DNA of 64,000 bases from an uncultured Candidatus Saccharibacteria bacterium (GTDB taxonomy: Bacteria > Patescibacteriota > WWE3 > UBA101185 > UBA10185), in assembly GCA_964490125.1 (NCBI GenBank), contig CAZBAJ010000005.1, positions 4,631-68,630 of the forward strand, in the 5' to 3' direction. The translations under genes and the position numbers were made by a program. This document shows positions 1 through 64,000 of this stretch, piece after piece (positions within the stretch are counted from its first letter, which is position 1; each line of letters opens with the position of its first letter). The notes under the pieces are model-generated. The model searched no databases. It had not been told where the DNA came from and worked only from the letters and a program-made list of their open reading frames with translations.

Positions 1-26
1 CAAGGATACCCAAGAGGAGGTGTATC

Positions 27-1112
27 GTGACATTCCTGAACCTGTTCGTCTACGCTGGTCTGATCGCGTTGGGCTGGATCGCGTGTGAGGTCTACTGGAC
101 CTCCATTCGGACTGACGCCCAGTCGGCCACCCACTTTCGGCGCGATGCCGTGGTGGGTCATCTGAAGTCCTACTGGGGCTTCATCAAGTTCGTGGGCGTC
201 GCCCTTCTGCTGTTCCTGGTCATCTCCCTGCTTTCCGGCTGTACCGTCGCTACGCGTGTGGTGGAGACCTTGGACAAGCCAGTCGCGAGCGCATTCGATG
301 GGACGGCCGAATCCGCCGAGCCTGTCGCTTCGGCAACCGCCGTCGTGGAACCGACCGAAGTGCCCGAGCCGATCAAGGTTTCGGAACCAATCAAAGGGCT
401 CGCAACCGACCTGGGGGCGCGGCTTTGTGATGCCGACATCACGACGATCGATGATCCCAAGAAGGCTCCCGCCATTGTGGTGGCGCCGGGCGAAGGGCTC
501 GTCATCTCGATGGACCCGGGCCGGGTTACGGCTGGGGATACGGAGGTCGTTTCGTCTGGCAGTGGTATACTGCTGGGTTTCACGAACGACACCAAGGAAC
601 CGGTGACGGTGACCGTGACTACCGGGTGGAACGCCCCGAATGGCAGGTGGAACACCTATATCTGTCGGTTCGACGGGAAAGCGATCGCCGAGCAGTCGGA
701 GATCAAGCAGGATGCGGAAAAGAAACCGGTGTATAAACTGGTCGTGATGAGCGATCTGATACCGGTTGTCACATCCGCCACTCCGGCGCCGAACGCCAAA
801 CCCGCGTCCAAGCCCGCCACAGTCAACTGCGACAGCTCGGGCCACTGGAAGGGCAAGTTGACCGTTCCTGCGGGTTGCACCCTTTGGGTATCCAGCGATG
901 CTGGCGGTGGAACCATCGACGATACGAAGTACAGCTACACTGAGGGCTACACCCTCAAGGTCTCTGGGCCGGCTGTCGTCGACATCACCACCCCCGAGGC
1001 GGGCAAGATCAACCACTGGATGGCTCCCACCGCCACCATGACGGCCGACAAAGATGGCAAGAACATCAATGTCAAGTGGGACGCCGCATCCAAGGAGCTG
1101 GTCAACCGCTGA
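27..1112 (+). CDS. GC-rich hypothetical secreted/lipoprotein-like protein (compositionally foreign)
   Basis: Long ORF with a GTG start at 27 that follows GAGGAGG. The whole ORF is about 65% GC, in sharp contrast to the AT-rich remainder of the window. N-terminal hydrophobic segments include a lipobox-like LLSGC. An alternative GTG start near 154 would give a classic lipoprotein signal. No recognisable catalytic motif. Confidence 0.45.
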   Translation: MTFLNLFVYAGLIALGWIACEVYWTSIRTDAQSATHFRRDAVVGHLKSYWGFIKFVGVALLLFLVISLLSGCTVATRVVETLDKPVASAFDGTAESAEPVASATAVVEPTEVPEPIKVSEPIKGLATDLGARLCDADITTIDDPKKAPAIVVAPGEGLVISMDPGRVTAGDTEVVSSGSGILLGFTNDTKEPVTVTVTTGWNAPNGRWNTYICRFDGKAIAEQSEIKQDAEKKPVYKLVVMSDLIPVVTSATPAPNAKPASKPATVNCDSSGHWKGKLTVPAGCTLWVSSDAGGGTIDDTKYSYTEGYTLKVSGPAVVDITTPEAGKINHWMAPTATMTADKDGKNINVKWDAASKELVNR

Positions 1113-1276
1113 GCGGTCACCGGGCGTCAAGTAGACACTTTAGACTGGACCCGTGTGTGGTGAAGATATAAGCCTTGCAATCCGCAAGCATTCTCTCATT
1201 ACACCCGGGTCCTTTTAGTATCTGTGGGATCTATTATTTATAGTCGCACAAAAATAGGCTATTATATTGTCATACT

Positions 1277-3400
1277 ATGAAAGAAAGAATTTCCAAACTT
1301 GGGTTTTATTCAAAGTTATTTATTGGGCTTGTGGTTTTTCATTTGGTTTTTTATGCAATTTTTAGGCATTTGCACACGGCTCCGCAGACCTTTGATAGCG
1401 CGGGGCATATGGCGTTGGCGTTTAAGTTTGCCCATTTATATAAGGACTTTTTGAATGGGGGAGAAACCACCCTGTACGATCTTTTAACCACCAGCTTTTA
1501 TTATCCGCCGTTAATGCATTGGGTTGGGGGGCTTGTCACTTTAATCTTTGGCAAGAGTTTTAATTTAATGCTTTACATGGTGTTTTTTAGCTTTTTGGGG
1601 TGTTTAGTCCTTATTAGAAAGATTGTACTTGCCTTGGGCTTTGGGGAAAAGGTGGCTTTTTATAGCGCGTTATTTTATTCCTTTTTTCCTTTTGTAGCAG
1701 ATCAGTCCCGGCTTTTTCACACGGATATTCCCATGTCGTTTTTCCTTTTGCTGTCGCTTTACTTTTTAATTAAGAGCGGGGGATTTAGGGCTAAAAAATA
1801 CACTTTGTTGTTTTTTGTGGTTGCCGGTTTAGGCATGTTAATCCGCTGGTTTGTGGTGTTTTATTTAGCCGTGCCTGTTTTGTATGTATTGTACTTGGCG
1901 TTGGTGCGGGATAAGGCAGTAAAGCAGGTTTTGCCACAGATTGTTTTGGGTGGCGGTTTGTTTTTGGTAATTTGTTTGCCTTGGTATGTGGCCAATTTAG
2001 AACTTTTGCGGATAGTTTCTGCCTTTTTTGCCCAAGGGGAAAAGGATGATCCGCAGGTGTTTTTGTCGTTGGAAAACATCAGCTACTATTTAAAAAACAT
2101 TGGCGGGTTTCAAATCCTTTTTGCGCCATTTTTCTTTTCCATCGTGGCTTTAGTCCGGCTTTATAAAGTCAATAAAAAATGGGCAATACTGGCTGTTTTG
2201 GAACTTTTGGTTATTTATGTGCTGTTTACCGTCATTAAAAACAAAAACAGCAGATATGTTTTGGGGCTTTTACCGGTGTTTGGTTTTTTGACTGCTTATG
2301 GTTTTAGTTTAGTGTCAAAAAAGGTTTTTAAAGGGGTGGTTCTTGGACTTTGTTTGCTGGGTTTTTTCTATACTTCTTTAAATAAAGTTCCGGTTCGTAG
2401 TGTAGAAAGCGGCGCTTGGGGGGTTTTGCTGGCAGGACCTTTTTACGACAATTTATACATTTATCCGTATGTGTTTTCTTACCGCACCAGTCAGATGGAT
2501 GTAGAAAAGCTCTTGACGGATGTGTACTTTCAGGCCGGTAATGCCGGAATAAAGCCAGTGGGTGTGGCGTCCTCCGTGGATTCCGAGGCGGTTTCCGTGG
2601 CTAATTTAGAACTTGCCAGAACTTATTTAGGTTATGACGACTTATTTTTTACCACACCTTACTTTAGGGAGCGACGGTTTGAGTCGGACTACGAACTTAT
2701 TAAATATTTGCGCGACCGGGGAACCTCTTTTTTGTTTGACGCCGATTACGCAGGACCCGATAACCATAGGCATTACGGTCTTTTAGTCCAACTGGGGGAA
2801 TTTGCCAGAAACTACGGCACTTATTGGTTTGACAGAACTACTGTGTATGACTACAGCGGTAATGAGATTAGGGTTTTACGGAGAAAGAACTTTAATGCAA
2901 ACTTTCCCGTGGATACCTGCCGAATGTTTGACACCCAAGAGGGGAAGCTTGCTTTGCAGGCTGATCCACTAGCCTCATTAGTTATTTTTACTTCTGCCTT
3001 TAGCTACAACGGCGTTCAACGAGCTTACGAACCCCAAACTACCAGAATTTTAGAACTTAATAATTTTGGGACAGAGATAACTAATTACGAAATAGGGGGA
3101 TTACCTGCTTCTGTCTCTGTTTGTCATAGAATGGGAACACAAGTTAAATTGGTTAAAGAAATTTCCAAGGCTTTGGTCGACAAGAATTCAAAATGTGGAC
3201 AAAATAGTTGTACAAGTTTAGTGCATTCTAAATACGGACTCAAAGGGGTGTTAAAGGAAAAAAGATACTCTAAAGAAGATTTTGAAGGTAGAGGGCTTGC
3301 AAAACTTGCTAAACAGGCAAAAATATATCCATACTATGAGGAGTATTATTCCTTGAAAAAGGATATACTAGATGAGTTAGTTAGCCATGGAACAAACTAA
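1277..3400 (+). CDS. polytopic membrane glycosyltransferase, GT-C fold (PMT/ArnT-like)
   Basis: 707 aa with about 12 predicted TM helices in the N-terminal two-thirds and a large C-terminal soluble domain. The architecture and N-terminal loop composition resemble GT39/GT83 dolichyl/undecaprenyl-phosphate-sugar transferases. AT-rich codon usage typical of the window. Confidence 0.5.
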   Translation: MKERISKLGFYSKLFIGLVVFHLVFYAIFRHLHTAPQTFDSAGHMALAFKFAHLYKDFLNGGETTLYDLLTTSFYYPPLMHWVGGLVTLIFGKSFNLMLYMVFFSFLGCLVLIRKIVLALGFGEKVAFYSALFYSFFPFVADQSRLFHTDIPMSFFLLLSLYFLIKSGGFRAKKYTLLFFVVAGLGMLIRWFVVFYLAVPVLYVLYLALVRDKAVKQVLPQIVLGGGLFLVICLPWYVANLELLRIVSAFFAQGEKDDPQVFLSLENISYYLKNIGGFQILFAPFFFSIVALVRLYKVNKKWAILAVLELLVIYVLFTVIKNKNSRYVLGLLPVFGFLTAYGFSLVSKKVFKGVVLGLCLLGFFYTSLNKVPVRSVESGAWGVLLAGPFYDNLYIYPYVFSYRTSQMDVEKLLTDVYFQAGNAGIKPVGVASSVDSEAVSVANLELARTYLGYDDLFFTTPYFRERRFESDYELIKYLRDRGTSFLFDADYAGPDNHRHYGLLVQLGEFARNYGTYWFDRTTVYDYSGNEIRVLRRKNFNANFPVDTCRMFDTQEGKLALQADPLASLVIFTSAFSYNGVQRAYEPQTTRILELNNFGTEITNYEIGGLPASVSVCHRMGTQVKLVKEISKALVDKNSKCGQNSCTSLVHSKYGLKGVLKEKRYSKEDFEGRGLAKLAKQAKIYPYYEEYYSLKKDILDELVSHGTN

Positions 3401-5042
3401 ACCAAAATTTAATCCTAAATACATTTTTTTGATAATAGGCTTGTTTGTGTTTTACACCGTTGCTGGTGTGGTGGCTAGGGGAGCGTTTTTGGATAAATCA
3501 AAACCGTTTCCCACCTGGTCACACGATTCCAAAAACTCGGTACTCAATGTTTGGACTTCTTGGGATAGCGGTTTTTATTACGATTTAGCTCACAACGGCT
3601 ATCCAAAAATTGAGGAGGATATAAAAGTCGCCTACATTGCCGCCCCGCAAAATAAATGGTTAAAAGTTTATACCGGCGGGGGAATGTTGGGAGAAAATAG
3701 GTTCGCCTTGCCGTCGTCTAACATCTCTGAAAAAGTCAGCAATACAATATTTATTATAGGTAGACCTTTTAATGCTGAACGCATACCAATTTATTATGGC
3801 TATGAGGGTATTCCGTACTGCCTGTTTGATGGTCCGATAGATTACGCCAGGGATGTAGAAGTTGCCAGAGAAGCTTTATCCAATCCAACCGCCTGCGGCG
3901 ATTCCGCTTGTACCAAATCTTATGTAACTTACTACTCCGCGGAAACTAAAAGCGTTTTGTATCAGGAATATTTTATAACCGGCAGTACTGATCCCGTAAA
4001 AACCTATGGGGGAAGTAGGCCTTTAGGTTTAGTGAACAACACCTACATGGGGTTTGGTTGCAACAGCGTTACAACTAAAGACATTGAAACAGCAAAAAGC
4101 CTGGACTACACTCACCAGTTTACTAATATTTCTTTTGGACCGTTATATCCCTGGCTCGTCAAGGGTTTGTCCGTGCTTACAGGCGATGTTGTTCTTGCCG
4201 GACTTTTACTTTCTTTAGTTTTCTGTATTGCATCATCCGTGTTTTTTTACAAACTAGCCCTGCACTTTTTGTCCCAAAAATCTGCCTCTTTAAGTTTGTT
4301 AGCTTACCTACTGCTACCTTTTGCGTTTTTCAACTACGCCTTTTTGCCGGTAGCCCTTTTTAACCTAATGTTTTTTGCCGTTATCTACTTTGCGTTAGCC
4401 AAAAAATTCGTTTGGAGCATTGTTCTTACGCCGCTTTTAGTTTTAACATCCTTTTACGGACTGTTTGTATTAGTTCCTCTTTGGTTTATTTACTTTAATA
4501 AGGAAGAAAGTCCGGTAGTTGGTCGGCAAGTTAAAGAGCCCGCACCCGTTTTTTCTTATACTTTAAACGCCTTAACAGCTCTTTTAGCTCTTGGTATTAA
4601 TGTCGGACTTATTTATTCCGTTACGGGCGATGTTTTTGCTTTAATCAGCTCTAAAATGCCGTGGTGGGGTGGGGCGCAAAGTTTTATCGGTGGATTTGTC
4701 ACATACTTTATGCAACTTGACGCGTCCAAATTTTTAGAAATTGTCTTTTTTGTCGTCATGCTTGGTGGACTAATTGCTTTGTATTACCTAAAAGTTTTTG
4801 AAAGTAAGCTGTTAAAAAATATTGCTTTAGGTTGCGCAATTATGTTTGGATTTATTTGTTTATTAAACGGCGGACTTACAGGCGTGCTTAAATATTACGC
4901 TTTAGGTTTTCCTATGTTTTTATATTATGGACGACTGGGGGAGGGCAATAATCAATTTGTAAAACTGTTGATGTTTTTAGGACCTCTGTTTGGCGCGCTC
5001 TTTATGGTCCTTTGGACTTTAAGCCTGCGCCTGGTGGTTTAA
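3387..5042 (+). CDS. polytopic membrane protein, probable GT-C-like glycosyltransferase
   Basis: 551 aa with an N-terminal anchor helix, an extracytoplasmic domain of about 230 aa (WDSGFYYDLAHNGY motif) and a C-terminal bundle of about 9 TM helices. A 14-nt overlap with the upstream gene indicates an operon. Confidence 0.4.
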   Translation: MEQTKPKFNPKYIFLIIGLFVFYTVAGVVARGAFLDKSKPFPTWSHDSKNSVLNVWTSWDSGFYYDLAHNGYPKIEEDIKVAYIAAPQNKWLKVYTGGGMLGENRFALPSSNISEKVSNTIFIIGRPFNAERIPIYYGYEGIPYCLFDGPIDYARDVEVAREALSNPTACGDSACTKSYVTYYSAETKSVLYQEYFITGSTDPVKTYGGSRPLGLVNNTYMGFGCNSVTTKDIETAKSLDYTHQFTNISFGPLYPWLVKGLSVLTGDVVLAGLLLSLVFCIASSVFFYKLALHFLSQKSASLSLLAYLLLPFAFFNYAFLPVALFNLMFFAVIYFALAKKFVWSIVLTPLLVLTSFYGLFVLVPLWFIYFNKEESPVVGRQVKEPAPVFSYTLNALTALLALGINVGLIYSVTGDVFALISSKMPWWGGAQSFIGGFVTYFMQLDASKFLEIVFFVVMLGGLIALYYLKVFESKLLKNIALGCAIMFGFICLLNGGLTGVLKYYALGFPMFLYYGRLGEGNNQFVKLLMFLGPLFGALFMVLWTLSLRLVV

Positions 5043-5058
5043 TTTATACCCCATAGTA

Positions 5059-5089
5059 TTGGACAAAACCCGTTTTTATTGCTATAATG
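5059..5089 (+). promoter_or_regulatory. sigma70-like promoter (TTGGAC/TGGACA -35, TATAAT -10) preceded by the CCCATAGTATTG motif
   Basis: A -35-like hexamer at 5059-5064 and a perfect TATAAT at 5084-5089. The region lies in native AT-rich sequence immediately upstream of the GC-rich CDS. AAGGAG Shine-Dalgarno at 5142-5147. Confidence 0.4.
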
Positions 5090-5154
5090 GGCATATCTAC
5101 GATTGGTAGACTAGCTCTTTGAATCTCAAAAGTAATATCACAAGGAGAAGTGTC

Positions 5155-6168
5155 ATGAAACGCATGTTGGCTGTTCTGTCCGTTCTTCTCGTCCTGTTGG
5201 GGCTAGTTGCCCAGCAGGTGTCGGCATCTGGGCACATCGTTGTCGAGGGCGGTATCAACCGAGTCGAGGGGTTTGTCCCCTTCTCGCGAGACGGTGTTTA
5301 CACTAGCACTGCGAAACCATACGATGTTGTGGTTACAGTGTATAGAACGATACCGCAAGTACCCGATGTAACGATCCGCATCGAAGGTGAGGCAAGCTGG
5401 GTTCCATGGGTTTCTTCCGGAACGGGAAGTGCTGTATGGGAATACGGCACCTGGCATTTCTGGGGGATCCTTTTTCCCACGGATGGCAAGATCGAGGTTG
5501 GACTGCGCGCGCCTGCGCCCCTGGAGACTAAGCGCATCTCCGTGAATGTACAGGATGGGTTTGGGGCATCAGAGTCGCGGACAGCGTATGTGTCGCCAAT
5601 TGGACAACCGCCGACTGCAACACCGACGGCCACCCCAACGCAGACTGGCGTTCCGCCAACGGTAACGCCGACCAGTACTGCCACTCCGACGGCGACACCC
5701 GCACACACGGCAACGCCAACGGCTGAGCCGTTGATCGTGTTAGAAGGTGGGGTTAACTCACAAGAAGGGTTTACACCCCTTGATCCCACCAAACCGATCA
5801 CTGTCACAACTCGGTTCGCGGCCGACATCATCGCCACGGTGTACAACCGGGGCGGGCCTACTGGTGCGCGCATCACCGTTGATGGGTTCAGCGACTGGAA
5901 AGTTGATGTGAGCGGTACAACCGCAAAGCCCGAGTTCTCGGGGACCTTAGGGGATTGGGGGTCGTGGGACCTCGAAGGCACTTGGTCGGGCGAAGGTCCG
6001 ATAGAGATGGTAATCCATGTCAAGTCCCCACCGCCCTACCGCCCCAATCCCGGGTGGACCGTCAATGTGTCGGCGCGCCCCGCAGGCACAGACGACTGGC
6101 AGGTCCGCCAGGCTGTGATCCAGAACAGTCGCTTCGGCCCCATCTACCTGCCTTTTATCGTTCGATAA
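5155..6168 (+). CDS. GC-rich secreted protein with two duplicated domains joined by a Thr/Pro-rich linker
   Basis: ATG at 5155 follows AAGGAG. Signal peptide MKRMLAVLSVLLVLLGLVAQQVSASG. Two homologous domains of about 140 aa (HIVVEGGINRVEGF... and LIVLEGGVNSQEGF...) are separated by a linker (PPTATPTATPTQTGVPPTVTPTSTATPTATP). High GC begins exactly at the start codon. Confidence 0.6.
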   Translation: MKRMLAVLSVLLVLLGLVAQQVSASGHIVVEGGINRVEGFVPFSRDGVYTSTAKPYDVVVTVYRTIPQVPDVTIRIEGEASWVPWVSSGTGSAVWEYGTWHFWGILFPTDGKIEVGLRAPAPLETKRISVNVQDGFGASESRTAYVSPIGQPPTATPTATPTQTGVPPTVTPTSTATPTATPAHTATPTAEPLIVLEGGVNSQEGFTPLDPTKPITVTTRFAADIIATVYNRGGPTGARITVDGFSDWKVDVSGTTAKPEFSGTLGDWGSWDLEGTWSGEGPIEMVIHVKSPPPYRPNPGWTVNVSARPAGTDDWQVRQAVIQNSRFGPIYLPFIVR

Positions 6169-6288
6169 GATTTAGAGAGCAGGCGCCACGCCCCTCACAG
6201 TCACAAATGTATCCCGCTAATTTGGGGGATTACAGATGATTGAGAGGGCGTGGCGTTTTGCGTATCTGGCAGTATAATCAAACAAGCA

Positions 6289-9200
6289 ATGTTAAAAATT
6301 ATCTCATTTTTTAAAACCAATATTTCAGGAATTGTTTTAGTTGTCATTTGCCTCTATATTTGTCGCGCTAATTACACACCCGGCACTTTTTTAACCGGCT
6401 GGGATACTTTGCATCCGGAGTTTAACTACCGCATTTATTTAAGCCGTATTTTGGACGGGGTGTGGCAGGAACATCAGAGTTTGGGGGCGGTGGCTACTCA
6501 AGCCCACGCTAGCGAGATTCCGCGCATTTTAGTGTTAATGCTTTTGGATGTATTTTTGCCCATGAATATGGTTAGGTATGCTTACGCATTTTTGATGTTA
6601 ATTTTAGGTCCTTTGGGGCTGTACGCGTTTATTAAGTATGTGTTAAGGGGCAGGGGTTTTTGGACGGGGGAAGTGGCGGGTTTTGCCGGCGGGTTGTTTT
6701 ACTTGTTTAATCTTGGGACTTTACAGCATTTTTATGTACCACTGGAGATGTTTTTAACTCACTTTGGACTTTTGGGGTGGTTGTTTTTGACCGTGGTGTG
6801 GTTTTTGCGGGAGGGGAGTAAAAAAGCGCTTGTTTGGTTTTCTGTAGTTACGCTTTTTATGACTTCTCAAGCCCACACCGCAACTTTGTTTTATGCTTTT
6901 TTCCTGTATTTGGTGTTATATCTTCTGACATATTTTGTCGCACACAAATGTAACGGCCAAATTTTTAAAAGAGCCGTTCTTATAATCACAGGAACCCTTG
7001 TTATCAATCTATTTTGGTTTCTGCCAAATGTTTATTTTGCAGTTACTCACGGAAAAGAAATTCAGGAGTCAAAAATCCATTTGTTGTTTTCACAAGAGGC
7101 TTTTTTGCAGAATAAAGAGTTTGGAAACATTAAGGATACCGCTTTACTTAAAAGCTTTTTGTTTAATTGGGGGGAGTATGTGGGGAATAACAGATACGGG
7201 GATTTATTGGATGAGTGGAAGTATCACTTACAACAGCCTTTAGTAATTCCTTTGGGTTATGCTTTTTTTGGTATGGCGGTTCTGGGATTGATTATGGCTG
7301 TTGTTAGGCGGGAGAGGGAACTTGTAGGGATTGGACTAATGTTTTTAGTAGGGTTGTTCTTTATTTTTAATGTTAATCCGCCACTTGGGGGTGTTTTTGT
7401 CTGGTTGCAGGATAATATCCCGCTTTTTAAGGAGGCGTTTAGGTTTCCGTTCACTAAATTTTCCATAGGTTTATTGTTCTGCTATGCAGTATTTTTTTCC
7501 TACTTTGTGTCTGTTGTGGTCAAAGTCTTGGGAGGATGGTCTGCCCATCCGACGAATGGGCTTCCCGCCGTAGGCGGGATCGGGACCCGTTTGGCGGGGG
7601 GCAGACCTCCGACCAGAATACTCGCGTGGTTAGGGTTCGTCGTCCTACTTTTTCTGTCCTTCTACTACTATGCCAAACCCATGTTTACCGGCGGATTAAT
7701 AAGCCCAAGTATGCGCGTTGCCATTCCCCAAAGATACTTTGACATGTTTAGCTATTTTGATACCCAAAAGGAGTACGGGCGGGTACTTAATTTGCCAATC
7801 CATTCCATGTGGGGTTGGGTGTATCACAATTGGGATCCGCAAACTACTCTAGGCTATCAAGGCGCGGGTTTTTTGTGGTTTGGTATAAAACAGCCGTTAA
7901 TTAATAGGGAGTTTGACAGGTGGAATCTTACAAATGAAAAACCTTACATGGAAATTTCCACGGCAATTTATTCCGAGGATGTGGCTACGCTGGAAAAGCT
8001 TTTGGATAAGTACAAAATCCGTTGGTTTTTGGTGGACCAAAGTATTGTAGCGCCAGAGCAGGATGTCAAACAGCTTTTTTATCCCCAAATAGAGTCGCTT
8101 CTTAAGTCGTCCCCAAAAATTAAACTGGAGAAAGACTTTGGGGACGGTTTAGCAGTTTACAAATACTTTCCAGACAAGGACTTTGCCCAAAAGGAGTGGC
8201 TCGATACCTATTATATAGCGGGCGACAGCACTTTTAAGGAGCCAAACGACCCTATTTATAACACCTACGGGAATTACGCGGGAAATGACGAAAAGTCTTA
8301 TCCGTTTGTGGGTATTACCAATTACGACGAAAGCGTAAAGCAGGGTTACATTACCAGCGACGCCAAAAACCTATATTTTAATAATGCTTTGGCTTTTTCT
8401 AATTTGTCTGCCAATATTGCCGGCAATCTGTTTCAATACTTGGTTTTTCTGGACAAGGCGGGGGAGAACTACTTATTAAAATTTGAGCCCGTGGAGAAAT
8501 CGCTTGAACTTGGTTTTTCTTATGATTTAGGCAAACTTGATCCAAACATAGTTGGGGTTGCAATAAATAACTCGACGGTTTTGTCTGTTGTCAAACCGCA
8601 GGTGAGGCAAGTAGTGCTTTTGGATCCAAGTCAGCAAGTAAAAATAAGTCAGCTCTCCCAGTCGTCCAACTTACTTACCGACACAGATTTTTTTAGTGCG
8701 CTGGAAAATTGCAGTTTGGTGGGGGAACAAACCTCGTACTCTTTGGAGCGCGTGGAAAACGGCTTTGTGTTGTTGGCGCAAAATGTGGACGCGTGCGTTA
8801 CCGTAAATTTGCAAAACTATTTGGCCGACGATGCCGAGGGCAAGACGAATGGAGCTACAAGCTTAATCCCGGGCGATTCCTGGAGTGCGGGCAGTATCTA
8901 CCAAGTTACAGTAGGTTTAGGTGAAGGTGCGGTTCTAAACAAGCAGGAAGTTTGCGTTTTTGACGATGTTTCTGGACTTTGCGTTAACCCCCCGCTTGCA
9001 GACGGCAAAACATTTTTTACCCCTCTACCAGGCAGAAATTATAGCTTGCGACTCTTCGCTCGTGGTAAAAAGTCACTTGCTAGAGAGGTTAGGGTAGAGT
9101 ATTCCAATCTAGGACTTTATACGCTAAAGAATGAAAAAGAGTCGGCTTTTAAGCCCAACTTAGTCCTGCAAAAAGACTTGGTCTTAAGCAAGTGGCAATT

Positions 9201-10020
9201 TGAAAAAGACCTTAATTATTCCGGCAATGCGTCCACACTTACCAACTACCCCAGGCTTTGTAATACCGGCGCAACCGCGTTTAATAAGTCCAAAATTTCT
9301 GTTATGGGCAGTTTTGGCACGCCCTTTATTAGGTACGAGTCCCACGGGGAGGCTTTGTGCGACTCTTTTGAATTTCCCATGTTTGACCACGCTAGTGGGG
9401 CGGTGTTGGAGGTTCGTTCAAGAAATTTGGCGGGTATGCCGTTAAGACTTTGTTTAACTAATGAGTATTCAAAGCGGTGCGACTTATATGTGTCGCTCAC
9501 CAAAAATGTTGATTTTACCACGCAGTACTTTTTAGTTCCGCCTATGGGCAATGGTAGGGGCTACACGGTAAATTTTAGCAATTTAATTTTTGGGACTTCT
9601 GTAAGCATTAACGACTTGGAATATGTGGCTTTGGTGCCGTTTCCTTACTACTTGGTACGGGGTATTCACAAGCCACTTACTACTGTAGCTGGGCGACTTT
9701 TGGTTTACAACCAAGCCTTTGAAAACGGCTGGATCGCGTGGTGCGGGTTTAAGCCCTGTCGCGCGGAGCATGTTGTGGTGAATAATTGGGCAAATGGTTG
9801 GGTTTTTCCCTCGGTTCAGGGAGACTCGTCGGTTTCGTCCAGCTCGTCGTCCCAACAAGTCGGTCAACCACCTCAAAATCTATCACCGTCGTCCCCAAAT
9901 GTAATTATTTTCTTTTGGCCACAAGTTTTAGAGTATCTTGGTTTTGGCTTTTTAATCGGCTGGTTTGCTTTAGTCGTCCTGCTCCCAAAACTCCAAAATT
10001 ATAAAAAAAGCTTTGACTGA
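6289..10020 (+). CDS. very large polytopic membrane protein with extracytoplasmic domains (GT-C / YfhO- or AftD-like)
   Basis: About 1240 aa from the ATG at 6289. The track ORF begins at a GTG at 6250 that lies inside an upstream hairpin. About 13 N-terminal TM helices, an internal TM pair, a large central/C-terminal soluble region and a C-terminal anchor helix. Carries an in-frame GC-rich palindromic insertion at about 7537-7610. Confidence 0.5.
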   Translation: MLKIISFFKTNISGIVLVVICLYICRANYTPGTFLTGWDTLHPEFNYRIYLSRILDGVWQEHQSLGAVATQAHASEIPRILVLMLLDVFLPMNMVRYAYAFLMLILGPLGLYAFIKYVLRGRGFWTGEVAGFAGGLFYLFNLGTLQHFYVPLEMFLTHFGLLGWLFLTVVWFLREGSKKALVWFSVVTLFMTSQAHTATLFYAFFLYLVLYLLTYFVAHKCNGQIFKRAVLIITGTLVINLFWFLPNVYFAVTHGKEIQESKIHLLFSQEAFLQNKEFGNIKDTALLKSFLFNWGEYVGNNRYGDLLDEWKYHLQQPLVIPLGYAFFGMAVLGLIMAVVRRERELVGIGLMFLVGLFFIFNVNPPLGGVFVWLQDNIPLFKEAFRFPFTKFSIGLLFCYAVFFSYFVSVVVKVLGGWSAHPTNGLPAVGGIGTRLAGGRPPTRILAWLGFVVLLFLSFYYYAKPMFTGGLISPSMRVAIPQRYFDMFSYFDTQKEYGRVLNLPIHSMWGWVYHNWDPQTTLGYQGAGFLWFGIKQPLINREFDRWNLTNEKPYMEISTAIYSEDVATLEKLLDKYKIRWFLVDQSIVAPEQDVKQLFYPQIESLLKSSPKIKLEKDFGDGLAVYKYFPDKDFAQKEWLDTYYIAGDSTFKEPNDPIYNTYGNYAGNDEKSYPFVGITNYDESVKQGYITSDAKNLYFNNALAFSNLSANIAGNLFQYLVFLDKAGENYLLKFEPVEKSLELGFSYDLGKLDPNIVGVAINNSTVLSVVKPQVRQVVLLDPSQQVKISQLSQSSNLLTDTDFFSALENCSLVGEQTSYSLERVENGFVLLAQNVDACVTVNLQNYLADDAEGKTNGATSLIPGDSWSAGSIYQVTVGLGEGAVLNKQEVCVFDDVSGLCVNPPLADGKTFFTPLPGRNYSLRLFARGKKSLAREVRVEYSNLGLYTLKNEKESAFKPNLVLQKDLVLSKWQFEKDLNYSGNASTLTNYPRLCNTGATAFNKSKISVMGSFGTPFIRYESHGEALCDSFEFPMFDHASGAVLEVRSRNLAGMPLRLCLTNEYSKRCDLYVSLTKNVDFTTQYFLVPPMGNGRGYTVNFSNLIFGTSVSINDLEYVALVPFPYYLVRGIHKPLTTVAGRLLVYNQAFENGWIAWCGFKPCRAEHVVVNNWANGWVFPSVQGDSSVSSSSSSQQVGQPPQNLSPSSPNVIIFFWPQVLEYLGFGFLIGWFALVVLLPKLQNYKKSFD

Positions 10021-10039
10021 AGTGTAATATAATATTCAC

Positions 10040-10258
10040 ATGAAAAAAGCACGCAAAACATTGTACGGAAACATGGTTGCTATTATTCAACCCGCGGAGG
10101 AGGGGGGTTTTTATGCCTACTGTCCTTCTTTACCCGGTTGTGCCAGCCAGGGAGAAACTTATGCTCAAACTGTAGAAAATATTACGGAGGCAATTCAGGG
10201 CGTGCTGTACTATTCTGCCAGGAGCTTAATAAAGTCAAAAGTCTTATGCGCCTTCTGA
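10040..10258 (+). CDS. HicB-like (UPF0150 family) small protein, orphan
   Basis: AIIQPAEEGGFYAYCPSLPGCASQGETYAQTVENITEAIQ matches the HicB/UPF0150 core. No HicA partner seen. The 3' end overlaps the convergent vapC. Confidence 0.4.
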   Translation: MKKARKTLYGNMVAIIQPAEEGGFYAYCPSLPGCASQGETYAQTVENITEAIQGVLYYSARSLIKSKVLCAF

Positions 10259-10641
10259 TAGAACAGGCCGTCTGCAGTTACATAATTACACCCCATCTTT
10301 TTTGCCAACGCTAAGAAGATACAGTCGTACACTGCTGTCTCTCCAAGCACCGATGATAGTTCAAAAGCCTGTTTTAATAACGGTGTGTCTTCTTTTATAT
10401 AAATAAAGTCAGCGTTATCAAATGTCTTAATTATTTCGGTAATTTGGTCGTTGCTTAATATTCCCCATTTAGCTTTTTTAGTTAATGTAGAGATAAACTC
10501 TATTTTTGCTAGATTTGGGCAATAGATCTTTGTTTTAGCATTTTCCAGCTTTTCCAACAGAACCAACGCAAGATGAGAATCGTCTTCTTGTAAGAATATT
10601 TTTACTAGAACACTAGTATCCAGTACGGTCTTAGATGTCAT
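10210..10641 (-). CDS. vapC: PIN-domain ribonuclease toxin VapC
   Basis: N-terminal VLDTSVLV acidic motif. A conserved D/E pattern follows. 143 aa. Confidence 0.7.
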   Translation of the reverse strand: MTSKTVLDTSVLVKIFLQEDDSHLALVLLEKLENAKTKIYCPNLAKIEFISTLTKKAKWGILSNDQITEIIKTFDNADFIYIKEDTPLLKQAFELSSVLGETAVYDCIFLALAKKMGCNYVTADGLFYQKAHKTFDFIKLLAE

Positions 10642-10774
10642 GTCCCCTAAATTTCCTTATAATGGGGACAGAACTTTCAGACACCTTTAAAGTTTTTGCA
10701 TAGGCCACAGCGCCACGCAACACCTTCCAATTTACATCTTTATTTGTAATTCTTTTTCTTGCTACTTTTTCCAT
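10624..10774 (-). CDS. small putative antitoxin (50 aa) overlapping the vapC start
   Basis: My manual translation of the minus strand gives MEKVARKRITNKDVNWKVLRGAVAYAKTLKVSESSVPIIRKFRGHDI. It is below the ORF-track size cutoff. An overlap of about 17 nt with vapC is classic antitoxin-toxin coupling. Confidence 0.35.
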
Positions 10775-10978
10775 GTTTTTGTTTTATCACAAACTATTTT
10801 ATTTGTCTAATTGTCAAGTACGGTGTAGTCACTAATCGTCATGCTCTCTGATTTTCCTTATTATGGGCAAGGAAGCTGGTGTAACGGGCATAGTCGCCAA
10901 ATGGTTTCTTATCATAGCCATCATTTTTTTATTGTCTTTAATTGGTCTTTTCATGACTCACTTTTACCACAAGGTTTG

Positions 10979-11752
10979 TCATTTGCCCAAGATATCTTTG
11001 GCGTAACTTATGGCGTTTTTTGCCATGGGTAGGGTGATATTTTGATACTGGGCGGGAATTTCGTTAACGCTATAGCCTGCTTCAACAAGCCCAAGAATAT
11101 CTGCCACCGTGATACGAGTGCCTTTAATGACGGGTTTCCCAAACCTAATGTTTTGATCCACGCCCACATACTTATTTTGTAGTTTTTGCATAGACGGATT
11201 ATACACCGTTTTCCTAATTTCTTGGACTTTTTTCTGATCCACGGCCAGAGGATTGCCCAGGTAATATTTTGGTTTGTAGTATAGCAGATCCGCTAAGGCC
11301 CTCTCCGGGGTAGCTTGTGAAAATGTCTCCTTGTCCTCTATACCCGCTCTATTTACTAGATACTCTGGTTTTAATTGTTTGCATCTCACTATTTTGTCGC
11401 CATATTTTATGGTTTGACTTTTTTGACCAGCCAAAACAACGGGAGTTATATTTTGGAACATTGCACCCGCCTTGCTTAGTACCGTTTCCAGCGTAATGTA
11501 CGACAGGGGACCGCACAGGGTGCAGGCAACCTCGTAGTCACTAAGCCTGCTAAGCGGGAGTTTGGAGTACACGCCTTTTTTTACTCTATATAACTTGGCG
11601 TCTGCTACATAGCGCTTAATGGTAGTCCAAAGGGTATTTTTGTCTTGAATGTCCCATAAAACCCCTAGATCTTTAGTGGTAAAGATATTTTTAGGCGTTT
11701 CTATTAGTGTTTGTAGTTTTTTAGTCCTGTACATTATTGTACAGGATAACAC
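10979..11752 (-). CDS. AbiEi-like N-terminal domain fused to a C-terminal DUF433 domain
   Basis: The N-terminus (TKKLQTLIETPKNIFTTKDLGVLWDIQDKNTLWTTIKRYVADAKLYRVKKGVY) resembles the AbiEi antitoxin wHTH. The C-terminus (GKPVIKGTRITVADILGLVEAGYSVNEIPAQY) is a DUF433 signature. Confidence 0.5.
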   Translation of the reverse strand: MLSCTIMYRTKKLQTLIETPKNIFTTKDLGVLWDIQDKNTLWTTIKRYVADAKLYRVKKGVYSKLPLSRLSDYEVACTLCGPLSYITLETVLSKAGAMFQNITPVVLAGQKSQTIKYGDKIVRCKQLKPEYLVNRAGIEDKETFSQATPERALADLLYYKPKYYLGNPLAVDQKKVQEIRKTVYNPSMQKLQNKYVGVDQNIRFGKPVIKGTRITVADILGLVEAGYSVNEIPAQYQNITLPMAKNAISYAKDILGK

Positions 11753-11889
11753 AACCTGTTCGTGGTGTCAAGACACTGTACTAGTTGCAGATCTATTAAA
11801 GAGATAATTCAGTATCTATTTAAAAAGCGTGAGATAATGAAATAAGTCAAGTTCAAGCAAGAGTCGCCAAAAACCGACAACCTATAGTA

Positions 11890-11918
11890 TTGACATAGTC
11901 TACCGAGTAGGTTACAAT
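11890..11918 (+). promoter_or_regulatory. strong sigma70-like promoter TTGACA-N17-TACAAT with upstream CCTATAGTATTG motif
   Basis: TTGACA at 11890-11895, a 17-nt spacer, TACAAT at 11913-11918. Predicted TSS near 11925. A 5-bp hairpin plus T7 tract follows at 11931-11952. Confidence 0.5.
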
Positions 11919-11983
11919 GATAATTGTTTGAGGCTGGTATACAGCCTTTTTTTGTAAATTCCACCTGCCTAAAAAAATATATT

Positions 11984-13456
11984 ATGCCGTTTGGTAAAAA
12001 TAGTGCCAATAAAAACGCAGGTTTGCAAACAAAACGCGTAAAATTACCCGTTGCGTTTTTGGTAGTCGTGCTTGCCGTGCTTGAAACAGTAAGCTTTGCC
12101 ATGGTTTTTAAGACTCACAAAACACATTTAGATACCCTTACCAGTTTAATGGGCGACAAGTTGGAGTCGGATGACAGAGAACAGATCAAGGGTGAAACTG
12201 ACGAGCAACAGGAGCAAGGATATACACAGAACGACCCGGGTTCGTGGTTTTGGCGCAATTCGCAAAGTCAAACAAAACTAGCTGCCAATAAAGATAATAA
12301 CAATAGCGAGGACAAAAAAGAGGGGAGTAATAAAAACAAAAAGGAGCCTAAGGGTAAAAAGAAGGTTGTACCTCCGGTCAATCCGGCAAATCAACTTCCC
12401 AGTGTGACAATAGACCTTGGTTTAGAGGGAAAAAGCTTTAAATACGGAGAAACTGTGTCAATAGCTGTCACTTCTACCGACTTTGATGGGGTGGTGCGGG
12501 AGCTTAGCCTTGTTGTTAACGACATTGTTAATGAGACTGTTGTAACATCGTCCCACATTTTTAACCTAGAATCCCTGCCGTTAGGTGTGTATAGGATTTA
12601 TGCTAAAGCTCTTGACGACAAGGGGGGAGAGGGAGTTTCCAGGACGATTACGATTTATGTTGACCCGCTTAACGCGTTTGACCCGGATATTTCTGAACCT
12701 ATTTCTGAGCCCATTTCGGATAGTATTTCCTCTGTTATTTCAGATACCGTGTCGGCAATAGTGTCCGAACCCATTTCTGAGGCAATTTCGGAGGCTCTAA
12801 GTACCGATGTTTCCAGTATTATTAGCGACATTATTTCTACACCTGTTTCCGATACCATATCATCGACAATGTCCGAAGCCATTAGCGATGTTGTCTCTAC
12901 GCCATTGTCGGATGAAATAAGTGACACGGTTTCAGCAGTGATTTCGGATGTCCTGAGTTCGGATATTTCCAACATTGTAAGCGATGTAGTTTCCACTCCC
13001 ATTTCGGATACCATATCAACGATAGTGTCCGACGCTATCAGCAATGTTGTCTCCACGCCATTGTCGGATGTAATAAGCGATGCGATCTCATCGGTAATTT
13101 CGGGTGATATATCCCAAACCATATCGTCCATACTTTCTAGCGACCTTTCTAGTGCGATTAGTGCGCCAATATCGCAAATCCTATCCCAAGATCTTTCGGC
13201 AGGCATATCGGACGCCGTATCCGATTTAATTTCCGATGTCCTAAGTACCGAAATATCCGATGTTTTGAGTGACGCGGTATCGACAGCTCTATCTGATACT
13301 GTCAGCGGGGTCATTTCTCAAGTTGTAAGTAGTCCTATTTCTGTTGTAATCAGCGATACACTGTCGACTCCTGTTTCGGGAACCTTATCGTCAGTAATCT
13401 CTGATGCTACTAGCGAGTCAGTTTCCGACTTTATTTCTACATTGTTAAGCCATTAA
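11984..13456 (+). CDS. membrane-anchored Ser-periodic tetrapeptide-repeat protein, (S-x-x-I/V/L) about 58 units
   Basis: ATG at 11984 (MPFGKNSANK...) followed by a signal-anchor helix. The track start at TTG 11924 coincides with the predicted TSS. Lys/Glu-rich spacer, a beta-rich domain of about 90 aa, then an uninterrupted array SEPISEAISEALSTDVSSIISDIISTPVSDTIS... with Ser every 4th and an aliphatic residue every 4th position, running to the C-terminus. Confidence 0.7.
   Translation: MPFGKNSANKNAGLQTKRVKLPVAFLVVVLAVLETVSFAMVFKTHKTHLDTLTSLMGDKLESDDREQIKGETDEQQEQGYTQNDPGSWFWRNSQSQTKLAANKDNNNSEDKKEGSNKNKKEPKGKKKVVPPVNPANQLPSVTIDLGLEGKSFKYGETVSIAVTSTDFDGVVRELSLVVNDIVNETVVTSSHIFNLESLPLGVYRIYAKALDDKGGEGVSRTITIYVDPLNAFDPDISEPISEPISDSISSVISDTVSAIVSEPISEAISEALSTDVSSIISDIISTPVSDTISSTMSEAISDVVSTPLSDEISDTVSAVISDVLSSDISNIVSDVVSTPISDTISTIVSDAISNVVSTPLSDVISDAISSVISGDISQTISSILSSDLSSAISAPISQILSQDLSAGISDAVSDLISDVLSTEISDVLSDAVSTALSDTVSGVISQVVSSPISVVISDTLSTPVSGTLSSVISDATSESVSDFISTLLSH
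12686..13447 (+). repeat. degenerate 12-nt (4-codon) tandem repeat inside the CDS
   Basis: Repeating units of the form tcNgaNNNNatN/tcNNNNgtN across about 760 nt. Codons vary between units, so this is not recent slippage, but the S-x-x-aliphatic period is strict. The antisense ORF 12655-13314 is an artefact of this repeat. Confidence 0.8.
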
Positions 13457-13488
13457 CTTGGCGTTACTATATTGTTAGATACTAATTT

Positions 13489-15336
13489 ATGTCATCAAAA
13501 ACAAACATCTTGGATAAGGCTTTGTGGGCGGTTTGGATTTTAATTTGCGTCGGTCAGGCGGTTGTTTTTAGTGGCGCCTACATAAGTGTCTACGATCTTC
13601 CAAAGATCCTAGTTTTGTGCGGGGGTATTTGCGGGCTTTGTTTTTTACTGCTTGTTAAGCGTCAAACAAAGGTAAGTATCGCGTTACTTTACACTCTGGG
13701 TATTTTTATTGCTCTAGTCGCCTTTAATATGGTTTTTTCCACCAATAGGTACAGGTCGTTTTGGGGCGATAAAGTCTACAACGACAGTTTTTTAGCCTTT
13801 ATTCTCTATTTTGTATTGCTAGCTTTGGTGTCGTTTGACCTACTTAAGACAAAGACCATTCTCGCTGGAATAAACTTATTAGGACTTCTTGTGGCAATTT
13901 CTGGTCTAATTCACGCTTATTTACTTTACATTCTTAAGCTTGACATTGTTTCGTACGACGGGCGTATTACTGGAACAATCGGGCAGGCAAATATCCTTGG
14001 GGGAATATTAGTTGCCGTTTTGCCGGTATCTATTTTGCTGTTTACCCGGTCAACCAGGCTTTTACACAAGATTTCTTATGCCGTTAGCGCCTTAATTATT
14101 TTTGCTTGTTTGCTGGTTTCCATGTCCAGGGGCGCTTTTTTGGCTTTAGGAGTGTTGGCTCTGGTGGAAATTGTTGTTAGGTTGAAAAGGGCTAAGTGGC
14201 GATTGGTGTTTTTAATGCTTGTTACAGCGTTTATTGCCGGTTTATTTTTTGTTCCAAAGGATTTAATAGCAAATTCAAAGTCGCCCTACCTTATTAGACG
14301 CTTTTTTTCTTTTAGAGATGGAAATAAGCTTTCTGACATTAGGTTTGAGATTTGGAAAAACTCCATTCCCGCGATTGCTAAAAAACCCTTAACAGGGTGG
14401 GGAAACGCAACTTTTCAAAATGTCTACCAGATGCACATAAATCCCACAAACGCCAATCAGACCCTTTTTAAGGAGGTGGAGACATCTCACAACATTGTCA
14501 TAGACGCCCTTTTGGAGTGGGGAATTGTGGCGTTTCTAGTTGTTTTGGTAGGAGTAGTCGTACTTGCTAACAAGTCGTCCGCTCCAAAACTGGTCAAATA
14601 CGGCTTATTGGCGGTGTTCATAAGGAGTCTTATTAACATAAATTCCGGTATAGTTTGGTTCTTATTTTTTGTCTATGTGGGTTTGTTGGTGCGGGACTTT
14701 AGGGGCAGGCAGTTTGACTTAGTGGGGAAGCGTTTGTTGGCGGTTTGGGTGACACTTTTTGCCCTTTCTGTGGCGATTTTTTGGTTGTTTATTAATTTTG
14801 GTCGGGCAGAGGTCTATGAAAAAAAGGCTCTAAAAGAGGGCGACGCCAGTAAGTCGGCGGAATACTACAAAACCGCTTTAAGCCATAATCCGTATAAAGA
14901 ATCGTTGTGGGGCAGTTATTTAGCGTTGTTGCTCTGGAAAGGGGATTTAACCCAGTTTGAACAGACGCTAAAGACGGTCGACACGCATTTTAATGACTAC
15001 CGTGGTAATTTTTACGCCGGGCTTTACTACATGCGACTAGGGGAGACCCACAAGGCTGTTGATCGCTTTAATACCGCCTATAAGCTAAACGCCAGGGATC
15101 CAAAAACTACCCACTATTTGGGACAATTGTATTATTCTCTGGGCGACCATTCTAGGGCGGAACAGATGTTCTTGTACACTGTCAACCTGGATGTTAGGAA
15201 CTTCAACGACGATTATATTTACCTTTGCGACATTGAGATAAGGCGGGGGGATTACAAGAAAGCCAGGAAGTACATGGAACAAGCCCCGGATTCGTCTAGG
15301 AAAGACTATTACGACAACCTCCTTAGGGGGCATTAG
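13489..15336 (+). CDS. Wzy_C-family (O-antigen ligase / PglL-like O-oligosaccharyltransferase-like) membrane protein with C-terminal TPR repeats
   Basis: About 12 TM helices with a periplasmic loop containing an ...SMSRGAFLALGV... Wzy_C-type motif. The C-terminal 180 aa form TPR-like helical repeats. Lies immediately downstream of the Ser-repeat protein. Confidence 0.55.
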   Translation: MSSKTNILDKALWAVWILICVGQAVVFSGAYISVYDLPKILVLCGGICGLCFLLLVKRQTKVSIALLYTLGIFIALVAFNMVFSTNRYRSFWGDKVYNDSFLAFILYFVLLALVSFDLLKTKTILAGINLLGLLVAISGLIHAYLLYILKLDIVSYDGRITGTIGQANILGGILVAVLPVSILLFTRSTRLLHKISYAVSALIIFACLLVSMSRGAFLALGVLALVEIVVRLKRAKWRLVFLMLVTAFIAGLFFVPKDLIANSKSPYLIRRFFSFRDGNKLSDIRFEIWKNSIPAIAKKPLTGWGNATFQNVYQMHINPTNANQTLFKEVETSHNIVIDALLEWGIVAFLVVLVGVVVLANKSSAPKLVKYGLLAVFIRSLININSGIVWFLFFVYVGLLVRDFRGRQFDLVGKRLLAVWVTLFALSVAIFWLFINFGRAEVYEKKALKEGDASKSAEYYKTALSHNPYKESLWGSYLALLLWKGDLTQFEQTLKTVDTHFNDYRGNFYAGLYYMRLGETHKAVDRFNTAYKLNARDPKTTHYLGQLYYSLGDHSRAEQMFLYTVNLDVRNFNDDYIYLCDIEIRRGDYKKARKYMEQAPDSSRKDYYDNLLRGH

Positions 15337-15364
15337 CAGGTCAGGTTTGCTTAAGCCCATAGTA

Positions 15365-15393
15365 TTGACAGAACTAGAAAAGTAGGCTACAAT
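15365..15393 (+). promoter_or_regulatory. strong sigma70-like promoter TTGACA-N17-TACAAT with upstream CCCATAGTATTG motif
   Basis: TTGACA at 15365-15370, a 17-nt spacer ending AGTAGGC, TACAAT at 15388-15393. Shares the extended AGTAGGYTACAAT and CCYATAGTATTGACA with the promoter at 11890. Confidence 0.5.
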
Positions 15394-15448
15394 TAGCCTT
15401 GTTAGCAGTTAGCTAAGTATTAAATTATCCTGCCAAATAAAGGTAAAT

Positions 15449-16060
15449 ATGACTAAAAGCGTTAACTACAAGTTAATAGGTGCCTTAGTAGTAGCCAGTT
15501 CCGTAGGTGTGTTAAGTGGTGGAGTAGCCTATGCCGGTTGTACTTCTAACTACGGTGGTGGTCAAACCTGTATCTACAACAAAAACTTTGACATTGAGAA
15601 AAAGGTTAGAAAGTTAGGGGACGACTCCTGGAAGGATAAAGTAACCGGAGTTGACGAGGGTGAAGTTGTAGAATTTAAGATAAAGGTAAAAAATGAAGGG
15701 GAAGTTAGTGTAGATGACATGAAAATGTCTGATAAACTTCCTAAAGAGATGGAAAGAGTTGGCGGAGACGGTTTGACCGAATATTGGGACGACTTTGATG
15801 CTGGCGAGACCAAAACCTTTATTATAAAGGCTAAGGTTAAAGACAGCGAGTACGATAGAAAAAACTTTGAGAAGTGTGTGGTCAACAAAGCCGAGGTTTT
15901 GTACGACGGTGATGATGAGGCTTCTGATACCGCTACTGTGTGTTACAGCGACGGTGCTCCTACCGAGTTACCTAAAACTGGTGGAAGCTCCTTGTTTTAC
16001 GGGTTTCTTGGTTTAGGTCTTACAGCTTTTGGCGCTTTTGCTAAAAAGCTAAAAAAGTAA
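15449..16060 (+). CDS. LPXTG-type cell-surface protein (sortase substrate)
   Basis: N-terminal signal peptide. C-terminal sorting signal LPKTGG followed by a hydrophobic stretch and a KKLKK tail. The central acidic beta-rich domain resembles DUF11. Confidence 0.65.
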   Translation: MTKSVNYKLIGALVVASSVGVLSGGVAYAGCTSNYGGGQTCIYNKNFDIEKKVRKLGDDSWKDKVTGVDEGEVVEFKIKVKNEGEVSVDDMKMSDKLPKEMERVGGDGLTEYWDDFDAGETKTFIIKAKVKDSEYDRKNFEKCVVNKAEVLYDGDDEASDTATVCYSDGAPTELPKTGGSSLFYGFLGLGLTAFGAFAKKLKK

Positions 16061-16135
16061 AACGACCAAACCAATCCTGTTAATCTCGTGATTATATGTT
16101 GACACGCGGGTCCGCTTTGATTTGACTTGGAAAAA

Positions 16136-16203
16136 CTTAGACCTAGGGTGGAGGGGAGTGGTTTGCCGTACAGCTTACTAGCCCCTTCCATCCTAGGTCT
16201 AAG
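16136..16203. other. long imperfect inverted repeat (about 21-bp arms, 25-nt loop) in the substrate-sortase intergenic region
   Basis: cttagacctagggtggagggg ... ccccttccatcctaggtctaag. Upstream at 16105-16119 is cgcgggtccgctttg, a truncated relative of the GC-rich element family. Downstream is a CAA-rich tract. Confidence 0.5.
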
Positions 16204-16304
16204 TGTCGCCATGCTACGGTACGCTAATGGCAACAGCAACACTAACAACAACAATAAGTGACGACATTTAAACATAAATTTTTCCAAATGCAATATGTAA
16301 TACT

Positions 16305-17012
16305 ATGACAAATATTTTAGCCAACAGAAAACTATCGACTGGGATTTTAGGAGGCATAGCATTTGTATTTGCTGTAGTTTTATTCTCCAAGTTATTCTTA
16401 AAGACAAATAACATCGGAGGATTTGCTGTTTGGGTTAATTCTTTTGGGAAAACTATTACCAATAAATTGGGTTTGGGGGATAGTACATCGACTTTTGGTA
16501 AAAATTCAGGCAAAGAGGCAAATCCATCCGTTTTTAAAGAAGTCGCAAAACCTGTTTATTTGTCGCCCAAAACTATTACTTTTAAGGATAAAACTTTAGA
16601 TGTGGAGGAAATTGGCGTGGAACAAGGCGGAATACTAGGTGTGCCTTCCGGTTGGTATACTGCAGGTTGGTATAAGGACGGGGCAAAAGCAGGAGAGGAA
16701 GGCAATGTAATTATTGACGGTCATTACGATACTAATACCGGCGCGCCCGGCGCGTTTTGGGAGTTGAAAGATCTACAAGTTGGTGATAAAGTGTCGTTAA
16801 CGGACTTATTAGGTCGCAGATTTGATTATAAAGTCAAAGAAAAGTCGTCAATAGCCATTACCGATCCCGAAAGAGCCAAAGTTTTTGCAAGTTCGCAAGC
16901 TAAAGAGTTAACTTTAATTACTTGCGGAGGCGTTTGGGACTATGCCAGTGGAACTTACAACAAGCGACTTGTAATTAAAGCGGAATTTGATAAGATGGAA
17001 AAAAGTTGGTAG
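16305..17012 (+). CDS. sortase (transpeptidase)
   Basis: N-terminal TM anchor. Catalytic His region (IDGHYDT). TLxTC motif (LTLITCGG). Downstream Arg. Confidence 0.75.
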   Translation: MTNILANRKLSTGILGGIAFVFAVVLFSKLFLKTNNIGGFAVWVNSFGKTITNKLGLGDSTSTFGKNSGKEANPSVFKEVAKPVYLSPKTITFKDKTLDVEEIGVEQGGILGVPSGWYTAGWYKDGAKAGEEGNVIIDGHYDTNTGAPGAFWELKDLQVGDKVSLTDLLGRRFDYKVKEKSSIAITDPERAKVFASSQAKELTLITCGGVWDYASGTYNKRLVIKAEFDKMEKSW

Positions 17013-17022
17013 TTTCCTTTTT

Positions 17023-17063
17023 AATCGGGGAGACGGCGCGGGGCAGTGGCCGCCTCTCCGATT
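17023..17063 (+). other. GC-rich stem-loop downstream of the sortase gene
   Basis: aatcggggagacggc / gccgcctctccgatt, a 15-bp imperfect stem with an 11-nt loop. No 3' U-tract. Confidence 0.4.
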
Positions 17064-17107
17064 AAGACTCATGAGTAATTTATTCCAACAAATTAGAAAG
17101 GACTAAA

Positions 17108-18457
17108 ATGAATGTAAAGAGATCTAATGGTCAAGTTACTTACTCAAGTTTTGGCGACAAGGGTGACGCAAGGCAGTCGGACAGAGGCGATAGACAAGAC
17201 AGCAGGATGGACAGAGCCGACAGAGGTGATAGAAACGGAGATCGTCCGTCAAGCGTAAGTTACTACCGCGAACCCCAACAAGGTCAAACAAATCAGTCAA
17301 ATTATCAAGAATATTTAGATACTTACCAGGGAGAGATGGTTCAGGTGGAGGGTGTACTAGAAATGTTGCCAGATTATGGTATTTTGCGACAGGATGACCG
17401 AGCCAGTGGCGATGATAATCTGCCTAGAGATGTCTATATAAGCCTTTCCCAGGTTAAGCGGTTTTCTTTACGGGTGGGCGACAAGGTAAAAGGTCAAGCC
17501 AGACCTCCAAAGGAGGGCGAGCGTTATCTTTCTATGTTAAAGGTTGAGCAAGTAGAGGGTTTGGATCCAGAAGAAGCTAGAAAAAGGCCATCGTTTAATA
17601 AACTTACGCCAATTTTTCCTACCGAATGGATGCATTTGGAAACCGAGCCTGACATAATTGCCACAAGACTTATTGATATAATTTCTCCTATTGGTAAGGG
17701 TCAAAGAGCAATGATTGTAGCTCCGCCCAAAGCGGGAAAAACCTTTTTACTTAAAGACATTGCAAATGGTATCACGGTGAATTATCCGGATGTCATACTT
17801 ATGGTGGCATTAATAGGGGAGCGACCGGAAGAGGTAACCGATATGCGACGCAGTGTTAAGGGCGAGGTTTTTTCCAGCAACTTTGACGAAAAAGCAGAAA
17901 ATCAAACAGGTGTTGCGGAAGTATGCTTAGAGCGGGCTAAACGCTTAGCGGAAAAGGGTAAAGATGTGGTTATTTTAATGGACTCGTTAACCAGGCTTGC
18001 CCGCGCCTACAACATGGTGGTACCACCTTCTGGTAGAACACTTTCCGGTGGGTTTGATCCGTCCGCGCTATACCCGCCTAAGCACTTTTTTGGTGCCGCC
18101 CGTAAATTTGAAGAAGGCGGTTCTCTAACCATTGTGGCTACAGCTCTGGTTGATACGGGTTCCAAGATGGATGATGTGATTTTTGAGGAATTTAAGGGTA
18201 CAGGTAATATGGAGTTGCGACTTGACAGATCGCTTTCCGAAAGACGGATTTTTCCCGCCATAGACATTAAAGCAAGCTCTACCAGGCACGAGGAAAAGCT
18301 GTACGACGAGAAAACTTTGGAATCAGTGTATAGGTTGCGTAGAATGGTGGACTTGTTGGACGACAGACAGGCTACAGAACTTGTTATTACCCGACTTAAA
18401 AAGTCAAAAACTAACAAGGAATTTTTGGAAACCTTGCATCAAGCACAAGCCGCCTAA
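17108..18457 (+). CDS. rho: transcription termination factor Rho with Arg/Asp-rich N-terminal extension
   Basis: Walker A (APPKAGKTFLLKDIANGI) plus the RecA-like core typical of Rho. N-terminal low-complexity RDR-rich region. Confidence 0.9.
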   Translation: MNVKRSNGQVTYSSFGDKGDARQSDRGDRQDSRMDRADRGDRNGDRPSSVSYYREPQQGQTNQSNYQEYLDTYQGEMVQVEGVLEMLPDYGILRQDDRASGDDNLPRDVYISLSQVKRFSLRVGDKVKGQARPPKEGERYLSMLKVEQVEGLDPEEARKRPSFNKLTPIFPTEWMHLETEPDIIATRLIDIISPIGKGQRAMIVAPPKAGKTFLLKDIANGITVNYPDVILMVALIGERPEEVTDMRRSVKGEVFSSNFDEKAENQTGVAEVCLERAKRLAEKGKDVVILMDSLTRLARAYNMVVPPSGRTLSGGFDPSALYPPKHFFGAARKFEEGGSLTIVATALVDTGSKMDDVIFEEFKGTGNMELRLDRSLSERRIFPAIDIKASSTRHEEKLYDEKTLESVYRLRRMVDLLDDRQATELVITRLKKSKTNKEFLETLHQAQAA

Positions 18458-18502
18458 GTTTGCTAAAATAACCTAATCGTCTTTATTGGACTAGTGAAAG
18501 TC

Positions 18503-18579
18503 GGCCTTCATGCCCCTCTCGTCGCGGGTCCCTGTCCGCCTTTGGCGGACGCCCGACTCCTCGAAAGTGCATGAAGCCC
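18503..18579 (+). repeat. GC-rich structured palindromic element, copy A
   Basis: Core ...tcatgcccctctcgtcgcgggtccctgtccgcctttggcggacgcccgactcctcgaa.... About 90% identical to the element at 63769-63844. Nested stems gtccgcc/ggcggac, cgtcg/cgac and an outer ccttcatgc/gcatgaagg. Confidence 0.55.
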
Positions 18580-18628
18580 TCCTTAGTCTCTATACTGGGG
18601 CGCAAAGCCCGATAAAGTCGACAAACTT

Positions 18629-19819
18629 ATGCTATTTACCATAGGTCGTCCGGTGTCAAAAAGGTTTGTGGAGATGCGCTTTACCAACCTTATCCCATAC
18701 GGACGCAACAAAATTTTAGTCCTCCTAAAAGACCTTGGTCTATTCTTTAGATGGCTGGGCGTGTATTTTGCGCTTAAAATCAAAAAATTCTTCCTTTTAG
18801 TGGGAAAAACCCTAGTTTTAGTCGTCCAAAAAGTCCAGGATCTTAAAAGTTATTTTGTGGCAAAACTTATTTGGTCACGGGGGAGGCTGGGCAGGCCGGT
18901 GGCAAATTTTATCGTCATGCTTTTGGCTTTAAGCGTATTCTTTTTTGGAGAAATTCTTAGCGGGTCAAAATTAGTGGTTAGCAAAGAGGTTGACCCAGAC
19001 TATTTAAAAACGGTTGTGGACATTATTCCGGAAAAAAACATTGCGCTAACCACTATTCCGGAAGAGCGCCAACGGACGCAGTATCTGGCTTACAAAATCG
19101 AGTCGGGCGACACTTTATTTGGCATTGGAAATAAATTTAAGGTTTCTGTTGACGCGTTAAAGTATGTAAATAATTTGTACGACGGATCGGTGCTAAAGGT
19201 TGGGAGTGAAATTGTGATTCCGCCTGCTTCTGGCTTGATTCATAAAGTAGAGGCGGGCGATACACTTGCGTCCATTGCTAAAAAATACTCCGTACCGTCA
19301 CAGGCTATTGCGGACTTTAACTACCTGTTAGAGCCTAATAAATTGGCTTTAGGGACAGAACTTGTTATTCCTGATGCTAAAATTCCTCAACCTGTAGTTT
19401 TGGGTTTGCCTGTTGGACTTGCCACTATTGCCCAAGGTGTTAACGACGCGAGTGCTAAAAAGGGTTGGTGTATGTGGCCTACATCGGTTAGCGTAATTAC
19501 CCAAAACTTTTCTTGGTATCATAATGGTTTGGATATTTCCGGAGGTGGAACGCCCCCAATTTATTCTTGCGCGGGCGGCGTGGTTGTTAGAGCGGGTTGG
19601 GATCCGTTTGGGCTTGGTTTGCATGTTAGAGTCGACCACGGTAACGGTTACGAAACAATCTACGGTCACATGAGTAGACTAGATGTAAGCTACGGCGACA
19701 AAGTCAAAAAGGGCGAAATTGTAGGGATTATGGGTAGTACAGGCAACTCTACAGGTCTGCATGTTCATTTTATGATAAAGTACAACGGGTCGCCACAAGA
19801 TCCTTTAAAGTATATTTAG
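18629..19819 (+). CDS. LysM-domain M23 family peptidoglycan metalloendopeptidase
   Basis: Two LysM repeats (YKIESGDTLFGIG..., HKVEAGDTLASIA...). C-terminal M23 motifs (HNGLDI, GSTGNSTGLHVHF). TM region near the N-terminus. Confidence 0.8.
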   Translation: MLFTIGRPVSKRFVEMRFTNLIPYGRNKILVLLKDLGLFFRWLGVYFALKIKKFFLLVGKTLVLVVQKVQDLKSYFVAKLIWSRGRLGRPVANFIVMLLALSVFFFGEILSGSKLVVSKEVDPDYLKTVVDIIPEKNIALTTIPEERQRTQYLAYKIESGDTLFGIGNKFKVSVDALKYVNNLYDGSVLKVGSEIVIPPASGLIHKVEAGDTLASIAKKYSVPSQAIADFNYLLEPNKLALGTELVIPDAKIPQPVVLGLPVGLATIAQGVNDASAKKGWCMWPTSVSVITQNFSWYHNGLDISGGGTPPIYSCAGGVVVRAGWDPFGLGLHVRVDHGNGYETIYGHMSRLDVSYGDKVKKGEIVGIMGSTGNSTGLHVHFMIKYNGSPQDPLKYI

Positions 19820-19839
19820 AGCGACGAATACAGCAAGAT

Positions 19840-21138
19840 ATGATAGACAATGTCAAAATTACAATTAAAGCGGGCGACGGAGGAGATGGAGCAGTTTCTT
19901 TTCACCGTGAAAAGTTTGTCACTCGTGGTGGACCGGATGGCGGCGATGGCGGTAGGGGAGGCTCCGTAATTTTTGTTGCGGACAACAACACTTCTACTTT
20001 GGACGACTTTAGGTCAAAAAAGGTTTTTAGCGCGCAAAATGGGGAAGCGGGTAAAAAGTTAAAAATGTACGGCAAAAACGCCGAGGATTTGTATATAAAG
20101 GTACCGGTTGGGACTTTGGTGTTCCAGGTTGACGACTTGGGAGACGATTCCGAACTTGCCAAAACAGATAAATTTACTAAAAAGCTAATAGACGGGGCTT
20201 CCTCACAGCGTCAATTAATTGCGGATTTAAACCAACTTGGCGACCGGTTTCTGGTGGCAAAGGGAGGTCGTGGGGGCAAGGGTAATTACAAATTTAAGTC
20301 GTCCACCAACCAAACGCCCACACAATACATTCCCGGCGAGGCAGGGGAGCAAAAAGAAATTATTTTGGAGCTAAAACTTATTGCCGATGTGGGACTTATT
20401 GGGCTTCCCAGCGCAGGTAAAAGCACGCTTATTAACGCACTGGCCCACACTAACGCTAAGGTAGCGTCGTACCACTTTACAACTTTGGAACCTAATTTGG
20501 GGGTTTGGCAGATTGACGCGGGTAGGCGGGTTGTGGTTGCCGATATTCCGGGGTTGATCGAGGGTGCGTCTTTAGGTAAGGGTTTGGGTGACGAGTTTTT
20601 GCGCCACATTGAACGCACTAAAGTTTTGGTGCATTTGGTGGATCCTTTGGCGGTAATGGAAGAGAAATCAATCGAAGCTCGAAATCGTTTGACTGCGGTG
20701 GACTCGCCAAGAGCTAACGAGCTTGAATCTAGTCAGCTAATAAATCCTGCCAAAGTGTTCCAAAACTACCAAGTCGTCCTAAAAGAGCTTAAAGACTACA
20801 AGGGCGGACTTTGGGATGTTAGCCAAAAGCCCCAGGTTGTGGTTATAAATAAAATTGACATTACAGAAGTTAAAGATGCGCTTACAGCTTTGGTTGACTA
20901 TTTTAGGCTCCAGGTAGTTGAGGTGCTACCAATCTCTGCGGCAACGGGGGAGGGTGTAGAGGCGTTGCGCAAAAAAGTGCTGGAAGTTTTGTCGTACACC
21001 AAAGAACCAGAGGTGGAAATTGAACCTCCTGTTAAAAAATACAATCTGTACAATTTGCCGGGTTTAAATCGTCGTCCTGTTTTAACTAAAGAGGTTAAAG
21101 GTTTGGTGGAAGCCCCTAAAAGGCGGGAGATTAGGTAG
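19840..21138 (+). CDS. obg: GTPase Obg/CgtA
   Basis: N-terminal Obg fold (IKAGDGGDGAVSFHREKFVTRGGPDGGDGGRGGSVIF). G domain (GLPSAGKSTL, DIPGLIEGA, NKID). C-terminal extension. Confidence 0.9.
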   Translation: MIDNVKITIKAGDGGDGAVSFHREKFVTRGGPDGGDGGRGGSVIFVADNNTSTLDDFRSKKVFSAQNGEAGKKLKMYGKNAEDLYIKVPVGTLVFQVDDLGDDSELAKTDKFTKKLIDGASSQRQLIADLNQLGDRFLVAKGGRGGKGNYKFKSSTNQTPTQYIPGEAGEQKEIILELKLIADVGLIGLPSAGKSTLINALAHTNAKVASYHFTTLEPNLGVWQIDAGRRVVVADIPGLIEGASLGKGLGDEFLRHIERTKVLVHLVDPLAVMEEKSIEARNRLTAVDSPRANELESSQLINPAKVFQNYQVVLKELKDYKGGLWDVSQKPQVVVINKIDITEVKDALTALVDYFRLQVVEVLPISAATGEGVEALRKKVLEVLSYTKEPEVEIEPPVKKYNLYNLPGLNRRPVLTKEVKGLVEAPKRREIR

Positions 21139-21174
21139 TCGCGGGGAATTGGTAACTTTGATTGACTACGGTTT

Positions 21175-21183
21175 TGCTATAAT
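21175..21183 (+). promoter_or_regulatory. extended -10 promoter element (TGcTATAAT) upstream of tRNA-Ala
   Basis: tgctataat lies 35 nt upstream of the tRNA 5' end. No well-spaced -35. Confidence 0.3.
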
Positions 21184-21218
21184 ACTTAAGCGAACAAGCA
21201 ACTTAAATGACAAAATAT

Positions 21219-21294
21219 GGGCCGTTAGCTTAGTTGGTAGAGCGCTTCCATGGCATGGAAGAGGTCAGCGGTTCGACTCCGCTACGGTCCACCA
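21219..21294 (+). tRNA. tRNA-Ala (anticodon GGC), CCA encoded
   Basis: Cloverleaf folded by hand. Acceptor gggccgt/acggtcc with the G3:U70 alanine identity pair. Anticodon loop atGGCat. T-loop ttcgact. Confidence 0.85.
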
Positions 21295-21334
21295 TTAAAG
21301 TCAACAAAAAGACAACAGCATCAGTAAAAATAAT

Positions 21335-22051
21335 ATGACAAATGAAGAAATTACTCTCCACGCCTTAGAGTTTGCCAAAAAGAATAAACTCCGCATAGCC
21401 AGAGAATTGACCGATCCAAGTAAATATAAGCCTACAGACCATCCCGTCTCTGTTTTTATGGCAGGTTCTCCTGGGGCGGGTAAGACGGAATTTTCTAAAA
21501 ATCTTGCTAAAGATTTACATAAAGGTGAAGGCATCAATGTTGTTCGGATTGACGGGGATGATTTAAGACCATATATGCCGGGTTATACAGGAAGTAACTC
21601 TCACCTATTCCAGGGTGCCGTTTCTTTAATTGTTGAGAAGATGCAAGATTTAGTATTACATACAGGGCAAAACTTTATTCTGGATGGAACTTTCTCTAGT
21701 TATCGTAAAGCTACCGAAAACATCAATCGCTCCTTGTCTAAGGGCAGGGTTGTTTCAGTTTTTTACTTGTATCAAAGACCTGAAATAGCTTGGAAGTTTA
21801 CCCAGGCGCGTGAAAAAGCAGAAGGTAGAAACATTCCCAAAACAGCCTTTATTAGTCAATTTTCTGAGGCTAGAGAAACAATTGAGAACCTAATTTTGAA
21901 TTATGGTGGTCTTATTAAGATAACTCTTGTGGCTAAAGACTTTGAGAATAAAACAATCGATCTTGTTGAAATTGCGGACAATGCGACAAAAATTGACGGT
22001 GTTACTTTTGCTCGTTATAATGAGCGAGAATTAGAAAGTTTATTAAAATGA
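21335..22051 (+). CDS. zeta-toxin-like P-loop kinase family protein
   Basis: Walker A (FMAGSPGAGKTEF) with the zeta/AAA_33-like layout. ATGA overlap with the next small ORF. Confidence 0.55.
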   Translation: MTNEEITLHALEFAKKNKLRIARELTDPSKYKPTDHPVSVFMAGSPGAGKTEFSKNLAKDLHKGEGINVVRIDGDDLRPYMPGYTGSNSHLFQGAVSLIVEKMQDLVLHTGQNFILDGTFSSYRKATENINRSLSKGRVVSVFYLYQRPEIAWKFTQAREKAEGRNIPKTAFISQFSEARETIENLILNYGGLIKITLVAKDFENKTIDLVEIADNATKIDGVTFARYNERELESLLK

Positions 22052-22215
22052 GACCCACAAAAAAGAATGAAAAATTAAGAAATGTAAACGGTTTCTCCGA
22101 CTTTTTTTACCATGCGACTCCAGAGGAGAGGCAAAAGGTTCTTAGAGAAGTGGTTAAAAAAGCCAATGATGACCAAGCTAAGTTATATTCTGAATACGGA
22201 AAGGCAGGAGTATGA
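22048..22215 (+). CDS. small hypothetical protein (55 aa), translationally coupled on both sides
   Basis: My manual translation gives MRPTKKNEKLRNVNGFSDFFYHATPEERQKVLREVVKKANDDQAKLYSEYGKAGV. ATGA overlaps at both ends (22048-22051 and 22212-22215). Below the track cutoff. Confidence 0.3.
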   Translation: MRPTKKNEKLRNVNGFSDFFYHATPEERQKVLREVVKKANDDQAKLYSEYGKAGV

Positions 22216-22589
22216 GGTTAAACGCTGTTGGAGTGTCGTCAAAAAATATCGGGGAGACAGTTAAATTCTATCAACTGTTGGGGTTTGAGTTTCAGCCATA
22301 CGGTAAAGAGGATAGGCATGTTGAGTCAATTAATAACCAGGGATCTAAACTTATGATCGACCATATTTCCATGGTCAAAGAAATAATCGGCGTCACACCC
22401 GCTCCTTCTAATCATTCAAACTTTGCCATTCAATATGACACACCGTCCGATCTAAATCTTGTGGTCAAGAGTTTAGAAACTGGAGGATACGGGATCGTGA
22501 AACCGGCTTGGGATGCTTTTTGGGGTCAGAGGTACGCGGTTGTTAAGGATCCGGATGGTTACATGGTGGATCTGTACTCTTATCTGTGA
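22212..22589 (+). CDS. VOC/glyoxalase-bleomycin resistance family protein
   Basis: 125 aa with the two-module beta-alpha-beta-beta-beta pattern (VGVSSKNIGETVKFY..., AVVKDPDGYMVDL). Confidence 0.7.
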   Translation: MRLNAVGVSSKNIGETVKFYQLLGFEFQPYGKEDRHVESINNQGSKLMIDHISMVKEIIGVTPAPSNHSNFAIQYDTPSDLNLVVKSLETGGYGIVKPAWDAFWGQRYAVVKDPDGYMVDLYSYL

Positions 22590-22622
22590 GTTGCCTCTTG
22601 TTAATTGGTTTCAATCTTTGCA

Positions 22623-23318
22623 TCATCTTGGAAATTTGCTGACATATTTTTCAATGCTTGCCGGAAGGTTTTGGATTGTTTCCGTTGTTACAAAAGGATC
22701 TATTCGGCTGTCGCCACGGTCTTGGAGTTCGTAATCGGGTACTAAATGTCCAAAAAGTTGTTGCGTCATAAGGTCTACAACCCGCTCTTTTTCCCAATGT
22801 GTAAGTCCAAACTGTCTGACGATATTTTCTTCAATCCCCATATGAACCATCTCATGAATGGGCGTGTGGGTTTGGCTGACGCGCTTAAAAGTTCCGTCCG
22901 CCCTTGTTAACATAACAACTACCCCAGTGTCCTCATAATAATTCCCACCTGGACCGTATTTAGTTAAGGCTAGTTGGTAGACGGGGAAGGTTTTAAATCC
23001 CCAAAGAGCGTTAAGTTTTTGAAAAGTTGGCAGTGTAGCTTCAAAAAGCGGGCGATGGCTTTCTAATATCTCTAGTCCTTTGGCAAAAAACGCCGGATCG
23101 TATTCAGTCGCCAAGAATTCTGCTAACTTACTCTCTCTCTCCTGCGTCCCAAAAGGAGTCCTTAAGTCGGGTACATCGGGCAAACCTAGCGTGTAGCCGT
23201 TTTCCTGATACCAAGGAAGTTGGTTTAGTACGGATTCCAGCCAGGCAAATTCTTCCTCCGGGGTTTGGGGGCGGATTTCTATTCTCATAACGGGTTGTAG
23301 TTCCTGTCTAGTCGCCAT
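22623..23318 (-). CDS. hypothetical protein with HExxH motif (possible Zn-dependent hydrolase)
   Basis: Start taken at ATG 23316-23318 (MATRQELQ...), immediately downstream of a TGcTATAAT extended -10 on the minus strand, so probably leaderless. Contains HEMVHMG. Confidence 0.45.
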   Translation of the reverse strand: MATRQELQPVMRIEIRPQTPEEEFAWLESVLNQLPWYQENGYTLGLPDVPDLRTPFGTQERESKLAEFLATEYDPAFFAKGLEILESHRPLFEATLPTFQKLNALWGFKTFPVYQLALTKYGPGGNYYEDTGVVVMLTRADGTFKRVSQTHTPIHEMVHMGIEENIVRQFGLTHWEKERVVDLMTQQLFGHLVPDYELQDRGDSRIDPFVTTETIQNLPASIEKYVSKFPR

Positions 23319-23351
23319 TTGCTTGATATTATAGCACCAATAACGCTCCGC

Positions 23352-23413
23352 TTGACAACATGGTAATTGCCAGTTATCATAAAACCATGGTTTATGGTAA
23401 TTACCAACTATCA
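23352..23413 (+). promoter_or_regulatory. promoter TTGACA-N17-TATCAT overlapped by two 20-bp direct repeats (putative operator)
   Basis: TTGACA at 23352-23357, TATCAT at 23375-23380. Repeats atggtaattgccagttatca (23360-23379) and atggtaattaccaactatca (23394-23413) with period 34. Sits in the divergent intergenic region. Confidence 0.4.
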
Positions 23414-23446
23414 CTCCACAATCCGTGGTGGGAGGAGGGCTATAAT

Positions 23447-24742
23447 ATGGACGCCGACTCCAAACTAGTGGAGCTTTCTGCCTTAAAATACCGTTACATT
23501 CACCCCTTAATAAATGAATATCCCGTGGAAAAAGATGTGGTTTTTACCATGCGCGGTCCAAGGAGGGTGGGCAAGACCACGCTTATTAAGTTAATTATCA
23601 AAAAACTACTTGACCAAAAAATTCCCAGAAAAAACCTTTTTTATCTTCCGTGCGACAGGATTGAGCATTTTAACGAGCTTTATACTGCAGTAAGGAGTTA
23701 TGTCGATAAACAAAGAGTTTCCGCTAGCGGTAGAATTTACATCTTTTTAGATGAAGTGTCATATGTAAAAGAATGGCAAAGAGCTGTAAAATCGCTGTGG
23801 GATGACGACGTGCTTAAAAACTGCACATTGCTAATAACAGGGTCAAACGCCGTCGACTTAAAAGTGTCGTCCGAAAGATTACCCGGTAGAACTGGCAAAT
23901 ATTTTAATAGCGAAAAACTATTTTTACCGTTAGATTTTTTTGACTTCTACAAACTACTAAACCCCGATTGGACGGGGGAGTTTGAACCCAAAAATCTACC
24001 CAAGTTTAAAAAATATTTGGACGACTTTATGTTGGTAGGGGGTTTTCCACAGGTTATTAACGAGTACTACACCAATGGCTTTATAGCGTCGGAAACCTAT
24101 GAAACTTATACCAAGTGGGTTGACGGGGATGTTCACAAAAACGGTAAGTCTACGGAAAGTGCCTACCGACTGTTTAAAGAGTTGGACAAAACGCTTACTA
24201 GTAGGGTAAGTTACACTAATTTAGCTAAGGACACGCTTTTTGCGTCCCAACAGAGTGTGCAGGATTATGTGGAGCTTTTTGACCTCACGTATGTTTGTTT
24301 TAAGTGCGATTACTTGCTATTAGAGTCCAGGAAAGTCGATCCTAAAAAAAATAAAAAGTTTTACTTTGTCGACCCGTTTGTTCATAACGCGCTTTTGGCT
24401 AAGCAGGATGGATTTTTGGACGACGCTTTTAATTATTCACGCAAGCTGTTGGCAGGGGAGAATGTTGCTTCCACTAGGTTTGAGGAGGTGGTGGGAAGTT
24501 TGTTAAAAAGACGGTTTACACGCATTGATTACGGTATGTTAGCGGGCGACGCGTTGGAAGTAGATTTTGTGGGCTTTGACCACGGTAAATATAGCCTTTT
24601 TGAATGTAAATACGGGAAAACAGGTTTGCAAAACTACTTAAACTATAAAAAACTATTTGACTCTTTTGGGGGTTTAAAGATTTTGGTTCCCGATATTGCC
24701 GAGGAAGGGGAAACCTCGTTTTTTGACCTTTTTAAGGGTTGA
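23447..24742 (+). CDS. AAA-family ATPase (AAA_14 + DUF4143-type)
   Basis: Start at ATG 23447, 9 nt after GGAGGAG. Walker A (GPRRVGKTTLIKLI). Walker B (IFLDEVSY). C-terminal DUF4143-like region. Confidence 0.65.
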   Translation: MDADSKLVELSALKYRYIHPLINEYPVEKDVVFTMRGPRRVGKTTLIKLIIKKLLDQKIPRKNLFYLPCDRIEHFNELYTAVRSYVDKQRVSASGRIYIFLDEVSYVKEWQRAVKSLWDDDVLKNCTLLITGSNAVDLKVSSERLPGRTGKYFNSEKLFLPLDFFDFYKLLNPDWTGEFEPKNLPKFKKYLDDFMLVGGFPQVINEYYTNGFIASETYETYTKWVDGDVHKNGKSTESAYRLFKELDKTLTSRVSYTNLAKDTLFASQQSVQDYVELFDLTYVCFKCDYLLLESRKVDPKKNKKFYFVDPFVHNALLAKQDGFLDDAFNYSRKLLAGENVASTRFEEVVGSLLKRRFTRIDYGMLAGDALEVDFVGFDHGKYSLFECKYGKTGLQNYLNYKKLFDSFGGLKILVPDIAEEGETSFFDLFKG

Positions 24743-25331
24743 TTAGCGTCCGTTCTCCAGTATTTATATCTATTGCGTAGGGATATATTTTTGGCTCTAT
24801 TTCTAAGTTAATTTCTTTAAGTTTTGGACCATCCTTGGATTCTTTTATATACTGTTCCATCATAAGTTCGGAGTCCCGTCTTGCTTGCTCTGATTTTCTT
24901 ATAGCATCTTCTGGTGCAATGTACATGGGTGTGGTGTATAGGTTAGGATAGTTTTGGTTAATCTTTTTGCTTTGAGACTCTGGTAAATTTCTGTATAGGA
25001 CAAGAATAGCGACTTCTGCTACGGTAATAAACAGGATAAGGAACACCGCAGTATAAGCAAGTATTTTCAGTCCCACCAGACCTCTACGGGTGACAAAGAA
25101 GTATAGAGGAACAAAAAACACCGCTAGAAAATAAATTAGAACAGTGGTTAACGCGGATACTGCCCACAAAGTGCTTGTAAACGCAAAATTTGTAGTGCTA
25201 CTACCTCTGTAAAACAGGCCGTTGTTTATGGGCATTACTCTTTGGAAAAAGACATAAAGTAAGAAAGATAAAGAGAAGACAAGAAGAGCTTGAGTTAGAC
25301 CTAGCAACCAATTGGGTACTATTTTATTCAT
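24732..25331 (-). CDS. hypothetical membrane protein
   Basis: Start at internal ATG (MNKIVPNWLLG...). 3-4 predicted TM helices. Acidic C-terminus. Confidence 0.45.
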   Translation of the reverse strand: MNKIVPNWLLGLTQALLVFSLSFLLYVFFQRVMPINNGLFYRGSSTTNFAFTSTLWAVSALTTVLIYFLAVFFVPLYFFVTRRGLVGLKILAYTAVFLILFITVAEVAILVLYRNLPESQSKKINQNYPNLYTTPMYIAPEDAIRKSEQARRDSELMMEQYIKESKDGPKLKEINLEIEPKIYPYAIDINTGERTLINP

Positions 25332-25421
25332 GGGGGAATTATACCATCGATTGGGTGACGGCGAAAAACCCCGTCGCACGACGGGGTTTTTAAAGCGTCT
25401 GTTGGATTAATTAATCCAAGC

Positions 25422-27701
25422 TTATGGTTTTACTGGCTCTACCGGTGCTATAGGTTCGGCTTCACCCGGTTTGGTCAACGGTTCTTGGGGAAGGGGAGCC
25501 ACTTCGGTTGGTTTTCCAGCCCCTTCTATACTTTCCACACTCGGCTTGGTTGCGGTTTGCGCCCCGGCAACTTGAGCAAGCTCCTTATCCACGGTTTCTA
25601 TGTCGCTCAACACTAATTTATAATCCGCACCATCTTTTTCCACCAAAGTCTGTACAATTTCCAGCTCCGCTTTAGCGTCACTGTAAGCTTTAAGTTTATA
25701 CAGCGCGTTGGCAAGATTATATCTGGCGTTTGCATAGTCGCCCTTTAAATTAACCGCCTGTTTAAACAGATTGCCTGCGGAAAGATAATCTTCCTTTGCG
25801 TAGTAAATACCGCCAAGCTCTACCCGCAAAACAGGGTTAGTGGGATCCAGCTGGATAGCTGTGTTGTAAGCTTGGACGGCAAATTGGTCGGCATCCTTGG
25901 CAATAGGAATTAAAAACTTGTAGATTTGCGCCCGAGCAGTCCAGTTGGCAGAATCTAACGGGTTTAAATTCTCCGTGGCAAATCTTATGTTTCTAAGAGC
26001 TTGTGCCAGCAAGTTTTGCGCGGTGGTTTTTTCCTGGTCGGTTAAGTTTTCTTTGGTCGACAAGGATTGGGCAAGCACCAAGTTAGTGTTGGTGTACAGC
26101 CTGTGATATTGCGACCGATTTGGATTAACGGCAATAGCCTTTACTTGGTAGTCGTACGCACTGCTAACATTTTGGTTATTTGCGGCAACAACTGCTTTGC
26201 GAATATATACTTCTGGGGCGTATTGTAAATAACCTTGATATACGCCAAACACTGTCAGAGCCACAATAGGCAAAGCAATAATGTATTGCAAAACTTCTTT
26301 CTTATAAAGGATTCGGCTTTCTACTAAAATACTTTGCTCTTGACTTTGAACCTCCGAACCCAAAGAAATGGTTGTAAGTTTTGCCCACGCTTTGTTAGTG
26401 TTTAGCGTGGCTTCTGCCGTAAGTAGGGCAAGGAGTATAAAGGTTATAGCTACAGCTAAAAAGCTAGTATAGGTTAATAGCATGGCAGAAAGAGATACTA
26501 TAAGTCCGCCGGCAAGCACTACAGAAAGTCCTTTATATGCGTCTTTCACCTTTGTCGTTCTAATTACCAATTTTATGACAACGGCTACAAACATTGCGTA
26601 AACTGCCAGTCCAAAAATCCCCATGGTAGAAAGAATGTTAAAAGCCTCGTTTGCCGGTTTGTCAAAGTTTACATTCCAGGTTGGCGTGGCATTTTGACTT
26701 AATGTCTTGTACCTAGGGTAATTTAGGTAAAAAGTGCTTACACCGGAGCCAAAAATAGGAAAGTCTCTAATGGTTGTTGACGACACGATCCAAGATTCTT
26801 TAATGGACGGTAATACTTCCCGCGGGTAATCGCGCTTAAGTAGGCTACTTGTTTGAGGGACGACAAAATACAACGCGACAAAAGCTATTACCGCGCCTAG
26901 GGTTGGGAGAATGTATATTTTGTTTTTTGCCAGAGTCTCTGCGGACGACATAGCTAGACCAAGTGCCACCACTGCTAAAGCAACAAGAGCAAAAATCGCT
27001 CCGCCAAAGACTGCGACTGCCATAAAGTCAACCAAAAACGCCACTACAAACGCCAGTTTCTTTATAGTCGTCCTAATATTTACTGCTAACAGGGCGCAAA
27101 GGACGGAGCCTATTAACGCCGTTACTGCTAATGTACTGCTGGTGCCGGTAAGCAAGAAGCCTTTTTGGTTAAACAGATTCATAAATGGAATAGTTAGCCC
27201 CGCGTAATTAATAAGACCTAAGAACGAGGGGATAGCTGTGGCACCTGCCAAACCGTATAAAATGGTGCGGATTTTTTTGGTTGAGTCGACATTTGTAGAA
27301 ACCGCATAATAAAAGAAGTACAGCGTTACAAAGCCAAACAGACTAGGAAACCATCTACCGTAGGAACCAAAAAGACTGGCGGTTTTGTCCAGGGAAGTTA
27401 AAGTCGACAAAATAAAACCTACCAAAAGCAGAAGTAATGGAAAGTCTATAGGAGATTTGGCAAAATACACCTTTTTCTCCACCAGCATTTTTGCACACCA
27501 TGTTAATGCAAGTACCGCCGTTATCAGCGCAAAGAAATACAGTTTGTTAAACTCAAAGTACTCGTTAGTTACAGTGAGAAAAAAAACAGGGAGTAAAAAA
27601 GCCACCCCTAAAATTAACCCGAATATTAAATTGTTAAGTGTCTTTTGGACAGTAGTATTTTTCATGACTTTAACAATTACATGTTTACTATAACTTGTCA
27701 A
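25422..27701 (-). CDS. Wzy_C-family (O-antigen ligase-like) polytopic membrane protein with TPR repeats and Pro-rich C-terminal tail
   Basis: About 12 TM helices. C-terminal TPR-like repeats (YAKEDYLSAGNLFKQAVNLKGDYANARYNLANALYKL). PEPxxP tail. Paralogous architecture to 13489-15336. An alternative start is M13 at 27665. Confidence 0.55.
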   Translation of the reverse strand: MTSYSKHVIVKVMKNTTVQKTLNNLIFGLILGVAFLLPVFFLTVTNEYFEFNKLYFFALITAVLALTWCAKMLVEKKVYFAKSPIDFPLLLLLVGFILSTLTSLDKTASLFGSYGRWFPSLFGFVTLYFFYYAVSTNVDSTKKIRTILYGLAGATAIPSFLGLINYAGLTIPFMNLFNQKGFLLTGTSSTLAVTALIGSVLCALLAVNIRTTIKKLAFVVAFLVDFMAVAVFGGAIFALVALAVVALGLAMSSAETLAKNKIYILPTLGAVIAFVALYFVVPQTSSLLKRDYPREVLPSIKESWIVSSTTIRDFPIFGSGVSTFYLNYPRYKTLSQNATPTWNVNFDKPANEAFNILSTMGIFGLAVYAMFVAVVIKLVIRTTKVKDAYKGLSVVLAGGLIVSLSAMLLTYTSFLAVAITFILLALLTAEATLNTNKAWAKLTTISLGSEVQSQEQSILVESRILYKKEVLQYIIALPIVALTVFGVYQGYLQYAPEVYIRKAVVAANNQNVSSAYDYQVKAIAVNPNRSQYHRLYTNTNLVLAQSLSTKENLTDQEKTTAQNLLAQALRNIRFATENLNPLDSANWTARAQIYKFLIPIAKDADQFAVQAYNTAIQLDPTNPVLRVELGGIYYAKEDYLSAGNLFKQAVNLKGDYANARYNLANALYKLKAYSDAKAELEIVQTLVEKDGADYKLVLSDIETVDKELAQVAGAQTATKPSVESIEGAGKPTEVAPLPQEPLTKPGEAEPIAPVEPVKP

Positions 27702-27759
27702 GAGGTAATTTTCCCGTTACGGGAGCAGACAATAAATCTTGTAATGACGGGATTAAGCG

Positions 27760-28449
27760 TTAATTGGAGATCCACCAGCTAACTTCAGCGTCGGTGGCGG
27801 TTGGGGCATCTAGTTCCAAGTAAAAACCTTCAAAAGGAATTTTTTGGGAGATCCAATATCTGGTAGCCGGTGAAAAGTCAGAGCTAAAAGTTGCGTTAAT
27901 TTTTGAGTCCAGTTTTACTTGGGAGCTTTTTATATACACCTTCTTTTGGTTTTTTAAAATGTAAGTAGTCCCACTGTCCAAAATAAACTTTTTGTCTAAT
28001 TCCAAAGTTCTTTTAATTAGGTCATTTTTGGACTTGCCTATGGGCAAAAAGCCAAAACCCGCAAGAATTACCAGACCAAAAAGAGCCAAAAGCGCAAATT
28101 TAACAGTTTTGGTCGACGGTGTTAAGATCCTTGCCACCTTTATTGTTGAGGCATAGGTTTTTTGATTTTGACTATTTTGATTTATGGTAGAAAGTGACTT
28201 TAGTTTTTGACCGATTTCCTCATTAGAAAGTCCCAAAGCTTTTAATTTTTCTATTTCCAACAGGGTATCCAGCGCGTGTTTTGGATAGTGACCTATAACC
28301 TCGCCATTTATAGTTCTTCTGACCATGTGGGGGAGCAGTCCCAATTTGGTGTAGTAGCGCAACCTATTATAAGGGTCGCCCTTGCCAAACTTAACACCGT
28401 TTTTTACGGCAAGCTCTATTAAAGTGTCCAGCGCTAGTAAGTCGTCCAT
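27760..28449 (-). CDS. hypothetical membrane-anchored protein with N-terminal HTH-like domain
   Basis: The N-terminal 80 aa are helical with a putative HTH (YNRLRYYTKLGLLP). Single TM (ALLALFGLVILAGFGFL). C-terminal extracytoplasmic domain. Confidence 0.4.
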   Translation of the reverse strand: MDDLLALDTLIELAVKNGVKFGKGDPYNRLRYYTKLGLLPHMVRRTINGEVIGHYPKHALDTLLEIEKLKALGLSNEEIGQKLKSLSTINQNSQNQKTYASTIKVARILTPSTKTVKFALLALFGLVILAGFGFLPIGKSKNDLIKRTLELDKKFILDSGTTYILKNQKKVYIKSSQVKLDSKINATFSSDFSPATRYWISQKIPFEGFYLELDAPTATDAEVSWWISN

Positions 28450-28468
28450 TTGTCGCCCGTATTATAAC

Positions 28469-28489
28469 AAATTCTATTCAGATTAGAGA
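28469..28489 (+). promoter_or_regulatory. conserved 21-nt motif AAATTCTATTCAGATTAGAGA upstream of dprA (candidate competence-regulon box)
   Basis: The identical 21-mer occurs at 35024-35044 upstream of comEA. In both cases exactly 42 nt separate the motif end and the start codon. Confidence 0.5.
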
Positions 28490-28531
28490 AGACCGTCTTT
28501 ACAAAATATCTGGTCGACGCAAAATGGCACT

Positions 28532-29500
28532 ATGCTCGAACACCAAACTAGCAACGCCAATCAAGTTAGCCGTGAGTATCAGATCAATCGTGAATGTCCA
28601 GTCAACCACGATTATCAAGTCAATAGAATTACTAGACAGCAAGCTGATTACCCAAAGTTACTAAACAAGGCGCCGGACGCGCCGGATCAGTTGTATTTTT
28701 TGGGCGACTTTAAGCCCGCGATTTTTGATAAGGCTTTAGCTGTGGTGGGCAGTAGGGCTATGACGCTGTATGGTGAGTGGGTGGTTTCTAACATTGTTAG
28801 GGATGTTGCCCAGAGTGGGGTGACTATAGTTTCTGGTTTCATGTACGGGATTGACGCGCTTGCCCATAGAGTTGCCTTAGATGCCGGCGGTATTACGGTT
28901 GCCGTAATGGCAGGCGGGGTGGACTATATTTTTCCCAGTCATCAAGAGGACATGTATTGGGAAATTGCCCAAAAGGGGATGGTGATTTCGGAATTTCATA
29001 AGCCCGACTTTGGCGGAAAGTGGATGTTTGCCAGAAGAAACCGTATTGTAGCGGGTTTGTGTCAAGCTACTTTGGTTGTGGAGGCGGGGCAAAAAAGTGG
29101 CTCTCTTATTACGGCGGGCTTTGCTAAAAAGTATGACAGGCAGATACTTACGGTGCCGGCTAATTTAAATGCACCAAACTCGTTTGGGACTACGCAACTG
29201 CTTAAGGATGGGGCAAAAATGGTTACCTGTGCCGACGATATTTTAAAAGTATATTACGATACTCCAAACAATTACCGACATAAATCTATAAGTGCGGTAA
29301 ATAAGCGGTTAAAGTTAGAGGTAGCCGACGAGGATTCCAGGAGGCTTTTAAGATTTCTTAGTAGGGAGGGGCTTACGGTTGATCAATTGGTTCAAAAGTC
29401 ACGCCTTGCAGTAACAGGAGTCTTGAGATGCATTACGGGTTTAAGTTTAGGAGGTCTTATTGAAGAGCGGGGAGGTAGGTATTATGTTGCTAAAAGTTAA
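28532..29500 (+). CDS. dprA: DNA-processing protein DprA (Smf)
   Basis: Rossmann-like DprA core (LYFLGD..., AVVGSRAMTLYGEW..., SGFMYGIDALAHRVALDAGGITVAVMAGGVD). C-terminal wHTH-like region. Confidence 0.8.
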   Translation: MLEHQTSNANQVSREYQINRECPVNHDYQVNRITRQQADYPKLLNKAPDAPDQLYFLGDFKPAIFDKALAVVGSRAMTLYGEWVVSNIVRDVAQSGVTIVSGFMYGIDALAHRVALDAGGITVAVMAGGVDYIFPSHQEDMYWEIAQKGMVISEFHKPDFGGKWMFARRNRIVAGLCQATLVVEAGQKSGSLITAGFAKKYDRQILTVPANLNAPNSFGTTQLLKDGAKMVTCADDILKVYYDTPNNYRHKSISAVNKRLKLEVADEDSRRLLRFLSREGLTVDQLVQKSRLAVTGVLRCITGLSLGGLIEERGGRYYVAKS

Positions 29501-31073
29501 GTCGGCATATTTTTTTGGAATTGACGCGTTTGATGTTGATGTGGAGGTAAATATTTTGGATAGAAGTATGCCGGGTTTTGAAGTGGTTGGATTGGCGGGT
29601 AGGGAAGTGGAGGAAAGCCGTGAGCGGGTAAAAAACGCGCTTCTTAATACTTTTAAGGAATTTCCTTACAATAAAAAGATTTTGGTTAACCTTGCTCCGG
29701 CGGATGTGCCTAAAGAAGGTTCGTATTACGATTTGCCCATTGCCGCCTGTTTGTTGAGCAGTATGCGGGACATTAATTTTCCCAGCGACTCCGCGTTTTT
29801 TGGCGAGCTTTCTTTGGATGGGAGTGTGCGCAAACTTAAGGGCGCGTACTTGTTTGTGTCGTTTGCAAAGGAGCGATGTTTAAAAAATGTGTTCATTCCA
29901 TTAGCTTGTTACCAAGAGGTCAAAAACATAACAGGGGTAAATATTTACCCAATTTCTACTCTTAACGATTTACTGGACTACGAGACCGCCCGACAAAAGT
30001 TTTTTGAGGCTCATGAGAACAAAAGAAATCAAGTCGGTTTGGAAAATCAACAGACAGTCATCCCTATTTATACAGAAATTTCTACCGGCGGTGTAACATT
30101 GTCAACCGACATAATTGACTTTAGTGATGTGGTAGGGCAGGATGCTGCAAAGCGGGCGTTAGAAATAAGCGCGTGCGGTGGCCACAATTTGTTAATGGAG
30201 GGTAGTCCCGGCAGCGGTAAAACCATGTTGGCAAAAGCGCTTTGCGGCATCCTGCCACAACTTAGTCAACAAGAAGAACACGAGGTTGCAAAAATCTACT
30301 CCGCCTGTGGATTATTTGAATCCAAAATTTTCTCCGGAAAATTCCGCCCGTTCAGAAGTCCACATCATACTATTACATATTCTGGCATGGTGGGTGGGGG
30401 AGCGGTGCCGAGACCTGGAGAAATAAGTTTGGCACACAAGGGTGTTCTGTTTTTAGATGAGCTGTCCGAATTTCAGTCCAACATTTTAGAATGTCTTCGT
30501 CAACCAATAGAAGAAGGTTTTATAACCATTGCTCGGAGCAAGGGGAGTGTGACCATGCCGTGCGATTTTACTCTAGTAGCTTGTACCAATCCTTGTCCGT
30601 GTGGTTATTATGGCGACGAAAAAACGCCCTGTACTTGCAAACCCTGGCAAATCTCTCTGTATTCCAAAAAACTATCCGGGCCAATTTTGGACCGAATTGA
30701 CATGCTTACCCGTGTTTCCAGTCCGCATGATGGTAAGTCAGTTAAAACTGCCCGCTTTTTACAAACCCAAACCAAGACCTCCCACATAATAAAAGAGCGG
30801 GTAGAAGAAGTTCGCCAAATTCAGCGCCAAAGATTTTTAGGTCAGACCACATTGCTAAATGCCCGCATGTCAAACAGTCAAGTCAAACAATACTGCGCGA
30901 TAAATTCAACTAGTCATGACTTATTAGACAACGCAATTGAGCGACTTCATTTATCGCCCAGGGGAGTTTTTAAAATTATTAAAGTTGCCAGAACTATTGC
31001 CGACATGGAGAAAAAGGCGCAGATAACGCCCGCGTGCCTTGCCGAGGCGATACAATACAAAACCATGGGCTAA
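29484..31073 (+). CDS. comM: YifB/ComM family Mg-chelatase-like AAA+ ATPase
   Basis: ATG at 29484 follows GGAGGTAGG. Lon-like N-terminal domain. Walker A (MEGSPGSGKTMLAKAL). Zinc-finger-like CPCGYYGDEKTPCTC. C-terminal ChlI-like domain. Confidence 0.85.
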   Translation: MLLKVKSAYFFGIDAFDVDVEVNILDRSMPGFEVVGLAGREVEESRERVKNALLNTFKEFPYNKKILVNLAPADVPKEGSYYDLPIAACLLSSMRDINFPSDSAFFGELSLDGSVRKLKGAYLFVSFAKERCLKNVFIPLACYQEVKNITGVNIYPISTLNDLLDYETARQKFFEAHENKRNQVGLENQQTVIPIYTEISTGGVTLSTDIIDFSDVVGQDAAKRALEISACGGHNLLMEGSPGSGKTMLAKALCGILPQLSQQEEHEVAKIYSACGLFESKIFSGKFRPFRSPHHTITYSGMVGGGAVPRPGEISLAHKGVLFLDELSEFQSNILECLRQPIEEGFITIARSKGSVTMPCDFTLVACTNPCPCGYYGDEKTPCTCKPWQISLYSKKLSGPILDRIDMLTRVSSPHDGKSVKTARFLQTQTKTSHIIKERVEEVRQIQRQRFLGQTTLLNARMSNSQVKQYCAINSTSHDLLDNAIERLHLSPRGVFKIIKVARTIADMEKKAQITPACLAEAIQYKTMG

Positions 31074-31138
31074 GAAATATACCTCGCAAAATAAATACCC
31101 TGCATCCATAATTTCAACCTTTAACTAGGTAAGGGGTA

Positions 31139-31166
31139 TTGACATTATTTTCTAAAGAGGTATTAT
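31139..31166 (+). promoter_or_regulatory. promoter TTGACA-N16-TATTAT directing a leaderless ArsR-family mRNA
   Basis: TTGACA at 31139-31144 and TATTAT at 31161-31166. The ATG of the regulator at 31174 lies about 7 nt downstream of the -10. Confidence 0.45.
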
Positions 31167-31173
31167 GTTTGTC

Positions 31174-31476
31174 ATGAAGTACAATGTAAATATTTCCAAA
31201 GCAATGTCCGACAAAAACAGGCTTAAAATCCTGGAGATGCTTTCTGCTGGGGAGCAAAAAGTTGGAGTTGTGTCCGATAAGCTTGGGGTGGAGGAGAACT
31301 TAGCTTCTCATCACCTTAGAGTTCTTTCCGGGCTTGGCTTTTTAAAAAGCGACAAGCGCGGTAGAGAAGTCTTCTACAAGCTTAACGCAGCAAAGATAGT
31401 ATCAATGCTGGTGGACCTCCAAAAGAATGCTACCTTTAAGGACATTCTCAAGCAGGCCGTTGCTGAAGCGAAATAA
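31174..31476 (+). CDS. ArsR/SmtB-family transcriptional regulator
   Basis: wHTH (LSDKNRLKILEMLSAGEQKVGVVSDKLGVEENLASHHLRVLSGLGFL). Confidence 0.7.
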   Translation: MKYNVNISKAMSDKNRLKILEMLSAGEQKVGVVSDKLGVEENLASHHLRVLSGLGFLKSDKRGREVFYKLNAAKIVSMLVDLQKNATFKDILKQAVAEAK

Positions 31477-31529
31477 CTAGCGATTAAGTTATCCTAGGAT
31501 GATTTAACCGACGAAAATCCCGCCGAAAG

Positions 31530-32060
31530 GTGGGATTTTTGGTAAAATGGCGACAAATGGGGAAAATTGTACCGTTAAGTAAAATCCCGGCGATTGTAAA
31601 AAAGTGCCAAAGCGGGGGGGGGCGTGTTGGCTTAATAACAGGCTGTTTTGATGTTTTGCATATTGGGCATATTAAGCTTTTTAAGTGGGCAAAAAAGCGG
31701 GTTGATTTATTAATAGTAGGACTAGATTCGGACGGCTAGATTAAGTTGTCCAAAGGCGCAGGTCGTCCCGTATTTACTCAAAAAGTACGACTTGAAGTTA
31801 TTTCCGAGCTTTCTTCCGTGGATTATGCTTTTGGGATCCGTGAGATTTTGGATTTTTCCAGCCCATCGTCAAGCAGTTACTACGCTGCGCTTTCCAAGAA
31901 AATCGCCCCCGACTATTTGATTACGCATTTGGCTAAGGACAGATTTACCGATGACAAAATCAAAAGGGCTAGGGATTTAGGTATCAAGGCGTTGATCCAT
32001 AGGGATCGGGCATCGACATCATCGACGGAGATTATTGGGAGAGTAAAACGCCTGTGGTGA
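31530..32060 (+). pseudogene. nucleotidyltransferase (RfaE-domain-II / cytidylyltransferase-like) interrupted by an in-frame TAG at 31737-31739
   Basis: The two track ORFs 31530-31739 and 31746-32060 are in the same frame and contiguous. The HxGH motif (GCFDVLHIGHIKLF) lies in the first fragment. The second fragment continues the expected ...GLDSDG*IKLSKGAGRPVF... alignment of HldE-C/RfaE-II. TAG is used as a genuine stop elsewhere in the window, for example at the end of obg. Confidence 0.55.
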
Positions 32061-32064
32061 CAGA

Positions 32065-32292
32065 TCACCCATCTATGTTTACTTTATCCGTTGGAATACT
32101 GGGGGAGTGGATGGCGAAGAATTTGGTAGGCGCGAGAAATTCACCGGAAATAACATTATTCACATCCACATGGTCCGTTTTGCGTCTATCGCCTTCTGGT
32201 AGAAAAGATCCTACAAACCAACCACGCGTTGCTTCTGCATCCACATACTTTCCATGAAAATATTTATTGTTTCCGACTTTGGTTGTGTCCAT
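32065..32292 (-). CDS. small hypothetical protein (75 aa)
   Basis: ORF downstream of leuS and co-oriented with it. ATG preceded by AAAGG. No recognisable motif. May be spurious. Confidence 0.25.
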   Translation of the reverse strand: MDTTKVGNNKYFHGKYVDAEATRGWFVGSFLPEGDRRKTDHVDVNNVISGEFLAPTKFFAIHSPSIPTDKVNIDG

Positions 32293-32311
32293 ATTATTTT
32301 AACCTTTCCAG

Positions 32312-34798
32312 CTAAATACTTATACTCACGATTTTACCAGGCACAAAAACAAATTTCTTTATTTCTCCTTGTAGGTGTTTGGCGATTTTCTCGTCCTTAA
32401 GGATTTTTTCCTTTAGGGTTTCTTCTGTGTCTTTTGCATCTGTCACTATTTGTCCTCTAACTCTACCATTTATCATAACTGGAATGGTCGTGGAGGTAGT
32501 TTCATCCTCCGTTTTGTCAAACTCTGGCCATGATTGCCAGTGTACGCTGTTCTTCTTGTCCCATGTAGAAAATCCGTTAATTTCTTGCCACAATTGCTCT
32601 GCCAAAAACGGCATAAATGGGGCAAGTACTTTTATAAAGCCTTTCCAAACCTCTGTGTCAATAGCGTCAACCTTTTTAAGGGCATTTACAAAAATCATAA
32701 TCTCACTAATTGCGGTGTTCATTTTAAGGTTCTCACACATTTCGGTAATATTTTTTACCATTTTGTTGTACGACTTTTTGATAGATGGATCGTCATGCGG
32801 GCGAACTTTGTCCTTAAAGTCATATATTGTCTTAACCAGTCGCCACATAGCTTTAATAGTATTTTCATTCCACGGATAGGTTTCTTCGTATGGTCCTAAA
32901 AAGGCTATGGCAAGTCTGGTGGCATCCGCTCCATAATTGGCGACAAGGTCAGACGGCATGACCACATTACCGTATCTTTTTGACATTTTTTTACCGTCCG
33001 GTCCAAGAAGTAACCCGCCCGTCATCCGCCATTTGTAAGGTTCTGGGGTTGGGACAAGTCCCTGGTCGTACAAAAACCTATGCCAAAAGCGCGAGTAAAG
33101 CAGGTGTACCGTGGTATGTCCACCGTCGCCAAAATATTTGTCAACCGGCAACCAATATTTTAGTTTTTCATAATCCGCAAAAGCGTTATTATTATGTGGG
33201 TCTATATAACGCAAAAAGTACCAGCTGGAGCCTGCCCATGTAGGCATGGTTTGGGTTTCTCGTTTTGCGGGATTGCCTTGCTTGTCTGTGGTATTAACCC
33301 AGTCCGTAAGTTTTGCCAGGGGAGGGGAGCCGTCTTGACCTGGTTTAAAATCTTTGGACGGCGGTAAAACCAACGGAAGTTTTTTTGCTATCTCCTCCGG
33401 ATTTTCCGTTGACGCTATAGCCTCCACACTGCCGTCCTGTTTGTAGACTAGGGGAATAGGTTCGCCCCAGTACCTTTGGCGGGAAAAAATCCAATCACGC
33501 ATTTTGCAGGCTGTGGACTTAGCGCCTTTACCTTCTTTTTCTAATCTGGCGACGGCTTGGTTATAAAACTCTTCCGATTTTATACCGTCGTAGCTTGCGG
33601 AATTTATCATTACGCCGTTTTCTGTGAATAGTTGGTTGGACGACTTATCGTCGGGTTGTACTGGTCTTATGACTTCGATTATCTCAAGGCCGTATTTTTT
33701 GGCGAAATCCATGTCCCTTTCATCGTGCGCTGGAACACCCATGATTGAGCCAGTTGCGTAATCCATCAAAATGTAGTCAGCCACAAAAACGGGGATCTTC
33801 CGCGTGACTTCATCAAAGGGATGCCTAGCATTAAGACCCTCTAGCCTGATTCCGGATTTTTCTTTTTGGGTCTTTCGGTCCATGTCGGAGCGGTCTTTTG
33901 CTTTGTCAACATATAGATTTATTTCATCCTTATTGTTAGAAAGTTGCGCCAGCCTCTTTACCACCGGATGTTCCGGGGCAATGGCCAAAAAAGTTACTCC
34001 AAACAGCGTATCTGGTCTAGTTGTAAAGACTTTAAGTTGGTCAATCTCTGTACCCGATTCGTCGTAAAGTTCAAAAGCAACTTCTGCGCCGTCGCTCTTA
34101 CCTATCCAGTTTCTTTGCGCTGTTTTTATGTAGTCGGGAAAGTCCGTTTCTTCTAGTCCGTCCAGCAATTTTTGGGCATACAGGGGCATTTTTAGCACCC
34201 ACTGTTTGTAAACTTTTCGCTCGACTCTTTTATTGTCGCGTTCCGCCACTTTATAACCGTCTTCACTATTTATTACTTCTTCTTCTGCTAAAATTCCAAG
34301 GCTTTCTGACCACCATACCGAGGTTTCCTTGAATTCTGCCAAGCCGTTTTCGTACAATTTTAAAAAAATCCACTGCGTCCATTTATAATAATCCGGATCG
34401 CAAGTATTTATTTCCCGATTCCAGTCAAAGCTGTAACCCATGTCCTGAAGGGATTTTTTAAAGCTTTGGGAAAGTTCCGCAATTAGATCCTGTGGAGTTT
34501 TGTTTGCTTTTATGGCAAAACCCTCTGTGGGTAGACCAAAAGAGTCCCAGCCCATGGGGTATAAAACATTGTAACCTCGCATTTTAAGATACTTTGCGTA
34601 CATATCCGGCACGGTGTAGCGCATCATGTGACCCGCATGTAGGTAAGGTCCGGAGGGGTAGGGGAGTTCCGCTAAAATATACTTTTTAGGCTTGGGGGAA
34701 AAATCTACTGCCTCGTAAAGATTATCGGCGTACCATTTTTCTTTCCAAGTCGACTCAATTTTTTTATGGTCGTATAAGGTTTTTTTCTCTTGCGACAT
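32312..34798 (-). CDS. leuS: leucyl-tRNA synthetase
   Basis: Class I motifs HAGH (PYPSGPYLHAGHMMRYT) and KMSKR. CP1 editing domain and anticodon-binding C-terminus typical of LeuS. Confidence 0.95.
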   Translation of the reverse strand: MSQEKKTLYDHKKIESTWKEKWYADNLYEAVDFSPKPKKYILAELPYPSGPYLHAGHMMRYTVPDMYAKYLKMRGYNVLYPMGWDSFGLPTEGFAIKANKTPQDLIAELSQSFKKSLQDMGYSFDWNREINTCDPDYYKWTQWIFLKLYENGLAEFKETSVWWSESLGILAEEEVINSEDGYKVAERDNKRVERKVYKQWVLKMPLYAQKLLDGLEETDFPDYIKTAQRNWIGKSDGAEVAFELYDESGTEIDQLKVFTTRPDTLFGVTFLAIAPEHPVVKRLAQLSNNKDEINLYVDKAKDRSDMDRKTQKEKSGIRLEGLNARHPFDEVTRKIPVFVADYILMDYATGSIMGVPAHDERDMDFAKKYGLEIIEVIRPVQPDDKSSNQLFTENGVMINSASYDGIKSEEFYNQAVARLEKEGKGAKSTACKMRDWIFSRQRYWGEPIPLVYKQDGSVEAIASTENPEEIAKKLPLVLPPSKDFKPGQDGSPPLAKLTDWVNTTDKQGNPAKRETQTMPTWAGSSWYFLRYIDPHNNNAFADYEKLKYWLPVDKYFGDGGHTTVHLLYSRFWHRFLYDQGLVPTPEPYKWRMTGGLLLGPDGKKMSKRYGNVVMPSDLVANYGADATRLAIAFLGPYEETYPWNENTIKAMWRLVKTIYDFKDKVRPHDDPSIKKSYNKMVKNITEMCENLKMNTAISEIMIFVNALKKVDAIDTEVWKGFIKVLAPFMPFLAEQLWQEINGFSTWDKKNSVHWQSWPEFDKTEDETTSTTIPVMINGRVRGQIVTDAKDTEETLKEKILKDEKIAKHLQGEIKKFVFVPGKIVSISI

Positions 34799-35023
34799 GG
34801 GAGGATTTTATACTTTTTTGACGATGGGAGCAAGTTGATTCGTGATGTCCTAAGATTTTTTATAGAAGACCGTGGCGGAGATGTTTTGTTTATTACCGCA
34901 GTTGATAGCGCTGTGCGTGTAAAATGCGGTTAATAATGGGGAGAATTAACTCGCTTAAAACGATAGTTTGGATAAGTATCGGTAATAATGCGTTAATCTG
35001 CCAAAATAAGTTGTCGTAACAAT

Positions 35024-35044
35024 AAATTCTATTCAGATTAGAGA
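35024..35044 (+). promoter_or_regulatory. second copy of the 21-nt motif AAATTCTATTCAGATTAGAGA, upstream of comEA
   Basis: Identical to 28469-28489. 42 nt to the comEA ATG. Lies in the leuS/comEA divergent region. Confidence 0.5.
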
Positions 35045-35086
35045 CAACTATCTTGCCAAAAACTAAATCCATGATATTTATAAACC

Positions 35087-35926
35087 ATGTTTGAAGAGCA
35101 GTCGCAAAAATTGTATGACGGATTGACTGATAGGATAAATAACCTATTTGCTAAGAAGCCATTTTTTTCTACTTTGTTGTTATGTGTTTTAGTAAGTTTG
35201 GTGGTTTTTGTAGTAAGCATGGACTATAAAAGTGGCGAGGCAAAAGTGGAGGTTACTATTGCAGACAATGGAGTTAAACAGACTTTGAGCGACGCTACAA
35301 AAGAACCTAAGGAATTTAAGGTTGACTTGGCTGGGGCGGTTAAAAAACCCGGAGTCTATGTTTTGCCTTTGGGAAGTAGGTTGAGCGACCTTATTACCTT
35401 GGGTGGCGGTTTTACCAGCGATGTTTCTGCGTTGTGGGTCAGTAAAAATCTTAATTTGTCACAAAATGTCAGTGACGGGGAAAAAGTCTACATTCCTTTT
35501 GAGTGGGATTTGGCGACTTTGGAGGGGAGTGGGGAGGTGCGGGCTTTAAGTTTGGGCGTTATCCCTGGAACAAAACAGTCAAGTTTGGTGGCAACGGAAT
35601 TAAAAAAGATGGAGGTTTCTGCCGGCACAACTACCACTTCCGGTACAGGTCCATCTAATACTTCAACCGGAAGTACCGGTAATCAGGATGTCCCGGAATC
35701 TTCGTCGTCCAGCTCACCCAGTCCCACACCTACCCCCTCAACAAATAATTTAGTAAATGTAAATACCGCTACAAGTATAGAGATAGACGCCCTGCCGGGA
35801 ATTGGACCTGCTTATGCGGGTAGGATTATAGAAAATCGACCTTACGCGTCCATAGAAGAATTTAAGGAAAAAAGCGGACTTTCTGTAAATTTGGCGACGA
35901 GTTTGCAGGACTTAATTAGCTTTTGA
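35087..35926 (+). CDS. comEA: ComEA-like DNA receptor (helix-hairpin-helix)
   Basis: N-terminal TM. SLBB-like region. Ser/Thr/Pro linker. C-terminal tandem HhH (VNVNTATSIEIDALPGIGPAYAGRIIENRPY). Confidence 0.8.
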   Translation: MFEEQSQKLYDGLTDRINNLFAKKPFFSTLLLCVLVSLVVFVVSMDYKSGEAKVEVTIADNGVKQTLSDATKEPKEFKVDLAGAVKKPGVYVLPLGSRLSDLITLGGGFTSDVSALWVSKNLNLSQNVSDGEKVYIPFEWDLATLEGSGEVRALSLGVIPGTKQSSLVATELKKMEVSAGTTTTSGTGPSNTSTGSTGNQDVPESSSSSSPSPTPTPSTNNLVNVNTATSIEIDALPGIGPAYAGRIIENRPYASIEEFKEKSGLSVNLATSLQDLISF

Positions 35927-37152
35927 CACGCATGCGTAGTAGCGGATTAGTTATTTTGATTTTCTTGGCGGTGTGGCGGGTGGGCGGGTATGTTTCTTGG
36001 AAACCGGCGGTTTTTGCGGAAAAGCTAAGTAACGAGAAGAATAAGAGTTATCAGGCGCCGGTTGACGAATGTGCTACGGGTGACGACACATTGAGTATAG
36101 GTTCTGTTAGAGATGTTGGCGGAATTGAACACAAGGTGGAAAACGACATGATTGCGAGGTTGGGCGGGCTGGGCAGGGGAATTTACTGTGGGTTTAAAAA
36201 GTGGTCGATGGAATTTAAGCAACAAGCATCATATAAAATTCAAGAAGTCCTGCCCAGCCCGCACAGTGAGTTGGTTATGGGCATGGTTTTAGGCGAGGAT
36301 CAGTTCAAACTCGTCCCCACATATAACGACATCTTGAAGAAAGTTGGATTGGTGCATGTGGTTGTGGTTTCCGGCTACAATATTAGTCTGGTATTTACTT
36401 TATTAATGCGGATTTTAGGTTCGCAATACAAGGTAAAAAATCTAGTCATTGGTTTATTTATTACGCTAGTTTATGCGGGTATTTCTGGTTTTGGTATTCC
36501 TGCAGTACGCGCTTGGATCATGGGATCTATTGCGGTTATCTTTAAGTTTTATGGTCGACCAGCGGAGGGTATAGAGGTTCTTATATTTTCAGCTATAGTC
36601 ATACTTATATTAGCACCAAGTCAGTTGTTTTCTGTGAGTTTTATGCTAAGTTTTTTGGCTACACTGGGCGTAATGGTTGTCCCGGAGGCATTAAAAGGTT
36701 TTGTAGGTAAGTTGGGGGTAAAGACCGTACCTACTTATTTGGAAGATTTTAATACTAGTTTAAGCGCCCAGTTAATGGTAAATCCCGTTTTGTCGTACTA
36801 TTTTGGCACTATCAGTTTAGTGTCATTAATAGCAAACCCTTTGGTTTTGTGGGTTGTACCCATCTGTACCGTTTTGGGAGGTTTGCTGGTGGCGGTAGCC
36901 TTTATCAGTCCCCTACTTTCTCAAATTTTGGCATTTATGATGTTTCCTTTTTTGGACTTTTTTGTCAGCTTTTCCGAATTTTTTGCTAAATTTGCTACCG
37001 CTTCTGTTAGTTTGCGGTTTAGTGTTTACGCCGTGTTTGTCTATTACCTTGGACTGTTTATTGCTATAAGGCATTTTACTGTTAAAAACGCTAGGACAGT
37101 TAAACCGATTCTGCCGACTACTCGTGTGATTAGTAAAGGTAGTAGGGCATGA
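35923..37152 (+). CDS. comEC: ComEC/Rec2 DNA-uptake channel, membrane (competence) domain
   Basis: DUF4131-like N-terminus and a polytopic Competence domain (VHVVVVSGYNISLVFTLL...). ATGA overlaps at both ends. Confidence 0.8.
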   Translation: MTRMRSSGLVILIFLAVWRVGGYVSWKPAVFAEKLSNEKNKSYQAPVDECATGDDTLSIGSVRDVGGIEHKVENDMIARLGGLGRGIYCGFKKWSMEFKQQASYKIQEVLPSPHSELVMGMVLGEDQFKLVPTYNDILKKVGLVHVVVVSGYNISLVFTLLMRILGSQYKVKNLVIGLFITLVYAGISGFGIPAVRAWIMGSIAVIFKFYGRPAEGIEVLIFSAIVILILAPSQLFSVSFMLSFLATLGVMVVPEALKGFVGKLGVKTVPTYLEDFNTSLSAQLMVNPVLSYYFGTISLVSLIANPLVLWVVPICTVLGGLLVAVAFISPLLSQILAFMMFPFLDFFVSFSEFFAKFATASVSLRFSVYAVFVYYLGLFIAIRHFTVKNARTVKPILPTTRVISKGSRA

Positions 37153-37886
37153 AGATCCTTCCTTACGGTATTTTTATCGTTTTGTATTATATTTTTAGAG
37201 CGGTTTTTATTATCCCTCAAGAAAACAAGTTCTACATTGCTTTTCTTAATGTCGGTCAGGGAGACGCTTTTGTCATAAATATTCCTACTTACGGGAAGGT
37301 TTTATTGGATACCGGGTTTAATTATCAGGCTAATTACCTGTCTGCTAGACACAGTGTTTTCCCTGTTTGTCAACTAAAGTCAGTCTTTATTACGCATTTT
37401 GATTTTGATCATATAGGCGGTTTGGACAGGGTGGCTAGATACTGTAAAAGTATCCACAGATATGACAATTTATCTACGGGAGATGTTCTTACCTTGGGTG
37501 ACGCCAGATTTAGTGTTCTTAGTCCGCCTACTAAAAACACTACCCACGAAGAAAACGATGATTCTATTGTTGTGTTTCTCCAGCATAGGAATTTTAAGGC
37601 GTTGCTTCCCGGTGATGCCGGAATAGATGTTTTAGAAAAGTTACTTTTGTTAAAGTCGGAGGATTTATTGGGGTTGTCGGATCTGGATGTATACAAAGTT
37701 GCGCATCACGGATCTAAATACAACAACAGTTTTTCTTTTGTCGACCAGTTAAAGCCCAAATACTGCGTAATTTCGGTAGGGAAAAATACCTTCGGTCATC
37801 CGGCACAACAGGTTCTTGACGATCTTAACCGCGCAGGTTGCGTGGTTTTAAGAACCGACCAAGTCGGTACAATAATGCTATACTAA
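37149..37886 (+). CDS. comEC: ComEC C-terminal metallo-beta-lactamase-fold domain, encoded as a separate ORF
   Basis: MBL motifs VGQGDAF, HFDFDHIGG, VAHHGS. Normally fused to the ComEC membrane domain. Here it starts 4 nt inside the upstream stop. Confidence 0.8.
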   Translation: MKILPYGIFIVLYYIFRAVFIIPQENKFYIAFLNVGQGDAFVINIPTYGKVLLDTGFNYQANYLSARHSVFPVCQLKSVFITHFDFDHIGGLDRVARYCKSIHRYDNLSTGDVLTLGDARFSVLSPPTKNTTHEENDDSIVVFLQHRNFKALLPGDAGIDVLEKLLLLKSEDLLGLSDLDVYKVAHHGSKYNNSFSFVDQLKPKYCVISVGKNTFGHPAQQVLDDLNRAGCVVLRTDQVGTIMLY

Positions 37887-37890
37887 CTGC

Positions 37891-39807
37891 ATGGATGTTG
37901 CGCTATTAATTAAGGAAAAACTAAAACAAATCGCCCAAAATTTGTATCAGTTGGATATTACCGATGTGGATGTTGAGCATCCGCAGAACCCGTTGTGGGG
38001 GGATTATTCCAGCAATATCGCGTTGATTAACGCTAAGGCCGTAGGTAAACAGCCTGTTGTTATGGCTAAGGAATTGGTGGCGGTTCTTGTTGATGCTTTT
38101 CCCGAGGGTTTTTTTAGTAAAATCTCTGTAGCAGGTCCTGGTTTTATAAATTTTTCCCTTTCACAACAATTTTATCTAAAGAGCATGTTTAAGATTTTAG
38201 CGGAGGCAGAAGACTTTGGGAAAGCTAATGTTGGACAGGGTATACGCGTGGCGCTTGAGCATTCCAATGTCAATCCCAACAAGGCAGCCCATGTAGGTCA
38301 CTTGCGAAACGCGGTGATTGGTCAGTTTATAGAGCGAAGTTATGAGTTTCTTGGTTACGATGTGACGGTTCAGTATTATGCTAACGACCTTGGGGTTCAG
38401 GTTTCTACCTCCCTATTAGGAGTAAAGAAGCTAGGCGACTTGTTTGATGTGACAAAGTATAAAAAGTTTGACCACTACATGTGGGATGTTTACGCTAAGA
38501 TCTCCCAGGCATTGGAAACTGATGAGTCGCTAAAATTAGAACTGGCTAATCTTATGGCTAAGTTAGATGCCAGAGACCCATCTGTAGCTAAAGAACAAGC
38601 AGAGCTGTCCAAGAAAGTGCTAAAAGATAATATGACAACCTTCTCATTGTTGGGGATAGACTACGATTTGGTAGTGTACGAATCAAGCATCAAAGACATG
38701 TTGATGTGGGAAAAAGCATTTGAAAAACTTAAAAACAACAAAAATATATATTTTGCGACGGAGGGTAATTCCAAGGGTTGTTGGCTAGTTAGAATGCCGT
38801 CACAAAATAACAGTGGCGACAAAAAACCTTTAGACATAGAAGAGGACAAGATTATCGTTAGAAGTAACGGTATACCCACCTATACAGGTAAAGACATTGC
38901 TTATCATATGTGGAAGTTTGGGTTACTGGACATGGATTTTAAGTACAATAAAGTATCACAAAACACGCAGAGGAAGTCATTATACGAAACTAGTGATCAA
39001 GGGGATACGCTGAACAAATTTACTAATTGCGACATGGTTATAGATGTTATAGATGTTAGACAAACCTATGCCATTGATGCCGTTAAGAAGTCACTAGCAT
39101 ATCTAGGTTACCAAGAACAATCAGACAAGTTAAAGCACATCAATTACGGACATGTATATCTTTCCGTCAAGACGGCTATTTCTTTAGGTTATGACATACC
39201 CAAGGAATCCGATCAAATAGCTATGAGTGGCAGGAAAGGCGTAGGAATAAAAATTGATGACTTTATTGACATGGTTGATGCTTCTCTAAAAGAAACTCAT
39301 GGGGATTTTCCTAACGCAAAAGATGTCAGAAACTCGGCTATTAAGTTTGACATTTTACGCTACGACACTTTTCAGGATGTTGTTTTTGACATAGAGTCCG
39401 CTTTAAATTTTAAAGGTTTTACCGGTCCTTATATTCAATATACCCACGCCAGAGCAAACTCGTTGTTAGAAAAAGCAGGCTACACAATAAATTCTAGCGA
39501 CTTTGACTATCTACAAAAAAAGCTGGCAGACTTGGCGCTAGGAAACTCTGCTCTTACCGTACTCCAATCTCTGTATAGATTCCCGGAAGTAATTATAGAG
39601 TCAGCTAATAACTACGCGCCAAACGCCCTGTGTCAGTATTTGTACGACTTATGTCAGAAATTTAATTCCTTTTATAACGATTCCCCTATCATCAATGCGG
39701 AAACCCCAGAGTTAAAGGAATTTAGGTTGCTCCTTACCGCGTCAACCAGGCAGATTATAAAAACCGGCTTGTATTTACTTGGGATAACCGCTGTTGATAG
39801 AATGTAG
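37891..39807 (+). CDS. argS: arginyl-tRNA synthetase
   Basis: N-terminal Arg add-on domain. HVGH motif (PNKAAHVGHLRNAVIG). Class I core. C-terminal DALR anticodon-binding domain. Confidence 0.9.
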   Translation: MDVALLIKEKLKQIAQNLYQLDITDVDVEHPQNPLWGDYSSNIALINAKAVGKQPVVMAKELVAVLVDAFPEGFFSKISVAGPGFINFSLSQQFYLKSMFKILAEAEDFGKANVGQGIRVALEHSNVNPNKAAHVGHLRNAVIGQFIERSYEFLGYDVTVQYYANDLGVQVSTSLLGVKKLGDLFDVTKYKKFDHYMWDVYAKISQALETDESLKLELANLMAKLDARDPSVAKEQAELSKKVLKDNMTTFSLLGIDYDLVVYESSIKDMLMWEKAFEKLKNNKNIYFATEGNSKGCWLVRMPSQNNSGDKKPLDIEEDKIIVRSNGIPTYTGKDIAYHMWKFGLLDMDFKYNKVSQNTQRKSLYETSDQGDTLNKFTNCDMVIDVIDVRQTYAIDAVKKSLAYLGYQEQSDKLKHINYGHVYLSVKTAISLGYDIPKESDQIAMSGRKGVGIKIDDFIDMVDASLKETHGDFPNAKDVRNSAIKFDILRYDTFQDVVFDIESALNFKGFTGPYIQYTHARANSLLEKAGYTINSSDFDYLQKKLADLALGNSALTVLQSLYRFPEVIIESANNYAPNALCQYLYDLCQKFNSFYNDSPIINAETPELKEFRLLLTASTRQIIKTGLYLLGITAVDRM

Positions 39808-39813
39808 GAAAGC

Positions 39814-40878
39814 ATGGGTTTATTTAGAGTTACCAGATCAAAAAAAAGCTTTAGTTTAATTAGGGTGATTTCTGCCGTTTTGGTATTAGGACTTTTGGTT
39901 GTAGCGGTAGCTGAATCGGCAAAGTACCTTTATGTTGCGCGCCTTCCCAAAAGCGTTAGCACAAAAATAGAGCCTTCTGTTAACAAACTTGCTGCGGTTT
40001 TGGGTGTGGCAAAAACTTCTTTAGCGTCGTTGGACAAGTTAGGGAGCGTTCTGGTTGACGATGAGGAGAGAAGCACGGCGACCAGCATTAAGTCCAGCGA
40101 TTCAACTCGTGATCAAGGTGAAAATAGAGATCAACCTGCCCAAAAAGACCAGCCGATTCAAAAAGCCCAAATTGTGGTTAAATTAGCGCTACTTTCCGAC
40201 TCCCATAATGATTTGGAGTATTTGGAGAAGGCCTTAGTTAAGGCAAAGGATTACGGTGTCAATGAGGTAATTTTTTTGGGCGACTACACGGACTGGGGCG
40301 AGCTTGCCAACTTGCAAAAGTCTAAAGAGGTTATGGATACCTCGCAACTTCCTTATGTTTCTTTACCGGGCGACCATGATTTAGGTGAGACGAGAGATGA
40401 GTCCAATTTTGTTAAAGTTTTTGGTGATACTTACGGTACTTTGAAGTTTGACAATATAAAACTCGAGTATTTTGACAATAGTAAAAACTTTACTAGTATC
40501 AGCGATCCCGCTATCGCATGGTTTGCCAAAGAGATAAAAGACGCTAATTTTCTATTTCTTTCACAACCTTTAGCGACAGCAAGTATGTCCAGAGTTATGG
40601 GGATTGTGGACGGCGTTAGAGACGAGGAGGTTTTTGCCCAGAACAAAGAGCTTTTATCAGAGGTTCGCAACAGCAATGTTAGAGTGATAGTTTCGGGGGA
40701 TTTACATCAATTTTCACAATATAAGGACCCCGTAAAGGATGGTTTGTGGCATTATTCTGTGGGTGCGGTGTTAAAGTCACAAAGTTTAGAAAAACTTAAC
40801 CTCCAGTCGCCCCGCTTTGCCGTTTTGACAATAAGAAAAGATTTATCGTACGAAATTGTAGATGTTCCTATTGATTAG
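39814..40878 (+). CDS. membrane-anchored calcineurin-like metallophosphoesterase
   Basis: N-terminal TM. Phosphoesterase motifs (LSDSHND, GDYTDWGE, LPGDHDL, SGDLH). Confidence 0.7.
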   Translation: MGLFRVTRSKKSFSLIRVISAVLVLGLLVVAVAESAKYLYVARLPKSVSTKIEPSVNKLAAVLGVAKTSLASLDKLGSVLVDDEERSTATSIKSSDSTRDQGENRDQPAQKDQPIQKAQIVVKLALLSDSHNDLEYLEKALVKAKDYGVNEVIFLGDYTDWGELANLQKSKEVMDTSQLPYVSLPGDHDLGETRDESNFVKVFGDTYGTLKFDNIKLEYFDNSKNFTSISDPAIAWFAKEIKDANFLFLSQPLATASMSRVMGIVDGVRDEEVFAQNKELLSEVRNSNVRVIVSGDLHQFSQYKDPVKDGLWHYSVGAVLKSQSLEKLNLQSPRFAVLTIRKDLSYEIVDVPID

Positions 40879-41995
40879 TTGTGGATGGAGTGTTAACATT
40901 TCACACATGGATTTTCCACTTTTTAATTCAAAAGCTTTAGGTAATGGCAAATCCTACGATTTAAATGACCCGGTCGGTCGCAGAGAGTATTTTGAAGACA
41001 AGCTAGGCAAAAAACTAGAAGATATTAAGGAGTTTTTAGACAATAATACCTTTGTGGGTTTTATGCTGGCAAAAAAGAGTGCGGGTAAAGGTACTTACTC
41101 AAAGATGTTTGCAGAGATAGTCGGAGAAAGTAGAGTTGCGCACATCTCGGTGGGGGATATTGTGCGACAAGTTCATAAGACTGTCGAATCTGATCCAGTT
41201 GAAAAAGACAAGCTTATTCAATATTTGACATCTAATTACAGAGGTTTTATTACAGTAGAAGATTGCGTAGATGCTTTGGTCGGTAGATCTCAAGAAAAAC
41301 TTATACCGACAGAATTTATCCTTGCCTTAGTTAAAAGAGAGATTGAAAAAGTAGGAAGAAAAGCGATATTTATTGACGGTTTTCCTAGAACACTCGACCA
41401 AATCTCTTACTCCCTGTATTTTAGGTCTTTAATTAATTTACGGGACGATCCTGATTTTTTTGTTATGATCGACATTCCGGAAACAATTATCGACGAGCGA
41501 ATGAAGTACAGAGTAGTTTGTCCTCTTTGCAACACATCCAGAAACCTTAAATTATTGCCTACAAAATTCGTCGAATACGATAAGGATCAAAATAAATTTC
41601 ACTTACTTTGCGATAATAAAATTTGCCAGGGTTATTCCAGAACAAGACTTGTAGCAAAAGAAGGTGATGATAAAGGTATAGAGCCGATAAGAGATAGGCT
41701 GGCGTTGGATGGAAAACTTATGGAGATGGCTATGACTTTGCAGGGAATTCCAAGAATTATGGTGAGGAATGCTGTTCCGGTTGACAAGGTCAGCCAATAC
41801 ACAGAACCTTATGAAATTACCCCAGCTTTTAACTATGAGTACGATGAGGCGAAAGGGGAAGTGCTTACAAAACAGGAACCGTGGGTTGTAAAGGACGACG
41901 CTGGAAACGATTGCAACAGCTTACTGGCCCCCCCAGCACTGCTTTCTATGATGTCGCAATTACACGATGTTTTAATCGGTGATTCAAAGAATTAA
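40862..41995 (+). CDS. adenylate-kinase-like nucleoside monophosphate kinase family protein (start uncertain)
   Basis: P-loop-like LAKKSAGKGTYSKMFAEI and a Cys-containing LID-like segment (VCPLCNTSRN...LLCDNKICQG). Longer than canonical Adk, so the true start may be the ATG at 40907. Confidence 0.4.
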   Translation: MFLLISCGWSVNISHMDFPLFNSKALGNGKSYDLNDPVGRREYFEDKLGKKLEDIKEFLDNNTFVGFMLAKKSAGKGTYSKMFAEIVGESRVAHISVGDIVRQVHKTVESDPVEKDKLIQYLTSNYRGFITVEDCVDALVGRSQEKLIPTEFILALVKREIEKVGRKAIFIDGFPRTLDQISYSLYFRSLINLRDDPDFFVMIDIPETIIDERMKYRVVCPLCNTSRNLKLLPTKFVEYDKDQNKFHLLCDNKICQGYSRTRLVAKEGDDKGIEPIRDRLALDGKLMEMAMTLQGIPRIMVRNAVPVDKVSQYTEPYEITPAFNYEYDEAKGEVLTKQEPWVVKDDAGNDCNSLLAPPALLSMMSQLHDVLIGDSKN

Positions 41996-42056
41996 CAAGT
42001 CAAATTGAGCAAAAGTCCTCTTGCAATCTGTACATGTTTATGCTAATTTTATGTAC

Positions 42057-42431
42057 ATGAAATCCGTCAGGGAACATAAAAGAAACACGGTGGAAGTACT
42101 GACAGAGATGGATCAAGGGCAGGTATTAAACATCAGTCAAGCCCGTCCTATGTTGAGTTCTATTATTTCCAATGTTTCCAATCGGGCGTACCTTGTGGGC
42201 AAAAGGGGAGTACCGAGCATAATTATTATGGACTACTCCCTTGCTAAAAGGTTTGTGCCGGAAAGTTTTATCCAACAGGGCTTTTCCCTTAAACCCGCTG
42301 TAAAAGCTGGCAAAAGATTCGTCAACTTTGTTGAAGATCTACATACTAGGGGAGTTTTAACTACGGGCAAGCATTTAAGAAAAAACATCAGTTTAGCCCA
42401 AAATGTCGACAGGATTGTATATGGCATCTAG
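42057..42431 (+). CDS. Phd/YefM-family antitoxin
   Basis: LNISQARPMLSSIISNVSNRAYLVGKRGVPSIIIMDY matches the Phd/YefM fold. Start chosen at an internal ATG. The stop overlaps the downstream vapC start by 11 nt. Confidence 0.55.
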   Translation: MKSVREHKRNTVEVLTEMDQGQVLNISQARPMLSSIISNVSNRAYLVGKRGVPSIIIMDYSLAKRFVPESFIQQGFSLKPAVKAGKRFVNFVEDLHTRGVLTTGKHLRKNISLAQNVDRIVYGI

Positions 42432-42849
42432 CGGTTTGCTCTTAGATTCCAGTTTTCTCGTCGCCCTTTTTAACAAAGAATATTCTTTACACGAGGATGC
42501 TTTGAAGGCAAGTCATAAATTTTTGACAGAGAGTGACAAGTTATTCATCACAAACCTTATTTTTGTCGAATTTGCTACTGTACTTTCGATGCGGTTGGGT
42601 AAGAGTGGCTTAGAGGAGGCTTTGGGTCAGGATCTTTTATTAAAAGGTGGGTTAGTGGAGCTGTTTGTTAATCAGGAGCTTTACGACGAAGTCAAAAAGA
42701 CTTATTTAAAGGATGTTTTGCATAAGGATATAAGTTTTGTCGACTTAAGTACAGCCCTAGTGGCTAAGAAAATGTCGCTAGATGTAGTGTCGTTTGACAA
42801 GCATTTTAAGGCTTTAGGCAAAAGATACGGATTTAAAGTTTTTCCATAA
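42421..42849 (+). CDS. vapC: PIN-domain toxin VapC
   Basis: LLDSSFLVALF N-terminal motif, conserved acidic residues, SFVD. Confidence 0.7.
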   Translation: MASSGLLLDSSFLVALFNKEYSLHEDALKASHKFLTESDKLFITNLIFVEFATVLSMRLGKSGLEEALGQDLLLKGGLVELFVNQELYDEVKKTYLKDVLHKDISFVDLSTALVAKKMSLDVVSFDKHFKALGKRYGFKVFP

Positions 42850-42879
42850 ATAGTGTAGGATACACATATTCGACAAAGT

Positions 42880-42969
42880 GGAGGGGTCGCATAGTGGCCT
42901 AGTGCGATGGTCCTGAACACCATTTCCGTCGCAAGGCGGACGAGGGTTCGAATCCCTCCCCCTCCGCCA
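42880..42969 (+). tRNA. tRNA-Ser (anticodon TGA), type II with long variable arm, CCA encoded
   Basis: Acceptor ggagggg/cccctcc with discriminator G73. 3-bp D stem. Anticodon stem atggt/accat with loop ccTGAac, showing an unusual C33. Long variable arm. T-arm gaggg-ttcgaat-ccctc. Confidence 0.75.
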
Positions 42970-43080
42970 GTGTCAAAACGCTATCAACAATCGTCCAAAT
43001 TTTTAGGTAACGCAATTATTAGACTTTAAAGTCTTACACTTTGCGTTGTAAATTCTTGAAGGTCGTGGTATTATGTCGAT

Positions 43081-44505
43081 ATGAAGAAGTTTTACGACCG
43101 TGAAGAAGAACTTAGGGCTTTAAGCAGTCTAGTCAAGGCCTCCAAAAAGTCAGCCAGATTTACTTATATTATTGGGCAAAGACGCGTAGGTAAAACCTTT
43201 TTAATAAGGCAGGCTTATTTAGAGAATGTGGAAACTGCAAAAAGCACAATCTATTTTTTTGTGGGACGAAAGACGGAGGAAGTCTTAGCAAAGGAATTTT
43301 CCAACATAGTAGCGGGTAAGCTTGGTTACGCCCCAAATTTTACTTCTGTAACAGATCTAATTCTATTTCTATTCGAGTCGTCCAAAAAGCAACCCCTTAC
43401 AGTTGTTTTTGACGAGTTCCAAAATTTTTATTACTCCGCCCCCGAAGTATTCTCCGGCTTACAGAAAATATGGGATGAGAATAAGCATCAAGCCAAAATA
43501 AACCTTATTTGTGTGGGTTCGGTGTACAGTTTTATGGAAAAGATCTTTGCTTCCCGCCATGAGCCACTTTTTGGTCGAGTGACTGGGAAAATAGTACTCA
43601 AACCCTTAAAAATACCTGTAATAAAAACCATGCTTAAAGATAAAAAAGCTTACTCGTTTAATTATTTGTTGGAGTTGTACGCCATGTTTAACGGTGTCGC
43701 AAAATACTACGAATACTTGGAGGAATATAAACTTTTTGGAAAAACTCCCCAAGAAATCTTTGAGCGATTGTTTCTAGAGACCGACGCCCCACTAGCTACT
43801 GAGGGAAAAGATTTGCTTATGGAGGAGTTTGGCGCAGATTATCAGACATTTTTTTCTATTCTTGAGGTTGTCGCCCATGAAAAAAGCATCTCTAACCAGA
43901 AAATCGCTAACGCCGTAGGTTTAAATTTAAACAATGCCAGCACCTATCTTTCTAGGTTGGAGAAGCGCTATAACCTTATTAAACGGGATATTCCGTTGCT
44001 AGTGCCTGCAAGTAGGAAGGGACTTTACAAAATTAAAGACAAATTTTTAAAGCTTTGGTTCACTGTAATTTTTTCTAACCTATCGCTTGTGGAATCGGGT
44101 CAAAAAGAAGCCATGTCAAAAATATTTAAGGATAGATTTCAAAACATTAAGGGTGTGGCGTTTGAGGATTTTGTCGCCGAGCTTTTAGCCTCCAATTACG
44201 AGCAATTTCCATATTCAAAATGGGGGAAGTATTGGGACAAAAATGTGGAGATTGACCTGTTAGGTTTTGCTCCGGAAAAAGATGAGATGCTGTTGTGTGA
44301 GTGTAAGTCAAAATTGTCGGGTGATTATAAGGCTTTAGTGGGGGAGCTGGCAAGAAAAAAAGAAGTTCTCCAAAAAGTATTTGAGGGAAAGAAGGTACTA
44401 CTTGCTTTGTTTGTTGCCGACGATGTTAAAAAATCTGCTTTGGAGTTTTTTGACGCCAATAATGTTACAGTATACGACAGCAGGGCATTAGACAAGATCA
44501 TCTAA
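43081..44505 (+). CDS. ATPase of the archaeal-ATPase/DUF234 family
   Basis: Walker A (IGQRRVGKTFLI), Walker B (VVFDEFQ) and a C-terminal DUF234-like region. Confidence 0.65.
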   Translation: MKKFYDREEELRALSSLVKASKKSARFTYIIGQRRVGKTFLIRQAYLENVETAKSTIYFFVGRKTEEVLAKEFSNIVAGKLGYAPNFTSVTDLILFLFESSKKQPLTVVFDEFQNFYYSAPEVFSGLQKIWDENKHQAKINLICVGSVYSFMEKIFASRHEPLFGRVTGKIVLKPLKIPVIKTMLKDKKAYSFNYLLELYAMFNGVAKYYEYLEEYKLFGKTPQEIFERLFLETDAPLATEGKDLLMEEFGADYQTFFSILEVVAHEKSISNQKIANAVGLNLNNASTYLSRLEKRYNLIKRDIPLLVPASRKGLYKIKDKFLKLWFTVIFSNLSLVESGQKEAMSKIFKDRFQNIKGVAFEDFVAELLASNYEQFPYSKWGKYWDKNVEIDLLGFAPEKDEMLLCECKSKLSGDYKALVGELARKKEVLQKVFEGKKVLLALFVADDVKKSALEFFDANNVTVYDSRALDKII

Positions 44506-44546
44506 CACTAGAATCTGACATTAGAAAGCCTGCAATATGTTAATTA

Positions 44547-44621
44547 TGGTACTCCCGGCGGGAATTGAACCCGCACCTTTGGCTTCGGAAGCCAAAATTC
44601 TATCCGTTGAACTACGGGAGC
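44547..44621 (-). tRNA. tRNA-Arg (anticodon CCG), CCA encoded
   Basis: The minus-strand cloverleaf has acceptor gctcccg/cgggagt with G1:U72. Anticodon loop ttCCGaa. T-arm gcggg-ttcaatt-cccgc. Discriminator A. Confidence 0.8.
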
Positions 44622-44660
44622 TTGCTTCCGCCCATTATACCATCCGCAAAGTATAGCAAT

Positions 44661-44689
44661 TTGACATTTAGTATTACCAAATGTAGTAT
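44661..44689 (+). promoter_or_regulatory. promoter TTGACA-N17-TAGTAT directing a leaderless antitoxin mRNA
   Basis: TTGACA at 44661-44666 and TAGTAT at 44684-44689. The ATG at 44700 lies about 10 nt downstream. The promoter overlaps the tRNA-Arg gene on the opposite strand. Confidence 0.4.
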
Positions 44690-44699
44690 GGTAATACTT

Positions 44700-44957
44700 A
44701 TGGATCAATTACTCTCGACTATAACAGCAAAGGGGCAAATAACCATTCCTAAAATATTTAGGGATTCTCTGGCTCTTTCGGAGTCGGACAAGGTGGTTTT
44801 TACCCAACTTGATGAAAAAACACTGGCGGTTAAATCTGCCAGCAGGGATTTTATGGTTCATAGCGGTTCCGTAAAAGCAAAAAAGCCGTTAGAAAGTTCT
44901 AATAAAGTCCAACAAAAAGTTTATAGAAAAATGGCGCGGGAATGGACTACTTTTTAG
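44700..44957 (+). CDS. AbrB/MazE (SpoVT-AbrB) family antitoxin
   Basis: MDQLLSTITAKGQITIPKIFRDSLALSESDKVVF swapped-hairpin motif. The track ORF N-terminus overlaps the tRNA and is not coding. Confidence 0.6.
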   Translation: MDQLLSTITAKGQITIPKIFRDSLALSESDKVVFTQLDEKTLAVKSASRDFMVHSGSVKAKKPLESSNKVQQKVYRKMAREWTTF

Positions 44958-45346
44958 ACACCAACATTTTCCTTAGGTTTTTTGTGGACGAGCCAAAAGC
45001 CCAGCATCAAAAGTGTCAACAACTATTTGAAAAGATTTCTAAAGGCGAGATAACTGCTGTTACTAGTCCGCTAGCCATTTTTGAAGTTATCTGGACGCTC
45101 CAAAGCTACTACGAACTGCCAAAACAAGACATTATCGACAAAGTCTTTGATGTCATTGTTTGTCCATATATTTTAATTGACGGAAAAGAACTACTGCTGA
45201 CCAGTTTGCTGATGTGGCAAGTGAAAAACATTAAGTTTAACGATATTTATCTATACAACTATCTAAAAGCCAAGGGTTTAGGTAAAATATACTCTTACGA
45301 CAAGGATTTTAATAAATTTGCCGACATTTTAAGGCTGGAACCTTAG
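44942..45346 (+). CDS. vapC: PIN-domain toxin VapC
   Basis: FLDTNIFL motif, SYDKDF. Overlaps the antitoxin stop. Confidence 0.75.
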   Translation: MDYFLDTNIFLRFFVDEPKAQHQKCQQLFEKISKGEITAVTSPLAIFEVIWTLQSYYELPKQDIIDKVFDVIVCPYILIDGKELLLTSLLMWQVKNIKFNDIYLYNYLKAKGLGKIYSYDKDFNKFADILRLEP

Positions 45347-45354
45347 GAGTTTTT

Positions 45355-47241
45355 ATGAAGCTTGGATTAATTAACAAAAAGGCTAATACCATTTCCCTCG
45401 GGTCTAATTCCGATTACGACCACAAGAAAGTGAGCCTCAACGAATTTTGGAACATCTCCAAATGGATTTTTACCTATCTTGTTAAGATGAACAAAAGGTT
45501 CACTCTAGGTTACCTCATTACCGCGCTACTGGACACGGTTTGGAGTATTGCTAATGCTTATGTGCTTTCAGGCATCTTGAATATGGTGATCGATTTGGCA
45601 CAACGGGGGGGAACTCGATTGAACGATTTGTATCCGTATTTCGGTTTGTTACTGGGCTTGAATGTGGTGTTTTCTGCCATTAGCTTTGTTAAATGGTATT
45701 ACAGAAGAGGTTTAGCCCTTATTTCTTATTCAGAGGTTTCTAGAAGTTACTATAAGCGACTGGAATACTTAGGGATCCAGACCCTGGAGGGTCCTGAGAT
45801 GAATAACAAGCTTACTCGTGCGCAGGATGGGATTAACCAGGTATCCGATTACTTTGAGCAGACTGTGGAATTTCTCAAGAGTTTCTTTACACTCGTTATC
45901 TCTATTGCCATTGTTTTTAAGGTTGCGCCTCTAGTCATGTTGGTTATGTTTCTTTTATCTATCCCCAGATTTCTTGTTGATAGGCGTTTCAGATCCCTGG
46001 TCTGGTCTTGGGGTTACATAAACACAGAGGAGCGACGAAAGGCGGGATCAAGTTCCGGATCACTTTCCAGCACAATTAGTCTGTTGGAAATTTCAGTAAT
46101 CAAAGCCCAAAGTTTTCTGGATAACAAATTTACCGCATTCTATAACTATTTCAACGCTAGGGCATTACAGATTCGCAAATCATGGTTTACATCGTCGTTC
46201 TTTTTCGAAGTAATTTCAAATTCCGCTTCGTACTTTGGGTACCTTTATCTTTTTGCAAAGTACCTAGGTAAGCTAATTAATGTCGGACAAGTTTTCTTTT
46301 ATATTCGGATGATAGACATGTTTCAACGATCCTTAACTCAAACTTTCGATTGGATGAACAACCTTTTTGAGTATTCCATTCGATTTAGGGAGCTTTATAT
46401 GGTCTTTGTTACGAAACCGGCTTTTGAAGACGGAGCCGTGGAATTTCCTAAACTAGCTAAAGGGCCGGAAATTGAAGTCAAAAACATGTCGTTTAAATAC
46501 CCAAACACTGACAAAATGATTTTTAACAACCTGTCGCTCAAAATTAAAAGTGGTGAAAAAGTTGCCATAGTAGGACATAACGGGGCAGGGAAGACTACTT
46601 TGGTAAAGCTTTTATGTCGAATATATAAACCCACAAGTGGGGAGATTGTCGTAAATGGTCGAAATTTGACAGACTTAAAGATTGATAGTTGGTACCAAAA
46701 CATGGGTGTGTTGTTTCAGGAGTTTAACACTTATCCGCAACTTACTGTAAGGGAGAATATTACCATAGGAAATCCCAACGAACCGATGGATGAGGTGGCT
46801 TTGCACTTGGCAGCTCAGAGTGCCGATGCGTCATCCTTTATTGACGAATTTCCTGCCAAATACGACCAAATCTTAAGTGAAAAATTTAAAGGGGGAATTA
46901 GGCCGTCTACCGGACAATGGCAAAAATTGGCTATCGCGCGCTTTTTCTATCGCAACGCTCCGCTGGTAATTTTTGACGAGCCCACCGCGTCCATTGACGC
47001 CGTGTCGGAATACAACATTTTTAACAAAATTTACGACTTTTTTAAGGAGAAGACAGTAATTATAATATCGCATCGCTTTTCCACCGTCCGCAATGCTGAC
47101 AGAATTATAGTTTTGGACCACGGGGAGATTATTGAAGAAGGCACCCACGACTTTTTAATGAGTAACAACGGTTATTATGCCAAAGCATTTAATTTGCAGG
47201 CAAAAGGCTACGGGGCTAGTGATGACGGGGGTAGGGAGTAA
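45355..47241 (+). CDS. ABC transporter, fused permease/ATP-binding exporter
   Basis: Six N-terminal TM helices. Walker A (GHNGAGKTTLVKLL). Signature (STGQWQKLAIAR). Walker B (VIFDEPT). H-loop. Confidence 0.85.
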   Translation: MKLGLINKKANTISLGSNSDYDHKKVSLNEFWNISKWIFTYLVKMNKRFTLGYLITALLDTVWSIANAYVLSGILNMVIDLAQRGGTRLNDLYPYFGLLLGLNVVFSAISFVKWYYRRGLALISYSEVSRSYYKRLEYLGIQTLEGPEMNNKLTRAQDGINQVSDYFEQTVEFLKSFFTLVISIAIVFKVAPLVMLVMFLLSIPRFLVDRRFRSLVWSWGYINTEERRKAGSSSGSLSSTISLLEISVIKAQSFLDNKFTAFYNYFNARALQIRKSWFTSSFFFEVISNSASYFGYLYLFAKYLGKLINVGQVFFYIRMIDMFQRSLTQTFDWMNNLFEYSIRFRELYMVFVTKPAFEDGAVEFPKLAKGPEIEVKNMSFKYPNTDKMIFNNLSLKIKSGEKVAIVGHNGAGKTTLVKLLCRIYKPTSGEIVVNGRNLTDLKIDSWYQNMGVLFQEFNTYPQLTVRENITIGNPNEPMDEVALHLAAQSADASSFIDEFPAKYDQILSEKFKGGIRPSTGQWQKLAIARFFYRNAPLVIFDEPTASIDAVSEYNIFNKIYDFFKEKTVIIISHRFSTVRNADRIIVLDHGEIIEEGTHDFLMSNNGYYAKAFNLQAKGYGASDDGGRE

Positions 47242-47271
47242 CTACACCGTAATTGTAACAAAAAAATTAAT

Positions 47272-47299
47272 TTGACAAAATACATTTAATGTATATAAT
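47272..47299 (+). promoter_or_regulatory. promoter TTGACA-N16-TATAAT directing a leaderless RHH-antitoxin mRNA
   Basis: TTGACA at 47272-47277 and TATAAT at 47294-47299. ATG at 47310. Confidence 0.45.
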
Positions 47300-47309
47300 G
47301 CAATACATT

Positions 47310-47549
47310 ATGTCCAACTACACAACAGTAACATTAAGAAAAGAGACTTATAATAAACTTTCCGATTTTACCAGGGAGGTTAGAGCAACAAATTCCGAGG
47401 CTGTAGACAGGTTACTGACTTTTTATTGGAAAGACAGAAAGGAGAAGTCTGACAAAGCCTTGGAGAAGTTTAGAGAAGGCATAAGGGGTTTAGGGATTAA
47501 AAAAAAGCTCAAGAGTTCCGAACTAAATGTTATTAATGCGTATTTATGA
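47310..47549 (+). CDS. ribbon-helix-helix-type antitoxin (VapB-like)
   Basis: MSNYTTVTLRKETYNKLSDF has an N-terminal beta-strand plus helices typical of RHH/CopG. ATGA overlap with the downstream PIN gene. Confidence 0.5.
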   Translation: MSNYTTVTLRKETYNKLSDFTREVRATNSEAVDRLLTFYWKDRKEKSDKALEKFREGIRGLGIKKKLKSSELNVINAYL

Positions 47550-48001
47550 TTTACCTTTTAGATACAAGTGTGTTGGTGAATCTTGTTTTTGCTGACATTA
47601 TAGCCTTAACCGAAGAAGAAAAAGAATCAGTTAGGTTTGCTAATTCACTAGAACCTAGAGAGAGGTGGGTAGCCGATTTCGTTTTGACGGAATTTGCTTT
47701 AGTAGCTCAAAAAGTTTTGCCGTCAAAATTTTTGCTAACCAAAGATCCCGTTGTTTTAAACACATACCTAAGTAGGGAGCTGGAATTTTTTGACGAGTTT
47801 TCTACGATTTTTACTTCTTATGTCCCGGATCATCTGGAGGTCGAGGTTGCTTTGAAAGATTATGTAGAGTACTGGAAGAAGAACAAGTCCAATAGAGCGC
47901 TGTCATTTGTCGACTTGTTTTTACTTTCACTTGCTAAAAAACACGGCGTCGGTTTGCTTACCGTAGACAGAAAGATGTCGACTTATATAAAGCCAAATTA
48001 A
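47546..48001 (+). CDS. vapC: PIN-domain toxin VapC
   Basis: LLDTSVLV, SFVDLF, TVDRK motifs. Confidence 0.7.
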   Translation: MIYLLDTSVLVNLVFADIIALTEEEKESVRFANSLEPRERWVADFVLTEFALVAQKVLPSKFLLTKDPVVLNTYLSRELEFFDEFSTIFTSYVPDHLEVEVALKDYVEYWKKNKSNRALSFVDLFLLSLAKKHGVGLLTVDRKMSTYIKPN

Positions 48002-48087
48002 GTGATTTATCTGTAACGCTGTGTCCCCTACATGATAGAATATCAGGGTTTGACGATGGGAAAACTGGTACCAGAGGTAGAGTTTTG

Positions 48088-48163
48088 GCTCCCATAGCTC
48101 AAGCGGATAGAGCGCGGGTTTCCTAAACCTGATATTCCAGTTCGAGTCTGGGTGGGGGCACCA
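48088..48163 (+). tRNA. tRNA-Arg (anticodon CCT), CCA encoded
   Basis: Acceptor gctccca/tgggggc with G3:U70. D-arm gctc/gagc. Anticodon stem cgggt/acctg with loop ttCCTaa. T-arm tccag-ttcgagt-ctggg. Confidence 0.8.
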
Positions 48164-48252
48164 ATTTGATAGTTGAAGTGCGTGAAGCAAGCGATCCGAA
48201 TCTACGAGAAAGTACTGCGAAGTGTACTTTCGAGTGATTCGGGAGCGAGTAA

Positions 48253-48329
48253 CGGGGTGTGGCGCAATTGGCTAGCGCGCTGCTTTCGGGTAGCAGAGGT
48301 TCGCGGTTCAAGTCCGCGCACCCCGACCA
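48253..48329 (+). tRNA. tRNA-Pro (anticodon CGG), CCA encoded
   Basis: Acceptor cggggtg/caccccg with the C1:G72 typical of bacterial tRNA-Pro. Anticodon loop ttCGGgt with G37. T-arm cgcgg-ttcaagt-ccgcg. The track ORF 48173-48391 is this tRNA, not a protein. Confidence 0.85.
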
Positions 48330-48341
48330 AAAGAAACAAAG

Positions 48342-48929
48342 CTAGGCTTCTAATTCAAAGGGTTTTTTGTATTTGTCCAAAATTTGCCTAATAAAGTCCA
48401 AATGATCCTGCGGGGTCATAGTTTTGGCAAAGTATTCTTTAACCACCTCTTCAATTACTTCCAGCGAGCGTTTATCTATTTCTTTTAGCCTACTTTGCTT
48501 GTACGACTCGAGTTCTGCCTCCATTTTTACATATCCGCCCGCAATTTTGTCGCGCAATTCCTGCTCTGTTTGGATAGCCTCCTTATGAAGCGCGGTTTTA
48601 AAGTCGTCCGCCTCTTTTAGAACATCGGTTTTAAATTCCTGTGTGGCGTCTTTAAGTTGCGCTTGAACAAAGTCCTTGGATTCGTCAACGGCAAGATCTG
48701 TTTCTTTTATCATTCTTTTAGCGCGTTCGTTAGACTCTTTTATGATATTTAGCGACTTGGTTTTTGCCTCCTCCAAAATTACTAGTGCTTTTTTGTAGGC
48801 TTGATCACGGGCTACCTCTTCGTCCCGTCTTTTTTTGTCATACATTGACGATGCCATTACCAACAACGCTCCAAAAAAAGAAAAAATTACCAAAAGAATT
48901 AGAAGCAAGGCGATTGTAGGCAGTTCCAT
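48342..48929 (-). CDS. membrane-anchored coiled-coil protein resembling F-type ATP synthase subunit b
   Basis: Single N-terminal TM (ELPTIALLLILLVIFSFFGALLVMA) followed by a long Ala/Lys/Glu-rich helix (ARDQAYKKALVILEEAKTKSLNIIKESNERAKRMI...). No other ATP synthase genes adjacent. Confidence 0.35.
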   Translation of the reverse strand: MELPTIALLLILLVIFSFFGALLVMASSMYDKKRRDEEVARDQAYKKALVILEEAKTKSLNIIKESNERAKRMIKETDLAVDESKDFVQAQLKDATQEFKTDVLKEADDFKTALHKEAIQTEQELRDKIAGGYVKMEAELESYKQSRLKEIDKRSLEVIEEVVKEYFAKTMTPQDHLDFIRQILDKYKKPFELEA

Positions 48930-48969
48930 GGTTTCTGTGAGCATAAATTTACTATCTGTATTACATAAA

Positions 48970-49788
48970 CTATAACACAAGAATTAAGTACGCTAAAGCA
49001 AGTCCAATGAGCATGACGCCAAAAGCCAGAATGGTATTAAAAATCATGGCGGTTCTTATAGTTCCTTGAGCTAGCGGGTTTCTGCCTAGAGCTTCTATGG
49101 TGCGACCAGAGGTCTTACCAAAGGTGGAAAAGCCAATAACAAAAGTGGCAACCACAATTAATGCCGCCAGAATGTAGCGCAGGGATTCTACTGGATTTAA
49201 AAGTGGTGATAGCGCGCCGGACCTTAAAGCGTCCAAAAGGTTAGTTTTTACAGTGTTGTTAATAAAAGCGTGTTTGGGTTCTACAGTCGACCAGACTAAT
49301 CCGGGTTCGTTGCCGTTTGACGCTAAAAAGTCTTCCGTGGCTTTGCCTATTACAAAACCACTTTTGTCGGCTTTTTGACCTGTGCCGGCTTGGGTTGACG
49401 ATGTTATGTAGTCGCCCTTTTTAATGTCGCCATTTGTATTTGACACTAAAATTTGGGCTTCACCTGATTGCAATATTAAGTGGCGCGGAGTTTGAGTAGG
49501 TTCTAAAATACTTACGGACGAGTTTTCTACTACCACGCCGATAATTTCCGTGTCGTACGGCTCTATTGCTAGAGTGTACTCGTTGCCTTTGTGGGAAATA
49601 ATACTGCCGACCTTAGCGTCGCCGGTAATTTCTACCAGTCCTGTTGAAACACCCCTTGCCAAACCTGCTTGGGCGACTTTATTTGTGGCTAGTAAGGCTG
49701 TAAAGGTAAAAATAGTTGCAATGGTTAGCGCTAGAGTTGTTGACTTTGATTTAGGTTCAAAAATTCCGGCGCCTTTGATTTTGGGCAT
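48970..49788 (-). CDS. secreted beta-rich protein with C-terminal two-helix membrane hairpin (weak resemblance to ATP synthase subunit c)
   Basis: Start at ATG 49786-49788 (MPKIKGAG...) directly after a TATACT -10, so leaderless. Signal peptide ending AQA. A domain of about 200 aa. The C-terminus EALGRNPLAQGTIRTAMIFNTILAFGVMLIGLALAYLILVL parallels the c-subunit loop RQP...LRT...helix but lacks the carboxylate. Confidence 0.4.
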   Translation of the reverse strand: MPKIKGAGIFEPKSKSTTLALTIATIFTFTALLATNKVAQAGLARGVSTGLVEITGDAKVGSIISHKGNEYTLAIEPYDTEIIGVVVENSSVSILEPTQTPRHLILQSGEAQILVSNTNGDIKKGDYITSSTQAGTGQKADKSGFVIGKATEDFLASNGNEPGLVWSTVEPKHAFINNTVKTNLLDALRSGALSPLLNPVESLRYILAALIVVATFVIGFSTFGKTSGRTIEALGRNPLAQGTIRTAMIFNTILAFGVMLIGLALAYLILVL

Positions 49789-49809
49789 AGTTTGAGTATA
49801 CAATAAAGT

Positions 49810-50478
49810 GTGTCGTTGACAAGCTTTAGAAAACGCTTTTGGAAGATTTTTCCTAATATTTTTATTTTGACAGGGCTTGGGCTTTTTGTGGTTGCAGTTG
49901 TGCCTTACGCGCGTGACGAGATTTGGTATTTTATTAAACAACACAAAGGTCAGCAGTTTATTTTGGGCGACGGGGGACAGCGGGACAGTGTGTTTGCTAG
50001 ATATTTGTCGACCAAAACTATTTCTGTAACCCCAGTGGATACAAATTTTGGCATCGTGATAGAAAAACTTGGGGTTAATGCTCCGGTGGTTGCGGATGTG
50101 GCGGTGTCAGACGAGTCGGCTTATAAAGAGGCTCTTAAGTATGGCGTCGCTCATGCCAGTACTTCCAGCTATCCGTCGCGCGAATCCGGTAATGTCTATC
50201 TGTTTGCTCACTCGTCGCTTAATTTCTGGGAATTGGGCAAGTACGCGCAGGTGTTTAATTTGCTTAGAAAACTTGAGGTAGGGGACAGGATTCATATTTT
50301 TTATCAGCAGGACGACTTTGTTTATCGCGTGATTAATAAAGAGGTTTACAAGGGGTTTAACACTTACGCCTTAACCCGTCCCGTTTTAGAGCCTTTGCTG
50401 ACTTTGCAAACCTGTGACCCTCCAGGGACGACACTAAATAGACTGGTTGTAACGGCAAAACTTACCGAAGTCCGATAG
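49810..50478 (+). CDS. sortase family transpeptidase (second copy)
   Basis: N-terminal TM. Catalytic His (VYLFAHSS). Cys in LTLQTCDP. Arg downstream. Confidence 0.65.
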   Translation: MSLTSFRKRFWKIFPNIFILTGLGLFVVAVVPYARDEIWYFIKQHKGQQFILGDGGQRDSVFARYLSTKTISVTPVDTNFGIVIEKLGVNAPVVADVAVSDESAYKEALKYGVAHASTSSYPSRESGNVYLFAHSSLNFWELGKYAQVFNLLRKLEVGDRIHIFYQQDDFVYRVINKEVYKGFNTYALTRPVLEPLLTLQTCDPPGTTLNRLVVTAKLTEVR

Positions 50479-51628
50479 TATACAAGTCGGTTTGACCCGA
50501 GGATTTGAAGGAGGTTAAAACCACAAGTTTATCTCCACCGGGAGCTACAAAAACCTTGTTGGAGTAAAGGGTATTATTGTAAATTTCTGTTTTGTTTGTT
50601 CCGTCAATTCTTGTCATGTAAATTGTACCCTTCTTGTCTTTTTCTATTTCGCCTTCCACGGTGATTAAATGGAAGCTGTCGGAGTACCAAAAGACTTGGG
50701 GTTGGGGATCAGCCGACTTGATAGTAAAAACAACGGTGTCAACTTGTTCACCCACGGGTAAGGGCTTTTCCGAGTTATACACCCTGTACTCCGTCTGGTC
50801 GCCGACTATTTTTTTGTATAGGAATTTTTTTTCATCCGGCGCCCATAGCGAGTCTTTTGAAACCGCTTGATCTTTTAAAGCCTCATCAATGCCAAGCTTT
50901 TCTATAAATGCTGTTCGTTTTTTTAGCGTATCCGTCTCCCAGGTCGTTCTTAATTTGTCCACATCAGTTGGTAATAGAAGACTTCTAATAGTCTTGTCGA
51001 TTAGATTGAAGATTTGATACCTGCCGTCGTTCAGCTGAATAAGTAAATATTTTTCATCAGGCGACCATTCTATGGATTTACTTTGTGAGTATTTTGTGAT
51101 TGAGGTATCTTCTAGTACAACGCTTGGAGTGGATTTAAAGAGATTAAGGGTGCCTTCGGACAAAGAAACTACCCAAATGCCTGGATTTTCGGTGTCGCTA
51201 GATACAAAGGCTAGTTTGGTGAGTGTGGGGGAAATTGCAGGATTGCTGGCACCCGTATTTGTGAGAGGTTCTAATCTAGGCGACTGGGAGATAAGCACTG
51301 CCGTTATATCAGTGGCCAGTTCTGGGAAGACTTCTATCTCTTTAGACCATGGAGAAAAACCGTTTTTTACCATTTTAATAGTGTGTTTACCGGGCTCTAC
51401 CGCAGAAATAGTATTGTTAGTGGCGGTTACTAAGACACCGTTAATATAGACATTTGCTCCTTGAGGTATAGACTTTACGCTTACCAATCCTGTAGATTTT
51501 AACGCTACAGTTTTATTGTCATCATCTTTTTTTAGTCTGTATCCGCCTGCATACAAAAAAATTGCGGTTGTTAAAGTTATAAGGCTTATGGCGGTGAGCG
51601 CCATTTGAACAAGTTCTTTTTTGGACAT
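50462..51628 (-). CDS. PEGA-domain protein with beta-propeller-like C-terminal region
   Basis: N-terminal TM. PEGA domain (VKSIPQGANVYINGVLVTATNNTISAVEPGKHTIKMVKNGFSPWSKEIEV). Repeated ...SPDEKYL/WAPDEKKF... blades. Confidence 0.6.
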   Translation of the reverse strand: MSKKELVQMALTAISLITLTTAIFLYAGGYRLKKDDDNKTVALKSTGLVSVKSIPQGANVYINGVLVTATNNTISAVEPGKHTIKMVKNGFSPWSKEIEVFPELATDITAVLISQSPRLEPLTNTGASNPAISPTLTKLAFVSSDTENPGIWVVSLSEGTLNLFKSTPSVVLEDTSITKYSQSKSIEWSPDEKYLLIQLNDGRYQIFNLIDKTIRSLLLPTDVDKLRTTWETDTLKKRTAFIEKLGIDEALKDQAVSKDSLWAPDEKKFLYKKIVGDQTEYRVYNSEKPLPVGEQVDTVVFTIKSADPQPQVFWYSDSFHLITVEGEIEKDKKGTIYMTRIDGTNKTEIYNNTLYSNKVFVAPGGDKLVVLTSFKSSGQTDLYTIGLR

Positions 51629-51891
51629 AGTTTTTTTATTTTAATAATAGAGACCTTATATATAATAAGAGTTTAGCTCTGATTTCGCAAGTTAAGGGTG
51701 TCGACACAATTTACCTACTTGTTATGGGAGTCGAACCAAGCAATCAAAAAAAATTTGGACAATACACATTTGCAATCATTAGATGTCAATTATAGAACCG
51801 GCAAAAAAATTAAATAAATTTTAAAAATCTTCCTGCTTTCATACTCTGTCATATTGACAACATGTTTTTATGTTGTAAAGTGTATTAAGTT

Positions 51892-52776
51892 ATGCAACAA
51901 GATACTTTTAGCGAAAAACTTTACACATCGACAGAAGTTGCGGAAATACTTGGCGTCAGTCTTAGATCTATATACAGGTATCTTGATGATAACAAGATTC
52001 AAGCTGCTGTAAAAACTGCCACAGGGCGACATAGATTCACAAGACAGAATATTAATGATTTCTTGCACCCCAGTGAATCAAGAGCAGTTAAAGAAACACC
52101 TCATGAGAAAATACAATCGGCCGAAGTTCCAAGTTCCGCACTAGAAGAAGTTGAACAAGATGAGTTTGAAGAGGGTCAAAAAGAGGTTGAAGTTATATCT
52201 AAAAGTGTTAAAGAGCCACAAAGTGAGAAAGTGGCTATCCAAGACGAGCCGGTAGATTGGCTAGCTCGATTCAGGCAGGCGGCGGAAAAATACAAAACCC
52301 AAGATAGTGAAGAAAGTATAGAAAAAGTTACAAAAAAGACATTTAAAGCACAAGAAGCCCCAGAGATACAGGAAAAGGAAGAGGCGGAGCAGGAAGATGA
52401 GTCCACATACTACTATTACAGGAGTGGAGTAGGCGGTTTAAAGGAGATAGCCCAAGCTATAGACAAGTCAGCTAAAAACGCCTCACTAGACTACGCTTTT
52501 ACCATGAGCGCGGGGTTGTCGCTTCACAAGCCTATCAAACCCTTTTCCCTGATTCATTCTTATGTCAGACCTGCGGATTTGGCGTATTTTGAAAAAGTCC
52601 TCCAACTTACTCCGTGTCAAAAAGATACTGCACAGTTATGTTTAATAACCTCAAGCGATGAGAAGTTGTATGCCCAAAGAAAAGAGTTGCACGGTTTGTA
52701 TGTAGTGTCGGACAACCAAATAAAGACGGATTTGCTTAATGACGGCGAGACCGAGCTTGCCAACGAGCTAGAATAA
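51892..52776 (+). CDS. HTH (MerR/excisionase-type) DNA-binding domain protein with acidic middle region
   Basis: N-terminal YTSTEVAEILGVSLRSIYRYLDDNKI HTH_17-like motif. Glu-rich low-complexity centre. Confidence 0.45.
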   Translation: MQQDTFSEKLYTSTEVAEILGVSLRSIYRYLDDNKIQAAVKTATGRHRFTRQNINDFLHPSESRAVKETPHEKIQSAEVPSSALEEVEQDEFEEGQKEVEVISKSVKEPQSEKVAIQDEPVDWLARFRQAAEKYKTQDSEESIEKVTKKTFKAQEAPEIQEKEEAEQEDESTYYYYRSGVGGLKEIAQAIDKSAKNASLDYAFTMSAGLSLHKPIKPFSLIHSYVRPADLAYFEKVLQLTPCQKDTAQLCLITSSDEKLYAQRKELHGLYVVSDNQIKTDLLNDGETELANELE

Positions 52777-52792
52777 AGTGTAGAATTCACTC

Positions 52793-54361
52793 GTGGATTC
52801 CAATAAAACCCCCAAAATAATTCAGGCGTTGGAAAAGGTTATTTTAGACCCTTCGGTAAATCAGCTTACCGGCAAGACCGCGCACCCGTTAAAAATTATG
52901 CTGGTTGCCGTAGAGGTTTCTCCCTATGCGCGGGTAGGTGGGGTTTCCATGGTAATTGGTGCTTTAGCAAATTCTCTTAAAGCCTTGGGACACGATGTTA
53001 GAATCTTTATGCCCAAATTTGGCTTTATTGACGAGCAATTGTATAAAACCCAAGTTATTATGCAGGGTTTAAAAGTCCCCACCGGTGATCAAAACACGCC
53101 TTTTTTGGAATGCAATGTCAAACGACATATAAGAAACGGCATTCCCACTTATTTTTTGGAAAACATGGAATATTACGAGTTGCGCGCCAATGTATACGGT
53201 TATACTGACGATGCTATAAGGTGGGCTTTGTTAAATAGAGGCGCATTGGAGTTCATTTTAAAGTCCGACTTTGTACCCGATGTCATTCATTGTAATGACT
53301 GGCAATGTGGTTTATTGCCAAATTATCTTAAGAGCGTGTACAAAAATGAGATTGCGTTGGCAAATATGGCAACGGTTTACACCATTCATAATTTAAAGTT
53401 TCAGGGTATGTTTGACCATAAGAATGTTTCGGAAATTGACTTTGACGACGGATGGTCGGACATAGCACCTTTTTTTGATGTGCGTTTGACTAAGCAGAAC
53501 TTTATGCGTCGGGGGCTTATCCATGCCGATATGATAAGTACTGTTTCTAAAAGTTACGCTAAGGAAATATCTACCCCGGAATACGGCGAAGGTTTAGATA
53601 AATTAATTTGCGAGCTTAGGGAAAAGATTTTTGGCATAGTTAACGGGATAGATTACACAGAAATGGACCCTGCTAAAGATTCCCTTTTAGAGAAGAACTA
53701 CGACATAAAGTCCATAGATTTAAGGTCGTACAACAAAGAGGCTTTGCAAAAGGAGTTTGATTTGGAGGTAAATAAAGATATTCCCATGCTGGGATTTGTT
53801 GGCAGGTTAGATGCCCAAAAAGGTGTAGATTTGATGGTTTCCGTATTGGAAAAGTTTTTAGGTAGGTATAACGCGCAATTTGTCCAAGTGGGTGGGGGAG
53901 ACGGCTGGCTAATGGAACTGCTGCAGAATTTAAAGCTTAAGTATCCTGCAAAAGTTGGCGTCTACCCGTTTCCAAATTTTACTTTGCCTAGGTTAGTTTT
54001 TGGTGGGAGCGACATAATTTTGTTTCCTTCCAGATTTGAGCCGTGCGGTGTGGTTCAACTTGAGGCAATGCGTTACGGTGCCATTCCATTGGTTAGGAAT
54101 GTGGGCGGATTAAAGGATACCGTAAAACAGTTTGACACATTAACACAAAAGGGTACGGGCTTTGTGTTTGACGACTTTGATGAGTTTGCTTTATACGGTG
54201 AGATTGTACGGGCTTTAGAGGTGTATAAAAATCCCATGTTGTGGAGGAAAATGCAAATTAACGCCATGCGGGAAGACTACAGTTGGACATACAGTGCTAA
54301 GGAGTATGAAAAGCTGTATTTAAGGGCGCAAAATGTTGTCAGTAAGAAAGTCGCTATATAA
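52793..54361 (+). CDS. glgA: glycogen/starch synthase (GT5)
   Basis: N-terminal KIMLVAVEVSPYARVGGVSMVIGALANSL (the K-x-GG motif region). C-terminal GT-B domain with the E...FEPCGVVQLEAMRYG motif. Confidence 0.85.
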   Translation: MDSNKTPKIIQALEKVILDPSVNQLTGKTAHPLKIMLVAVEVSPYARVGGVSMVIGALANSLKALGHDVRIFMPKFGFIDEQLYKTQVIMQGLKVPTGDQNTPFLECNVKRHIRNGIPTYFLENMEYYELRANVYGYTDDAIRWALLNRGALEFILKSDFVPDVIHCNDWQCGLLPNYLKSVYKNEIALANMATVYTIHNLKFQGMFDHKNVSEIDFDDGWSDIAPFFDVRLTKQNFMRRGLIHADMISTVSKSYAKEISTPEYGEGLDKLICELREKIFGIVNGIDYTEMDPAKDSLLEKNYDIKSIDLRSYNKEALQKEFDLEVNKDIPMLGFVGRLDAQKGVDLMVSVLEKFLGRYNAQFVQVGGGDGWLMELLQNLKLKYPAKVGVYPFPNFTLPRLVFGGSDIILFPSRFEPCGVVQLEAMRYGAIPLVRNVGGLKDTVKQFDTLTQKGTGFVFDDFDEFALYGEIVRALEVYKNPMLWRKMQINAMREDYSWTYSAKEYEKLYLRAQNVVSKKVAI

Positions 54362-54367
54362 CAACTT

Positions 54368-54396
54368 TTGACAATATAAGCAGAATATTGTATACT
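54368..54396 (+). promoter_or_regulatory. promoter TTGACA-N17-TATACT upstream of the GH57 genes
   Basis: TTGACA at 54368-54373 and TATACT at 54391-54396. Followed by a leader of about 130 nt with an 11-bp GC-rich stem (gtccggggtgg/ccacttcggac, 54418-54478). Confidence 0.45.
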
Positions 54397-54532
54397 ACCT
54401 AGTACATTGCACAGTCTTGTCCGGGGTGGTGGTATTCTCATTTTGTGGGCAGGAAAGTGAGGAGAGCCACTTCGGACTAGGTTGTGCAATTTTTTTGCTT
54501 GCGGTTTTAAAAGTTGCAGATATAATAGTTCC

Positions 54533-55852
54533 GTGAACATTTGTTTTTTACTCCACTTTTATCAGCCTTCAAACCAGTCGGAGAGTGTAATAAAAAAAAT
54601 TGCTCACGAGTGCTATCTTCCTCTAGTCAAACTACTAAAAAACGATAAAAGAATTAGGTTGACGGCAAATTTTCCATTGGCTCTACTTGCGCAACTAGAT
54701 GCTTACGGTTTTAGCGACTTAATTAAGGACATTAAAGATTTGGTTGATGCTCAAAGGTTAGAACTTGTTGGTAGTGGTGCGTATCACCCGTTGCTTACAA
54801 AAATCCCATTAAAGTTTGGGGAAAAACAGATTATGTTAAATGAACTTGCCCAGGGTTACTATTTTGGCGCGGACAAAGATTTTGAGGGCGAGGACTGCTA
54901 TATGATTAAAGATCTCAAGGGTTTTTTTCCACCGGAGATGGCAATAAATATTTCCGTTTTGGAGATGCTGGATTCGTTGGGCTACTTTTGGGTGGCTGTA
55001 GACGAAACTTGTCTGCCAAAGGATGTAATAAGCAGTCATATATGCGGGACAATGTATAAATTTAGCAATCTATCTATCAAATTGATAATACGCGATAGAG
55101 ACTTATCTAACCAAATTGCTTTTAAGCGTGATTTGGATATTGCGTCAATTACTGACAAAGTTTTGCAGGGAGATAGCGATAAATTACTGGCTTTTGATGC
55201 CGAAGCTCTTGGTCACCACTACCCGGATGGTATAGACATGTTTGAGGCTATTTTGTCGGGCATTTTTAAAAAGGGAATCCAGACTTCTACGGTATCACAA
55301 GCTTTTGACGGGACAAGTTGCAAAAACATCCCGCATATTCAGGAGTCAACATGGAGTTCTACCCAAAGTAGCATATACCCTTTATGGGAAAATAGAGAGA
55401 ACAAAGTAAATTCCGCATTGTGGGACTTGTTTAACAATGTTCACTTGGAGCTGGGGGGACAGGAGGGTGGATCAGGTGGTGACACGGCAGACAATATCGG
55501 ACAGTTTAACCATTTTGGCACCACTGGAAATCCGGGCGGTCTTGATTTTGATTTGATGGCAGGACCTGTTTGGAAAAAATCTTCTGCAGATTTAACTGGA
55601 AAAGATACCAGCGACAAGGATATTACATTGTTGGACATGTTAAGGCTTGAGCAAAGCGATCAGTTTTGGTGGTCTTCCGGAGTCGAACTTAACGGTAAAA
55701 CTAATTTTAGTACTACAATGGTAACTTCCGTTTTGGACTACTATCGTAAAGTTATTGATGGTTTTAAATTATCGCATAGTTTGCTAGACCGTGTTAGAGA
55801 GCTTGAAGAGTTACTACGGAATTATAAGGACAATAGTCATGCAGTGGTGTAA
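54533..55852 (+). CDS. glycoside hydrolase family 57 protein (alpha-glucan branching/amylase-like), copy 1
   Basis: N-terminal FLLHFYQPSNQ, a GH57 HQP-type motif. Start tentatively at GTG 54533. Overlaps the downstream paralog by 14 nt. Confidence 0.6.
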   Translation: MNICFLLHFYQPSNQSESVIKKIAHECYLPLVKLLKNDKRIRLTANFPLALLAQLDAYGFSDLIKDIKDLVDAQRLELVGSGAYHPLLTKIPLKFGEKQIMLNELAQGYYFGADKDFEGEDCYMIKDLKGFFPPEMAINISVLEMLDSLGYFWVAVDETCLPKDVISSHICGTMYKFSNLSIKLIIRDRDLSNQIAFKRDLDIASITDKVLQGDSDKLLAFDAEALGHHYPDGIDMFEAILSGIFKKGIQTSTVSQAFDGTSCKNIPHIQESTWSSTQSSIYPLWENRENKVNSALWDLFNNVHLELGGQEGGSGGDTADNIGQFNHFGTTGNPGGLDFDLMAGPVWKKSSADLTGKDTSDKDITLLDMLRLEQSDQFWWSSGVELNGKTNFSTTMVTSVLDYYRKVIDGFKLSHSLLDRVRELEELLRNYKDNSHAVV

Positions 55853-57332
55853 TTTTTTACATTTCTATCAGCCAGCTAATCAGCAAAGGGATATACTAGA
55901 AGCTGTAGTAAATCAATGCTATCGACCTTTGTTTACAGGTCTGCTGAAGAAAGATAGGGCAAAACTAACCGTTAATATTTCCGGTGCTCTCTTCGAACTG
56001 TTGGACAAATATAACTTTAAGGATGTTGTCGACGCTATTGTCAGCCTGCACGCTAGAGGGAATTTGGAGTTGACCTCTACGGCCTGTTATCATGCATTCC
56101 TACCTTTACTACCAAGAGAGGAAGTTGTAAGACAGATAGAACTCAATAATAAAGTATTAAAACGCTATTTAGGGAATGATTTTATGCCAAAAGGCTTTTT
56201 TCCACCCGAGATGGGTTGTAACTCAGCTTTAATGAATATTATAGATGACATGGGGTTTGAATACATTGTATTGGATGAAATAGCACACCCAAATTATGGG
56301 AAGGGAAATAGTTTAGGAAATAATCATTTTACATTTTCTAATACTAAATTACATATTTTATATCGACAAAGAGTACCTAGTAATATACTTATGAGTGGTA
56401 TAGAGCGCAACAGCAAATCTATTGGCGCGATATTGAACAATTATAGTAATCAAGAGTACTTAATAACTGCCATGGACGGAGAAACCTTTGGACACCATAG
56501 ACCAGGATTAGAGGTTCCGTTTTTAGAGTTATTCGATGACATAAATATACAATACGCTAAAATAGAAGATTTGTTGTTACAAAAATACACAAAGGCTCCC
56601 ACTTCTGTTGTAGATTCTACATGGGCAAGTAGTTTGGATGATATATCCAAGAGGATTCAATTTATCTCGTGGAAGGATCCTGATAATGTATTACATACTT
56701 GGCAGTGGGAATTGGTTGAAGTTTTGTTAAATGTTGTCAATAGTTTAGGTAAGGAAGAACCTAATTATGAAAAAATTCGGTCTGATAAAGATAAGGCTCT
56801 AGCGTCTGATCAATTTTTTTGGGCGTGCGCAAATCCTTGGTGGAGTGTGGAGATGATTGAGGGTGGGGCGTACGCATGTCTTACCGTTATTGAGAAAATT
56901 CCAAACATCTCTCCGTCAATATTAGAACACGCCAGAACTCTTTACAGAAACATCATTTCCACGGCTTTTGAATGGCAACGAAAAGGAAAAATTAGGGAAA
57001 TCAGTGCAAGTAGAAATATAGCCCAGAGAATTCCTTTTAAAGCCAGAACATTGGAGGTAGGTGGGGCAGAGGTTGCAGTTTATCAGGCTTTTATCGACAT
57101 GATGAAGGCACAGGAAGTCCAAGCAGCAAAAGCAGGCGAATACGAAAAAGCCATTTTATGGCGTGATGCAGTATACAAAATAGAGACAAAAAACGACATT
57201 TACGATGCAATTAACGCCATAGATCTATTGAGAATAGAAATTTCTAACGAACGCGTGGAGGACATGATATCCAAGTATAAGGAGGATTACTACAAAATTA
57301 GAGGCGGTCAGCCTGAACAGAGGAGTAACTAA
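55839..57332 (+). CDS. glycoside hydrolase family 57 protein, copy 2
   Basis: ATG at 55839 (MQWCNFLHFYQPANQ). Paralog of the upstream gene with a C-terminal helical domain. Confidence 0.65.
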   Translation: MQWCNFLHFYQPANQQRDILEAVVNQCYRPLFTGLLKKDRAKLTVNISGALFELLDKYNFKDVVDAIVSLHARGNLELTSTACYHAFLPLLPREEVVRQIELNNKVLKRYLGNDFMPKGFFPPEMGCNSALMNIIDDMGFEYIVLDEIAHPNYGKGNSLGNNHFTFSNTKLHILYRQRVPSNILMSGIERNSKSIGAILNNYSNQEYLITAMDGETFGHHRPGLEVPFLELFDDINIQYAKIEDLLLQKYTKAPTSVVDSTWASSLDDISKRIQFISWKDPDNVLHTWQWELVEVLLNVVNSLGKEEPNYEKIRSDKDKALASDQFFWACANPWWSVEMIEGGAYACLTVIEKIPNISPSILEHARTLYRNIISTAFEWQRKGKIREISASRNIAQRIPFKARTLEVGGAEVAVYQAFIDMMKAQEVQAAKAGEYEKAILWRDAVYKIETKNDIYDAINAIDLLRIEISNERVEDMISKYKEDYYKIRGGQPEQRSN

Positions 57333-57334
57333 TT

Positions 57335-58792
57335 ATGCTAAAAGTTTTATTGTGTGGGTCTGAGGTGGCACCTGTAATCAAGCTGGGCGGTTTGGGTGAT
57401 GTGTTAGGTTCCTTACCCAAGTCGTTGGAAAACATAGGCGTTGACGCCGATGTTGTGGCGCCGTTTTTTCCTTCTGCCAAAATTGAAGGACTTAAGCTTT
57501 ATAAGAGCAGGGATTTATTAGTTCCGTTTACTGGAGTAAATCAGCGGGTTGAGGTTTGGGCGACAAAATTACCTGCTTCCAATGTTGACCTCTACATGTT
57601 AAAGAATGACGATTTTTTTGGCGGTGTTGGAAAAAGCGCTTTCCTAGGAAATTTGTCGGAAACGCAGGCGTTTTCCTTTTTTAGCAGGTGTGTGGTTGAG
57701 TTGGTAAAAAGTAGATTTAATACTTACGATGTAGTCCACTGTAATGATTGGCACACGGGTCTTGTAACTCACCTATTGCAGGACGAATTAGGCATCTCCC
57801 GACCCGCTACTATTATGACAATTCATAATATATCTTACCAAGGGTTGGGCGATACATTTGTGGCGCATGAGGCTGGTCTTGATCCGGCGGTTCATAAAAC
57901 CATTAGTTGGGATATTTCCGACGGCGATTTAAATTTACTTATGCAGGGTATTATGACGACCGATTTTATCACTACTGTGTCTCCATCGTATGTGACGGAA
58001 TTACTAGCTATGGACGATGGCAGTCAGATACAAGATGTGCTAATAAGTAGACAAGACAGATTTATTGGGATATTAAACGGCTTAGATTACGCATCTTTTC
58101 CAAGAAGTATAAGCAAGGGAAATTGGCAATCGCAAAAACAGAGTGACAAAAACGAGTTATTAACAGAACTGGCTTTTGTGAAGAGCGATGACGAAAAGTA
58201 TGATAAAGAGTACAAAGAAGGACCAGTTTTTTCCATGGTTTCAAGATTAGACCCCAATCAAAAGGGTTTGGATATTCTTTTCGAGATCATTCCATACATA
58301 GTAGAAAACGGTGGAAGGTTCGTGTTACTGGGTTCTGGGGATAAAGCTTGGGAGGAAAAATTTAAACAACTGCAGACCGAATTAGGTCCACAAAAAGTGT
58401 CTATTAACACAACTTTTGACGCAGATTTAGCCATAAAAATTTACAAAGGGAGTGACTTTTTTCTTATCCCGTCAAAATTTGAACCTTGCGGACTTACTCA
58501 AATGATTGCCATGTGGTACGGAGCTGTTCCTGTAGCCCACGCCACGGGAGGTTTAAAAGACACTATAAAACACGGCAAGACTGGATTTCTGTTCACCGAC
58601 TACTCTGCGGAAGCCTTTAAAGCCTGTCTAACAAAATGTTTTAATATTTACAAAAGTCCGGCGCATTTTGCTATAGTAGAAGAGTGCTTAAGTCAGGATT
58701 TTAGTTTTGACAAAAGCGCGCAGTCTTACAAAGAACTTTACGAAAAAGCTGTGCAAATTAGAAAGGATGCGTATGGGCCTGTTTATCTTTGA
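57335..58792 (+). CDS. glycogen-synthase-like GT-B glycosyltransferase (second copy)
   Basis: MLKVLLCGSEVAPVIKLGGLGDVLGSLPKSL N-terminus. C-terminal FEPCGLTQMIAMWYG motif. Confidence 0.75.
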   Translation: MLKVLLCGSEVAPVIKLGGLGDVLGSLPKSLENIGVDADVVAPFFPSAKIEGLKLYKSRDLLVPFTGVNQRVEVWATKLPASNVDLYMLKNDDFFGGVGKSAFLGNLSETQAFSFFSRCVVELVKSRFNTYDVVHCNDWHTGLVTHLLQDELGISRPATIMTIHNISYQGLGDTFVAHEAGLDPAVHKTISWDISDGDLNLLMQGIMTTDFITTVSPSYVTELLAMDDGSQIQDVLISRQDRFIGILNGLDYASFPRSISKGNWQSQKQSDKNELLTELAFVKSDDEKYDKEYKEGPVFSMVSRLDPNQKGLDILFEIIPYIVENGGRFVLLGSGDKAWEEKFKQLQTELGPQKVSINTTFDADLAIKIYKGSDFFLIPSKFEPCGLTQMIAMWYGAVPVAHATGGLKDTIKHGKTGFLFTDYSAEAFKACLTKCFNIYKSPAHFAIVEECLSQDFSFDKSAQSYKELYEKAVQIRKDAYGPVYL

Positions 58793-59738
58793 CCCTCTAA
58801 CCGGTGAACCAACAATATTGGCGACCAATAGAGCAAAGCGACACGATCAGACGGGCGTTGTGAATGCTAACGCTGTAGGTATGGTAAAAGCCGACGATGG
58901 AAAAGTTGACAACCTACTTAAAGAAGAACAAGCGCCACCTTGTTTCTTTTGCAAAGGTAGCGAGTCTATTACACCGCCAACCTTGTATCAGGATGAGGAT
59001 GATTGGAATGTTAGGGTTTTTGCCAATAAATTTCCCTTGGTACCGGATCACGAGATTATTGTCCATTCGCCGGATCATCACAAAGACATGGAGGATTTTA
59101 ATCACGACCAAAATGTCAGAATAATTAGGGCCTATTTAAACAGAGTGTCGTATTATGGCACACAGGACAAAGAGGTTATCATCTTCAATAACAAAGGTGG
59201 GCGGGCGGGAGCTTCCATCGTCCACCCGCACTCTCAAATTATTGCCACTAAGGGTTTTCCGGGCATTATAGAAAAGGAAAAAGCAGAAGCTCTGCATTAT
59301 AGTAATGAGAAAAACTCCTGTTATTGGTGTGACGAGTGGCAGGAGGCGGTAGCGGGAAAAACTCGTGTTGTTCATGAGTCGTCACACTTTGTTGTATTTT
59401 GTCCTAAAGCTAGCAGGTGGAGCTACGAAATGGTTTTGGTGCCAAAAAACCACAAACCTAACTTTGGATTTATCGACGAGATGGAAATTAACGATTTAGC
59501 AAAAGTATTGCCGGGAGCTTTACTGGCCTACAAAAACTGCTTTAACAACCCGGACCGCAATTTTTGGATTCACACGGTTAGATACGAGCCTTATCATTGG
59601 CATATTGGCTTTTTGCCGCATATAAAGGTTTTTGGGGCATTGGAGATGGGCGCTGGAATTTGGGTAAGTGATAAAGCAACGCCGGAGGACGCAGGTCATG
59701 AACTAAAGGCGCATTTTCCGATAAACTTGTTTGCATAG
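58773..59738 (+). CDS. GalT-family (galactose-1-phosphate uridylyltransferase / ADP-glucose phosphorylase-like) HIT-superfamily protein
   Basis: ATG at 58773 overlapping the glgA2 stop by 20 nt. Cys/His zinc motif (FCKGSE...HSPDHH). Active-site HPHSQ. Confidence 0.6.
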   Translation: MGLFIFDPLTGEPTILATNRAKRHDQTGVVNANAVGMVKADDGKVDNLLKEEQAPPCFFCKGSESITPPTLYQDEDDWNVRVFANKFPLVPDHEIIVHSPDHHKDMEDFNHDQNVRIIRAYLNRVSYYGTQDKEVIIFNNKGGRAGASIVHPHSQIIATKGFPGIIEKEKAEALHYSNEKNSCYWCDEWQEAVAGKTRVVHESSHFVVFCPKASRWSYEMVLVPKNHKPNFGFIDEMEINDLAKVLPGALLAYKNCFNNPDRNFWIHTVRYEPYHWHIGFLPHIKVFGALEMGAGIWVSDKATPEDAGHELKAHFPINLFA

Positions 59739-59898
59739 GTCTACCTAGCCGTTTTTTTATCTAAAATAAAGGAAAAAGCGATGCCAAGGTTTTTTAGCTT
59801 GACAAGTCGCACTATTTTTGTAACAATGCACAAGTTGCCAAAGATAGCAAGTGTCCAGCACTTAATTTTCCTACAGGGAACAGCTTGCCGAGGTTACT

Positions 59899-60384
59899 AT
59901 GCCGAATACAATTAAAATACAAAAAGTTAAAGACATCTCCCAAAAAGTCCAAAAAGCTTCTTCTTTGACCTTTTTTGAGTATACAAAACTAGGTGCTAAC
60001 GCGCTAAACGACTTAAGAAACAAAGCTAAAGAGGTGGAGGCGGAAGTTTTAGTGGCAAAAAATACTTTGGTAAAAATTGCGCTGGGCGACAAAAAGTCGC
60101 AGGAGGGCGACCTTCAAGGTCAAACTGGATTGTTACTGGCTTTTGCCGACAGTTTAAGTCCCCTAAAAGTCCTATACGATTTTTCTAAAAAATTTGAGAG
60201 TCTAAAAATTAAGGGTGCTTTTGTGGACGGAAGTTACTACGAATCGACAAAAGTACTTGAATTAGGTCAATTGCCCACAAAGAACGACTTACTAGTTAGG
60301 GTTTTACGGGGATTTAATAACCCTGTAGCCAAATTTGTTTATGTATTGTCTGCTGTAGCTGACAAAAAGGGGGTGCAAGAGTAA
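59899..60384 (+). CDS. rplJ: 50S ribosomal protein L10
   Basis: MPNTIKIQKVKDISQKVQKASSLTFFEYTKLGANALNDLR matches the typical L10 N-terminus. TTGACA at 59799-59804 upstream. Confidence 0.9.
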   Translation: MPNTIKIQKVKDISQKVQKASSLTFFEYTKLGANALNDLRNKAKEVEAEVLVAKNTLVKIALGDKKSQEGDLQGQTGLLLAFADSLSPLKVLYDFSKKFESLKIKGAFVDGSYYESTKVLELGQLPTKNDLLVRVLRGFNNPVAKFVYVLSAVADKKGVQE

Positions 60385-60768
60385 ATGGAATTATCTGCAA
60401 ATGCACAAAAAGTCATGGAAATGGTTGAAAAAATGACTGTTCTGGAGTTAAACGACCTGGTCAAGGCTTTGGAAGAAAAATTTGGAGTTTCTGCTAGCGC
60501 CCCGGTTAGTGTTGGCGGTGCTGGTGCCGGAGCGTCTGCTCCAGCCGAGGAAAAAACCGAATTTGATGTAGTTCTTGCCGAAGCCGGAGGTAATAAAATA
60601 GCCGTTATTAAGGCGGTAAGGGAATTAAATCAAGCTTTAGGTTTGGTGGAGGCTAAAACATTGGTAGAAAGCGCACCAAAAGTGTTGCTTGAGGGCGCTA
60701 AAAAAGAAGCCGCGGAAGAAGCTAAAAAGAAACTAGAAGTTGCCGGGGCTAAGGTGGAGTTAAAGTAA
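60385..60768 (+). CDS. rplL: 50S ribosomal protein L7/L12
   Basis: N-terminal dimerisation helix. Ala/Gly hinge. C-terminal domain [43 protein letters not shown]. Confidence 0.9.
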
Positions 60769-60854
60769 GGTTGTTGCAGAAGTAGCTTAGAACCGAAGCA
60801 GAGACTTTTGCTACTTGATGCTAGAGTTGGGTTGTTTTTCGATTGACCGACCTA

Positions 60855-60880
60855 CCGCGAGTTAACACCTCGCGGTTTTT
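60855..60880 (+). terminator. Rho-independent terminator after rplL
   Basis: ccgcgag-ttaacac-ctcgcgg followed by ttttt. Confidence 0.75.
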
Positions 60881-61069
60881 GGTTCTATAGCGATCCTTTG
60901 GGGTGAGCATCTGGGACTAATATTTATACTTCCCGAGGGTTATTCTGTAGCGTATTGCAATTGAATTGCATTTGCAATCTATCTGCAATACACTGAAATT
61001 CGTTGGTATGGGGAATACATCAAGAGCCGTAGGCAAAATGGATAGGTAAAAAGAATAGAAATCTAGTTT

Positions 61070-61834
61070 ATGGAGATACTAAAAAGCATCGGAAATTATA
61101 AATATCGATATCTGAAGCTGGGAACCGGTCATAAAAAACTGTTGGTACTTTGGGGATTTGCCAGTTTTAAAGAAAACGCGACTAAGCTGGTCGACCAGAA
61201 TTTCTCCAATTACACCACACTTATACCCGAGTACCCTTATCACAATAATTTTGACGACTCGGGTATGGAGGACATTTCGATAGAGGCGCTTTCTGATTAT
61301 CTAAAGGATCTATTGCGACACGAGGATTTTACCGACTTTGATGTACTAGGCTTTTCTTTGGGAGGACTCATGGCGTTGGAAATTGCTAAAAACTGCAGGG
61401 GTTTTAGAATCGGTAAAGCCATAATTTGGGCATCACCGGTCCTTGGTTTGAAAGGTGTGACCGATTTACCGAGTCAACTGGCAAGTATTTATACAAGGTC
61501 GCCAAAAGATAGGCTCCAAGCCGTCCACATAAATAAACTGTTTCAAAAAGCTTTACTAACACGGGGGATAAAAGTATTTGATCCGGATCAGGTTAAAAAG
61601 TATTTGATCGCTTTTCAGTCGTACAGATTAGCTACTTTGGAAGAAAACCTAAATTATCTATTTATTTACGACCCTTTGGACGCATTGGTGTCGATAAAAA
61701 ATGCCCAGTACATAAAGAAATTAGCTGACCATGGTAATGTAGAGCTTGTAGAAATACGGGGCGGGGGACATTTTGGCACAAAAACCGGGTGGGCAAAAGC
61801 GTTAGCTAAAATAAAGGACTTTCTAGACAAGTAG
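61070..61834 (+). CDS. alpha/beta-hydrolase fold protein
   Basis: Nucleophile elbow GFSLGG. C-terminal His region (GGGHFG). Confidence 0.7.
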   Translation: MEILKSIGNYKYRYLKLGTGHKKLLVLWGFASFKENATKLVDQNFSNYTTLIPEYPYHNNFDDSGMEDISIEALSDYLKDLLRHEDFTDFDVLGFSLGGLMALEIAKNCRGFRIGKAIIWASPVLGLKGVTDLPSQLASIYTRSPKDRLQAVHINKLFQKALLTRGIKVFDPDQVKKYLIAFQSYRLATLEENLNYLFIYDPLDALVSIKNAQYIKKLADHGNVELVEIRGGGHFGTKTGWAKALAKIKDFLDK

Positions 61835-61904
61835 GATCAAGACCAGAGTTCACAAATCAAAGTTATCAGGTTAAACAGTCAAGTATACGAGTTGTTATTT
61901 AATA

Positions 61905-62025
61905 AATCCCGGGATGCCGACCGCCGAACCAGACTCCCGCGTAGGAAGATGTGATCTCGGATCCGCCAGAGGCGGATACTCCCGATCTCCTGAAAATATA
62001 ACGTCGAGAGAATACTTCAGGATCG
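61905..62025. ncRNA. GC-rich structured segment between convergent genes (candidate small RNA or bidirectional terminator)
   Basis: Local GC far above background. Hairpin gatctcggatccgcc-aga-ggcggatactcccgatc (61953-61987) is immediately followed by tcctgaa...ttcagga (61988-62022). The overlapping track ORFs are Arg-rich and implausible as proteins. Confidence 0.3.
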
Positions 62026-62132
62026 GTTTAAACGAGCACCCTAGGAAATTTTCAAAGCACATATATTTAACTGGTTTCCGTGTCAAAAGTCAAGCCCAAA
62101 AATGTCAACCAAAGATTAATAAAGCGTATTGG

Positions 62133-62783
62133 TTAAAGCTGTAGCAGGTTGACAAAAAAGCTGACGATGGGGGAGACGATTTTGGAAATACTGCCCGTGG
62201 CTACCATAAAAATTAAGATAAATATGCCGTAGGGGGCAAGTTGTACCCACTGCACGGAGAGTTGCGGTGGTAAAAGACCGTTGACGATTTTAAAGCCATC
62301 TAAAGGCTCTATTGGAAGCAAGTTAAAGATGCCCAAAACGATGTTATACAAAATGACTGGATACAAAAATGTGGTCAGAATAAGAATAGGGGACACCAAG
62401 CCAGAATTTGTATTTGCGCCAAAAATTGACTCAATAATCTTTACTACCATCGTCAGTAAAGTCGCCATTAAAAAATTGCTACCGGGACCGGCAAAGGAAA
62501 TTATGGCAGCGTCCCGTTTTGGATTTTTTAGGTTGTAATAATTTATGGGAACTGCTTTTCCCCAACCAAATCCCGCTATTAAAAGTGTAAGCGTGCCTAA
62601 TGGATCTAGGTGCGCTAAAGGATTTAAGCTTACCCGACCAAGATCTTTAGCTGTGGAGTCGCCCAGTTTGTTAGCCACAAAGGCATGGGAAAACTCATGA
62701 ATAGTAATAGAAAACAGCAAAGCCACGGCAATAACAGCAAAAAGTAGGGGATTTTCAAATAGCGTTCCCAAAAGTCCAGTCAT
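62133..62783 (-). CDS. site-2 protease family (M50) membrane metalloprotease
   Basis: HEFSHAFVANKLGD (HExxH in a TM helix) plus a downstream LDG motif. Confidence 0.75.
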   Translation of the reverse strand: MTGLLGTLFENPLLFAVIAVALLFSITIHEFSHAFVANKLGDSTAKDLGRVSLNPLAHLDPLGTLTLLIAGFGWGKAVPINYYNLKNPKRDAAIISFAGPGSNFLMATLLTMVVKIIESIFGANTNSGLVSPILILTTFLYPVILYNIVLGIFNLLPIEPLDGFKIVNGLLPPQLSVQWVQLAPYGIFILIFMVATGSISKIVSPIVSFFVNLLQL

Positions 62784-62821
62784 TTACACATTGTACACTA
62801 GATGGTAGAATTCAAAAACCT

Positions 62822-63016
62822 ATGAATGGCGTTATAAATTATTTGACGGCGGTGCGGGGAGAGTTTAAAAATGTAACTTGGCCTACCAGGCAGGAGGCGG
62901 TTCGCTTGACTCTTTTTGTGGTAGGTGGTAGTTTGCTAGTTGGACTTTTTGTTGGCGGGACTGACGCCGTCTTGCTAAAAGGTTTAGAGGCTTGGATAAA
63001 ACTATGGACGATTTAA
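62822..63016 (+). CDS. secE: preprotein translocase subunit SecE
   Basis: 64 aa. VRGEFKNVTWPTRQEAVRLTLFVVGGSLLVGLFVG matches the SecE signature and single TM. Lies upstream of nusG. Confidence 0.8.
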   Translation: MNGVINYLTAVRGEFKNVTWPTRQEAVRLTLFVVGGSLLVGLFVGGTDAVLLKGLEAWIKLWTI

Positions 63017-63762
63017 CAAAAGATACAACAACCGATGTAAAAGATGTTGCGGATACGGCTGTGATTACGGATGCGACTACGGTAGCGGAGGATGTAGAAA
63101 CGACTAAAGAGGTAGATGATGTAGAGGTTGAGGAGTCGGATACGGAAAAGAGTGCTGTTGATAAGCCGTCGGATGGAACATCGGAGCAGGTATCCGACAA
63201 GAATTTGAACATAGTTACAATATCCGACATGCCGTCCGAAGGAGCCAAGTGGTATGTTGTCCACACCTATTCTGGTCATGAAAATAAGGTGGCAGTAACT
63301 TTAAAACAGCGCGCGGTGTCTACGGGGTATTTGGATAGGGTTTTTAAAGTCCTTATTCCTACACAAAAAAAGATTATGGTGAGTGAGGGCAAAAAGCGGG
63401 AGGTGGACGAGCATATTTTGCCGGGTTATGTAGTGGTTCTTATGAAACTTTCTGACGAAGTATGGCATTTGGTAAGGTCGACTCGGGGGGTTACGGGGTT
63501 TGTGGGGATTGGTAGTACACCAACGCCTCTACCGGAGTCAGAAGTTAGAACTTTAATGAAGTTTATGCAGATGGAAGCGCCCAAGTTTGAGGCTAGGTAT
63601 TCGGTTGGGGATGCGGTTAAAATTGTGGACGGGCCCTGGAAAGACTTTATGGGTAAGGTGGATGAAGTTAACGAAGAGCAGGGGAGGGTTAAGGTTTTGG
63701 TTTCTGTTTTTGAACGGGAAACTCCTATGGAGTTGGAGTTTTCCCAAGTTACTGCTATCTAG
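62992..63762 (+). CDS. nusG: transcription antitermination factor NusG with acidic N-terminal extension
   Basis: NGN domain ([21 protein letters not shown]). KOW ([35 protein letters not shown]). About 75 aa of D/E/T-rich N-terminal extension. Confidence 0.85.
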
Positions 63763-63768
63763 TTGCTT

Positions 63769-63844
63769 GGTTTTCATGCCCTTTTCGTCGCGGGTCCCGG
63801 TCCGCCTGTGGCGGACGCCCGACTCCTCAAATGGCAAGAAAACC
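63769..63844 (+). repeat. GC-rich structured palindromic element, copy B (in the rplK leader)
   Basis: About 90% identical to 18503-18579. Differences fall in loops or are compensatory in the outer stem (ggttttcatgcc/ggcaagaaaacc here, ccttcatgc/gcatgaagg in copy A). Confidence 0.55.
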
Positions 63845-63887
63845 TCGCACATTGCCAGTAGATCTAGGTTACTTTGAAAGGAAAAAA

Positions 63888-64000
63888 ATGGCTAAAGAAA
63901 AAAAGATAAAAGCATATGTGAAACTGAATATTCCGGCAGGTAAGGCCAATCCCGCACCTCCGGTTGGACCTTCCTTGGGTCAACATGGCGTGCCGTTAAT
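63888..64000 (+). CDS. rplK: 50S ribosomal protein L11 (5' partial, runs off window)
   Basis: My manual translation gives [37 protein letters not shown], matching the L11 N-terminus. Position after secE-nusG is canonical. Confidence 0.85.

What the first reader, a model, noticed from the sequence alone, without database searches (positions are those of the whole stretch)
5045..15393. Three surface/secreted-protein genes share an extended promoter motif CCYATAGTATTG(G)ACA ... AGTAGGYTACAAT
The promoters in front of the GC-rich secreted protein (5045-5089), the Ser-repeat protein (11880-11918) and the LPXTG protein (15350-15393) all carry CC(C/T)ATAGTATTGACA, an 8-9-nt conserved block immediately 5' of and including the -35. 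Two of them also share AGTAGG(T/C)TACAAT across the spacer/-10. This goes beyond generic sigma70 consensus. It suggests an UP-like or activator site that co-regulates exported and surface proteins, possibly an ECF-sigma or cell-envelope regulon.
Basis: seen in the sequence. Interest (0 to 1): 0.55.

Follow-up and report, generated by a model that had tools for sequence, protein, structure and literature searches.

The report
Shared promoter box for surface-protein genes
Three genes for exported or cell-surface proteins in this uncultivated (WWE3/Patescibacteria-type) bacterium have near-perfect standard promoters carrying an extra 7-base box, CCYATAG, just upstream of the -35 element. Relatives conserve this box as strictly as the promoter core, so it is probably a real control element for the cell's surface coat.

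Summary
CCYATAGTATTG occurs exactly three times in the window (5050, 11881, 15356) against 0.01 expected. These are the three best sigma-70-type promoters in the region, each upstream of and co-directional with a gene for an exported protein.

The shared part resolves into CCYATAG, then a 2-3 nt variable linker, then the -35 hexamer. AGTAGGY is a separate TA(R)G block at -17..-14.

I fetched 12 orthologous promoters of the LPXTG/DUF11 gene through the protein, not through the motif. Protein identity ran from 54 to 100%. All 12 keep the box at about 2 bits per position, while the sequence 5' of it, the linker and most of the spacer are randomised.

Relatives carry 1-3 such promoters per 20 kb. 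All precede proteins with a hydrophobic N-terminus: 14/14 against 46/122 for other promoters.

The rplJ-rplL promoter and the other TTGACA promoters in the window lack the box, so it is not a generic UP element.

The hexamers are housekeeping-type, so the ECF-sigma idea is not supported.

Best reading: a lineage-wide cis-element for a factor that contacts RNA polymerase at the -35. An RNAP-intrinsic strength element is the main rival. No TSS, expression or binding data are available.

The parts
5050..5056 (+). CCCATAG box of site 1, at about -45..-39 with a 3-nt linker (tat)
   Evidence: The orthologous promoter in L138 (position 4528) keeps CCTATAG-tt-TTGACT.
5060..5088 (+). Core promoter of site 1: -35 TGGACA (5060-5065), 17-nt spacer with TG at 5080-5081, -10 TATAAT (5083-5088). 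The inferred TSS is near 5095.
   Evidence: 11 of 12 matches, TG present. The TSS is inferred, not mapped.
5155..6168 (+). Gene for a secreted protein: signal peptide MKRMLAVLSVLLVLLGLVAQQVSA, two similar domains joined by a Pro/Thr-rich linker. No Pfam or NCBIfam hit.
   Evidence: An ortholog lies in L138 4614-5108.
11881..11887 (+). CCTATAG box of site 2 (-44..-38, 2-nt linker)
   Evidence: The L010 ortholog has CCCATAG. The L012 ortholog has GACTTAG, so the CC is lost there.
11890..11918 (+). Core promoter of site 2: -35 TTGACA (11890-11895), 17-nt spacer ending GTAGGT (11907-11912; TAGG at -17..-14), -10 TACAAT (11913-11918)
11930..11955 (+). Leader hairpin GAGGCTGGTATACAGCCTT followed by a run of T, about 12 nt after the -10 of site 2. 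Its role is unresolved: attenuator, 5' stabiliser or short RNA.
   Evidence: Top terminator-like hit. The fold is -12.5 kcal/mol. The hairpin is kept with compensatory changes in L010 and L012.
11984..13456 (+). Gene for a membrane-anchored protein with long Ser-rich repeats. ATG 11984 is the likely start; an in-frame TTG at 11924 is also possible.
   Evidence: weak ser_rich hit; internal DNA repeats D1/D2
15356..15362 (+). CCCATAG box of site 3 (-44..-38, 2-nt linker)
   Evidence: It is conserved in 12 of 12 orthologous promoters fetched through the protein.
15365..15393 (+). Core promoter of site 3: -35 TTGACA (15365-15370), 17-nt spacer ending GTAGGC (15382-15387), -10 TACAAT (15388-15393). 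The inferred TSS is near 15400.
15429..15437 (+). Leader box CCTGCCAAA, 11 nt before the ATG (the CCTGCC core is 14 nt before it). A similar CCTGCC lies at 11964-11969, 14 nt before the ATG of the site-2 gene.
   Evidence: It is present in most of the DUF11 ortholog leaders examined.
15449..16060 (+). Gene for a DUF11/CLIPPER-domain surface protein with a signal peptide and a C-terminal LPKTG sorting signal. This is the family's best-conserved target gene.
16305..17012 (+). Sortase gene (class-F-like). It gives context and has no box of its own.
   Evidence: The gene order DUF11-sortase-rho-LysM/M23-obg holds in all relatives.

Best explanation
The three sites are genuine housekeeping-type (sigma-70/sigmaA) promoters of near-consensus strength. 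They belong to a promoter class conserved across WWE3/Katanobacteria-like Patescibacteria.

The class-defining feature is a 7-bp box, CCYATAG. It sits at a fixed register 2-3 bp upstream of the -35 hexamer, at about -44 to -38.

The class drives genes for abundant exported proteins:
- the sortase-anchored DUF11/CLIPPER protein;
- a Ser-repeat membrane protein;
- a Pro/Thr-linker secreted protein;
- other small signal-peptide or membrane-anchored proteins in relatives.

These genes sit among glycosyltransferase, Wzy_C and sortase genes that themselves lack the box.

My preferred mechanism is inferred, not shown. The box would be the docking site of a trans-acting protein that touches RNA polymerase at sigma region 4 or alpha-CTD. 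That protein could be a class-II-type activator or an alpha-CTD-bound cofactor in the manner of Spx. It would co-ordinate high expression of the surface coat.

The second shared block, AGTAGGY, is a TA(R)G variant of the Gram-positive TRTG extended -10. It is a separate, gene-specific strength element.

What is shown: the box is real, it is under selection as strong as that on the hexamers, its register is fixed, it is specific to this class, and it is associated with exported proteins.

What is inferred: the TSS positions, high expression, and the existence and identity of the binding factor.

Rough split of confidence:
- functional conserved cis-element: about 0.9
- specific to an exported-protein gene set: about 0.75
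- read by a dedicated trans-factor rather than by RNAP alone: about 0.5
For: 1. Non-chance. There are 3 exact copies of a 12-mer against 0.01 expected.

2. Selection. Twelve DUF11-gene promoters were fetched via protein homology (54-100% identity): window, L010, L012, L013, L136, L138, L140, L142, L143, L145, L148, L149. All have C[CT]YATAG followed by 2-3 nt and then TTGAC. In the first 11 of them, information content is 1.2-2.0 bits at the seven box positions. It is at most 0.8 bits in the 25 nt upstream and low in the linker and the first 11 spacer positions.

3. Fixed register. The linker is 2 nt in 14 sites and 3 nt in 5 sites, and never 0, 1 or 4-7 nt.

4. Class-specific.
- The rplJ-rplL promoter has TTGACA-N17-AACAAT but no box.
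- The ArsR, toxin-antitoxin, GH57 and HTH_17 gene promoters also have TTGACA but no box.
- Other promoters of the lineage show no C enrichment at -44/-43.

5. Target genes.
- 14 of 14 box promoters precede proteins with a hydrophobic N-terminus, against 46 of 122 other first-in-operon genes (Fisher 4e-6). These represent about 5-8 independent gene families.
- The site-1 ortholog in L138 keeps the box.
- More distant sortase substrates (28-31% identity: L072 and L044, plus the LAATG protein of L045) also carry it.

6. Independent element.
- CCYATAG is about 5-fold denser in intergenic than in coding DNA.
- Extra copies occur in spacers (L142 4855, L143 9894) and as a palindromic pair (L145 9723).

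7. Metagenome scan. Among 108 distinct YATAGTATTGACA-N17-TAMAAT promoters, CC is the commonest preceding dinucleotide (26 of 108).

8. Composition. The invariant G:C pairs argue against a minor-groove, A-tract alpha-CTD site. UP subsites are A/T-rich (PMC2613000).
Against: - No TSS, expression or binding data exist, and no candidate regulator could be linked to the box.
- Only 7 bp are conserved, with no clear dyad or repeat partner. This is short for a classical dimeric regulator.
- The -35 and -10 are already consensus, so an activator seems unnecessary.
- The box turns over in some non-DUF11 orthologs. L012 site 2 has GACTTAG. The L142 site-1 ortholog has CGTAGG upstream and CCTATAGTA in the spacer.
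- The association test counts orthologs that are not independent.
- Only about 20 kb per relative was available, so genome-wide target lists and rRNA, tuf or groEL promoters could not be checked.
- A phage-like contig (L071) carries three such promoters. An unrelated GC-rich organism has one before rpsL (L070). Both hint at recognition by RNAP itself.
Confidence: 0.5

Rival explanations
1. RNAP-intrinsic 'super-promoter' element. CCYATAG is read directly by RNA polymerase, through alpha-CTD at the proximal UP position or through an extended sigma region-4 contact. It simply raises the strength of promoters for the most abundant proteins, which in these tiny cells happen to be surface proteins. 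No dedicated regulator and no regulon logic are involved.
For: - The box occupies exactly the proximal UP-subsite position (-45..-37 in the numbering of PMC2613000) at a fixed 2-3 nt register.
- It always accompanies a consensus -35 and a good -10 with a 17-nt spacer.
- A phage-like contig has three co-directional copies (L071). Phage early promoters usually rely on host RNAP alone.
- A GC-rich unrelated organism has the same 15-mer before rpsL (L070).
- Many unrelated metagenomic promoters share ATAGTATTGACA.
Against: - The box is not A/T-rich, has two invariant C's, and has no distal A/T-rich subsite.
- It is absent from the rplJ-rplL promoter and from every other TTGACA promoter in the window.
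- Other lineage promoters show no preference for it.
- Extra copies lie in spacers and away from any -35.
Confidence: 0.3
2. Repressor or switch operator. Because these promoters are already consensus-strength, CCYATAG, together with the extra copies in some spacers, is the operator of a repressor. That repressor would shut off or phase-vary the surface coat by blocking sigma4 or alpha-CTD access.
For: - Consensus hexamers need no activation.
- Additional CCYATAG(TA) copies lie between the -35 and -10 in L142 4855 and L143 9894. A palindromic pair lies at L145 9723.
- TAGG at -17..-14 is the reverse complement of CCTA. This gives an imperfect inverted pair flanking the -35 and spacer in the DUF11 promoters.
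Against: - The only universally conserved copy lies upstream of the -35, not over the -35, -10 or TSS where most repressors act.
- The spacer copies and TAGG are not conserved across the class. L149 lacks TAGG, and most non-DUF11 members have ordinary TG or nothing.
- The half-site centres would be about 26 bp apart, on opposite faces of the helix.
Confidence: 0.1
3. Alternative sigma factor. The composite motif is the recognition sequence of a second sigma, either an ECF sigma as the first reader suggested or a group-2 RpoD paralogue dedicated to envelope genes.
For: The gene set is envelope-related, and the flanks of both hexamers are conserved in the DUF11 promoters. Group-2 sigmas read housekeeping-like hexamers with subtle flank preferences (own knowledge).
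Against: - The hexamers TTGACA / TAYAAT with a 17-bp spacer are the housekeeping consensus. They are unlike the ECF -35 GGAAC/AAC and -10 CGT motifs (own knowledge).
- No Sigma70_r2/r4 protein or anti-sigma was found among the window ORFs scanned.
- The -10-proximal block is not shared by all class members.
Confidence: 0.05
4. No function beyond the hexamers. The three promoters are copies of one ancestral promoter cassette, and the shared flank is a relic of duplication or gene conversion.
For: - Within a genome, copies can be more alike than required. The two L010 sites share 27 nt.
- The site 2 and site 3 leaders share a CCTGCC box at the same distance from the ATG.
Against: - The box is invariant in orthologs whose proteins have diverged to 54% identity and whose flanking intergenic sequence is randomised.
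- The register is fixed.
- It occurs before unrelated genes in many genomes.
Confidence: 0.03

Closest known systems
Proximal UP-element subsite (alpha-CTD site, e.g. E. coli rrnB P1)
   Same: Same location: -45 to -37 with the -35 hexamer numbered -35..-30 (PMC2613000). It abuts the -35 at a fixed register and is found on very strong promoters.
   Different: UP subsites are A/T-rich tracts read in the minor groove. This box has two invariant C's and a G, has no A/T-rich distal partner, and is missing from the ribosomal-protein promoter in the same window.
Spx/alpha-CTD cis-element AGCA at -45..-42 (B. subtilis trxA, trxB, nfrA)
   Same: A short G/C-containing element just upstream of the -35, at the same coordinates, marks a regulon. 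It is read by a small cofactor bound to alpha-CTD rather than by a classical dimeric regulator (PMC2801614; PMC8501982). This is the closest analogue for how the box might work.
   Different: The sequence differs (AGCA against CCYATAG) and so does the regulon (thiol stress against surface proteins). Spx-dependent promoters have an A-rich -41..-36 stretch. No Spx/ArsC-family gene was looked for or found here.
Class II activator sites (CRP/FNR-type, centred near -41.5)
   Same: The box centre is at about -41, directly abutting the -35, and spacing is constrained to within 1 bp.
   Different: Class II sites are usually 14-22 bp dyads at promoters with poor -35 hexamers (own knowledge). Here only 7 bp are conserved, there is no dyad partner, and the -35 is consensus.
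TRTG / TGn extended -10 ('-16 region') of Gram-positive promoters
   Same: The AGTAGGY block puts T at -17, A (a purine) at -16 and G at -14. These are the positions of the TRTG motif (PMC12641261; Voskuil and Chambliss, cited in PMC2613000).
   Different: Position -15 is a purine (TA[G/A]G) rather than T. Other promoters of the same lineage show the ordinary T-15 G-14. The variant is largely confined to the DUF11 and Ser-repeat gene promoters.
S-layer-type high-expression cassettes (e.g. Lactobacillus slpA: strong promoter plus 5'-UTR stem-loop). Cited from my own knowledge, not tested here.
   Same: A very strong promoter precedes the gene for the main surface protein, and small stem-loops lie at the 5' end of the predicted leaders.
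   Different: As far as I know, no conserved box at -44 shared among several surface-protein genes has been described for those systems. The leader hairpins here are not statistically distinctive.

Membership tests
Sigma-70/sigmaA housekeeping promoter | -35 TTGACA-like and -10 TATAAT-like hexamers separated by 16-18 bp | tested here: met
   All three score 11 of 12 with 17-bp spacers and are the top three sites in 4800-16400.
Sigma-70/sigmaA housekeeping promoter | Intergenic, upstream of and co-directional with a gene | tested here: met
   The same holds for every box promoter in relatives.
Sigma-70/sigmaA housekeeping promoter | Transcription starts about 7 nt downstream of the -10 | not testable with these tools
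   No RNA 5'-end data are available.
UP element (alpha-CTD site) | Located at -45..-37 (proximal subsite) | tested here: met
   The box lies at -44..-38, or -45..-39 with a 3-nt linker (positions from PMC2613000).
UP element (alpha-CTD site) | A/T-rich A- or T-tract sequence | tested here: not met
   The consensus CCYATAG has invariant C, C and G, and there is no A/T enrichment in the 25 nt upstream.
UP element (alpha-CTD site) | General feature of the organism's strongest housekeeping promoters (rRNA, ribosomal proteins) | tested here: not met
   The rplJ-rplL promoter has TTGACA but no box. rRNA promoters were not available.
UP element (alpha-CTD site) | Bound by alpha-CTD | not testable with these tools
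   This needs footprinting or in-vitro transcription with alpha lacking its CTD.
ECF-sigma promoter | -35 with a GGAAC/AAC core and -10 with a CGT core | tested here: not met
   The hexamers are TTGACA/TGGACA and TACAAT/TATAAT. The ECF consensus is from my own knowledge.
ECF-sigma promoter | Cognate sigma/anti-sigma pair nearby, usually autoregulated | tested here: not met
   No Sigma70_r2/r4 hit among about 50 window ORFs scanned with Pfam. The rest of the genome was not seen.
Class II activator site | Site abuts or overlaps the -35, centred near -41.5 | tested here: met
   The box centre is at about -41 and the linker is 2-3 nt only.
Class II activator site | Dyad-symmetric 14-22 bp site | tested here: not met
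   Only 7 bp are conserved and the sequence 5' of the box is randomised.
Class II activator site | Identified cognate regulator | not tested
   The only regulators seen in the window are MerR_1-like (27760-28449, minus strand), ArsR-like (31165-31476) and HTH_17 (51892-52776). None is linked to the box.
Extended -10 (TRTG/TGn) | T-17, R-16, T-15, G-14 immediately 5' of the -10 | tested here: inconclusive
   T-17, A-16 and G-14 are invariant in 11 of 12 DUF11 promoters, but -15 is G or A rather than T. Site 1 has a classical TG.
Spx-type -45..-42 element | AGCA at -45..-42, read by the Spx/alpha-CTD complex | tested here: not met
   The position matches but the sequence does not (PMC2801614). 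The presence of an Spx homologue was not tested.

The most novel reading that the evidence does not exclude
CCYATAG is the operator of a dedicated, lineage-wide regulator, or of an alpha-CTD-docking cofactor. This factor switches the whole sortase-anchored and glycosylated surface coat of WWE3/Patescibacteria on or off as one regulon, for example in response to host contact. It would be the first cis-regulatory code described for the cell surface of these episymbiotic, uncultivated bacteria. It may also be mimicked by their phages (L071).
Probability: 0.3. Interest if true: 0.7.

Novelty: new variant of a known kind. Interest (0 to 1): 0.5.

Why it matters
Almost nothing is known about transcriptional control in Candidate Phyla Radiation/Patescibacteria. 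The one cross-phylum promoter study I found includes a single CPR species, with 188 inferred start sites (PMC12641261). A search for the sequence itself returned nothing relevant.

The cell surface is thought to be where these tiny bacteria meet their hosts.

A short box conserved as tightly as the -35 and -10 would mark the genes for their main exported and sortase-anchored proteins. It would offer three things:
- a way to predict the abundant surface proteome from sequence alone;
- a handle for finding the factor that reads it;
- a ready-made strong native promoter for the genetic tools now being developed for this group.

If the box proves to be read by RNAP itself, it would be an unusual non-A/T proximal upstream element.

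Tried and rejected
- **Generic UP element or local promoter consensus.** Rejected. The other TTGACA promoters (rplJL, ArsR, TA, GH57, HTH_17) lack the box, and the lineage-wide promoter profile shows no such preference.
- **ECF-sigma promoter.** Rejected on hexamer sequence and on the absence of a sigma/anti-sigma gene.
- **Larger repeat, MITE or duplicated cassette.** Similarity is confined to about 40 bp.
- **Known RNA family in the leaders or in loci downstream of the motif.** Rfam at gathering thresholds found only tRNAs.
- **Phage origin.** Two viral-contig scans with the composite motif found nothing. One metagenomic contig with phage-like genes does carry three copies.
- **TA(R)G and CCYATAG as one obligatory bipartite site.** Rejected. 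TA(R)G is missing from site 1, L149 and most non-DUF11 members. Its co-occurrence with CC in the metagenome hits (9 of 26 against 1 of 82) is explained by DUF11 orthology.
- **An upstream tandem promoter using YATAGT as a -10.** Unlikely. It would have no -35 and would put C's where the lineage prefers G at -14.
- **Resemblance to the NrdR box, CIRCE, LexA, CtsR and PhoP boxes.** Considered from memory only. None fits the conserved positions.
- **Literature.** No paper contained the sequence in a relevant context, and none described Patescibacteria promoter motifs.
- **Organism name of the window.** Not recoverable. The WWE3/Patescibacteria assignment rests on the names attached to homologues.
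- **Wzy_C-TPR gene as a synteny anchor.** It gave only four homologues. The DUF11 protein was the useful anchor.

Full report
**1. The observation**

- Site 1: 5050 CCCATAG-tat-TGGACA-N17-TATAAT 5088.
- Site 2: 11881 CCTATAG-ta-TTGACA-N11-GTAGGT-TACAAT 11918.
- Site 3: 15356 CCCATAG-ta-TTGACA-N11-GTAGGC-TACAAT 15393.

The shared 12-mer CCYATAGTATTG occurs exactly three times in the 64-kb window on both strands. The expectation is 0.01, and none of 100 shuffles reached three. The repeat finder reports the same three copies (family D8).

Relaxing the 15-mer to three mismatches adds only two hits, both inside or antisense to ORFs and without a -10.

A three-way alignment shows that the similarity is limited to the roughly 40-bp promoter plus short leader boxes. 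This is not a larger repeat or mobile element.

The consensus scan ranks these three as the best sigma-70-type sites in 4800-16400, at 11 of 12 matches with 17-nt spacers.

**2. The genes**

Each site lies upstream of and co-directional with a gene for an exported protein.
- 5155-6168 has a typical signal peptide and a Pro/Thr-rich linker.
- 11984-13456 has an N-terminal membrane anchor and long Ser-rich repeats.
- 15449-16060 has a signal peptide, a DUF11/CLIPPER domain and a C-terminal LPKTG sorting signal. A sortase gene follows at 16305-17012.

The neighbours are two PMT_2-type glycosyltransferases (1277-5042), a 1256-aa membrane protein and a Wzy_C-TPR protein (13489-15336). The region therefore looks like a surface-glycoprotein cluster. 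The box sits only in front of the structural proteins, not the enzymes.

Homologues of the DUF11 protein carry the names 'candidate division WWE3' and 'Patescibacteria group bacterium'. The window's own organism name could not be recovered.

**3. Is it just the local promoter consensus?**

Promoter-like sites with a consensus TTGACA also precede these genes, and none has CCYATAG:
- rplJ-rplL (59899-60768);
- an ArsR-like gene (31165);
- a toxin-antitoxin pair (47289);
- a GH57 gene (54482);
- an HTH_17 gene (51892).

Most other genes have only a -10-like hexamer, often 6-11 nt before the start codon.

I pooled 74 box-free TAnAAT sites from intergenic regions of the window and ten relatives. 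They show an ordinary weak T-15/G-14 and TTG at -35, and no C enrichment at -44/-43.

**4. Conservation in relatives (unbiased set)**

I fetched orthologous loci through proteins, not through the motif.

The Wzy_C-TPR protein gave:
- a 72%-identical relative (L010/L011) with the exact motif at both orthologous places;
- 57-58% relatives (L012-L015) with the motif after the Wzy gene.

The DUF11 protein has hundreds of homologues. I looked up seven of them at 54-78% identity: L136, L138, L140, L142, L143, L145-147 and L148. I then added an eighth, L149.

All of these loci keep the gene order DUF11-sortase-rho-LysM/M23-obg. All of them have C[CT]YATAG, a 2-3 nt linker, TTGAC(A/G/T), a 17-nt spacer and TAnAAT.

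In the first 11 promoters the aligned information content is as follows:
- 2.0, 1.6, 1.2, 2.0, 2.0, 2.0, 2.0 bits across the box;
- at most 0.8 bits in the 25 nt 5' of it;
- low in the linker and the first 11 spacer positions;
- 2 bits again at T-17, A-16, G-14 and in the hexamers.

The box is therefore under selection as strong as that on the core promoter, and it is a unit separate from the -35.

Over 227 kb of such loci the linker is 2 nt in 14 sites and 3 nt in 5 sites. It is never 0, 1 or 4-7 nt. Site 1 of the window, with its 'extra G', is simply a 3-nt-linker member with -35 TGGACA.

**5. More members and their targets**

Relatives carry one to three box promoters per 20 kb. Examples:
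- L138 897, leading to a 245-aa Pro/Ala-rich membrane protein after a 400-nt leader;
- L138 4528, leading to the ortholog of the window's site-1 protein;
- L143 9183, leading to a 172-aa membrane-anchored protein;
- L145 1242, L148 8497, L136 8715 and L149 2371.

With a crude hydrophobic-N-terminus criterion, 14 of 14 box promoters precede exported or membrane-anchored proteins. The figure is 46 of 122 for other first-in-operon genes (Fisher 4e-6). Orthologs are not independent, so the real sample is about 5-8 gene families.

CCYATAG is about five times denser in intergenic than in coding DNA: 29 in 30 kb against 40 in 216 kb. Additional copies occur in spacers (L142 4855, L143 9894) and as a palindromic pair (L145 9723).

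The box is not immutable outside the DUF11 gene. The site-2 ortholog in L012 has GACTTAG. The site-1 ortholog in L142 has CGTAGG upstream and CCTATAGTA in the spacer.

**6. Wider distribution**

I made one metagenome scan for YATAGTATTGACA-N17-TAMAAT.

Among the 108 distinct sequences, CC was the commonest preceding dinucleotide, at 26 of 108. The CC subset contains:
- many DUF11 orthologs;
- two DUF11-like sortase substrates only 28-31% identical to the window protein (L072, L044);
- an LAATG-anchored protein (L045);
- a few cases that do not fit the surface theme, including L070 (rpsL in a 59% GC organism), L017, L025 and L079.

Contig L071 has three co-directional copies and phage-like genes.

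Two scans of the viral collection with the composite motif found nothing.

**7. The second block**

AGTAGGY places T-17, A-16, G/A-15 and G-14 in front of the -10.
- It is present in 11 of 12 DUF11 promoters and in site 2.
- It is absent from site 1 (classical TG), from L149 and from most other class members.
- It also occurs without any -35 or box before the PMT_2 gene, as ATAGGCTATTAT at 1254-1265.

I read it as a variant of the Gram-positive TRTG extended -10. I do not read it as half of a bipartite site.

**8. Mechanism**

With the -35 numbered -35..-30, the box lies at -44..-38. This is the position of the proximal UP subsite (-45..-37; PMC2613000), of class II activator sites, and of the Spx/alpha-CTD element AGCA at -45..-42 (PMC2801614).

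Five points favour a sequence-specific trans-factor contacting RNAP at the -35:
- its G:C content;
- its absence from the ribosomal-protein promoter;
- its strict register;
- its occurrence as extra copies elsewhere in promoters;
- its restriction to a functional gene set.

Four points keep an RNAP-intrinsic strength element as a serious rival:
- the box is short and has no dyad partner;
- it always accompanies already-consensus hexamers;
- it appears on a phage-like contig;
- it appears before rpsL in another organism.

A repressor operator is possible. An alternative or ECF sigma is unlikely, because the hexamers are housekeeping-type and no sigma gene is nearby. A functionless duplication relic is excluded by the conservation pattern.

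**9. What is not known**

- There is no TSS or expression data.
- No factor has been identified.
- There is no genome-wide target list, because only about 20 kb per relative could be read.
- No rRNA, tuf or groEL promoters from this lineage were seen.

**10. Comparison and novelty**

These are members of the sigma-70 promoter family (features met). They are not ECF promoters (features not met). The box is not a canonical UP element: the position is met, but the composition and housekeeping distribution are not.

The closest functional analogue is the Spx-type -45..-42 element.

I found no description of this box, nor of any Patescibacteria promoter motif beyond core elements.

I rate it a new variant of a known kind, with moderate interest.

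Noticed in passing
window 11930-11955; L010 3903-3925; L012 ~140-165: A terminator-like hairpin plus a T-run sits about 12 nt after the -10 of the Ser-repeat gene promoter, inside its leader. The stem is kept through compensatory changes in two relatives. It could be an attenuator, a 5' stabiliser or the end of a roughly 30-nt RNA. L028 and L096 show a similar box promoter followed by a hairpin and T-run.
   Followed up: partly
window 15429-15437 and 11964-11969; leaders in L010, L136, L138, L140, L142, L145, L148: A leader box (Y)CCTGCCAAA is conserved in most of the DUF11 gene leaders examined. It lies 14 nt (measured from the CCTGCC core) before the ATG in the window, and 60-130 nt before it in some relatives. 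A similar box sits in the Ser-repeat gene leader. It is not a Shine-Dalgarno sequence, and its function is unknown.
   Followed up: partly
window, e.g. genes starting at 28532, 43081, 47289, and 34798(-), 27701(-), 62783(-): Many genes have a -10-like hexamer ending 6-7 nt before the start codon, with no -35 and no room for a ribosome-binding site. Leaderless mRNAs therefore seem common in this genome. In L010 an ATG lies 5 nt after the -10 of the site-2 promoter.
   Followed up: no
window 1254-1265: ATAGGCTATTAT carries the same TAGG-type extended -10 as sites 2 and 3. It lies 11 nt before the PMT_2 glycosyltransferase gene (1277), with no -35 and no CCYATAG box.
   Followed up: partly
L071 (Ga0315906_10004601) positions 11165, 5383, 2796 (minus strand); L091 positions 626 and 209; L039: A low-GC freshwater contig with phage-like genes (phrog_1383 virion structural protein, phrog_23242) carries three co-directional CCTATAG-NN-TTGAC promoters before small ORFs. 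A related contig has two copies 417 bp apart. This may be a phage using the same promoter class. The host is unknown.
   Followed up: partly
L070 (GC 0.59), motif 141 nt before rpsL: An unrelated GC-rich organism has CCCATAGTATTGACA-N17-TACAAT in front of ribosomal protein S12. This is either chance in a very large database or a hint that the flank has value for RNAP in general.
   Followed up: no
window 1277-17012: The cluster combines two PMT_2 glycosyltransferases, a 1256-aa polytopic protein, a Wzy_C-TPR protein, Ser-rich and Pro/Thr-rich exported proteins, an LPKTG protein and a class-F-like sortase. This looks like a dedicated surface O-glycoprotein assembly locus.
   Followed up: partly
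L012-L014 vs window 15356-15470: In relatives whose Wzy_C-TPR protein is only 57-58% identical, the DUF11 promoter, the leader and the first codons are almost identical to the window at the DNA level. The cause could be very strong constraint or recent exchange of this gene between lineages.
   Followed up: no
window 27760-28449 (-), and the same position in L011, L136, L138, L142, L143, L146, L148: A 220-230-aa MerR_1-like protein is conserved in synteny a few genes downstream of the DUF11-sortase-rho block, next to the TPR protein and dprA. It is the only regulator consistently near the cluster, and nothing links it to the box.
   Followed up: no
window 10210-11752 (-), 21335-22051, 42403-42849, 44942-45346, 47289-48001: There are several toxin-antitoxin-type genes: four PIN-domain proteins, a DUF433 protein and a Zeta toxin. 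They are scattered through the window, one pair directly upstream of site 2.
   Followed up: no

Follow-up and report, generated by a model that had tools for sequence, protein, structure and literature searches.

A GC-rich hairpin inside a membrane protein gene as a probable copy of an RPE/MITE-like family in CPR bacteria

The GC-rich hairpin at 7534-7610, inside a gene for a membrane protein, is a lineage-specific insertion. It belongs to a previously undescribed family of hairpins in CPR bacteria (WWE3-like and related Patescibacteria). More likely than not, it is a reverse-orientation copy of an RPE/MITE-like family that is tolerated as a protein loop, and whose arms and core have been remodelled by template switching. 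Few mobile elements are recognised in the tiny genomes of CPR/Patescibacteria, and no published description of palindromic repeats like these was found for them.

The element and its host gene

The window is the whole 64-kb stretch of DNA that was analysed. These are the features at the locus:

6250..10020, plus strand: host gene, an open reading frame of 1256 aa for a polytopic membrane protein
7534..7610, minus strand (the family-forward strand): hairpin element, 77 nt, 70% GC, from covariance model R1 and fold
7538..7546, plus strand: left arm of outer stem P1, GGTCTGCCC, extended by GGA(T) at 7534-7537
7599..7607, plus strand: right arm of outer stem P1, GGGCAGACC, extended by TCC at 7608-7610
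7563..7579, plus strand: apical hairpin P3, TCCCGCC-GTA-GGCGGGA, from an inverted-repeat search
7557..7589, minus strand: conserved asymmetric core, from aligned copies

The first-pass annotation had described a GC spike with nested inverted repeats in an AT-rich coding sequence, and that description holds. GC content is 0.61-0.65 at 7500-7649 versus 0.37-0.43 on either side (100-nt windows), and the single spike of at least 65% GC within the host gene lies at 7524-7645 (60-nt windows). The outer arms are complementary at 9/9 positions, extend to 7534-7546 and 7599-7610 with one bulge, and enclose the apical hairpin. The host open reading frame had been given as 1240 aa; counted from the first GTG it is 1256 aa.

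Model R1 matches the minus strand at 7538-7607 with 56.5 bits (E = 5e-15), and the plus strand not at all. Since the family-forward strand is the minus strand of the window, the element is antisense to the host gene.

The reading frame does run through the element, and the Gly/Pro/Arg-rich loop described earlier is confirmed by translation. The loop is GWSAHPTNGLPAVGGIGTRLAGGRPP, flanked by hydrophobic stretches at residues 406-430 and 458-475 (hydropathy). The peptide across 7534-7610 in frame is ...LGGWSAHPTNGLPAVGGIGTRLAGGRPPTRIL..., and predicted read-through peptides from the element include LAGGRPPTR and ...NGLPAVGGIGTR. Pfam assigns the 1256-aa protein to no family. AftA_N matches one orthologue weakly, and the named relatives are hypothetical proteins from candidate division WWE3.

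An alignment of orthologues had been proposed as a check on the insertion, and it bears this out. In the protein alignment, the segment of about 30 aa is present in five orthologues of about 70% identity (P0001-3, 5 and 6). It is missing from two others at about 70% and from all at about 45%. At the DNA level, the element is found in the window, L001, L002, L003 and L005; L004 and L006 lack it. All 5 of the 5 element-carrying lineages have an intact reading frame.

This distribution suggests a single insertion event in the common ancestor of the five sampled lineages. A neighbour-joining tree of the host protein has weak support except at two nodes, so a history of one gain plus one inversion should be read simply as the most parsimonious one.

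Family copies in the window and elsewhere

The motif CCGCC-N3-GGCGG occurs four times in the window, where 0 are expected. It had been taken as common to this hairpin and to intergenic GC-rich elements. By the covariance model, three of the four sites (7565, 18536 and 63802) are one family, so the idea stands for the intergenic sites at 18536 and 63802. It falls for the motif at 61963, as the same model rules out the surrounding GC-rich site (61907-61976) as a member. The sibling copies are:

18503..18579, plus strand: copy A, 70.5 bits, in the spacer between rho (17108-18457) and a LysM/M23 peptidase gene (18629-19819)
63769..63844, plus strand: copy B, 66.8 bits, in the spacer between nusG (62992-63762) and the next gene, rplK by position

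These two copies provide the evidence for mobility. Copy A is missing from the corresponding rho-M23 spacer of the syntenic loci L001 and L003; the spacers of the window, L001 and L003 align poorly, which makes the ends of copy A approximate. Copies A and B have a common outer stem, related through compensatory CC>TT and GG>AA changes.

Outside the window, family copies occur in at least 10 independent contigs of 42-50% GC. Overall the contexts are three kinds of spacer and five host genes. A search for further coding sequences with in-frame GC-rich insertions had been suggested, and related genomes do contain them: most copies outside the window sit in frame inside conserved genes, namely TsaD, TsaE, MnmA and a PMT_2 glycosyltransferase. 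In TsaE and MnmA the insert interrupts the Pfam domain, which is then found in two parts each. In L035, a DDE transposase gene lies 3.7 kb from the TsaD copy.

The intragenic copies are read in either orientation and in different frames, which yields unrelated peptides. TsaD copies alone use three combinations of frame and orientation. On average 4.5 of the 6 frames of a copy are free of stops, versus 2.1 for random 77-mers from the window.

All family copies have the same rod fold. They are GC-rich rod-hairpins of about 65-85 nt. In each copy the outer stem, of 9-16 bp, is nearly perfect and specific to its locus; inside it come an internal loop and then the asymmetric core, which is conserved. 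The outermost part of this core, on the forward strand, is a 4-bp covarying helix. Next comes CGGGU/GCCCG, in which a U.G pair is conserved and an A bulges out on the 3' side, and then a 4-nt 5' bulge, CCCU, and the apical hairpin GUCCCGCC..GGCGGGAC. In the host gene of the window, the forward strand of the core (7557-7589) consists of CGGGU, a 4-nt bulge CCCG, the apical hairpin and GCCCA. The most conserved word of the family, GGGTCCC, lies within this core.

The outer arms are another matter. The arms of one copy pair with each other at 8-9 of 9 positions, versus 3.3+-1.4 when arms are swapped between loci. From one locus to another the outer arms have an identity of 0.24, and only A and B have arms in common. 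At most loci the same flanks recur (TC directly before GG...CC, and TC directly after it), which at 2 nt are indistinguishable from a terminal motif.

Pattern matches in genomes of 63-75% GC (L008, L010, L011, L013, L014, L019-23, L025, L028-30) lack the outer stem and were judged to be due to chance. The pattern scan gave 0 matches in viral contigs, and blastn gave none in phage and plasmid records. Rfam 15, run on the whole window at gathering thresholds, reports five tRNAs and nothing else. Three local Rfam scans at E <= 10 found no family, with noise of 7-13 bits around copies A and E. A resemblance to twister or HDV-like ribozymes (GGUCCC...GCCC) was considered and dropped, given that there is no Rfam match and that copies are translated in frame. 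Six-frame peptides, searched as one query against 5.8 billion proteins, returned only already-known proteins at E > 0.03.

Orientation, stems and conservation

In the host membrane protein gene, the window, L001 and L002 have the core in one orientation, and L003 and L005 have it in the other, within the same outer stem. TsaD offers a second case, where the core of L034 is flipped relative to L027 and L024, again with the same stem.

At the orthologous TsaD site, different lineages have homologous outer stems, in which ten pairs have changed on both sides. In this comparison 93.5% of cells are paired, versus 84% in shuffled versions, of which 0/500 get as high; if the alignment is slid, only 34-50% are paired. 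In L032 the TsaD gene is empty, and its sequence at the point of insertion is similar to the 3' arm of filled sites.

At the nucleotide level, the element is also one of the best-conserved stretches of its host genes. Between L003 and L005 it ranks 1 of 1050 windows for identity. Between L026 and L033 it scores 0.97, versus a gene mean of 0.81. L009 and L026 share 65 identical nt of the element, despite differing flanking codons. Four-fold sites of the element-bearing host genes are 39-65% identical.

What is conserved here is the nucleic acid. The peptide is not, because translation runs through the copies in either orientation and in more than one frame. Such conservation is not what one expects of an insert that is purely selfish and decaying; it suggests either selection on DNA or RNA, or ongoing gene conversion among copies.

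It is therefore worth asking if the hairpin is a functional site. It could be maintained or domesticated by the host at the level of DNA or RNA, in either orientation, and be under purifying selection even inside genes. An example would be a binding or processing site of a putative CPR-specific protein that recognises hairpins. This reading has a real though minor share of the probability. It draws on nucleotide conservation well above that of neighbouring loop-coding DNA and four-fold sites, which persists after the core has flipped. The compensatory outer-stem changes at orthologous sites fit as well, as do the core asymmetries (the U.G pair, the CCCU bulge and the A bulge) that are kept across lineages. 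Yet no partner protein or phenotype is known, and lineages without the element at such sites (L004, L006 and L032) have normal genes. The TsaD copy of L034 is decaying, with a shortened apex, a mismatched stem and a score of 21 bits. In addition, the spread over unrelated genes and spacers suits selfish DNA, and gene conversion together with template switching could imitate selection.

The first-pass annotation had also offered an RNA structure that regulates this particular gene, through translation, folding or decay of the mRNA of the membrane protein. The plus strand of 7534-7610, which is the sense strand, does fold at -62.5 kcal/mol (z = -6.6 versus shuffles), and L001 has a U.G pair in place of a mismatch in the mRNA-sense stem. 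This explanation is nevertheless improbable. It is contradicted by the flips, since L003 and L005 have the core reversed at the same site. The element also appears in unrelated genes and in spacers, two equally distant orthologues of the host protein do without it, and Rfam has no family for it.

Even less credit can be given to an ancestral or adaptive Gly/Pro/Arg loop that is maintained as protein, with codons alone causing the GC richness. In its favour, the frame is intact in five lineages and the peptides of the window, L001 and L002 are alike. It is refuted by the data on frame and orientation: the peptide in L003 and L005 is an unrelated one, encoded by the same DNA in reverse complement, and the TsaD copies use several reading combinations. 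The loop is moreover missing from all more distant orthologues, and a search of 1.84 billion representative proteins with the 32-aa peptide of the window turned up only two unrelated repetitive proteins and no true relative.

The hairpin could also have arisen during sequencing or assembly, for instance through a chimeric join or through GC-rich reads of foreign origin. This idea has only the abrupt GC change in its favour and is refuted, because L037, an independent assembly from another sample and made with another assembler, has an identical element in a gene that is 99.3% identical, while diverged versions of the element exist in four further assemblies (ENA, JGI, Logan).

Proposed origin and known systems

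The favoured reading remains a mobile-element-like insertion. The element would have inserted once, in the ancestor of the five lineages, into DNA that codes for a loop between two transmembrane helices. It may have been tolerated because its length keeps the frame and because GC-rich sequence seldom holds stop codons, which would also be why it is read through as a loop. The first-pass annotation had proposed just such an in-frame palindromic insertion, and it is supported by the orthologue alignment, the intergenic siblings and the in-frame copies in other coding sequences.

Later, on one branch, the core would have been inverted between the arms. A plausible cause is that the polymerase switched templates between the inverted-repeat arms, homogenising the arms and inverting the spacer. 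The available text of PMC8604942 describes both effects for template switching between such arms. This would account for the flips in orientation as well as for locus-specific stems that are always matched. The core bulges are still present, despite the arm homogenisation proposed for the family.

The family probably spread as non-autonomous selfish DNA, like RPEs and MITEs. The 64-kb window has no gene for a transposase, RAYT, integrase or reverse transcriptase. There are no near-identical pairs among the copies, unlike what a recent burst of transposition leaves behind.

Two variants were considered and set aside. Hairpins that were there before the insertion are an unlikely target inside genes, and the stem common to copies A and B also speaks against them. 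That the outer stem is an inverted copy of the target is a minority idea, given the homology of the TsaD-site stems from lineage to lineage.

A further alternative comes in two forms, to which a small part of the probability is assigned. Perhaps the core alone is mobile, and each locus supplies the sequence from which a new outer stem is made. Or perhaps the hairpin is a new class of cis-element that a CPR-specific protein reads as a DNA cruciform, a single-strand hairpin or RNA, and that purifying selection would keep in either orientation, even within the reading frames of essential genes. If true, either would explain the locus-specific stems, the asymmetric core and the conservation above four-fold sites.

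The selfish-insertion reading can be compared with several known systems. RPEs are the closest in habit. They too are short palindromes interspersed through a genome that is small and AT-rich, and they lie in spacers and in frame in many housekeeping genes, whose proteins tolerate them as additional stretches of peptide. In Rickettsia they occur in frame in many genes, and some of these insertions are old and clade-wide (PMC10969869; PMC1779305). RPEs are 100-150 bp long, and the peptide that a family encodes is conserved (PMC10969869). The present element occurs in spacers and in frame in genes as well, but at 65-85 nt it is shorter than RPEs. It also differs in being translated in either orientation and in more than one frame, with no peptide kept, in having a conserved centre within an outer stem that varies from locus to locus, and in its phylum, CPR.

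MITEs such as Correia/NEMIS, ERIC, RUP and BOX are likewise small, non-coding, multi-copy and hairpin-forming, and are sometimes in frame in genes (PMC10969869). The present family is small and non-coding too, with 3 copies in 64 kb and the contigs elsewhere. The hallmarks of MITEs are terminal inverted repeats common to all copies, target-site duplications and a parent IS. Here, by contrast, the arms differ between loci and cross-pair at only 3.3/9 positions, and the window has no parent IS or transposase. Target-site duplications had been proposed as something to look for. The 6-nt direct repeat TCCGAC (7548/7608) is not one: one copy lies in the conserved internal loop, and the repeat is not kept in L001 or L003.

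REPs and REPINs share with the element GC-rich imperfect palindromes, a hairpin as the conserved feature, and plausibly the recognition of a single-strand hairpin for mobilisation. The available text of PMC3733652 describes REPs as extragenic, 20-40 nt long and with a conserved GTAG or CGTC head. The present element is longer and often intragenic, no such head is conserved across the aligned copies, and the 64-kb window has no match to a RAYT / Y1_Tnp gene. The earlier comparison with REP and MITE insertions needs one refinement, since here the terminal stems differ between loci while the centre is conserved.

Yeast mitochondria, with their very AT-rich genome, have GC clusters that are short, GC-rich, palindromic and mobile, and one of these is reported inside the var1 coding region. 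These belong to a eukaryotic organelle, and their sequence is unrelated.

Lastly, hairpin-flanked inversions and quasipalindrome template switching, as presented in the available text of PMC8604942, give the same arms, perfectly matched, with the spacer in both orientations. This is a mutational process and not a family of elements. It explains the flips and stems, but not the core or the multiple copies.

On the favoured reading, selfish DNA of the RPE kind within genes is not peculiar to Rickettsia. The twist is that the peptide is irrelevant, while the nucleic acid is conserved like the best-conserved parts of the host genes. If this conservation reflects function, CPR bacteria have a hairpin-recognising factor that remains to be found. 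On the practical side, the lineage-specific loops in TsaD, TsaE and MnmA will mislead alignments, structure models and phylogenies of CPR proteins. The orientation flips and compensatory stem changes also form a natural series for studying template switching at hairpins.

An in-frame palindrome in the membrane-protein gene

The host gene is an ORF at 6250-10020 (+), 1256 aa counted from the first GTG. Its named homologues come from candidate division WWE3, within the CPR/Patescibacteria, and are annotated as hypothetical proteins. Overall, the window has a GC content of 42%. Within the gene, GC is 0.61-0.65 at 7500-7649, against 0.37-0.43 on either side (windows of 100 nt), and 7524-7645 is its sole stretch of ≥65% GC (windows of 60 nt). 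The GC rise, the nested inverted repeats and the preserved reading frame reported by the first-pass annotation are all present where it placed them.

Parts of the intragenic element
7538-7546, left arm of the outer stem, GGTCTGCCC, pairing 9/9 with GGGCAGACC
7599-7607, right arm of the outer stem, GGGCAGACC, pairing 9/9 with GGTCTGCCC
7534-7546 / 7599-7610, outer arms, extended
7563-7579, apical hairpin TCCCGCC-GTA-GGCGGGA

The region is predicted to fold as a single long rod, with energies of -62.5 kcal/mol (plus strand, z = -6.6) and -48.6 kcal/mol (minus strand, z = -4.6); for each, 0 of 200 shuffles were as good. The open frame encodes the peptide LGGWSAHPTNGLPAVGGIGTRLAGGRPPTR. Hydropathy places hydrophobic stretches on both sides (residues 406-430 and 458-475), so this peptide is the loop that connects two transmembrane helices. 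A search of 1.84 billion representative proteins gave no real relative of the 32-aa peptide. An artefact is contradicted by the data, because locus L037, from another sample and another assembler, has a host gene that is 99.3% identical and reproduces the GC spike with an identical element.

In an alignment of 60 homologues, the extra residues occur only in the query and in 4 of its 6 relatives at ~70% identity. Proteins P0004 and P0007 and all homologues at ~45% identity go directly from one helix to the next, so the insert is lineage-specific. At the DNA level, the same palindrome is found in the window and in loci L001 and L002, and is absent from L004 and L006. L003 and L005 have the same arms GGTCTGCCC...GGGCAGACC at the same place, but the segment between them is reverse-complemented and encodes the unrelated peptide GGLPSAERVPVPLKRDARLVDRADRP. 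An NJ tree of the host protein groups the two empty lineages (71%) outside the five filled ones; its other nodes are weak. A single gain followed by a single inversion is the most parsimonious history. The main interpretation of the first-pass annotation, a palindromic insertion in frame, is supported by this lineage-specific presence and by the existence of a repeat family.

Conservation was scanned in codon alignments with sliding windows of 69 nt. Between L003 and L005, the element scores 0.94 at a mean of 0.73, which makes it the top window of the gene, rank 1 of 1050. For the window and L001 the values are 0.91 and 0.74, with 42 of 1119 windows reaching 0.91. L026 and L033, which carry a copy in another gene, TsaD, give 0.97 at a mean of 0.81, and L009 equals L026 across the 65 element nt compared, while their flanking codons differ. 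Between orthologues of the membrane protein, identity at the third positions of identical four-fold-type codons is only 0.36-0.53, far below that of the element (64/70 for the window and L001, 71/77 for L003 and L005). Judged by these alignments, it is the DNA of the element that is conserved, and not the peptide.

A repeat family with a conserved core

The motif CCGCC-N3-GGCGG occurs 4 times in the window, where 0 are expected. Two of these sites, 18536 and 63802, fall within GC-rich segments of ~77 nt, and the core CGCGGGTCCCnGTCCGCCTnTGGCGGACGCCCGACTCCTC is common to both and to the reverse complement of the intragenic segment. Covariance model R1, built on 13 copies, assigns an orientation to every copy in the family and has exactly three matches in the window.

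Matches of R1 in the window
18507-18575 (+), copy A, 70.5 bits
63773-63841 (+), copy B, 66.8 bits
7538-7607 (-), intragenic copy, 56.5 bits

The hairpin motif that the first-pass annotation saw in the intergenic GC-rich elements marks family members at 18536 and 63802. It does not at 61963, which has no R1 match and was rejected as a member. The surrounding segment (61907-61976, 66% GC, containing CCGCCAGAGGCGG) is likewise excluded by R1; its fold is no better than that of shuffles, and a search of Rfam at E ≤ 10 gave no match. It lies between a hydrolase gene (61070-61834) and a convergent M50 peptidase gene (62133-62783). These two genes also separate rplJ and rplL (59899-60768) from nusG (62992-63762), ~2.2 kb downstream. 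In most bacteria, rplJ and rplL come after nusG-rplK-rplA.

A degenerate core pattern was scanned against one genome per species and the JGI metagenomes. True copies came only from contigs of 42-50% GC, three of them in one MAG labelled Candidatus Saccharibacteria; matches in high-GC genomes were due to chance. The predicted fold is alike in every copy.

Predicted fold, from outer stem to apex
P1, outer stem of 9-16 bp, then an internal loop
Covarying helix of 4 bp: GGGU/ACCC, CGAG/CUCG, GGAU/AUUC, GGCG/CGCC
Bulged A on the 3' side
CGGGU/GCCCG with a conserved U.G pair
CCCU bulge of 4 nt on the 5' side
Apical hairpin GUCCCGC(C)/(G)GCGGGAC

P1 is specific to its locus: the two arms of one copy match at 8-9 of 9 positions, against 3.3±1.4 when arms are swapped between loci, and arm identity between loci is 0.24. 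The recurrent flanks TC|GG...CC|TC may be a terminal motif or else a target-site duplication of 2 nt. The family has no match in Rfam, and the element has none among viral contigs or the records of phages and plasmids. No publication that describes such elements from CPR bacteria was found.

Copy A occupies the spacer that separates rho from a LysM/M23 peptidase gene, and copy B the one that follows nusG. Their outer stems are related, with compensatory differences (CC>TT / GG>AA). The corresponding spacers of L001 and L003, which are syntenic loci, lack copy A; copies are therefore gained. Outside the window, most copies are in frame within long ORFs.

Copies outside the window
TsaD, in frame: L009, L024, L026, L027, L033-36
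TsaE, in frame: L012
MnmA, in frame: L016
PMT_2 glycosyltransferase, in frame: L017
rny-ymdB spacer, one copy each: L007, L015

The insert cuts the Pfam domains of TsaE and MnmA into two stretches. Copies in genes are read sense and antisense and in different frames, so the peptides PSSRVGSLSRQGGTPEPS, RVRASRPGGTGTRPEEG and GSGVPPWRDRDPTRRG are unrelated. Being GC-rich, the element is stop-free in most frames (mean 4.5 of 6; random 77-mers drawn from the window average 2.1). Of the five host genes that carry a copy in frame, three (TsaD, TsaE, MnmA) encode tRNA-modification enzymes; this may be chance, given few loci and a small housekeeping genome.

The TsaD site

TsaD follows the same pattern as the membrane-protein gene. 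In a clade of TsaD proteins, the insertion lies between GHIYANFL and FPAVVLVVSGGHT; P0131 (from L032, syntenic with L033) and most other homologues lack it. The core is sense in L009, L026, L033 and L034, and antisense in L024, L027, L035 and L036. The outer stems are homologous but diverged (GCGCCAAAGCCCT, GAGCCAACATCCCC, GAGGCGACATCCCCC, GGAGCCGACGCCCC, GAGGCAATGCCTCC). In an alignment of 7 distinct copies, 93.5% of cells are paired, against 84±1.7% in shuffles (0 of 500 are as high) and 34-50% with slid partners. Both sides have changed in 10 pairs, including 7 of the 12 in P1, which establishes compensatory evolution of the stem. L034 has the stem of L027 with the core in the opposite orientation and a shortened apex; this copy is decaying.

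The empty TsaD gene of L032 (10001-11029) reads GCTTCGCCTCGA at the insertion point, resembling the 3' arm and flank of filled sites (GCTTTGGCTCCA in L033, GTCGCCTCAA in L024). Either a deletion took the 5' arm and core, or the 3'-like arm is native gene sequence. In L035, TsaD holds a variant copy, and 3.7 kb upstream of it there is a DDE transposase gene (DDE_5/DDE_Tnp_1, 149-1291).

Possible origin, and neighbouring genes

In its behaviour the element resembles RPEs and intragenic MITEs, yet it lacks defining features of each. RPEs are described as having a conserved peptide, which has no counterpart here. MITEs have terminal repeats common to their copies, which are absent, and a target-site duplication and parent IS, neither of which is demonstrated. 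For a REP, the element is too long, too often intragenic, and without the conserved GTAG/CGTC head. It represents a family of hairpin repeats in CPR bacteria whose stems vary while the core is conserved, and which sit in frame within essential genes.

The element is probably non-autonomous selfish DNA, comparable to the RPEs, of which many Rickettsia genes have in-frame insertions (PMC10969869; PMC1779305). It would persist in genes where the insertion point codes for a loop, the frame is kept and no stop codon is brought in. Polymerase template switching between the inverted-repeat arms could produce both the matched, locus-specific stems and the flips; PMC8604942 describes such switching as homogenising arms and inverting the spacer. 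No transposase, RAYT, integrase or reverse transcriptase is encoded in the 64-kb window.

The persistent conservation of an asymmetric core with intact bulges is left unexplained by selfish DNA with template switching. The main rival, in which selection maintains the rod as a functional site in DNA or RNA, is considered less probable. A regulatory structure in the mRNA of this particular gene, the alternative offered by the first-pass annotation, is contradicted by the opposite core at the same site in L003 and L005, and by copies in unrelated genes and in spacers. A loop maintained at the protein level is contradicted by the unrelated peptides that flipped cores and different frames encode.

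The window has competence genes at 28532-31073 and 35087-37886: DprA, a ComM-like Mg-chelatase ATPase, a ComEA-like protein (SLBB and HHH), ComEC (Competence domain) and a metallo-beta-lactamase-fold protein. Uptake of single-stranded DNA could matter to a hairpin element.

The membrane-protein gene matches that of L037 at 99.3% identity from position 70 onward. Because the 6 kb upstream in the window have no blastn similarity to the upstream 10 kb of L037, a strain-variable island that ends at the 5' end of this gene is indicated. Coding stretches at 1-1112 and 5119-6168 have 55-63% GC in a 42% GC genome; their products belong to no Pfam family and are dissimilar to each other. The second gene (ATG at 5156) has a signal-peptide-like start MKRMLAVLSVLLVLLGLVA and a Pro/Thr-rich linker. 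Both look like recently acquired surface-protein genes.

The density of toxin-antitoxin genes in the window is high, with four PIN-domain genes (10210-10641, 42403-42849, 44942-45346, 47546-48001) and a Zeta-toxin gene (21335-22051). One PIN-domain gene adjoins a MazE-like antitoxin at 44565-44957.

Follow-up and report, generated by a model that had tools for sequence, protein, structure and literature searches.

A two-gene operon in DNA whose nearest genome is an uncultured Candidatus Saccharibacteria MAG encodes a protein ending in a serine array of period four and a polytopic Wzy_C enzyme with TPRs. We think there is about an even chance that the products of this bicistronic operon are a substrate and its O-oligosaccharyltransferase. 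Going by sequence, the repeat protein is most likely a surface protein of a new kind, heavily O-glycosylated, and its Ser array is a reasonable candidate for the O-glycosylation substrate. The DNA analysed is a single stretch of 64 kb, called the window in what follows; its nearest genome bears out a preliminary description that took the host to be CPR-like. Work on protein glycosylation has barely touched Saccharibacteria or CPR at large (PMC11623550), and our literature search found no paper linking Saccharibacteria or CPR to Wzy_C enzymes.

The repeat protein

The repeat gene (11984-13456, + strand) encodes 490 aa and has orthologs P0001, P0002 and L007:195-2087. Its product consists, from N- to C-terminus, of a membrane anchor, a K-rich linker, one Big_7-like Ig domain and the Ser array. 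The only hydrophobic segment is N-terminal (aa 18-45; 12035-12118, +), is kept in the orthologs, and may be a signal anchor or a signal peptide; AlphaFold2 predicts a helix at aa 24-40. The single Ig domain (aa 139-227; 12398-12664, +) was identified by profile search. Its score against Big_7 itself (PF17957, Pfam) is below the cutoff (15.2 bits, E=0.035); a profile of the repeat family matches over 1000 proteins via the Ig segment at E<=1e-10, and those sampled are Big_7 at 1e-54 to 1e-117. The protein ends in STLLSH, and inspection of this C-terminus found no LPXTG sorting signal.

The preliminary description did not recognise the repeat as a described family, and we agree: the array matches no Pfam or NCBIfam family, and the only NCBIfam ‘serine-rich protein’ match scores 21 bits against a cutoff of 650. 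An antisense ORF at 12655-13314 was rejected as a real gene, because the sense frame runs on from the conserved anchor and Ig domain and because substitutions in the Ser codons are synonymous in the sense frame.

The period-4 serine array

Translation and register count place the array at 12689-13453 (+), starting at aa 236. It comprises 63 complete, uninterrupted [ILV]-S-x-x units followed by LSH, giving 64 consecutive Ser at period 4 with no indels; the periodicity had been described before, as about 58 S-x-x-(I/V/L) units, a number that the count revises upward. Position 1 is I in 32 units, V in 16, L in 13, and M and T in one each, while position 2 is Ser in 63/63. The main residues at position 3 are D (22), S (10), T (10) and E (7), and those at position 4 are V (14), P (10), A (10), T (9) and I (7). 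The array is acidic, with 36 D/E (14%) and no K/R. No other period-4 Ser run of at least 10 occurs in the window in any frame. An independent assembly, L016, carries an array of the same length (1523/1533 nt identical), and in another, L017, the array tail is identical; the array is therefore no assembly artefact.

At the DNA level the array is degenerate. TRF reports just 2-copy fragments, mean identity between units is 44%, and all six Ser codons are in use. Four lineages carry Ser runs of 30, 51, 64 and 96 units, and Ser at position 2 is 100% conserved in all four (about 240 units). The codons are not conserved: 26/30 array Ser codons differ from those of L001, with 9 switches between the TCN and AGY boxes, and 54/64 differ from those of L007, with 16 such switches. 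Positions 3 and 4 differ in ~70% of units between lineages. Because Ser is never replaced though most Ser codons differ between lineages, the comparison shows that the array Ser are held by strong protein-level selection, as had been proposed from the degeneracy of the DNA. Thr is frequent at positions 3 and 4 and absent from position 2.

Modelling had been suggested as a way to choose between a beta-solenoid and a coiled-coil. AlphaFold2, run with a 3-sequence alignment, gave pLDDT 33 throughout and no usable model of the array; its helices there lack confidence, so no fold is inferred and neither alternative is indicated. A coiled-coil is in any case rejected by reasoning from the sequence, since a period of 4.0 lies outside the known coiled-coil range and the composition is rich in Ser, Val, Ile, Thr, Pro and Gly.

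The array might do its work unglycosylated, as an acidic spacer or fibre, disordered or of regular period 4, holding the Ig domain out or tethering it; the Wzy_C-TPR gene would then lie next door through inherited gene order in a narrow clade. Unit number varies freely (30-96), as that of a spacer would, and the absence of basic residues at 14% D/E is also in keeping. A spacer, however, has no need of an invariant Ser, with Thr, Ala and Gly excluded over about 240 units while the flanks drift, and we would not expect its composition and period of 4.0 to fit no standard coiled-coil or PPII periodicity, as seems to be the case. We consider such a spacer unlikely.

The Wzy_C-TPR enzyme

The second gene (13489-15336, +; 615 aa) begins 32 nt 3′ of the repeat gene. 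The preliminary description called its product a Wzy_C protein with TPRs, and both parts of that assignment hold. The Wzy_C domain (aa 200-352; 14086-14544, +) passes the PF04932 gathering threshold (81.2 bits vs 31.7, E=8.9e-23). A comparison with WaaL structures, proposed at the same time, succeeded: a profile of the TM domain aligns to WaaL 7TPG at E=1.5e-14, and the protein has a WaaL-like polytopic fold. The WaaL match emerged once the TM domain alone was profiled; with the whole enzyme as query, phmmer matched PDB sequences through the TPRs only. Catalytic-loop residues R214 (SMSRGA), R285 (DIRFEIW) and H334-N335-x9-G345 are present, and the R214, R285 and H334 motifs align with tRGA, vRLKIW and aHN of 7TPG. 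The conserved loop residues are R215, R288 and H338 in Escherichia coli WaaL and R224, R298 and H349 in PglL (PMC3643930). We judge the product of 13489-15336, on its sequence, to be a true member of the WaaL/PglL superfamily that also has TPRs.

Three TM helices follow the catalytic loop, like in WaaL, and then a positively charged loop and a 13th TM helix precede the C-terminal TPR domain (~5 repeats; 14827-15291, +), modelled at pLDDT 80-94. Confidence in the TM part of the model is low. The catalytic loop and TPR domain are predicted to lie external to the cytoplasmic membrane. For the TPRs this placement hinges on counting the short helices at aa 367-383 and aa 387-402 as two separate TMs, as is done here.

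The PglL/PglS class is recognised by PglL_A and Wzy_C_2 together with Wzy_C (PMC12645811, PMC3643930). In the present enzyme Wzy_C alone was found, PglL_A (PF15864) and Wzy_C_2 (PF11846) being absent even at E<=10. Whether a Wzy_C protein is a ligase, a protein O-oligosaccharyltransferase or a polymerase is not assignable from sequence.

Strict Ser invariance points to hydroxyl chemistry, and the array Ser could bear a modification other than a glycan (for example a phosphate group, an acyl ester, or a unit of phosphoglycerol or teichoic-acid type), added by the Wzy_C-TPR protein or by an unlinked enzyme. We find this very improbable, given that the characterised Wzy_C enzymes (WaaL, PglL, TfpO, WsaB/WsfB) move glycans from Und-PP carriers and that no kinase or other transferase is encoded beside the operon.

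The operon and its surroundings

A promoter-like site, TTGACA-17-TACAAT (11/12 matches), lies ahead of the repeat gene at 11890-11918 (+), and both its -10 hexamer and the block TAGTATTGACA are kept in L001 and L007. Between promoter and start codon is a leader hairpin (GAGGCTG/CAGCCTT) followed by a T-run (11930-11955, +), with stem and T-run likewise kept in those two loci. The hairpin was considered as a known riboswitch or RNA family and rejected: it has no Rfam match and its folding energy is unexceptional. Neither a promoter-like site between the repeat gene and the enzyme gene nor a terminator in the 32-nt gap was found, and a second promoter-like site (15365-15393, +; 11/12 matches) marks the start of a separate transcription unit. 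The repeat and Wzy_C-TPR genes are a two-gene operon, as predicted from these promoter-like and terminator sites. Their spacing is 28-33 nt across lineages.

The unit that follows opens with a gene (15449-16060, +) for a single-domain CLIPPER/DUF11 protein, a candidate member of the system. CLIPPER is an isopeptide-bond domain (PMC12617251). The product ends in LPKTG, a hydrophobic tail and KKLKK, a sortase-substrate pattern, and it is presumably anchored by the sortase at 16305-17012 (+; 4.3e-21, nearest class F). Both genes are therefore what they had been called, an LPXTG protein and a sortase. Their linkage to the operon carries no weight, since the block around them (rho, M23 peptidase, obg) shows synteny in any case; the LPXTG gene, which has its own promoter-like site, is at most a candidate member of the surface-glycoprotein module in which it had been placed. 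Nor is it supported that this module is self-contained, as had been suggested: the 64 kb yielded no initiating transferase, cytoplasmic GTs or flippase for building a lipid-linked glycan. There are no LPS genes in the window either, and the rest of it holds housekeeping genes and toxin-antitoxin pairs.

A supposed second Wzy_C-TPR paralog (25422-27701, − strand) has good TPRs; its Wzy_C assignment did not stand, as it scores 20.1 bits against the cutoff of 31.7 and lacks the catalytic Arg/Arg/His. It is better called divergent and Wzy_C-like. Three GT-C proteins had likewise been proposed in 1277-10020, with a check of the first against PMT/ArnT. That first one (1277-3400, +) is a PMT_2/ArnT-like GT-C glycosyltransferase (PMT_2 4.8e-15; ArnT 5EZM 1.8e-4), standing 8.6 kb upstream of the operon. 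The other two are not clear cases: 3387-5042 scores below threshold (16.6 bits), and 6250-10020 is polytopic with no match to any family or solved structure.

The presence of this clear GT-C raises the question of which enzyme would modify the array. A GT-C/PMT-like enzyme (e.g. 1277-3400) could O-glycosylate it with single sugars from polyprenyl-phosphate donors during export, like actinobacterial Pmt, leaving the Wzy_C-TPR protein merely co-transcribed and ligating or polymerising a wall polysaccharide or glycolipid. A large polytopic protein is also found upstream in the P0002 lineage, the Wzy_C family includes ligases and polymerases for non-protein acceptors, and no Und-PP-glycan assembly genes stand beside the operon, all of which agree with such an arrangement. 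Variable toxin-antitoxin inserts and opposite-strand genes, however, separate the GT-C genes from the operon, with no co-transcription. PMT-type enzymes accept Thr as well as Ser, which leaves the complete exclusion of Thr at position 2 unexplained, and the close spacing of the two operon genes, 28-33 nt, would go without an explanation as well. On balance, glycosylation by a GT-C enzyme seems improbable to us.

Distribution

Co-occurrence in relatives had been named as a check on the pairing. The repeat and Wzy_C-TPR genes are adjacent in 4/4 lineages, these being every lineage with either gene, and the enzyme is 98, 72 and 57% identical to those of the other three. The upstream flank varies (PIN/DUF433 in the window, AbiEii in relatives). 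The downstream housekeeping genes, on the other hand, are syntenic too in all four lineages, which are all close relatives, so the adjacency counts as only weakly above background. In favour of the spacer reading, every locus is from closely related organisms that share gene order in general; against it, the operon structure is conserved and the upstream flank is not.

For the repeat protein, word-indexed homolog searches gave 2 true relatives, and for the enzyme 4-5; the repeat protein of L007 escaped them and was located via its neighbour gene. In an exhaustive profile search, dominated by Big_7, P0001 and P0002 alone among the top 150 matches listed had the SxxPhi array, and array proteins without the Ig domain could rank below those matches. 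A genome scan with the enzyme alignment found one locus. A first metagenome scan, using K-rich low-complexity patterns, yielded no relatives; a second returned the already-known lineages and L015, a 30%-identical Ig-domain match with no period-4 Ser run. The locus is present in the samples that gave SRR8925812, SRR11845627 and JGI 3300013137. P0003 was rejected as a homolog: it has an (A/S)-(N/D)-P-(I/V) period-4 repeat and AT-hook-like motifs, and the resemblance is compositional and periodic only. The family is very narrowly distributed: among billions of proteins it is represented in three or four lineages, all close relatives. One distant Wzy_C-TPR locus was examined, from a high-GC organism that is unrelated. 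There the Wzy_C-TPR gene (28% identity) overlaps the gene upstream of it, whose product has a TM anchor and a low-complexity stretch of Ala/Gly/Ser/Pro.

Proposed function

Saccharibacteria are monoderm, without an outer membrane and LPS. Having no lipid A-core to modify, they need another acceptor for their Wzy_C enzyme, and we propose the array. From what we infer of TPR topology, acceptor identity, any glycosylation, donor and role, the operon would work as follows. The product of gene 1 would be exported, its N-terminal hydrophobic segment serving as a membrane anchor or secretion signal, and its C-terminal 120-390 residues would present an acidic array of invariant Ser, each preceded by an aliphatic residue. 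The product of gene 2, a predicted 13-TM member of the WaaL/PglL (Wzy_C) superfamily with its catalytic loop and TPRs outside the cytoplasmic membrane, would transfer glycan from an undecaprenyl-pyrophosphate carrier to the Ser hydroxyls of the co-expressed array, while the TPR superhelix may hold the extended repeat. The result would be a surface filament with a dense cover of O-glycans, resembling a mucin or a bottlebrush, that extends past the Big_7 Ig domain and is probably concerned with surface shielding or host contact in an epibiont. PglL enzymes have a roughly 500-fold preference for Ser (PMC8423747), which the exclusion of Thr at position 2 fits.

A bolder version is doubtful, in our estimate. 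It would make the array an undescribed class of glycoprotein polymer in which a TPR-guided processive enzyme loads every Ser, giving a regular bottlebrush with one glycan per 4 residues, its length tuned by gain and loss of units. This would form a surface coat or host-contact structure and be the first protein O-oligosaccharyltransferase system of CPR/Patescibacteria.

Comparison with known systems

A close likeness is to the S-layer O-oligosaccharyltransferases WsfB (Paenibacillus alvei) and WsaB (Geobacillus stearothermophilus), which also combine a monoderm host and a Wzy_C domain. WsfB has Wzy_C with a C-terminal TPR motif, and its acceptor is an abundant exported surface protein (PMC2943079); our enzyme, with Wzy_C and then C-terminal TPRs, is likened to this described architecture. 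A Wzy_C and TPR protein O-oligosaccharyltransferase being already described in a monoderm, the enzyme is not of a new kind, and the substrate alone would be new. The sites used by WsfB are a few Tyr (by WsaB, Ser/Thr) of a folded S-layer protein, whereas the putative acceptor here is an array of 30-96 Ser units; and WsfB lies within the slg glycan-biosynthesis locus, whereas no glycan-biosynthesis genes are nearby here.

O-oligosaccharyltransferase genes are often found beside those of their substrates, as for 21/31 PglL homologs (PMC3643930) and for TfpO, TfpM and PglS (PMC12645811). PglL, PglS, TfpO (PilO) and TfpM share with our enzyme the Wzy_C catalytic domain with its conserved Arg/Arg/His, and their substrate gene (pilin/ComP), like the putative one here, immediately adjoins in the same orientation; they prefer Ser, the invariant residue of the array. 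They differ in being Gram-negative and in acting at one or few sites per substrate, the substrates being type IV pilins or periplasmic proteins in general. Our enzyme is without PglL_A and Wzy_C_2, both of which occur in PglL and PglS, and none of the four is extended by a TPR and a 13th TM in the way seen here. At known PglL sites Ala or Pro is favoured beside Ser, whereas the array has I/V/L at -1, and the neighbour here is a TM-anchored Ig-domain repeat protein in place of the type IV pilin next to TfpO/PilO. WaaL (Cupriavidus metallidurans, PDB 7TPG/7TPJ) has 12 TM helices, no TPR and a lipid A-core acceptor, against 13 TM and TPR here.

TfpW, which acts on Pseudomonas aeruginosa group IV pilins, resembles our enzyme in being polytopic with a periplasmic C-terminal TPR domain, and the gene order is the same, tfpW lying directly downstream of pilA, whose product is its multiply O-glycosylated substrate. 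It differs in its GT-C fold (DDX motif, ArnT-like), its polyprenyl-P-D-Araf donor and its pilin substrate.

Long degenerate Ser-periodic arrays are also found in the SRR adhesins (GspB, Fap1, SraP) and SD-repeat proteins (Clf/Sdr) of Firmicutes. Both kinds are heavily O-glycosylated surface proteins of monoderms with a stalk function (for SRR adhesins, PMC6973325); the SD-repeat proteins are glycosylated by SdgA/SdgB. The SRR and SD repeats have period 2 (S-x or S-D), in contrast to the period 4 with an obligatory aliphatic residue here, and a C-terminal LPXTG anchor, in contrast to the N-terminal anchor and lack of LPXTG. SRR adhesins are glycosylated by cytoplasmic GT-A/GT-B enzymes and then exported by aSec, whereas the putative enzyme here acts outside the membrane; no aSec (SecA2/SecY2/Asp) or GtfA/B genes were found in the window.

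Significance

The very narrow distribution of the family limits its significance. Within that range, the operon offers a compact candidate substrate-enzyme pair with an unusually clean sequon, up to 96 Ser in the same register, and the array could serve glycoengineering as a scaffold that displays glycans at high density. An active pair would extend O-oligosaccharyltransferase biology to CPR and add a Ser-repeat architecture that is new, unlike the SRRP and SD repeats, at the cell surface, which is what Saccharibacteria epibionts use to find and hold their hosts.

Repeat protein and its serine array

The CDS at 11984-13456 (+) specifies 490 aa by translation, with a single N-terminal hydrophobic segment (aa 18-45), a K/E/N-rich linker, a beta-rich Ig-like domain of ~90 aa (aa 139-227), on its sequence probably a divergent Big_7 domain, and an array that starts at aa 236 and fills the rest of the chain: 63 tetrapeptides in unbroken succession, closed by a final LSH. 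The preliminary description had the uninterrupted four-residue Ser period right, its count of ~58 S-x-x-aliphatic units being low. Across the 63 units, Ser fills position 2 without exception (63/63), and the residues are I32/V16/L13/M1/T1 at position 1, D22/S10/T10/E7 and others at position 3, and V14/P10/A10/T9/I7 and others at position 4; there are 36 acidic residues and 0 basic. The degeneracy noted earlier at the DNA level was borne out: TRF yields only 2-copy scraps, mean identity between units is 44% and Ser is encoded by all six of its codons. No other period-4 Ser run of at least 10 occurs in the window in any frame, and the same array recurs in two assemblies built independently from separate sequencing runs; the array is thus real and far beyond chance. 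No described family in Pfam or NCBIfam has a strictly period-4 aliphatic-Ser array, the best match being a generic ‘serine-rich protein’ model (21 bits, cutoff 650), in keeping with the first impression that it belongs to no described family.

Long antisense ORFs over the array (window 12655-13314; contigs L009 2-280 and 395-577, and L011 363-722; all −), called as genes by automatic gene calling in one metagenome contig, were rejected as by-products of the 12-nt periodic composition. The linker between membrane anchor and Ig domain (window 12260-12390, aa ~93-135) is strongly basic (KKEGSNKNKKEPKGKKK) and kept in orthologs, opposite in charge to the purely acidic C-terminal array; this polarity might serve wall-polyanion binding or self-association.

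Relatives and selection

Two true homologs emerged when 5.8 billion clusters were searched by a word index: P0001, with 79% identity by BLASTP local alignment (94% in the multiple alignment) and 51 units, and P0002, from an uncultured Candidatus Saccharibacteria MAG, with 47% identity and 30 units. A third lineage, reached only from the upstream side of a 57%-identical ortholog of the neighboring Wzy_C-TPR enzyme, encodes a 630-aa protein of matching architecture with 96 units (L007:195-2087). When a profile was run exhaustively against 1.84 billion representatives, the Ig-like domain dominated the matches, P0001 and P0002 having the only arrays of this type among the best 150 matches listed, and a second metagenome scan for further lineages returned only those already known. 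The family is very small and, judging from these sequences, confined to one narrow clade. P0003 (399 aa, Logan contig) was rejected as unrelated, picked up solely via periodic resemblance; it has AT-hook-like RGRPRK motifs and another period-4 array, (A/S)-(N/D)-P-(I/V), repeated ~35 times.

Ser is unreplaced across the lineages, in runs of 30, 51, 64 and 96. Its codons differ between the window array and that of the P0002 lineage (L001) at 26/30 aligned positions, with 9 TCN/AGY box switches, and from that of L007 at 54/64, with 16 such switches. Positions 3 and 4 changed in ~70% of units between lineages, and array length varies by whole units (P0001 has a clean 13-unit deletion). Ser kept through so many codon changes while positions 3 and 4 drift shows strong purifying selection on Ser and the preceding aliphatic residue, atop array expansion and contraction, in line with the protein-level selection originally proposed. 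That these invariant residues bear a non-glycan modification we consider very improbable.

Operon layout

Ahead of the repeat gene, at 11890-11918, is a near-consensus promoter-like site (TTGACA-17-TACAAT, 11/12 matches) that L001 and L007 retain; a second one (11/12) lies at 15365-15393, upstream of the LPXTG gene. The repeat and enzyme genes are 32 nt apart in the window (28-33 nt across all lineages), and this interval has neither a promoter-like nor a terminator-like site. The upstream flank is variable (PIN and DUF433 in the window versus AbiEii pairs in the P0002 lineage), which argues that the two genes have been kept together as a unit. The array could be an unmodified acidic spacer or fibre, its adjacency to the enzyme reflecting shared ancestry; co-occurrence statistics are weak because all members of the family belong to a single narrow clade, and the array's charge would suit such a role, but given the retained pair and unreplaced Ser we think this unlikely.

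The leader contains a hairpin resembling a terminator (11930-11955, +; GAGGCTG-GTATA-CAGCCTT, then a T7 run), ~12 nt past the conserved -10 hexamer and with the start codon 30 nt further on. Its stem (AAGGCT/AGCCTT) and T-run are retained in L001 (~8735-8765) and L007 (~90-125), and it could act as an attenuator or 5′ stabiliser. Gene callers render the region as an N-terminal extension (MFEAGLQPF...).

The Wzy_C-TPR enzyme and its paralog

The enzyme (13489-15336, +; 615 aa) combines, as first described, a Wzy_C domain (E=8.9e-23) with TPRs at its C-terminal end. A profile of its membrane part had as sole match among all PDB sequences the Cupriavidus WaaL O-antigen ligase (7TPG/7TPJ, E=1.5e-14), supporting the suspected WaaL/PglL kinship. 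The alignment pairs the motifs sRGA, R..IW and sHN, and makes R214, R285 and H334 counterparts of catalytic residues that E. coli WaaL requires and PglL conserves (PMC3643930). Three helices follow the catalytic loop, as in WaaL, then a basic loop (RDFRGRQFDLVGKR), a 13th TM helix and ~five TPRs, which by homology to WaaL topology would lie on the outer face beside the catalytic loop. The PglL-specific domains PglL_A and Wzy_C_2 are absent; on sequence criteria the enzyme is a member of the WaaL/PglL superfamily that falls outside the PglL/PglS class; ligase, O-OTase and polymerase are inseparable by sequence alone within Wzy_C.

The second Wzy_C-TPR gene of the preliminary description (25422-27701, −; 759 aa) is indeed Wzy_C-like with TPRs, but Gly, Lys and Ala replace the catalytic Arg, Arg and His, and its product may be a partner that has no catalytic role or acts in another way. 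It is kept in relatives L002 and L003 as a 738-aa gene; next downstream (24732-25379, −) is a gene for a small protein with several TM segments that matches no family.

Genomic neighborhood

The LPXTG protein reported earlier (15449-16060, +; 203 aa) has a single CLIPPER/DUF11 domain, two pairs of Cys residues and an LPKTG signal; class F is the nearest match for the adjoining sortase. Intramolecular isopeptide bonds are predicted for CLIPPER domains (PMC12617251), and the protein could serve Saccharibacteria as a minimal subunit, wall-anchored or pilus-like. Its linkage to the operon tells little about function because the whole downstream block (CLIPPER-LPKTG gene, sortase, rho, M23 peptidase, obg) is syntenic.

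Among the three upstream proteins taken for GT-C transferases, 1277-3400 is clear (PMT_2, 4.8e-15; ArnT 5EZM, 1.8e-4), 3387-5042 scores below threshold, and 6250-10020 is polytopic without family assignment. Such GT-C/PMT-like enzymes might O-glycosylate the array in place of the Wzy_C-TPR enzyme directly downstream of it, a doubtful reading in our judgement. No initiating phosphoglycosyltransferase, cytoplasmic glycosyltransferase or flippase was found within the 64-kb window, and the idea of a self-contained glycoprotein module is not supported.

Remaining genes are housekeeping (leuS, argS, comEA/comEC, dprA, a Mg-chelatase-like ATPase) and many toxin-antitoxin genes, whose density is unusually high. 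PIN and DUF433 genes (10210-11752, −) immediately flank the operon, where L001 has two AbiEii genes and a partner (6535-8601); further toxin genes encode zeta toxin (21335-22051) and PIN proteins (42403-42849, 44942-45346, 47546-48001).

A candidate substrate-enzyme pair

Saccharibacteria are monoderm and have no lipid A-core, so an apparently active WaaL-type enzyme would need another acceptor. The candidate closest at hand would be the co-transcribed exported repeat protein, with its 30-96 invariant Ser hydroxyls. Thr, frequent at positions 3 and 4, is wholly absent at position 2, which matches the preference of PglL enzymes for Ser over Thr (~500-fold; PMC8423747). From sequence and analogy, we give about even chances that the two proteins are a substrate and its O-OTase.

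Both the enzyme architecture and the substrate-beside-enzyme layout are of known kinds. Substrate genes lie beside those of 21/31 PglL homologs (PMC3643930) and adjoin those of TfpO, TfpM and PglS (PMC12645811). The gene for TfpW, a polytopic transferase whose TPR is periplasmic, directly follows that of its multiply glycosylated pilin, and WsfB of the Gram-positive P. alvei likewise combines Wzy_C with a TPR motif (PMC2943079). SRRP and SD-repeat adhesins differ from the array protein in period, anchor, export route and likely glycosylation site. Our literature search returned no paper on Wzy_C enzymes, or on characterised protein glycosylation, in Saccharibacteria or Patescibacteria. At one distant locus, in a high-GC organism (L010 1809-9275), a 28%-identical Wzy_C-TPR gene has candidate surface proteins on both sides: upstream, overlapping it by 23 nt, a small protein anchored by a TM segment and containing a low-complexity Ala/Gly/Ser/Pro region, and downstream a surface protein of >1540 aa whose ~20 tandem repeats bear a YYDD motif. 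The arrangement hints that, in general, genes of the Wzy_C-TPR type may travel with exported protein substrates.
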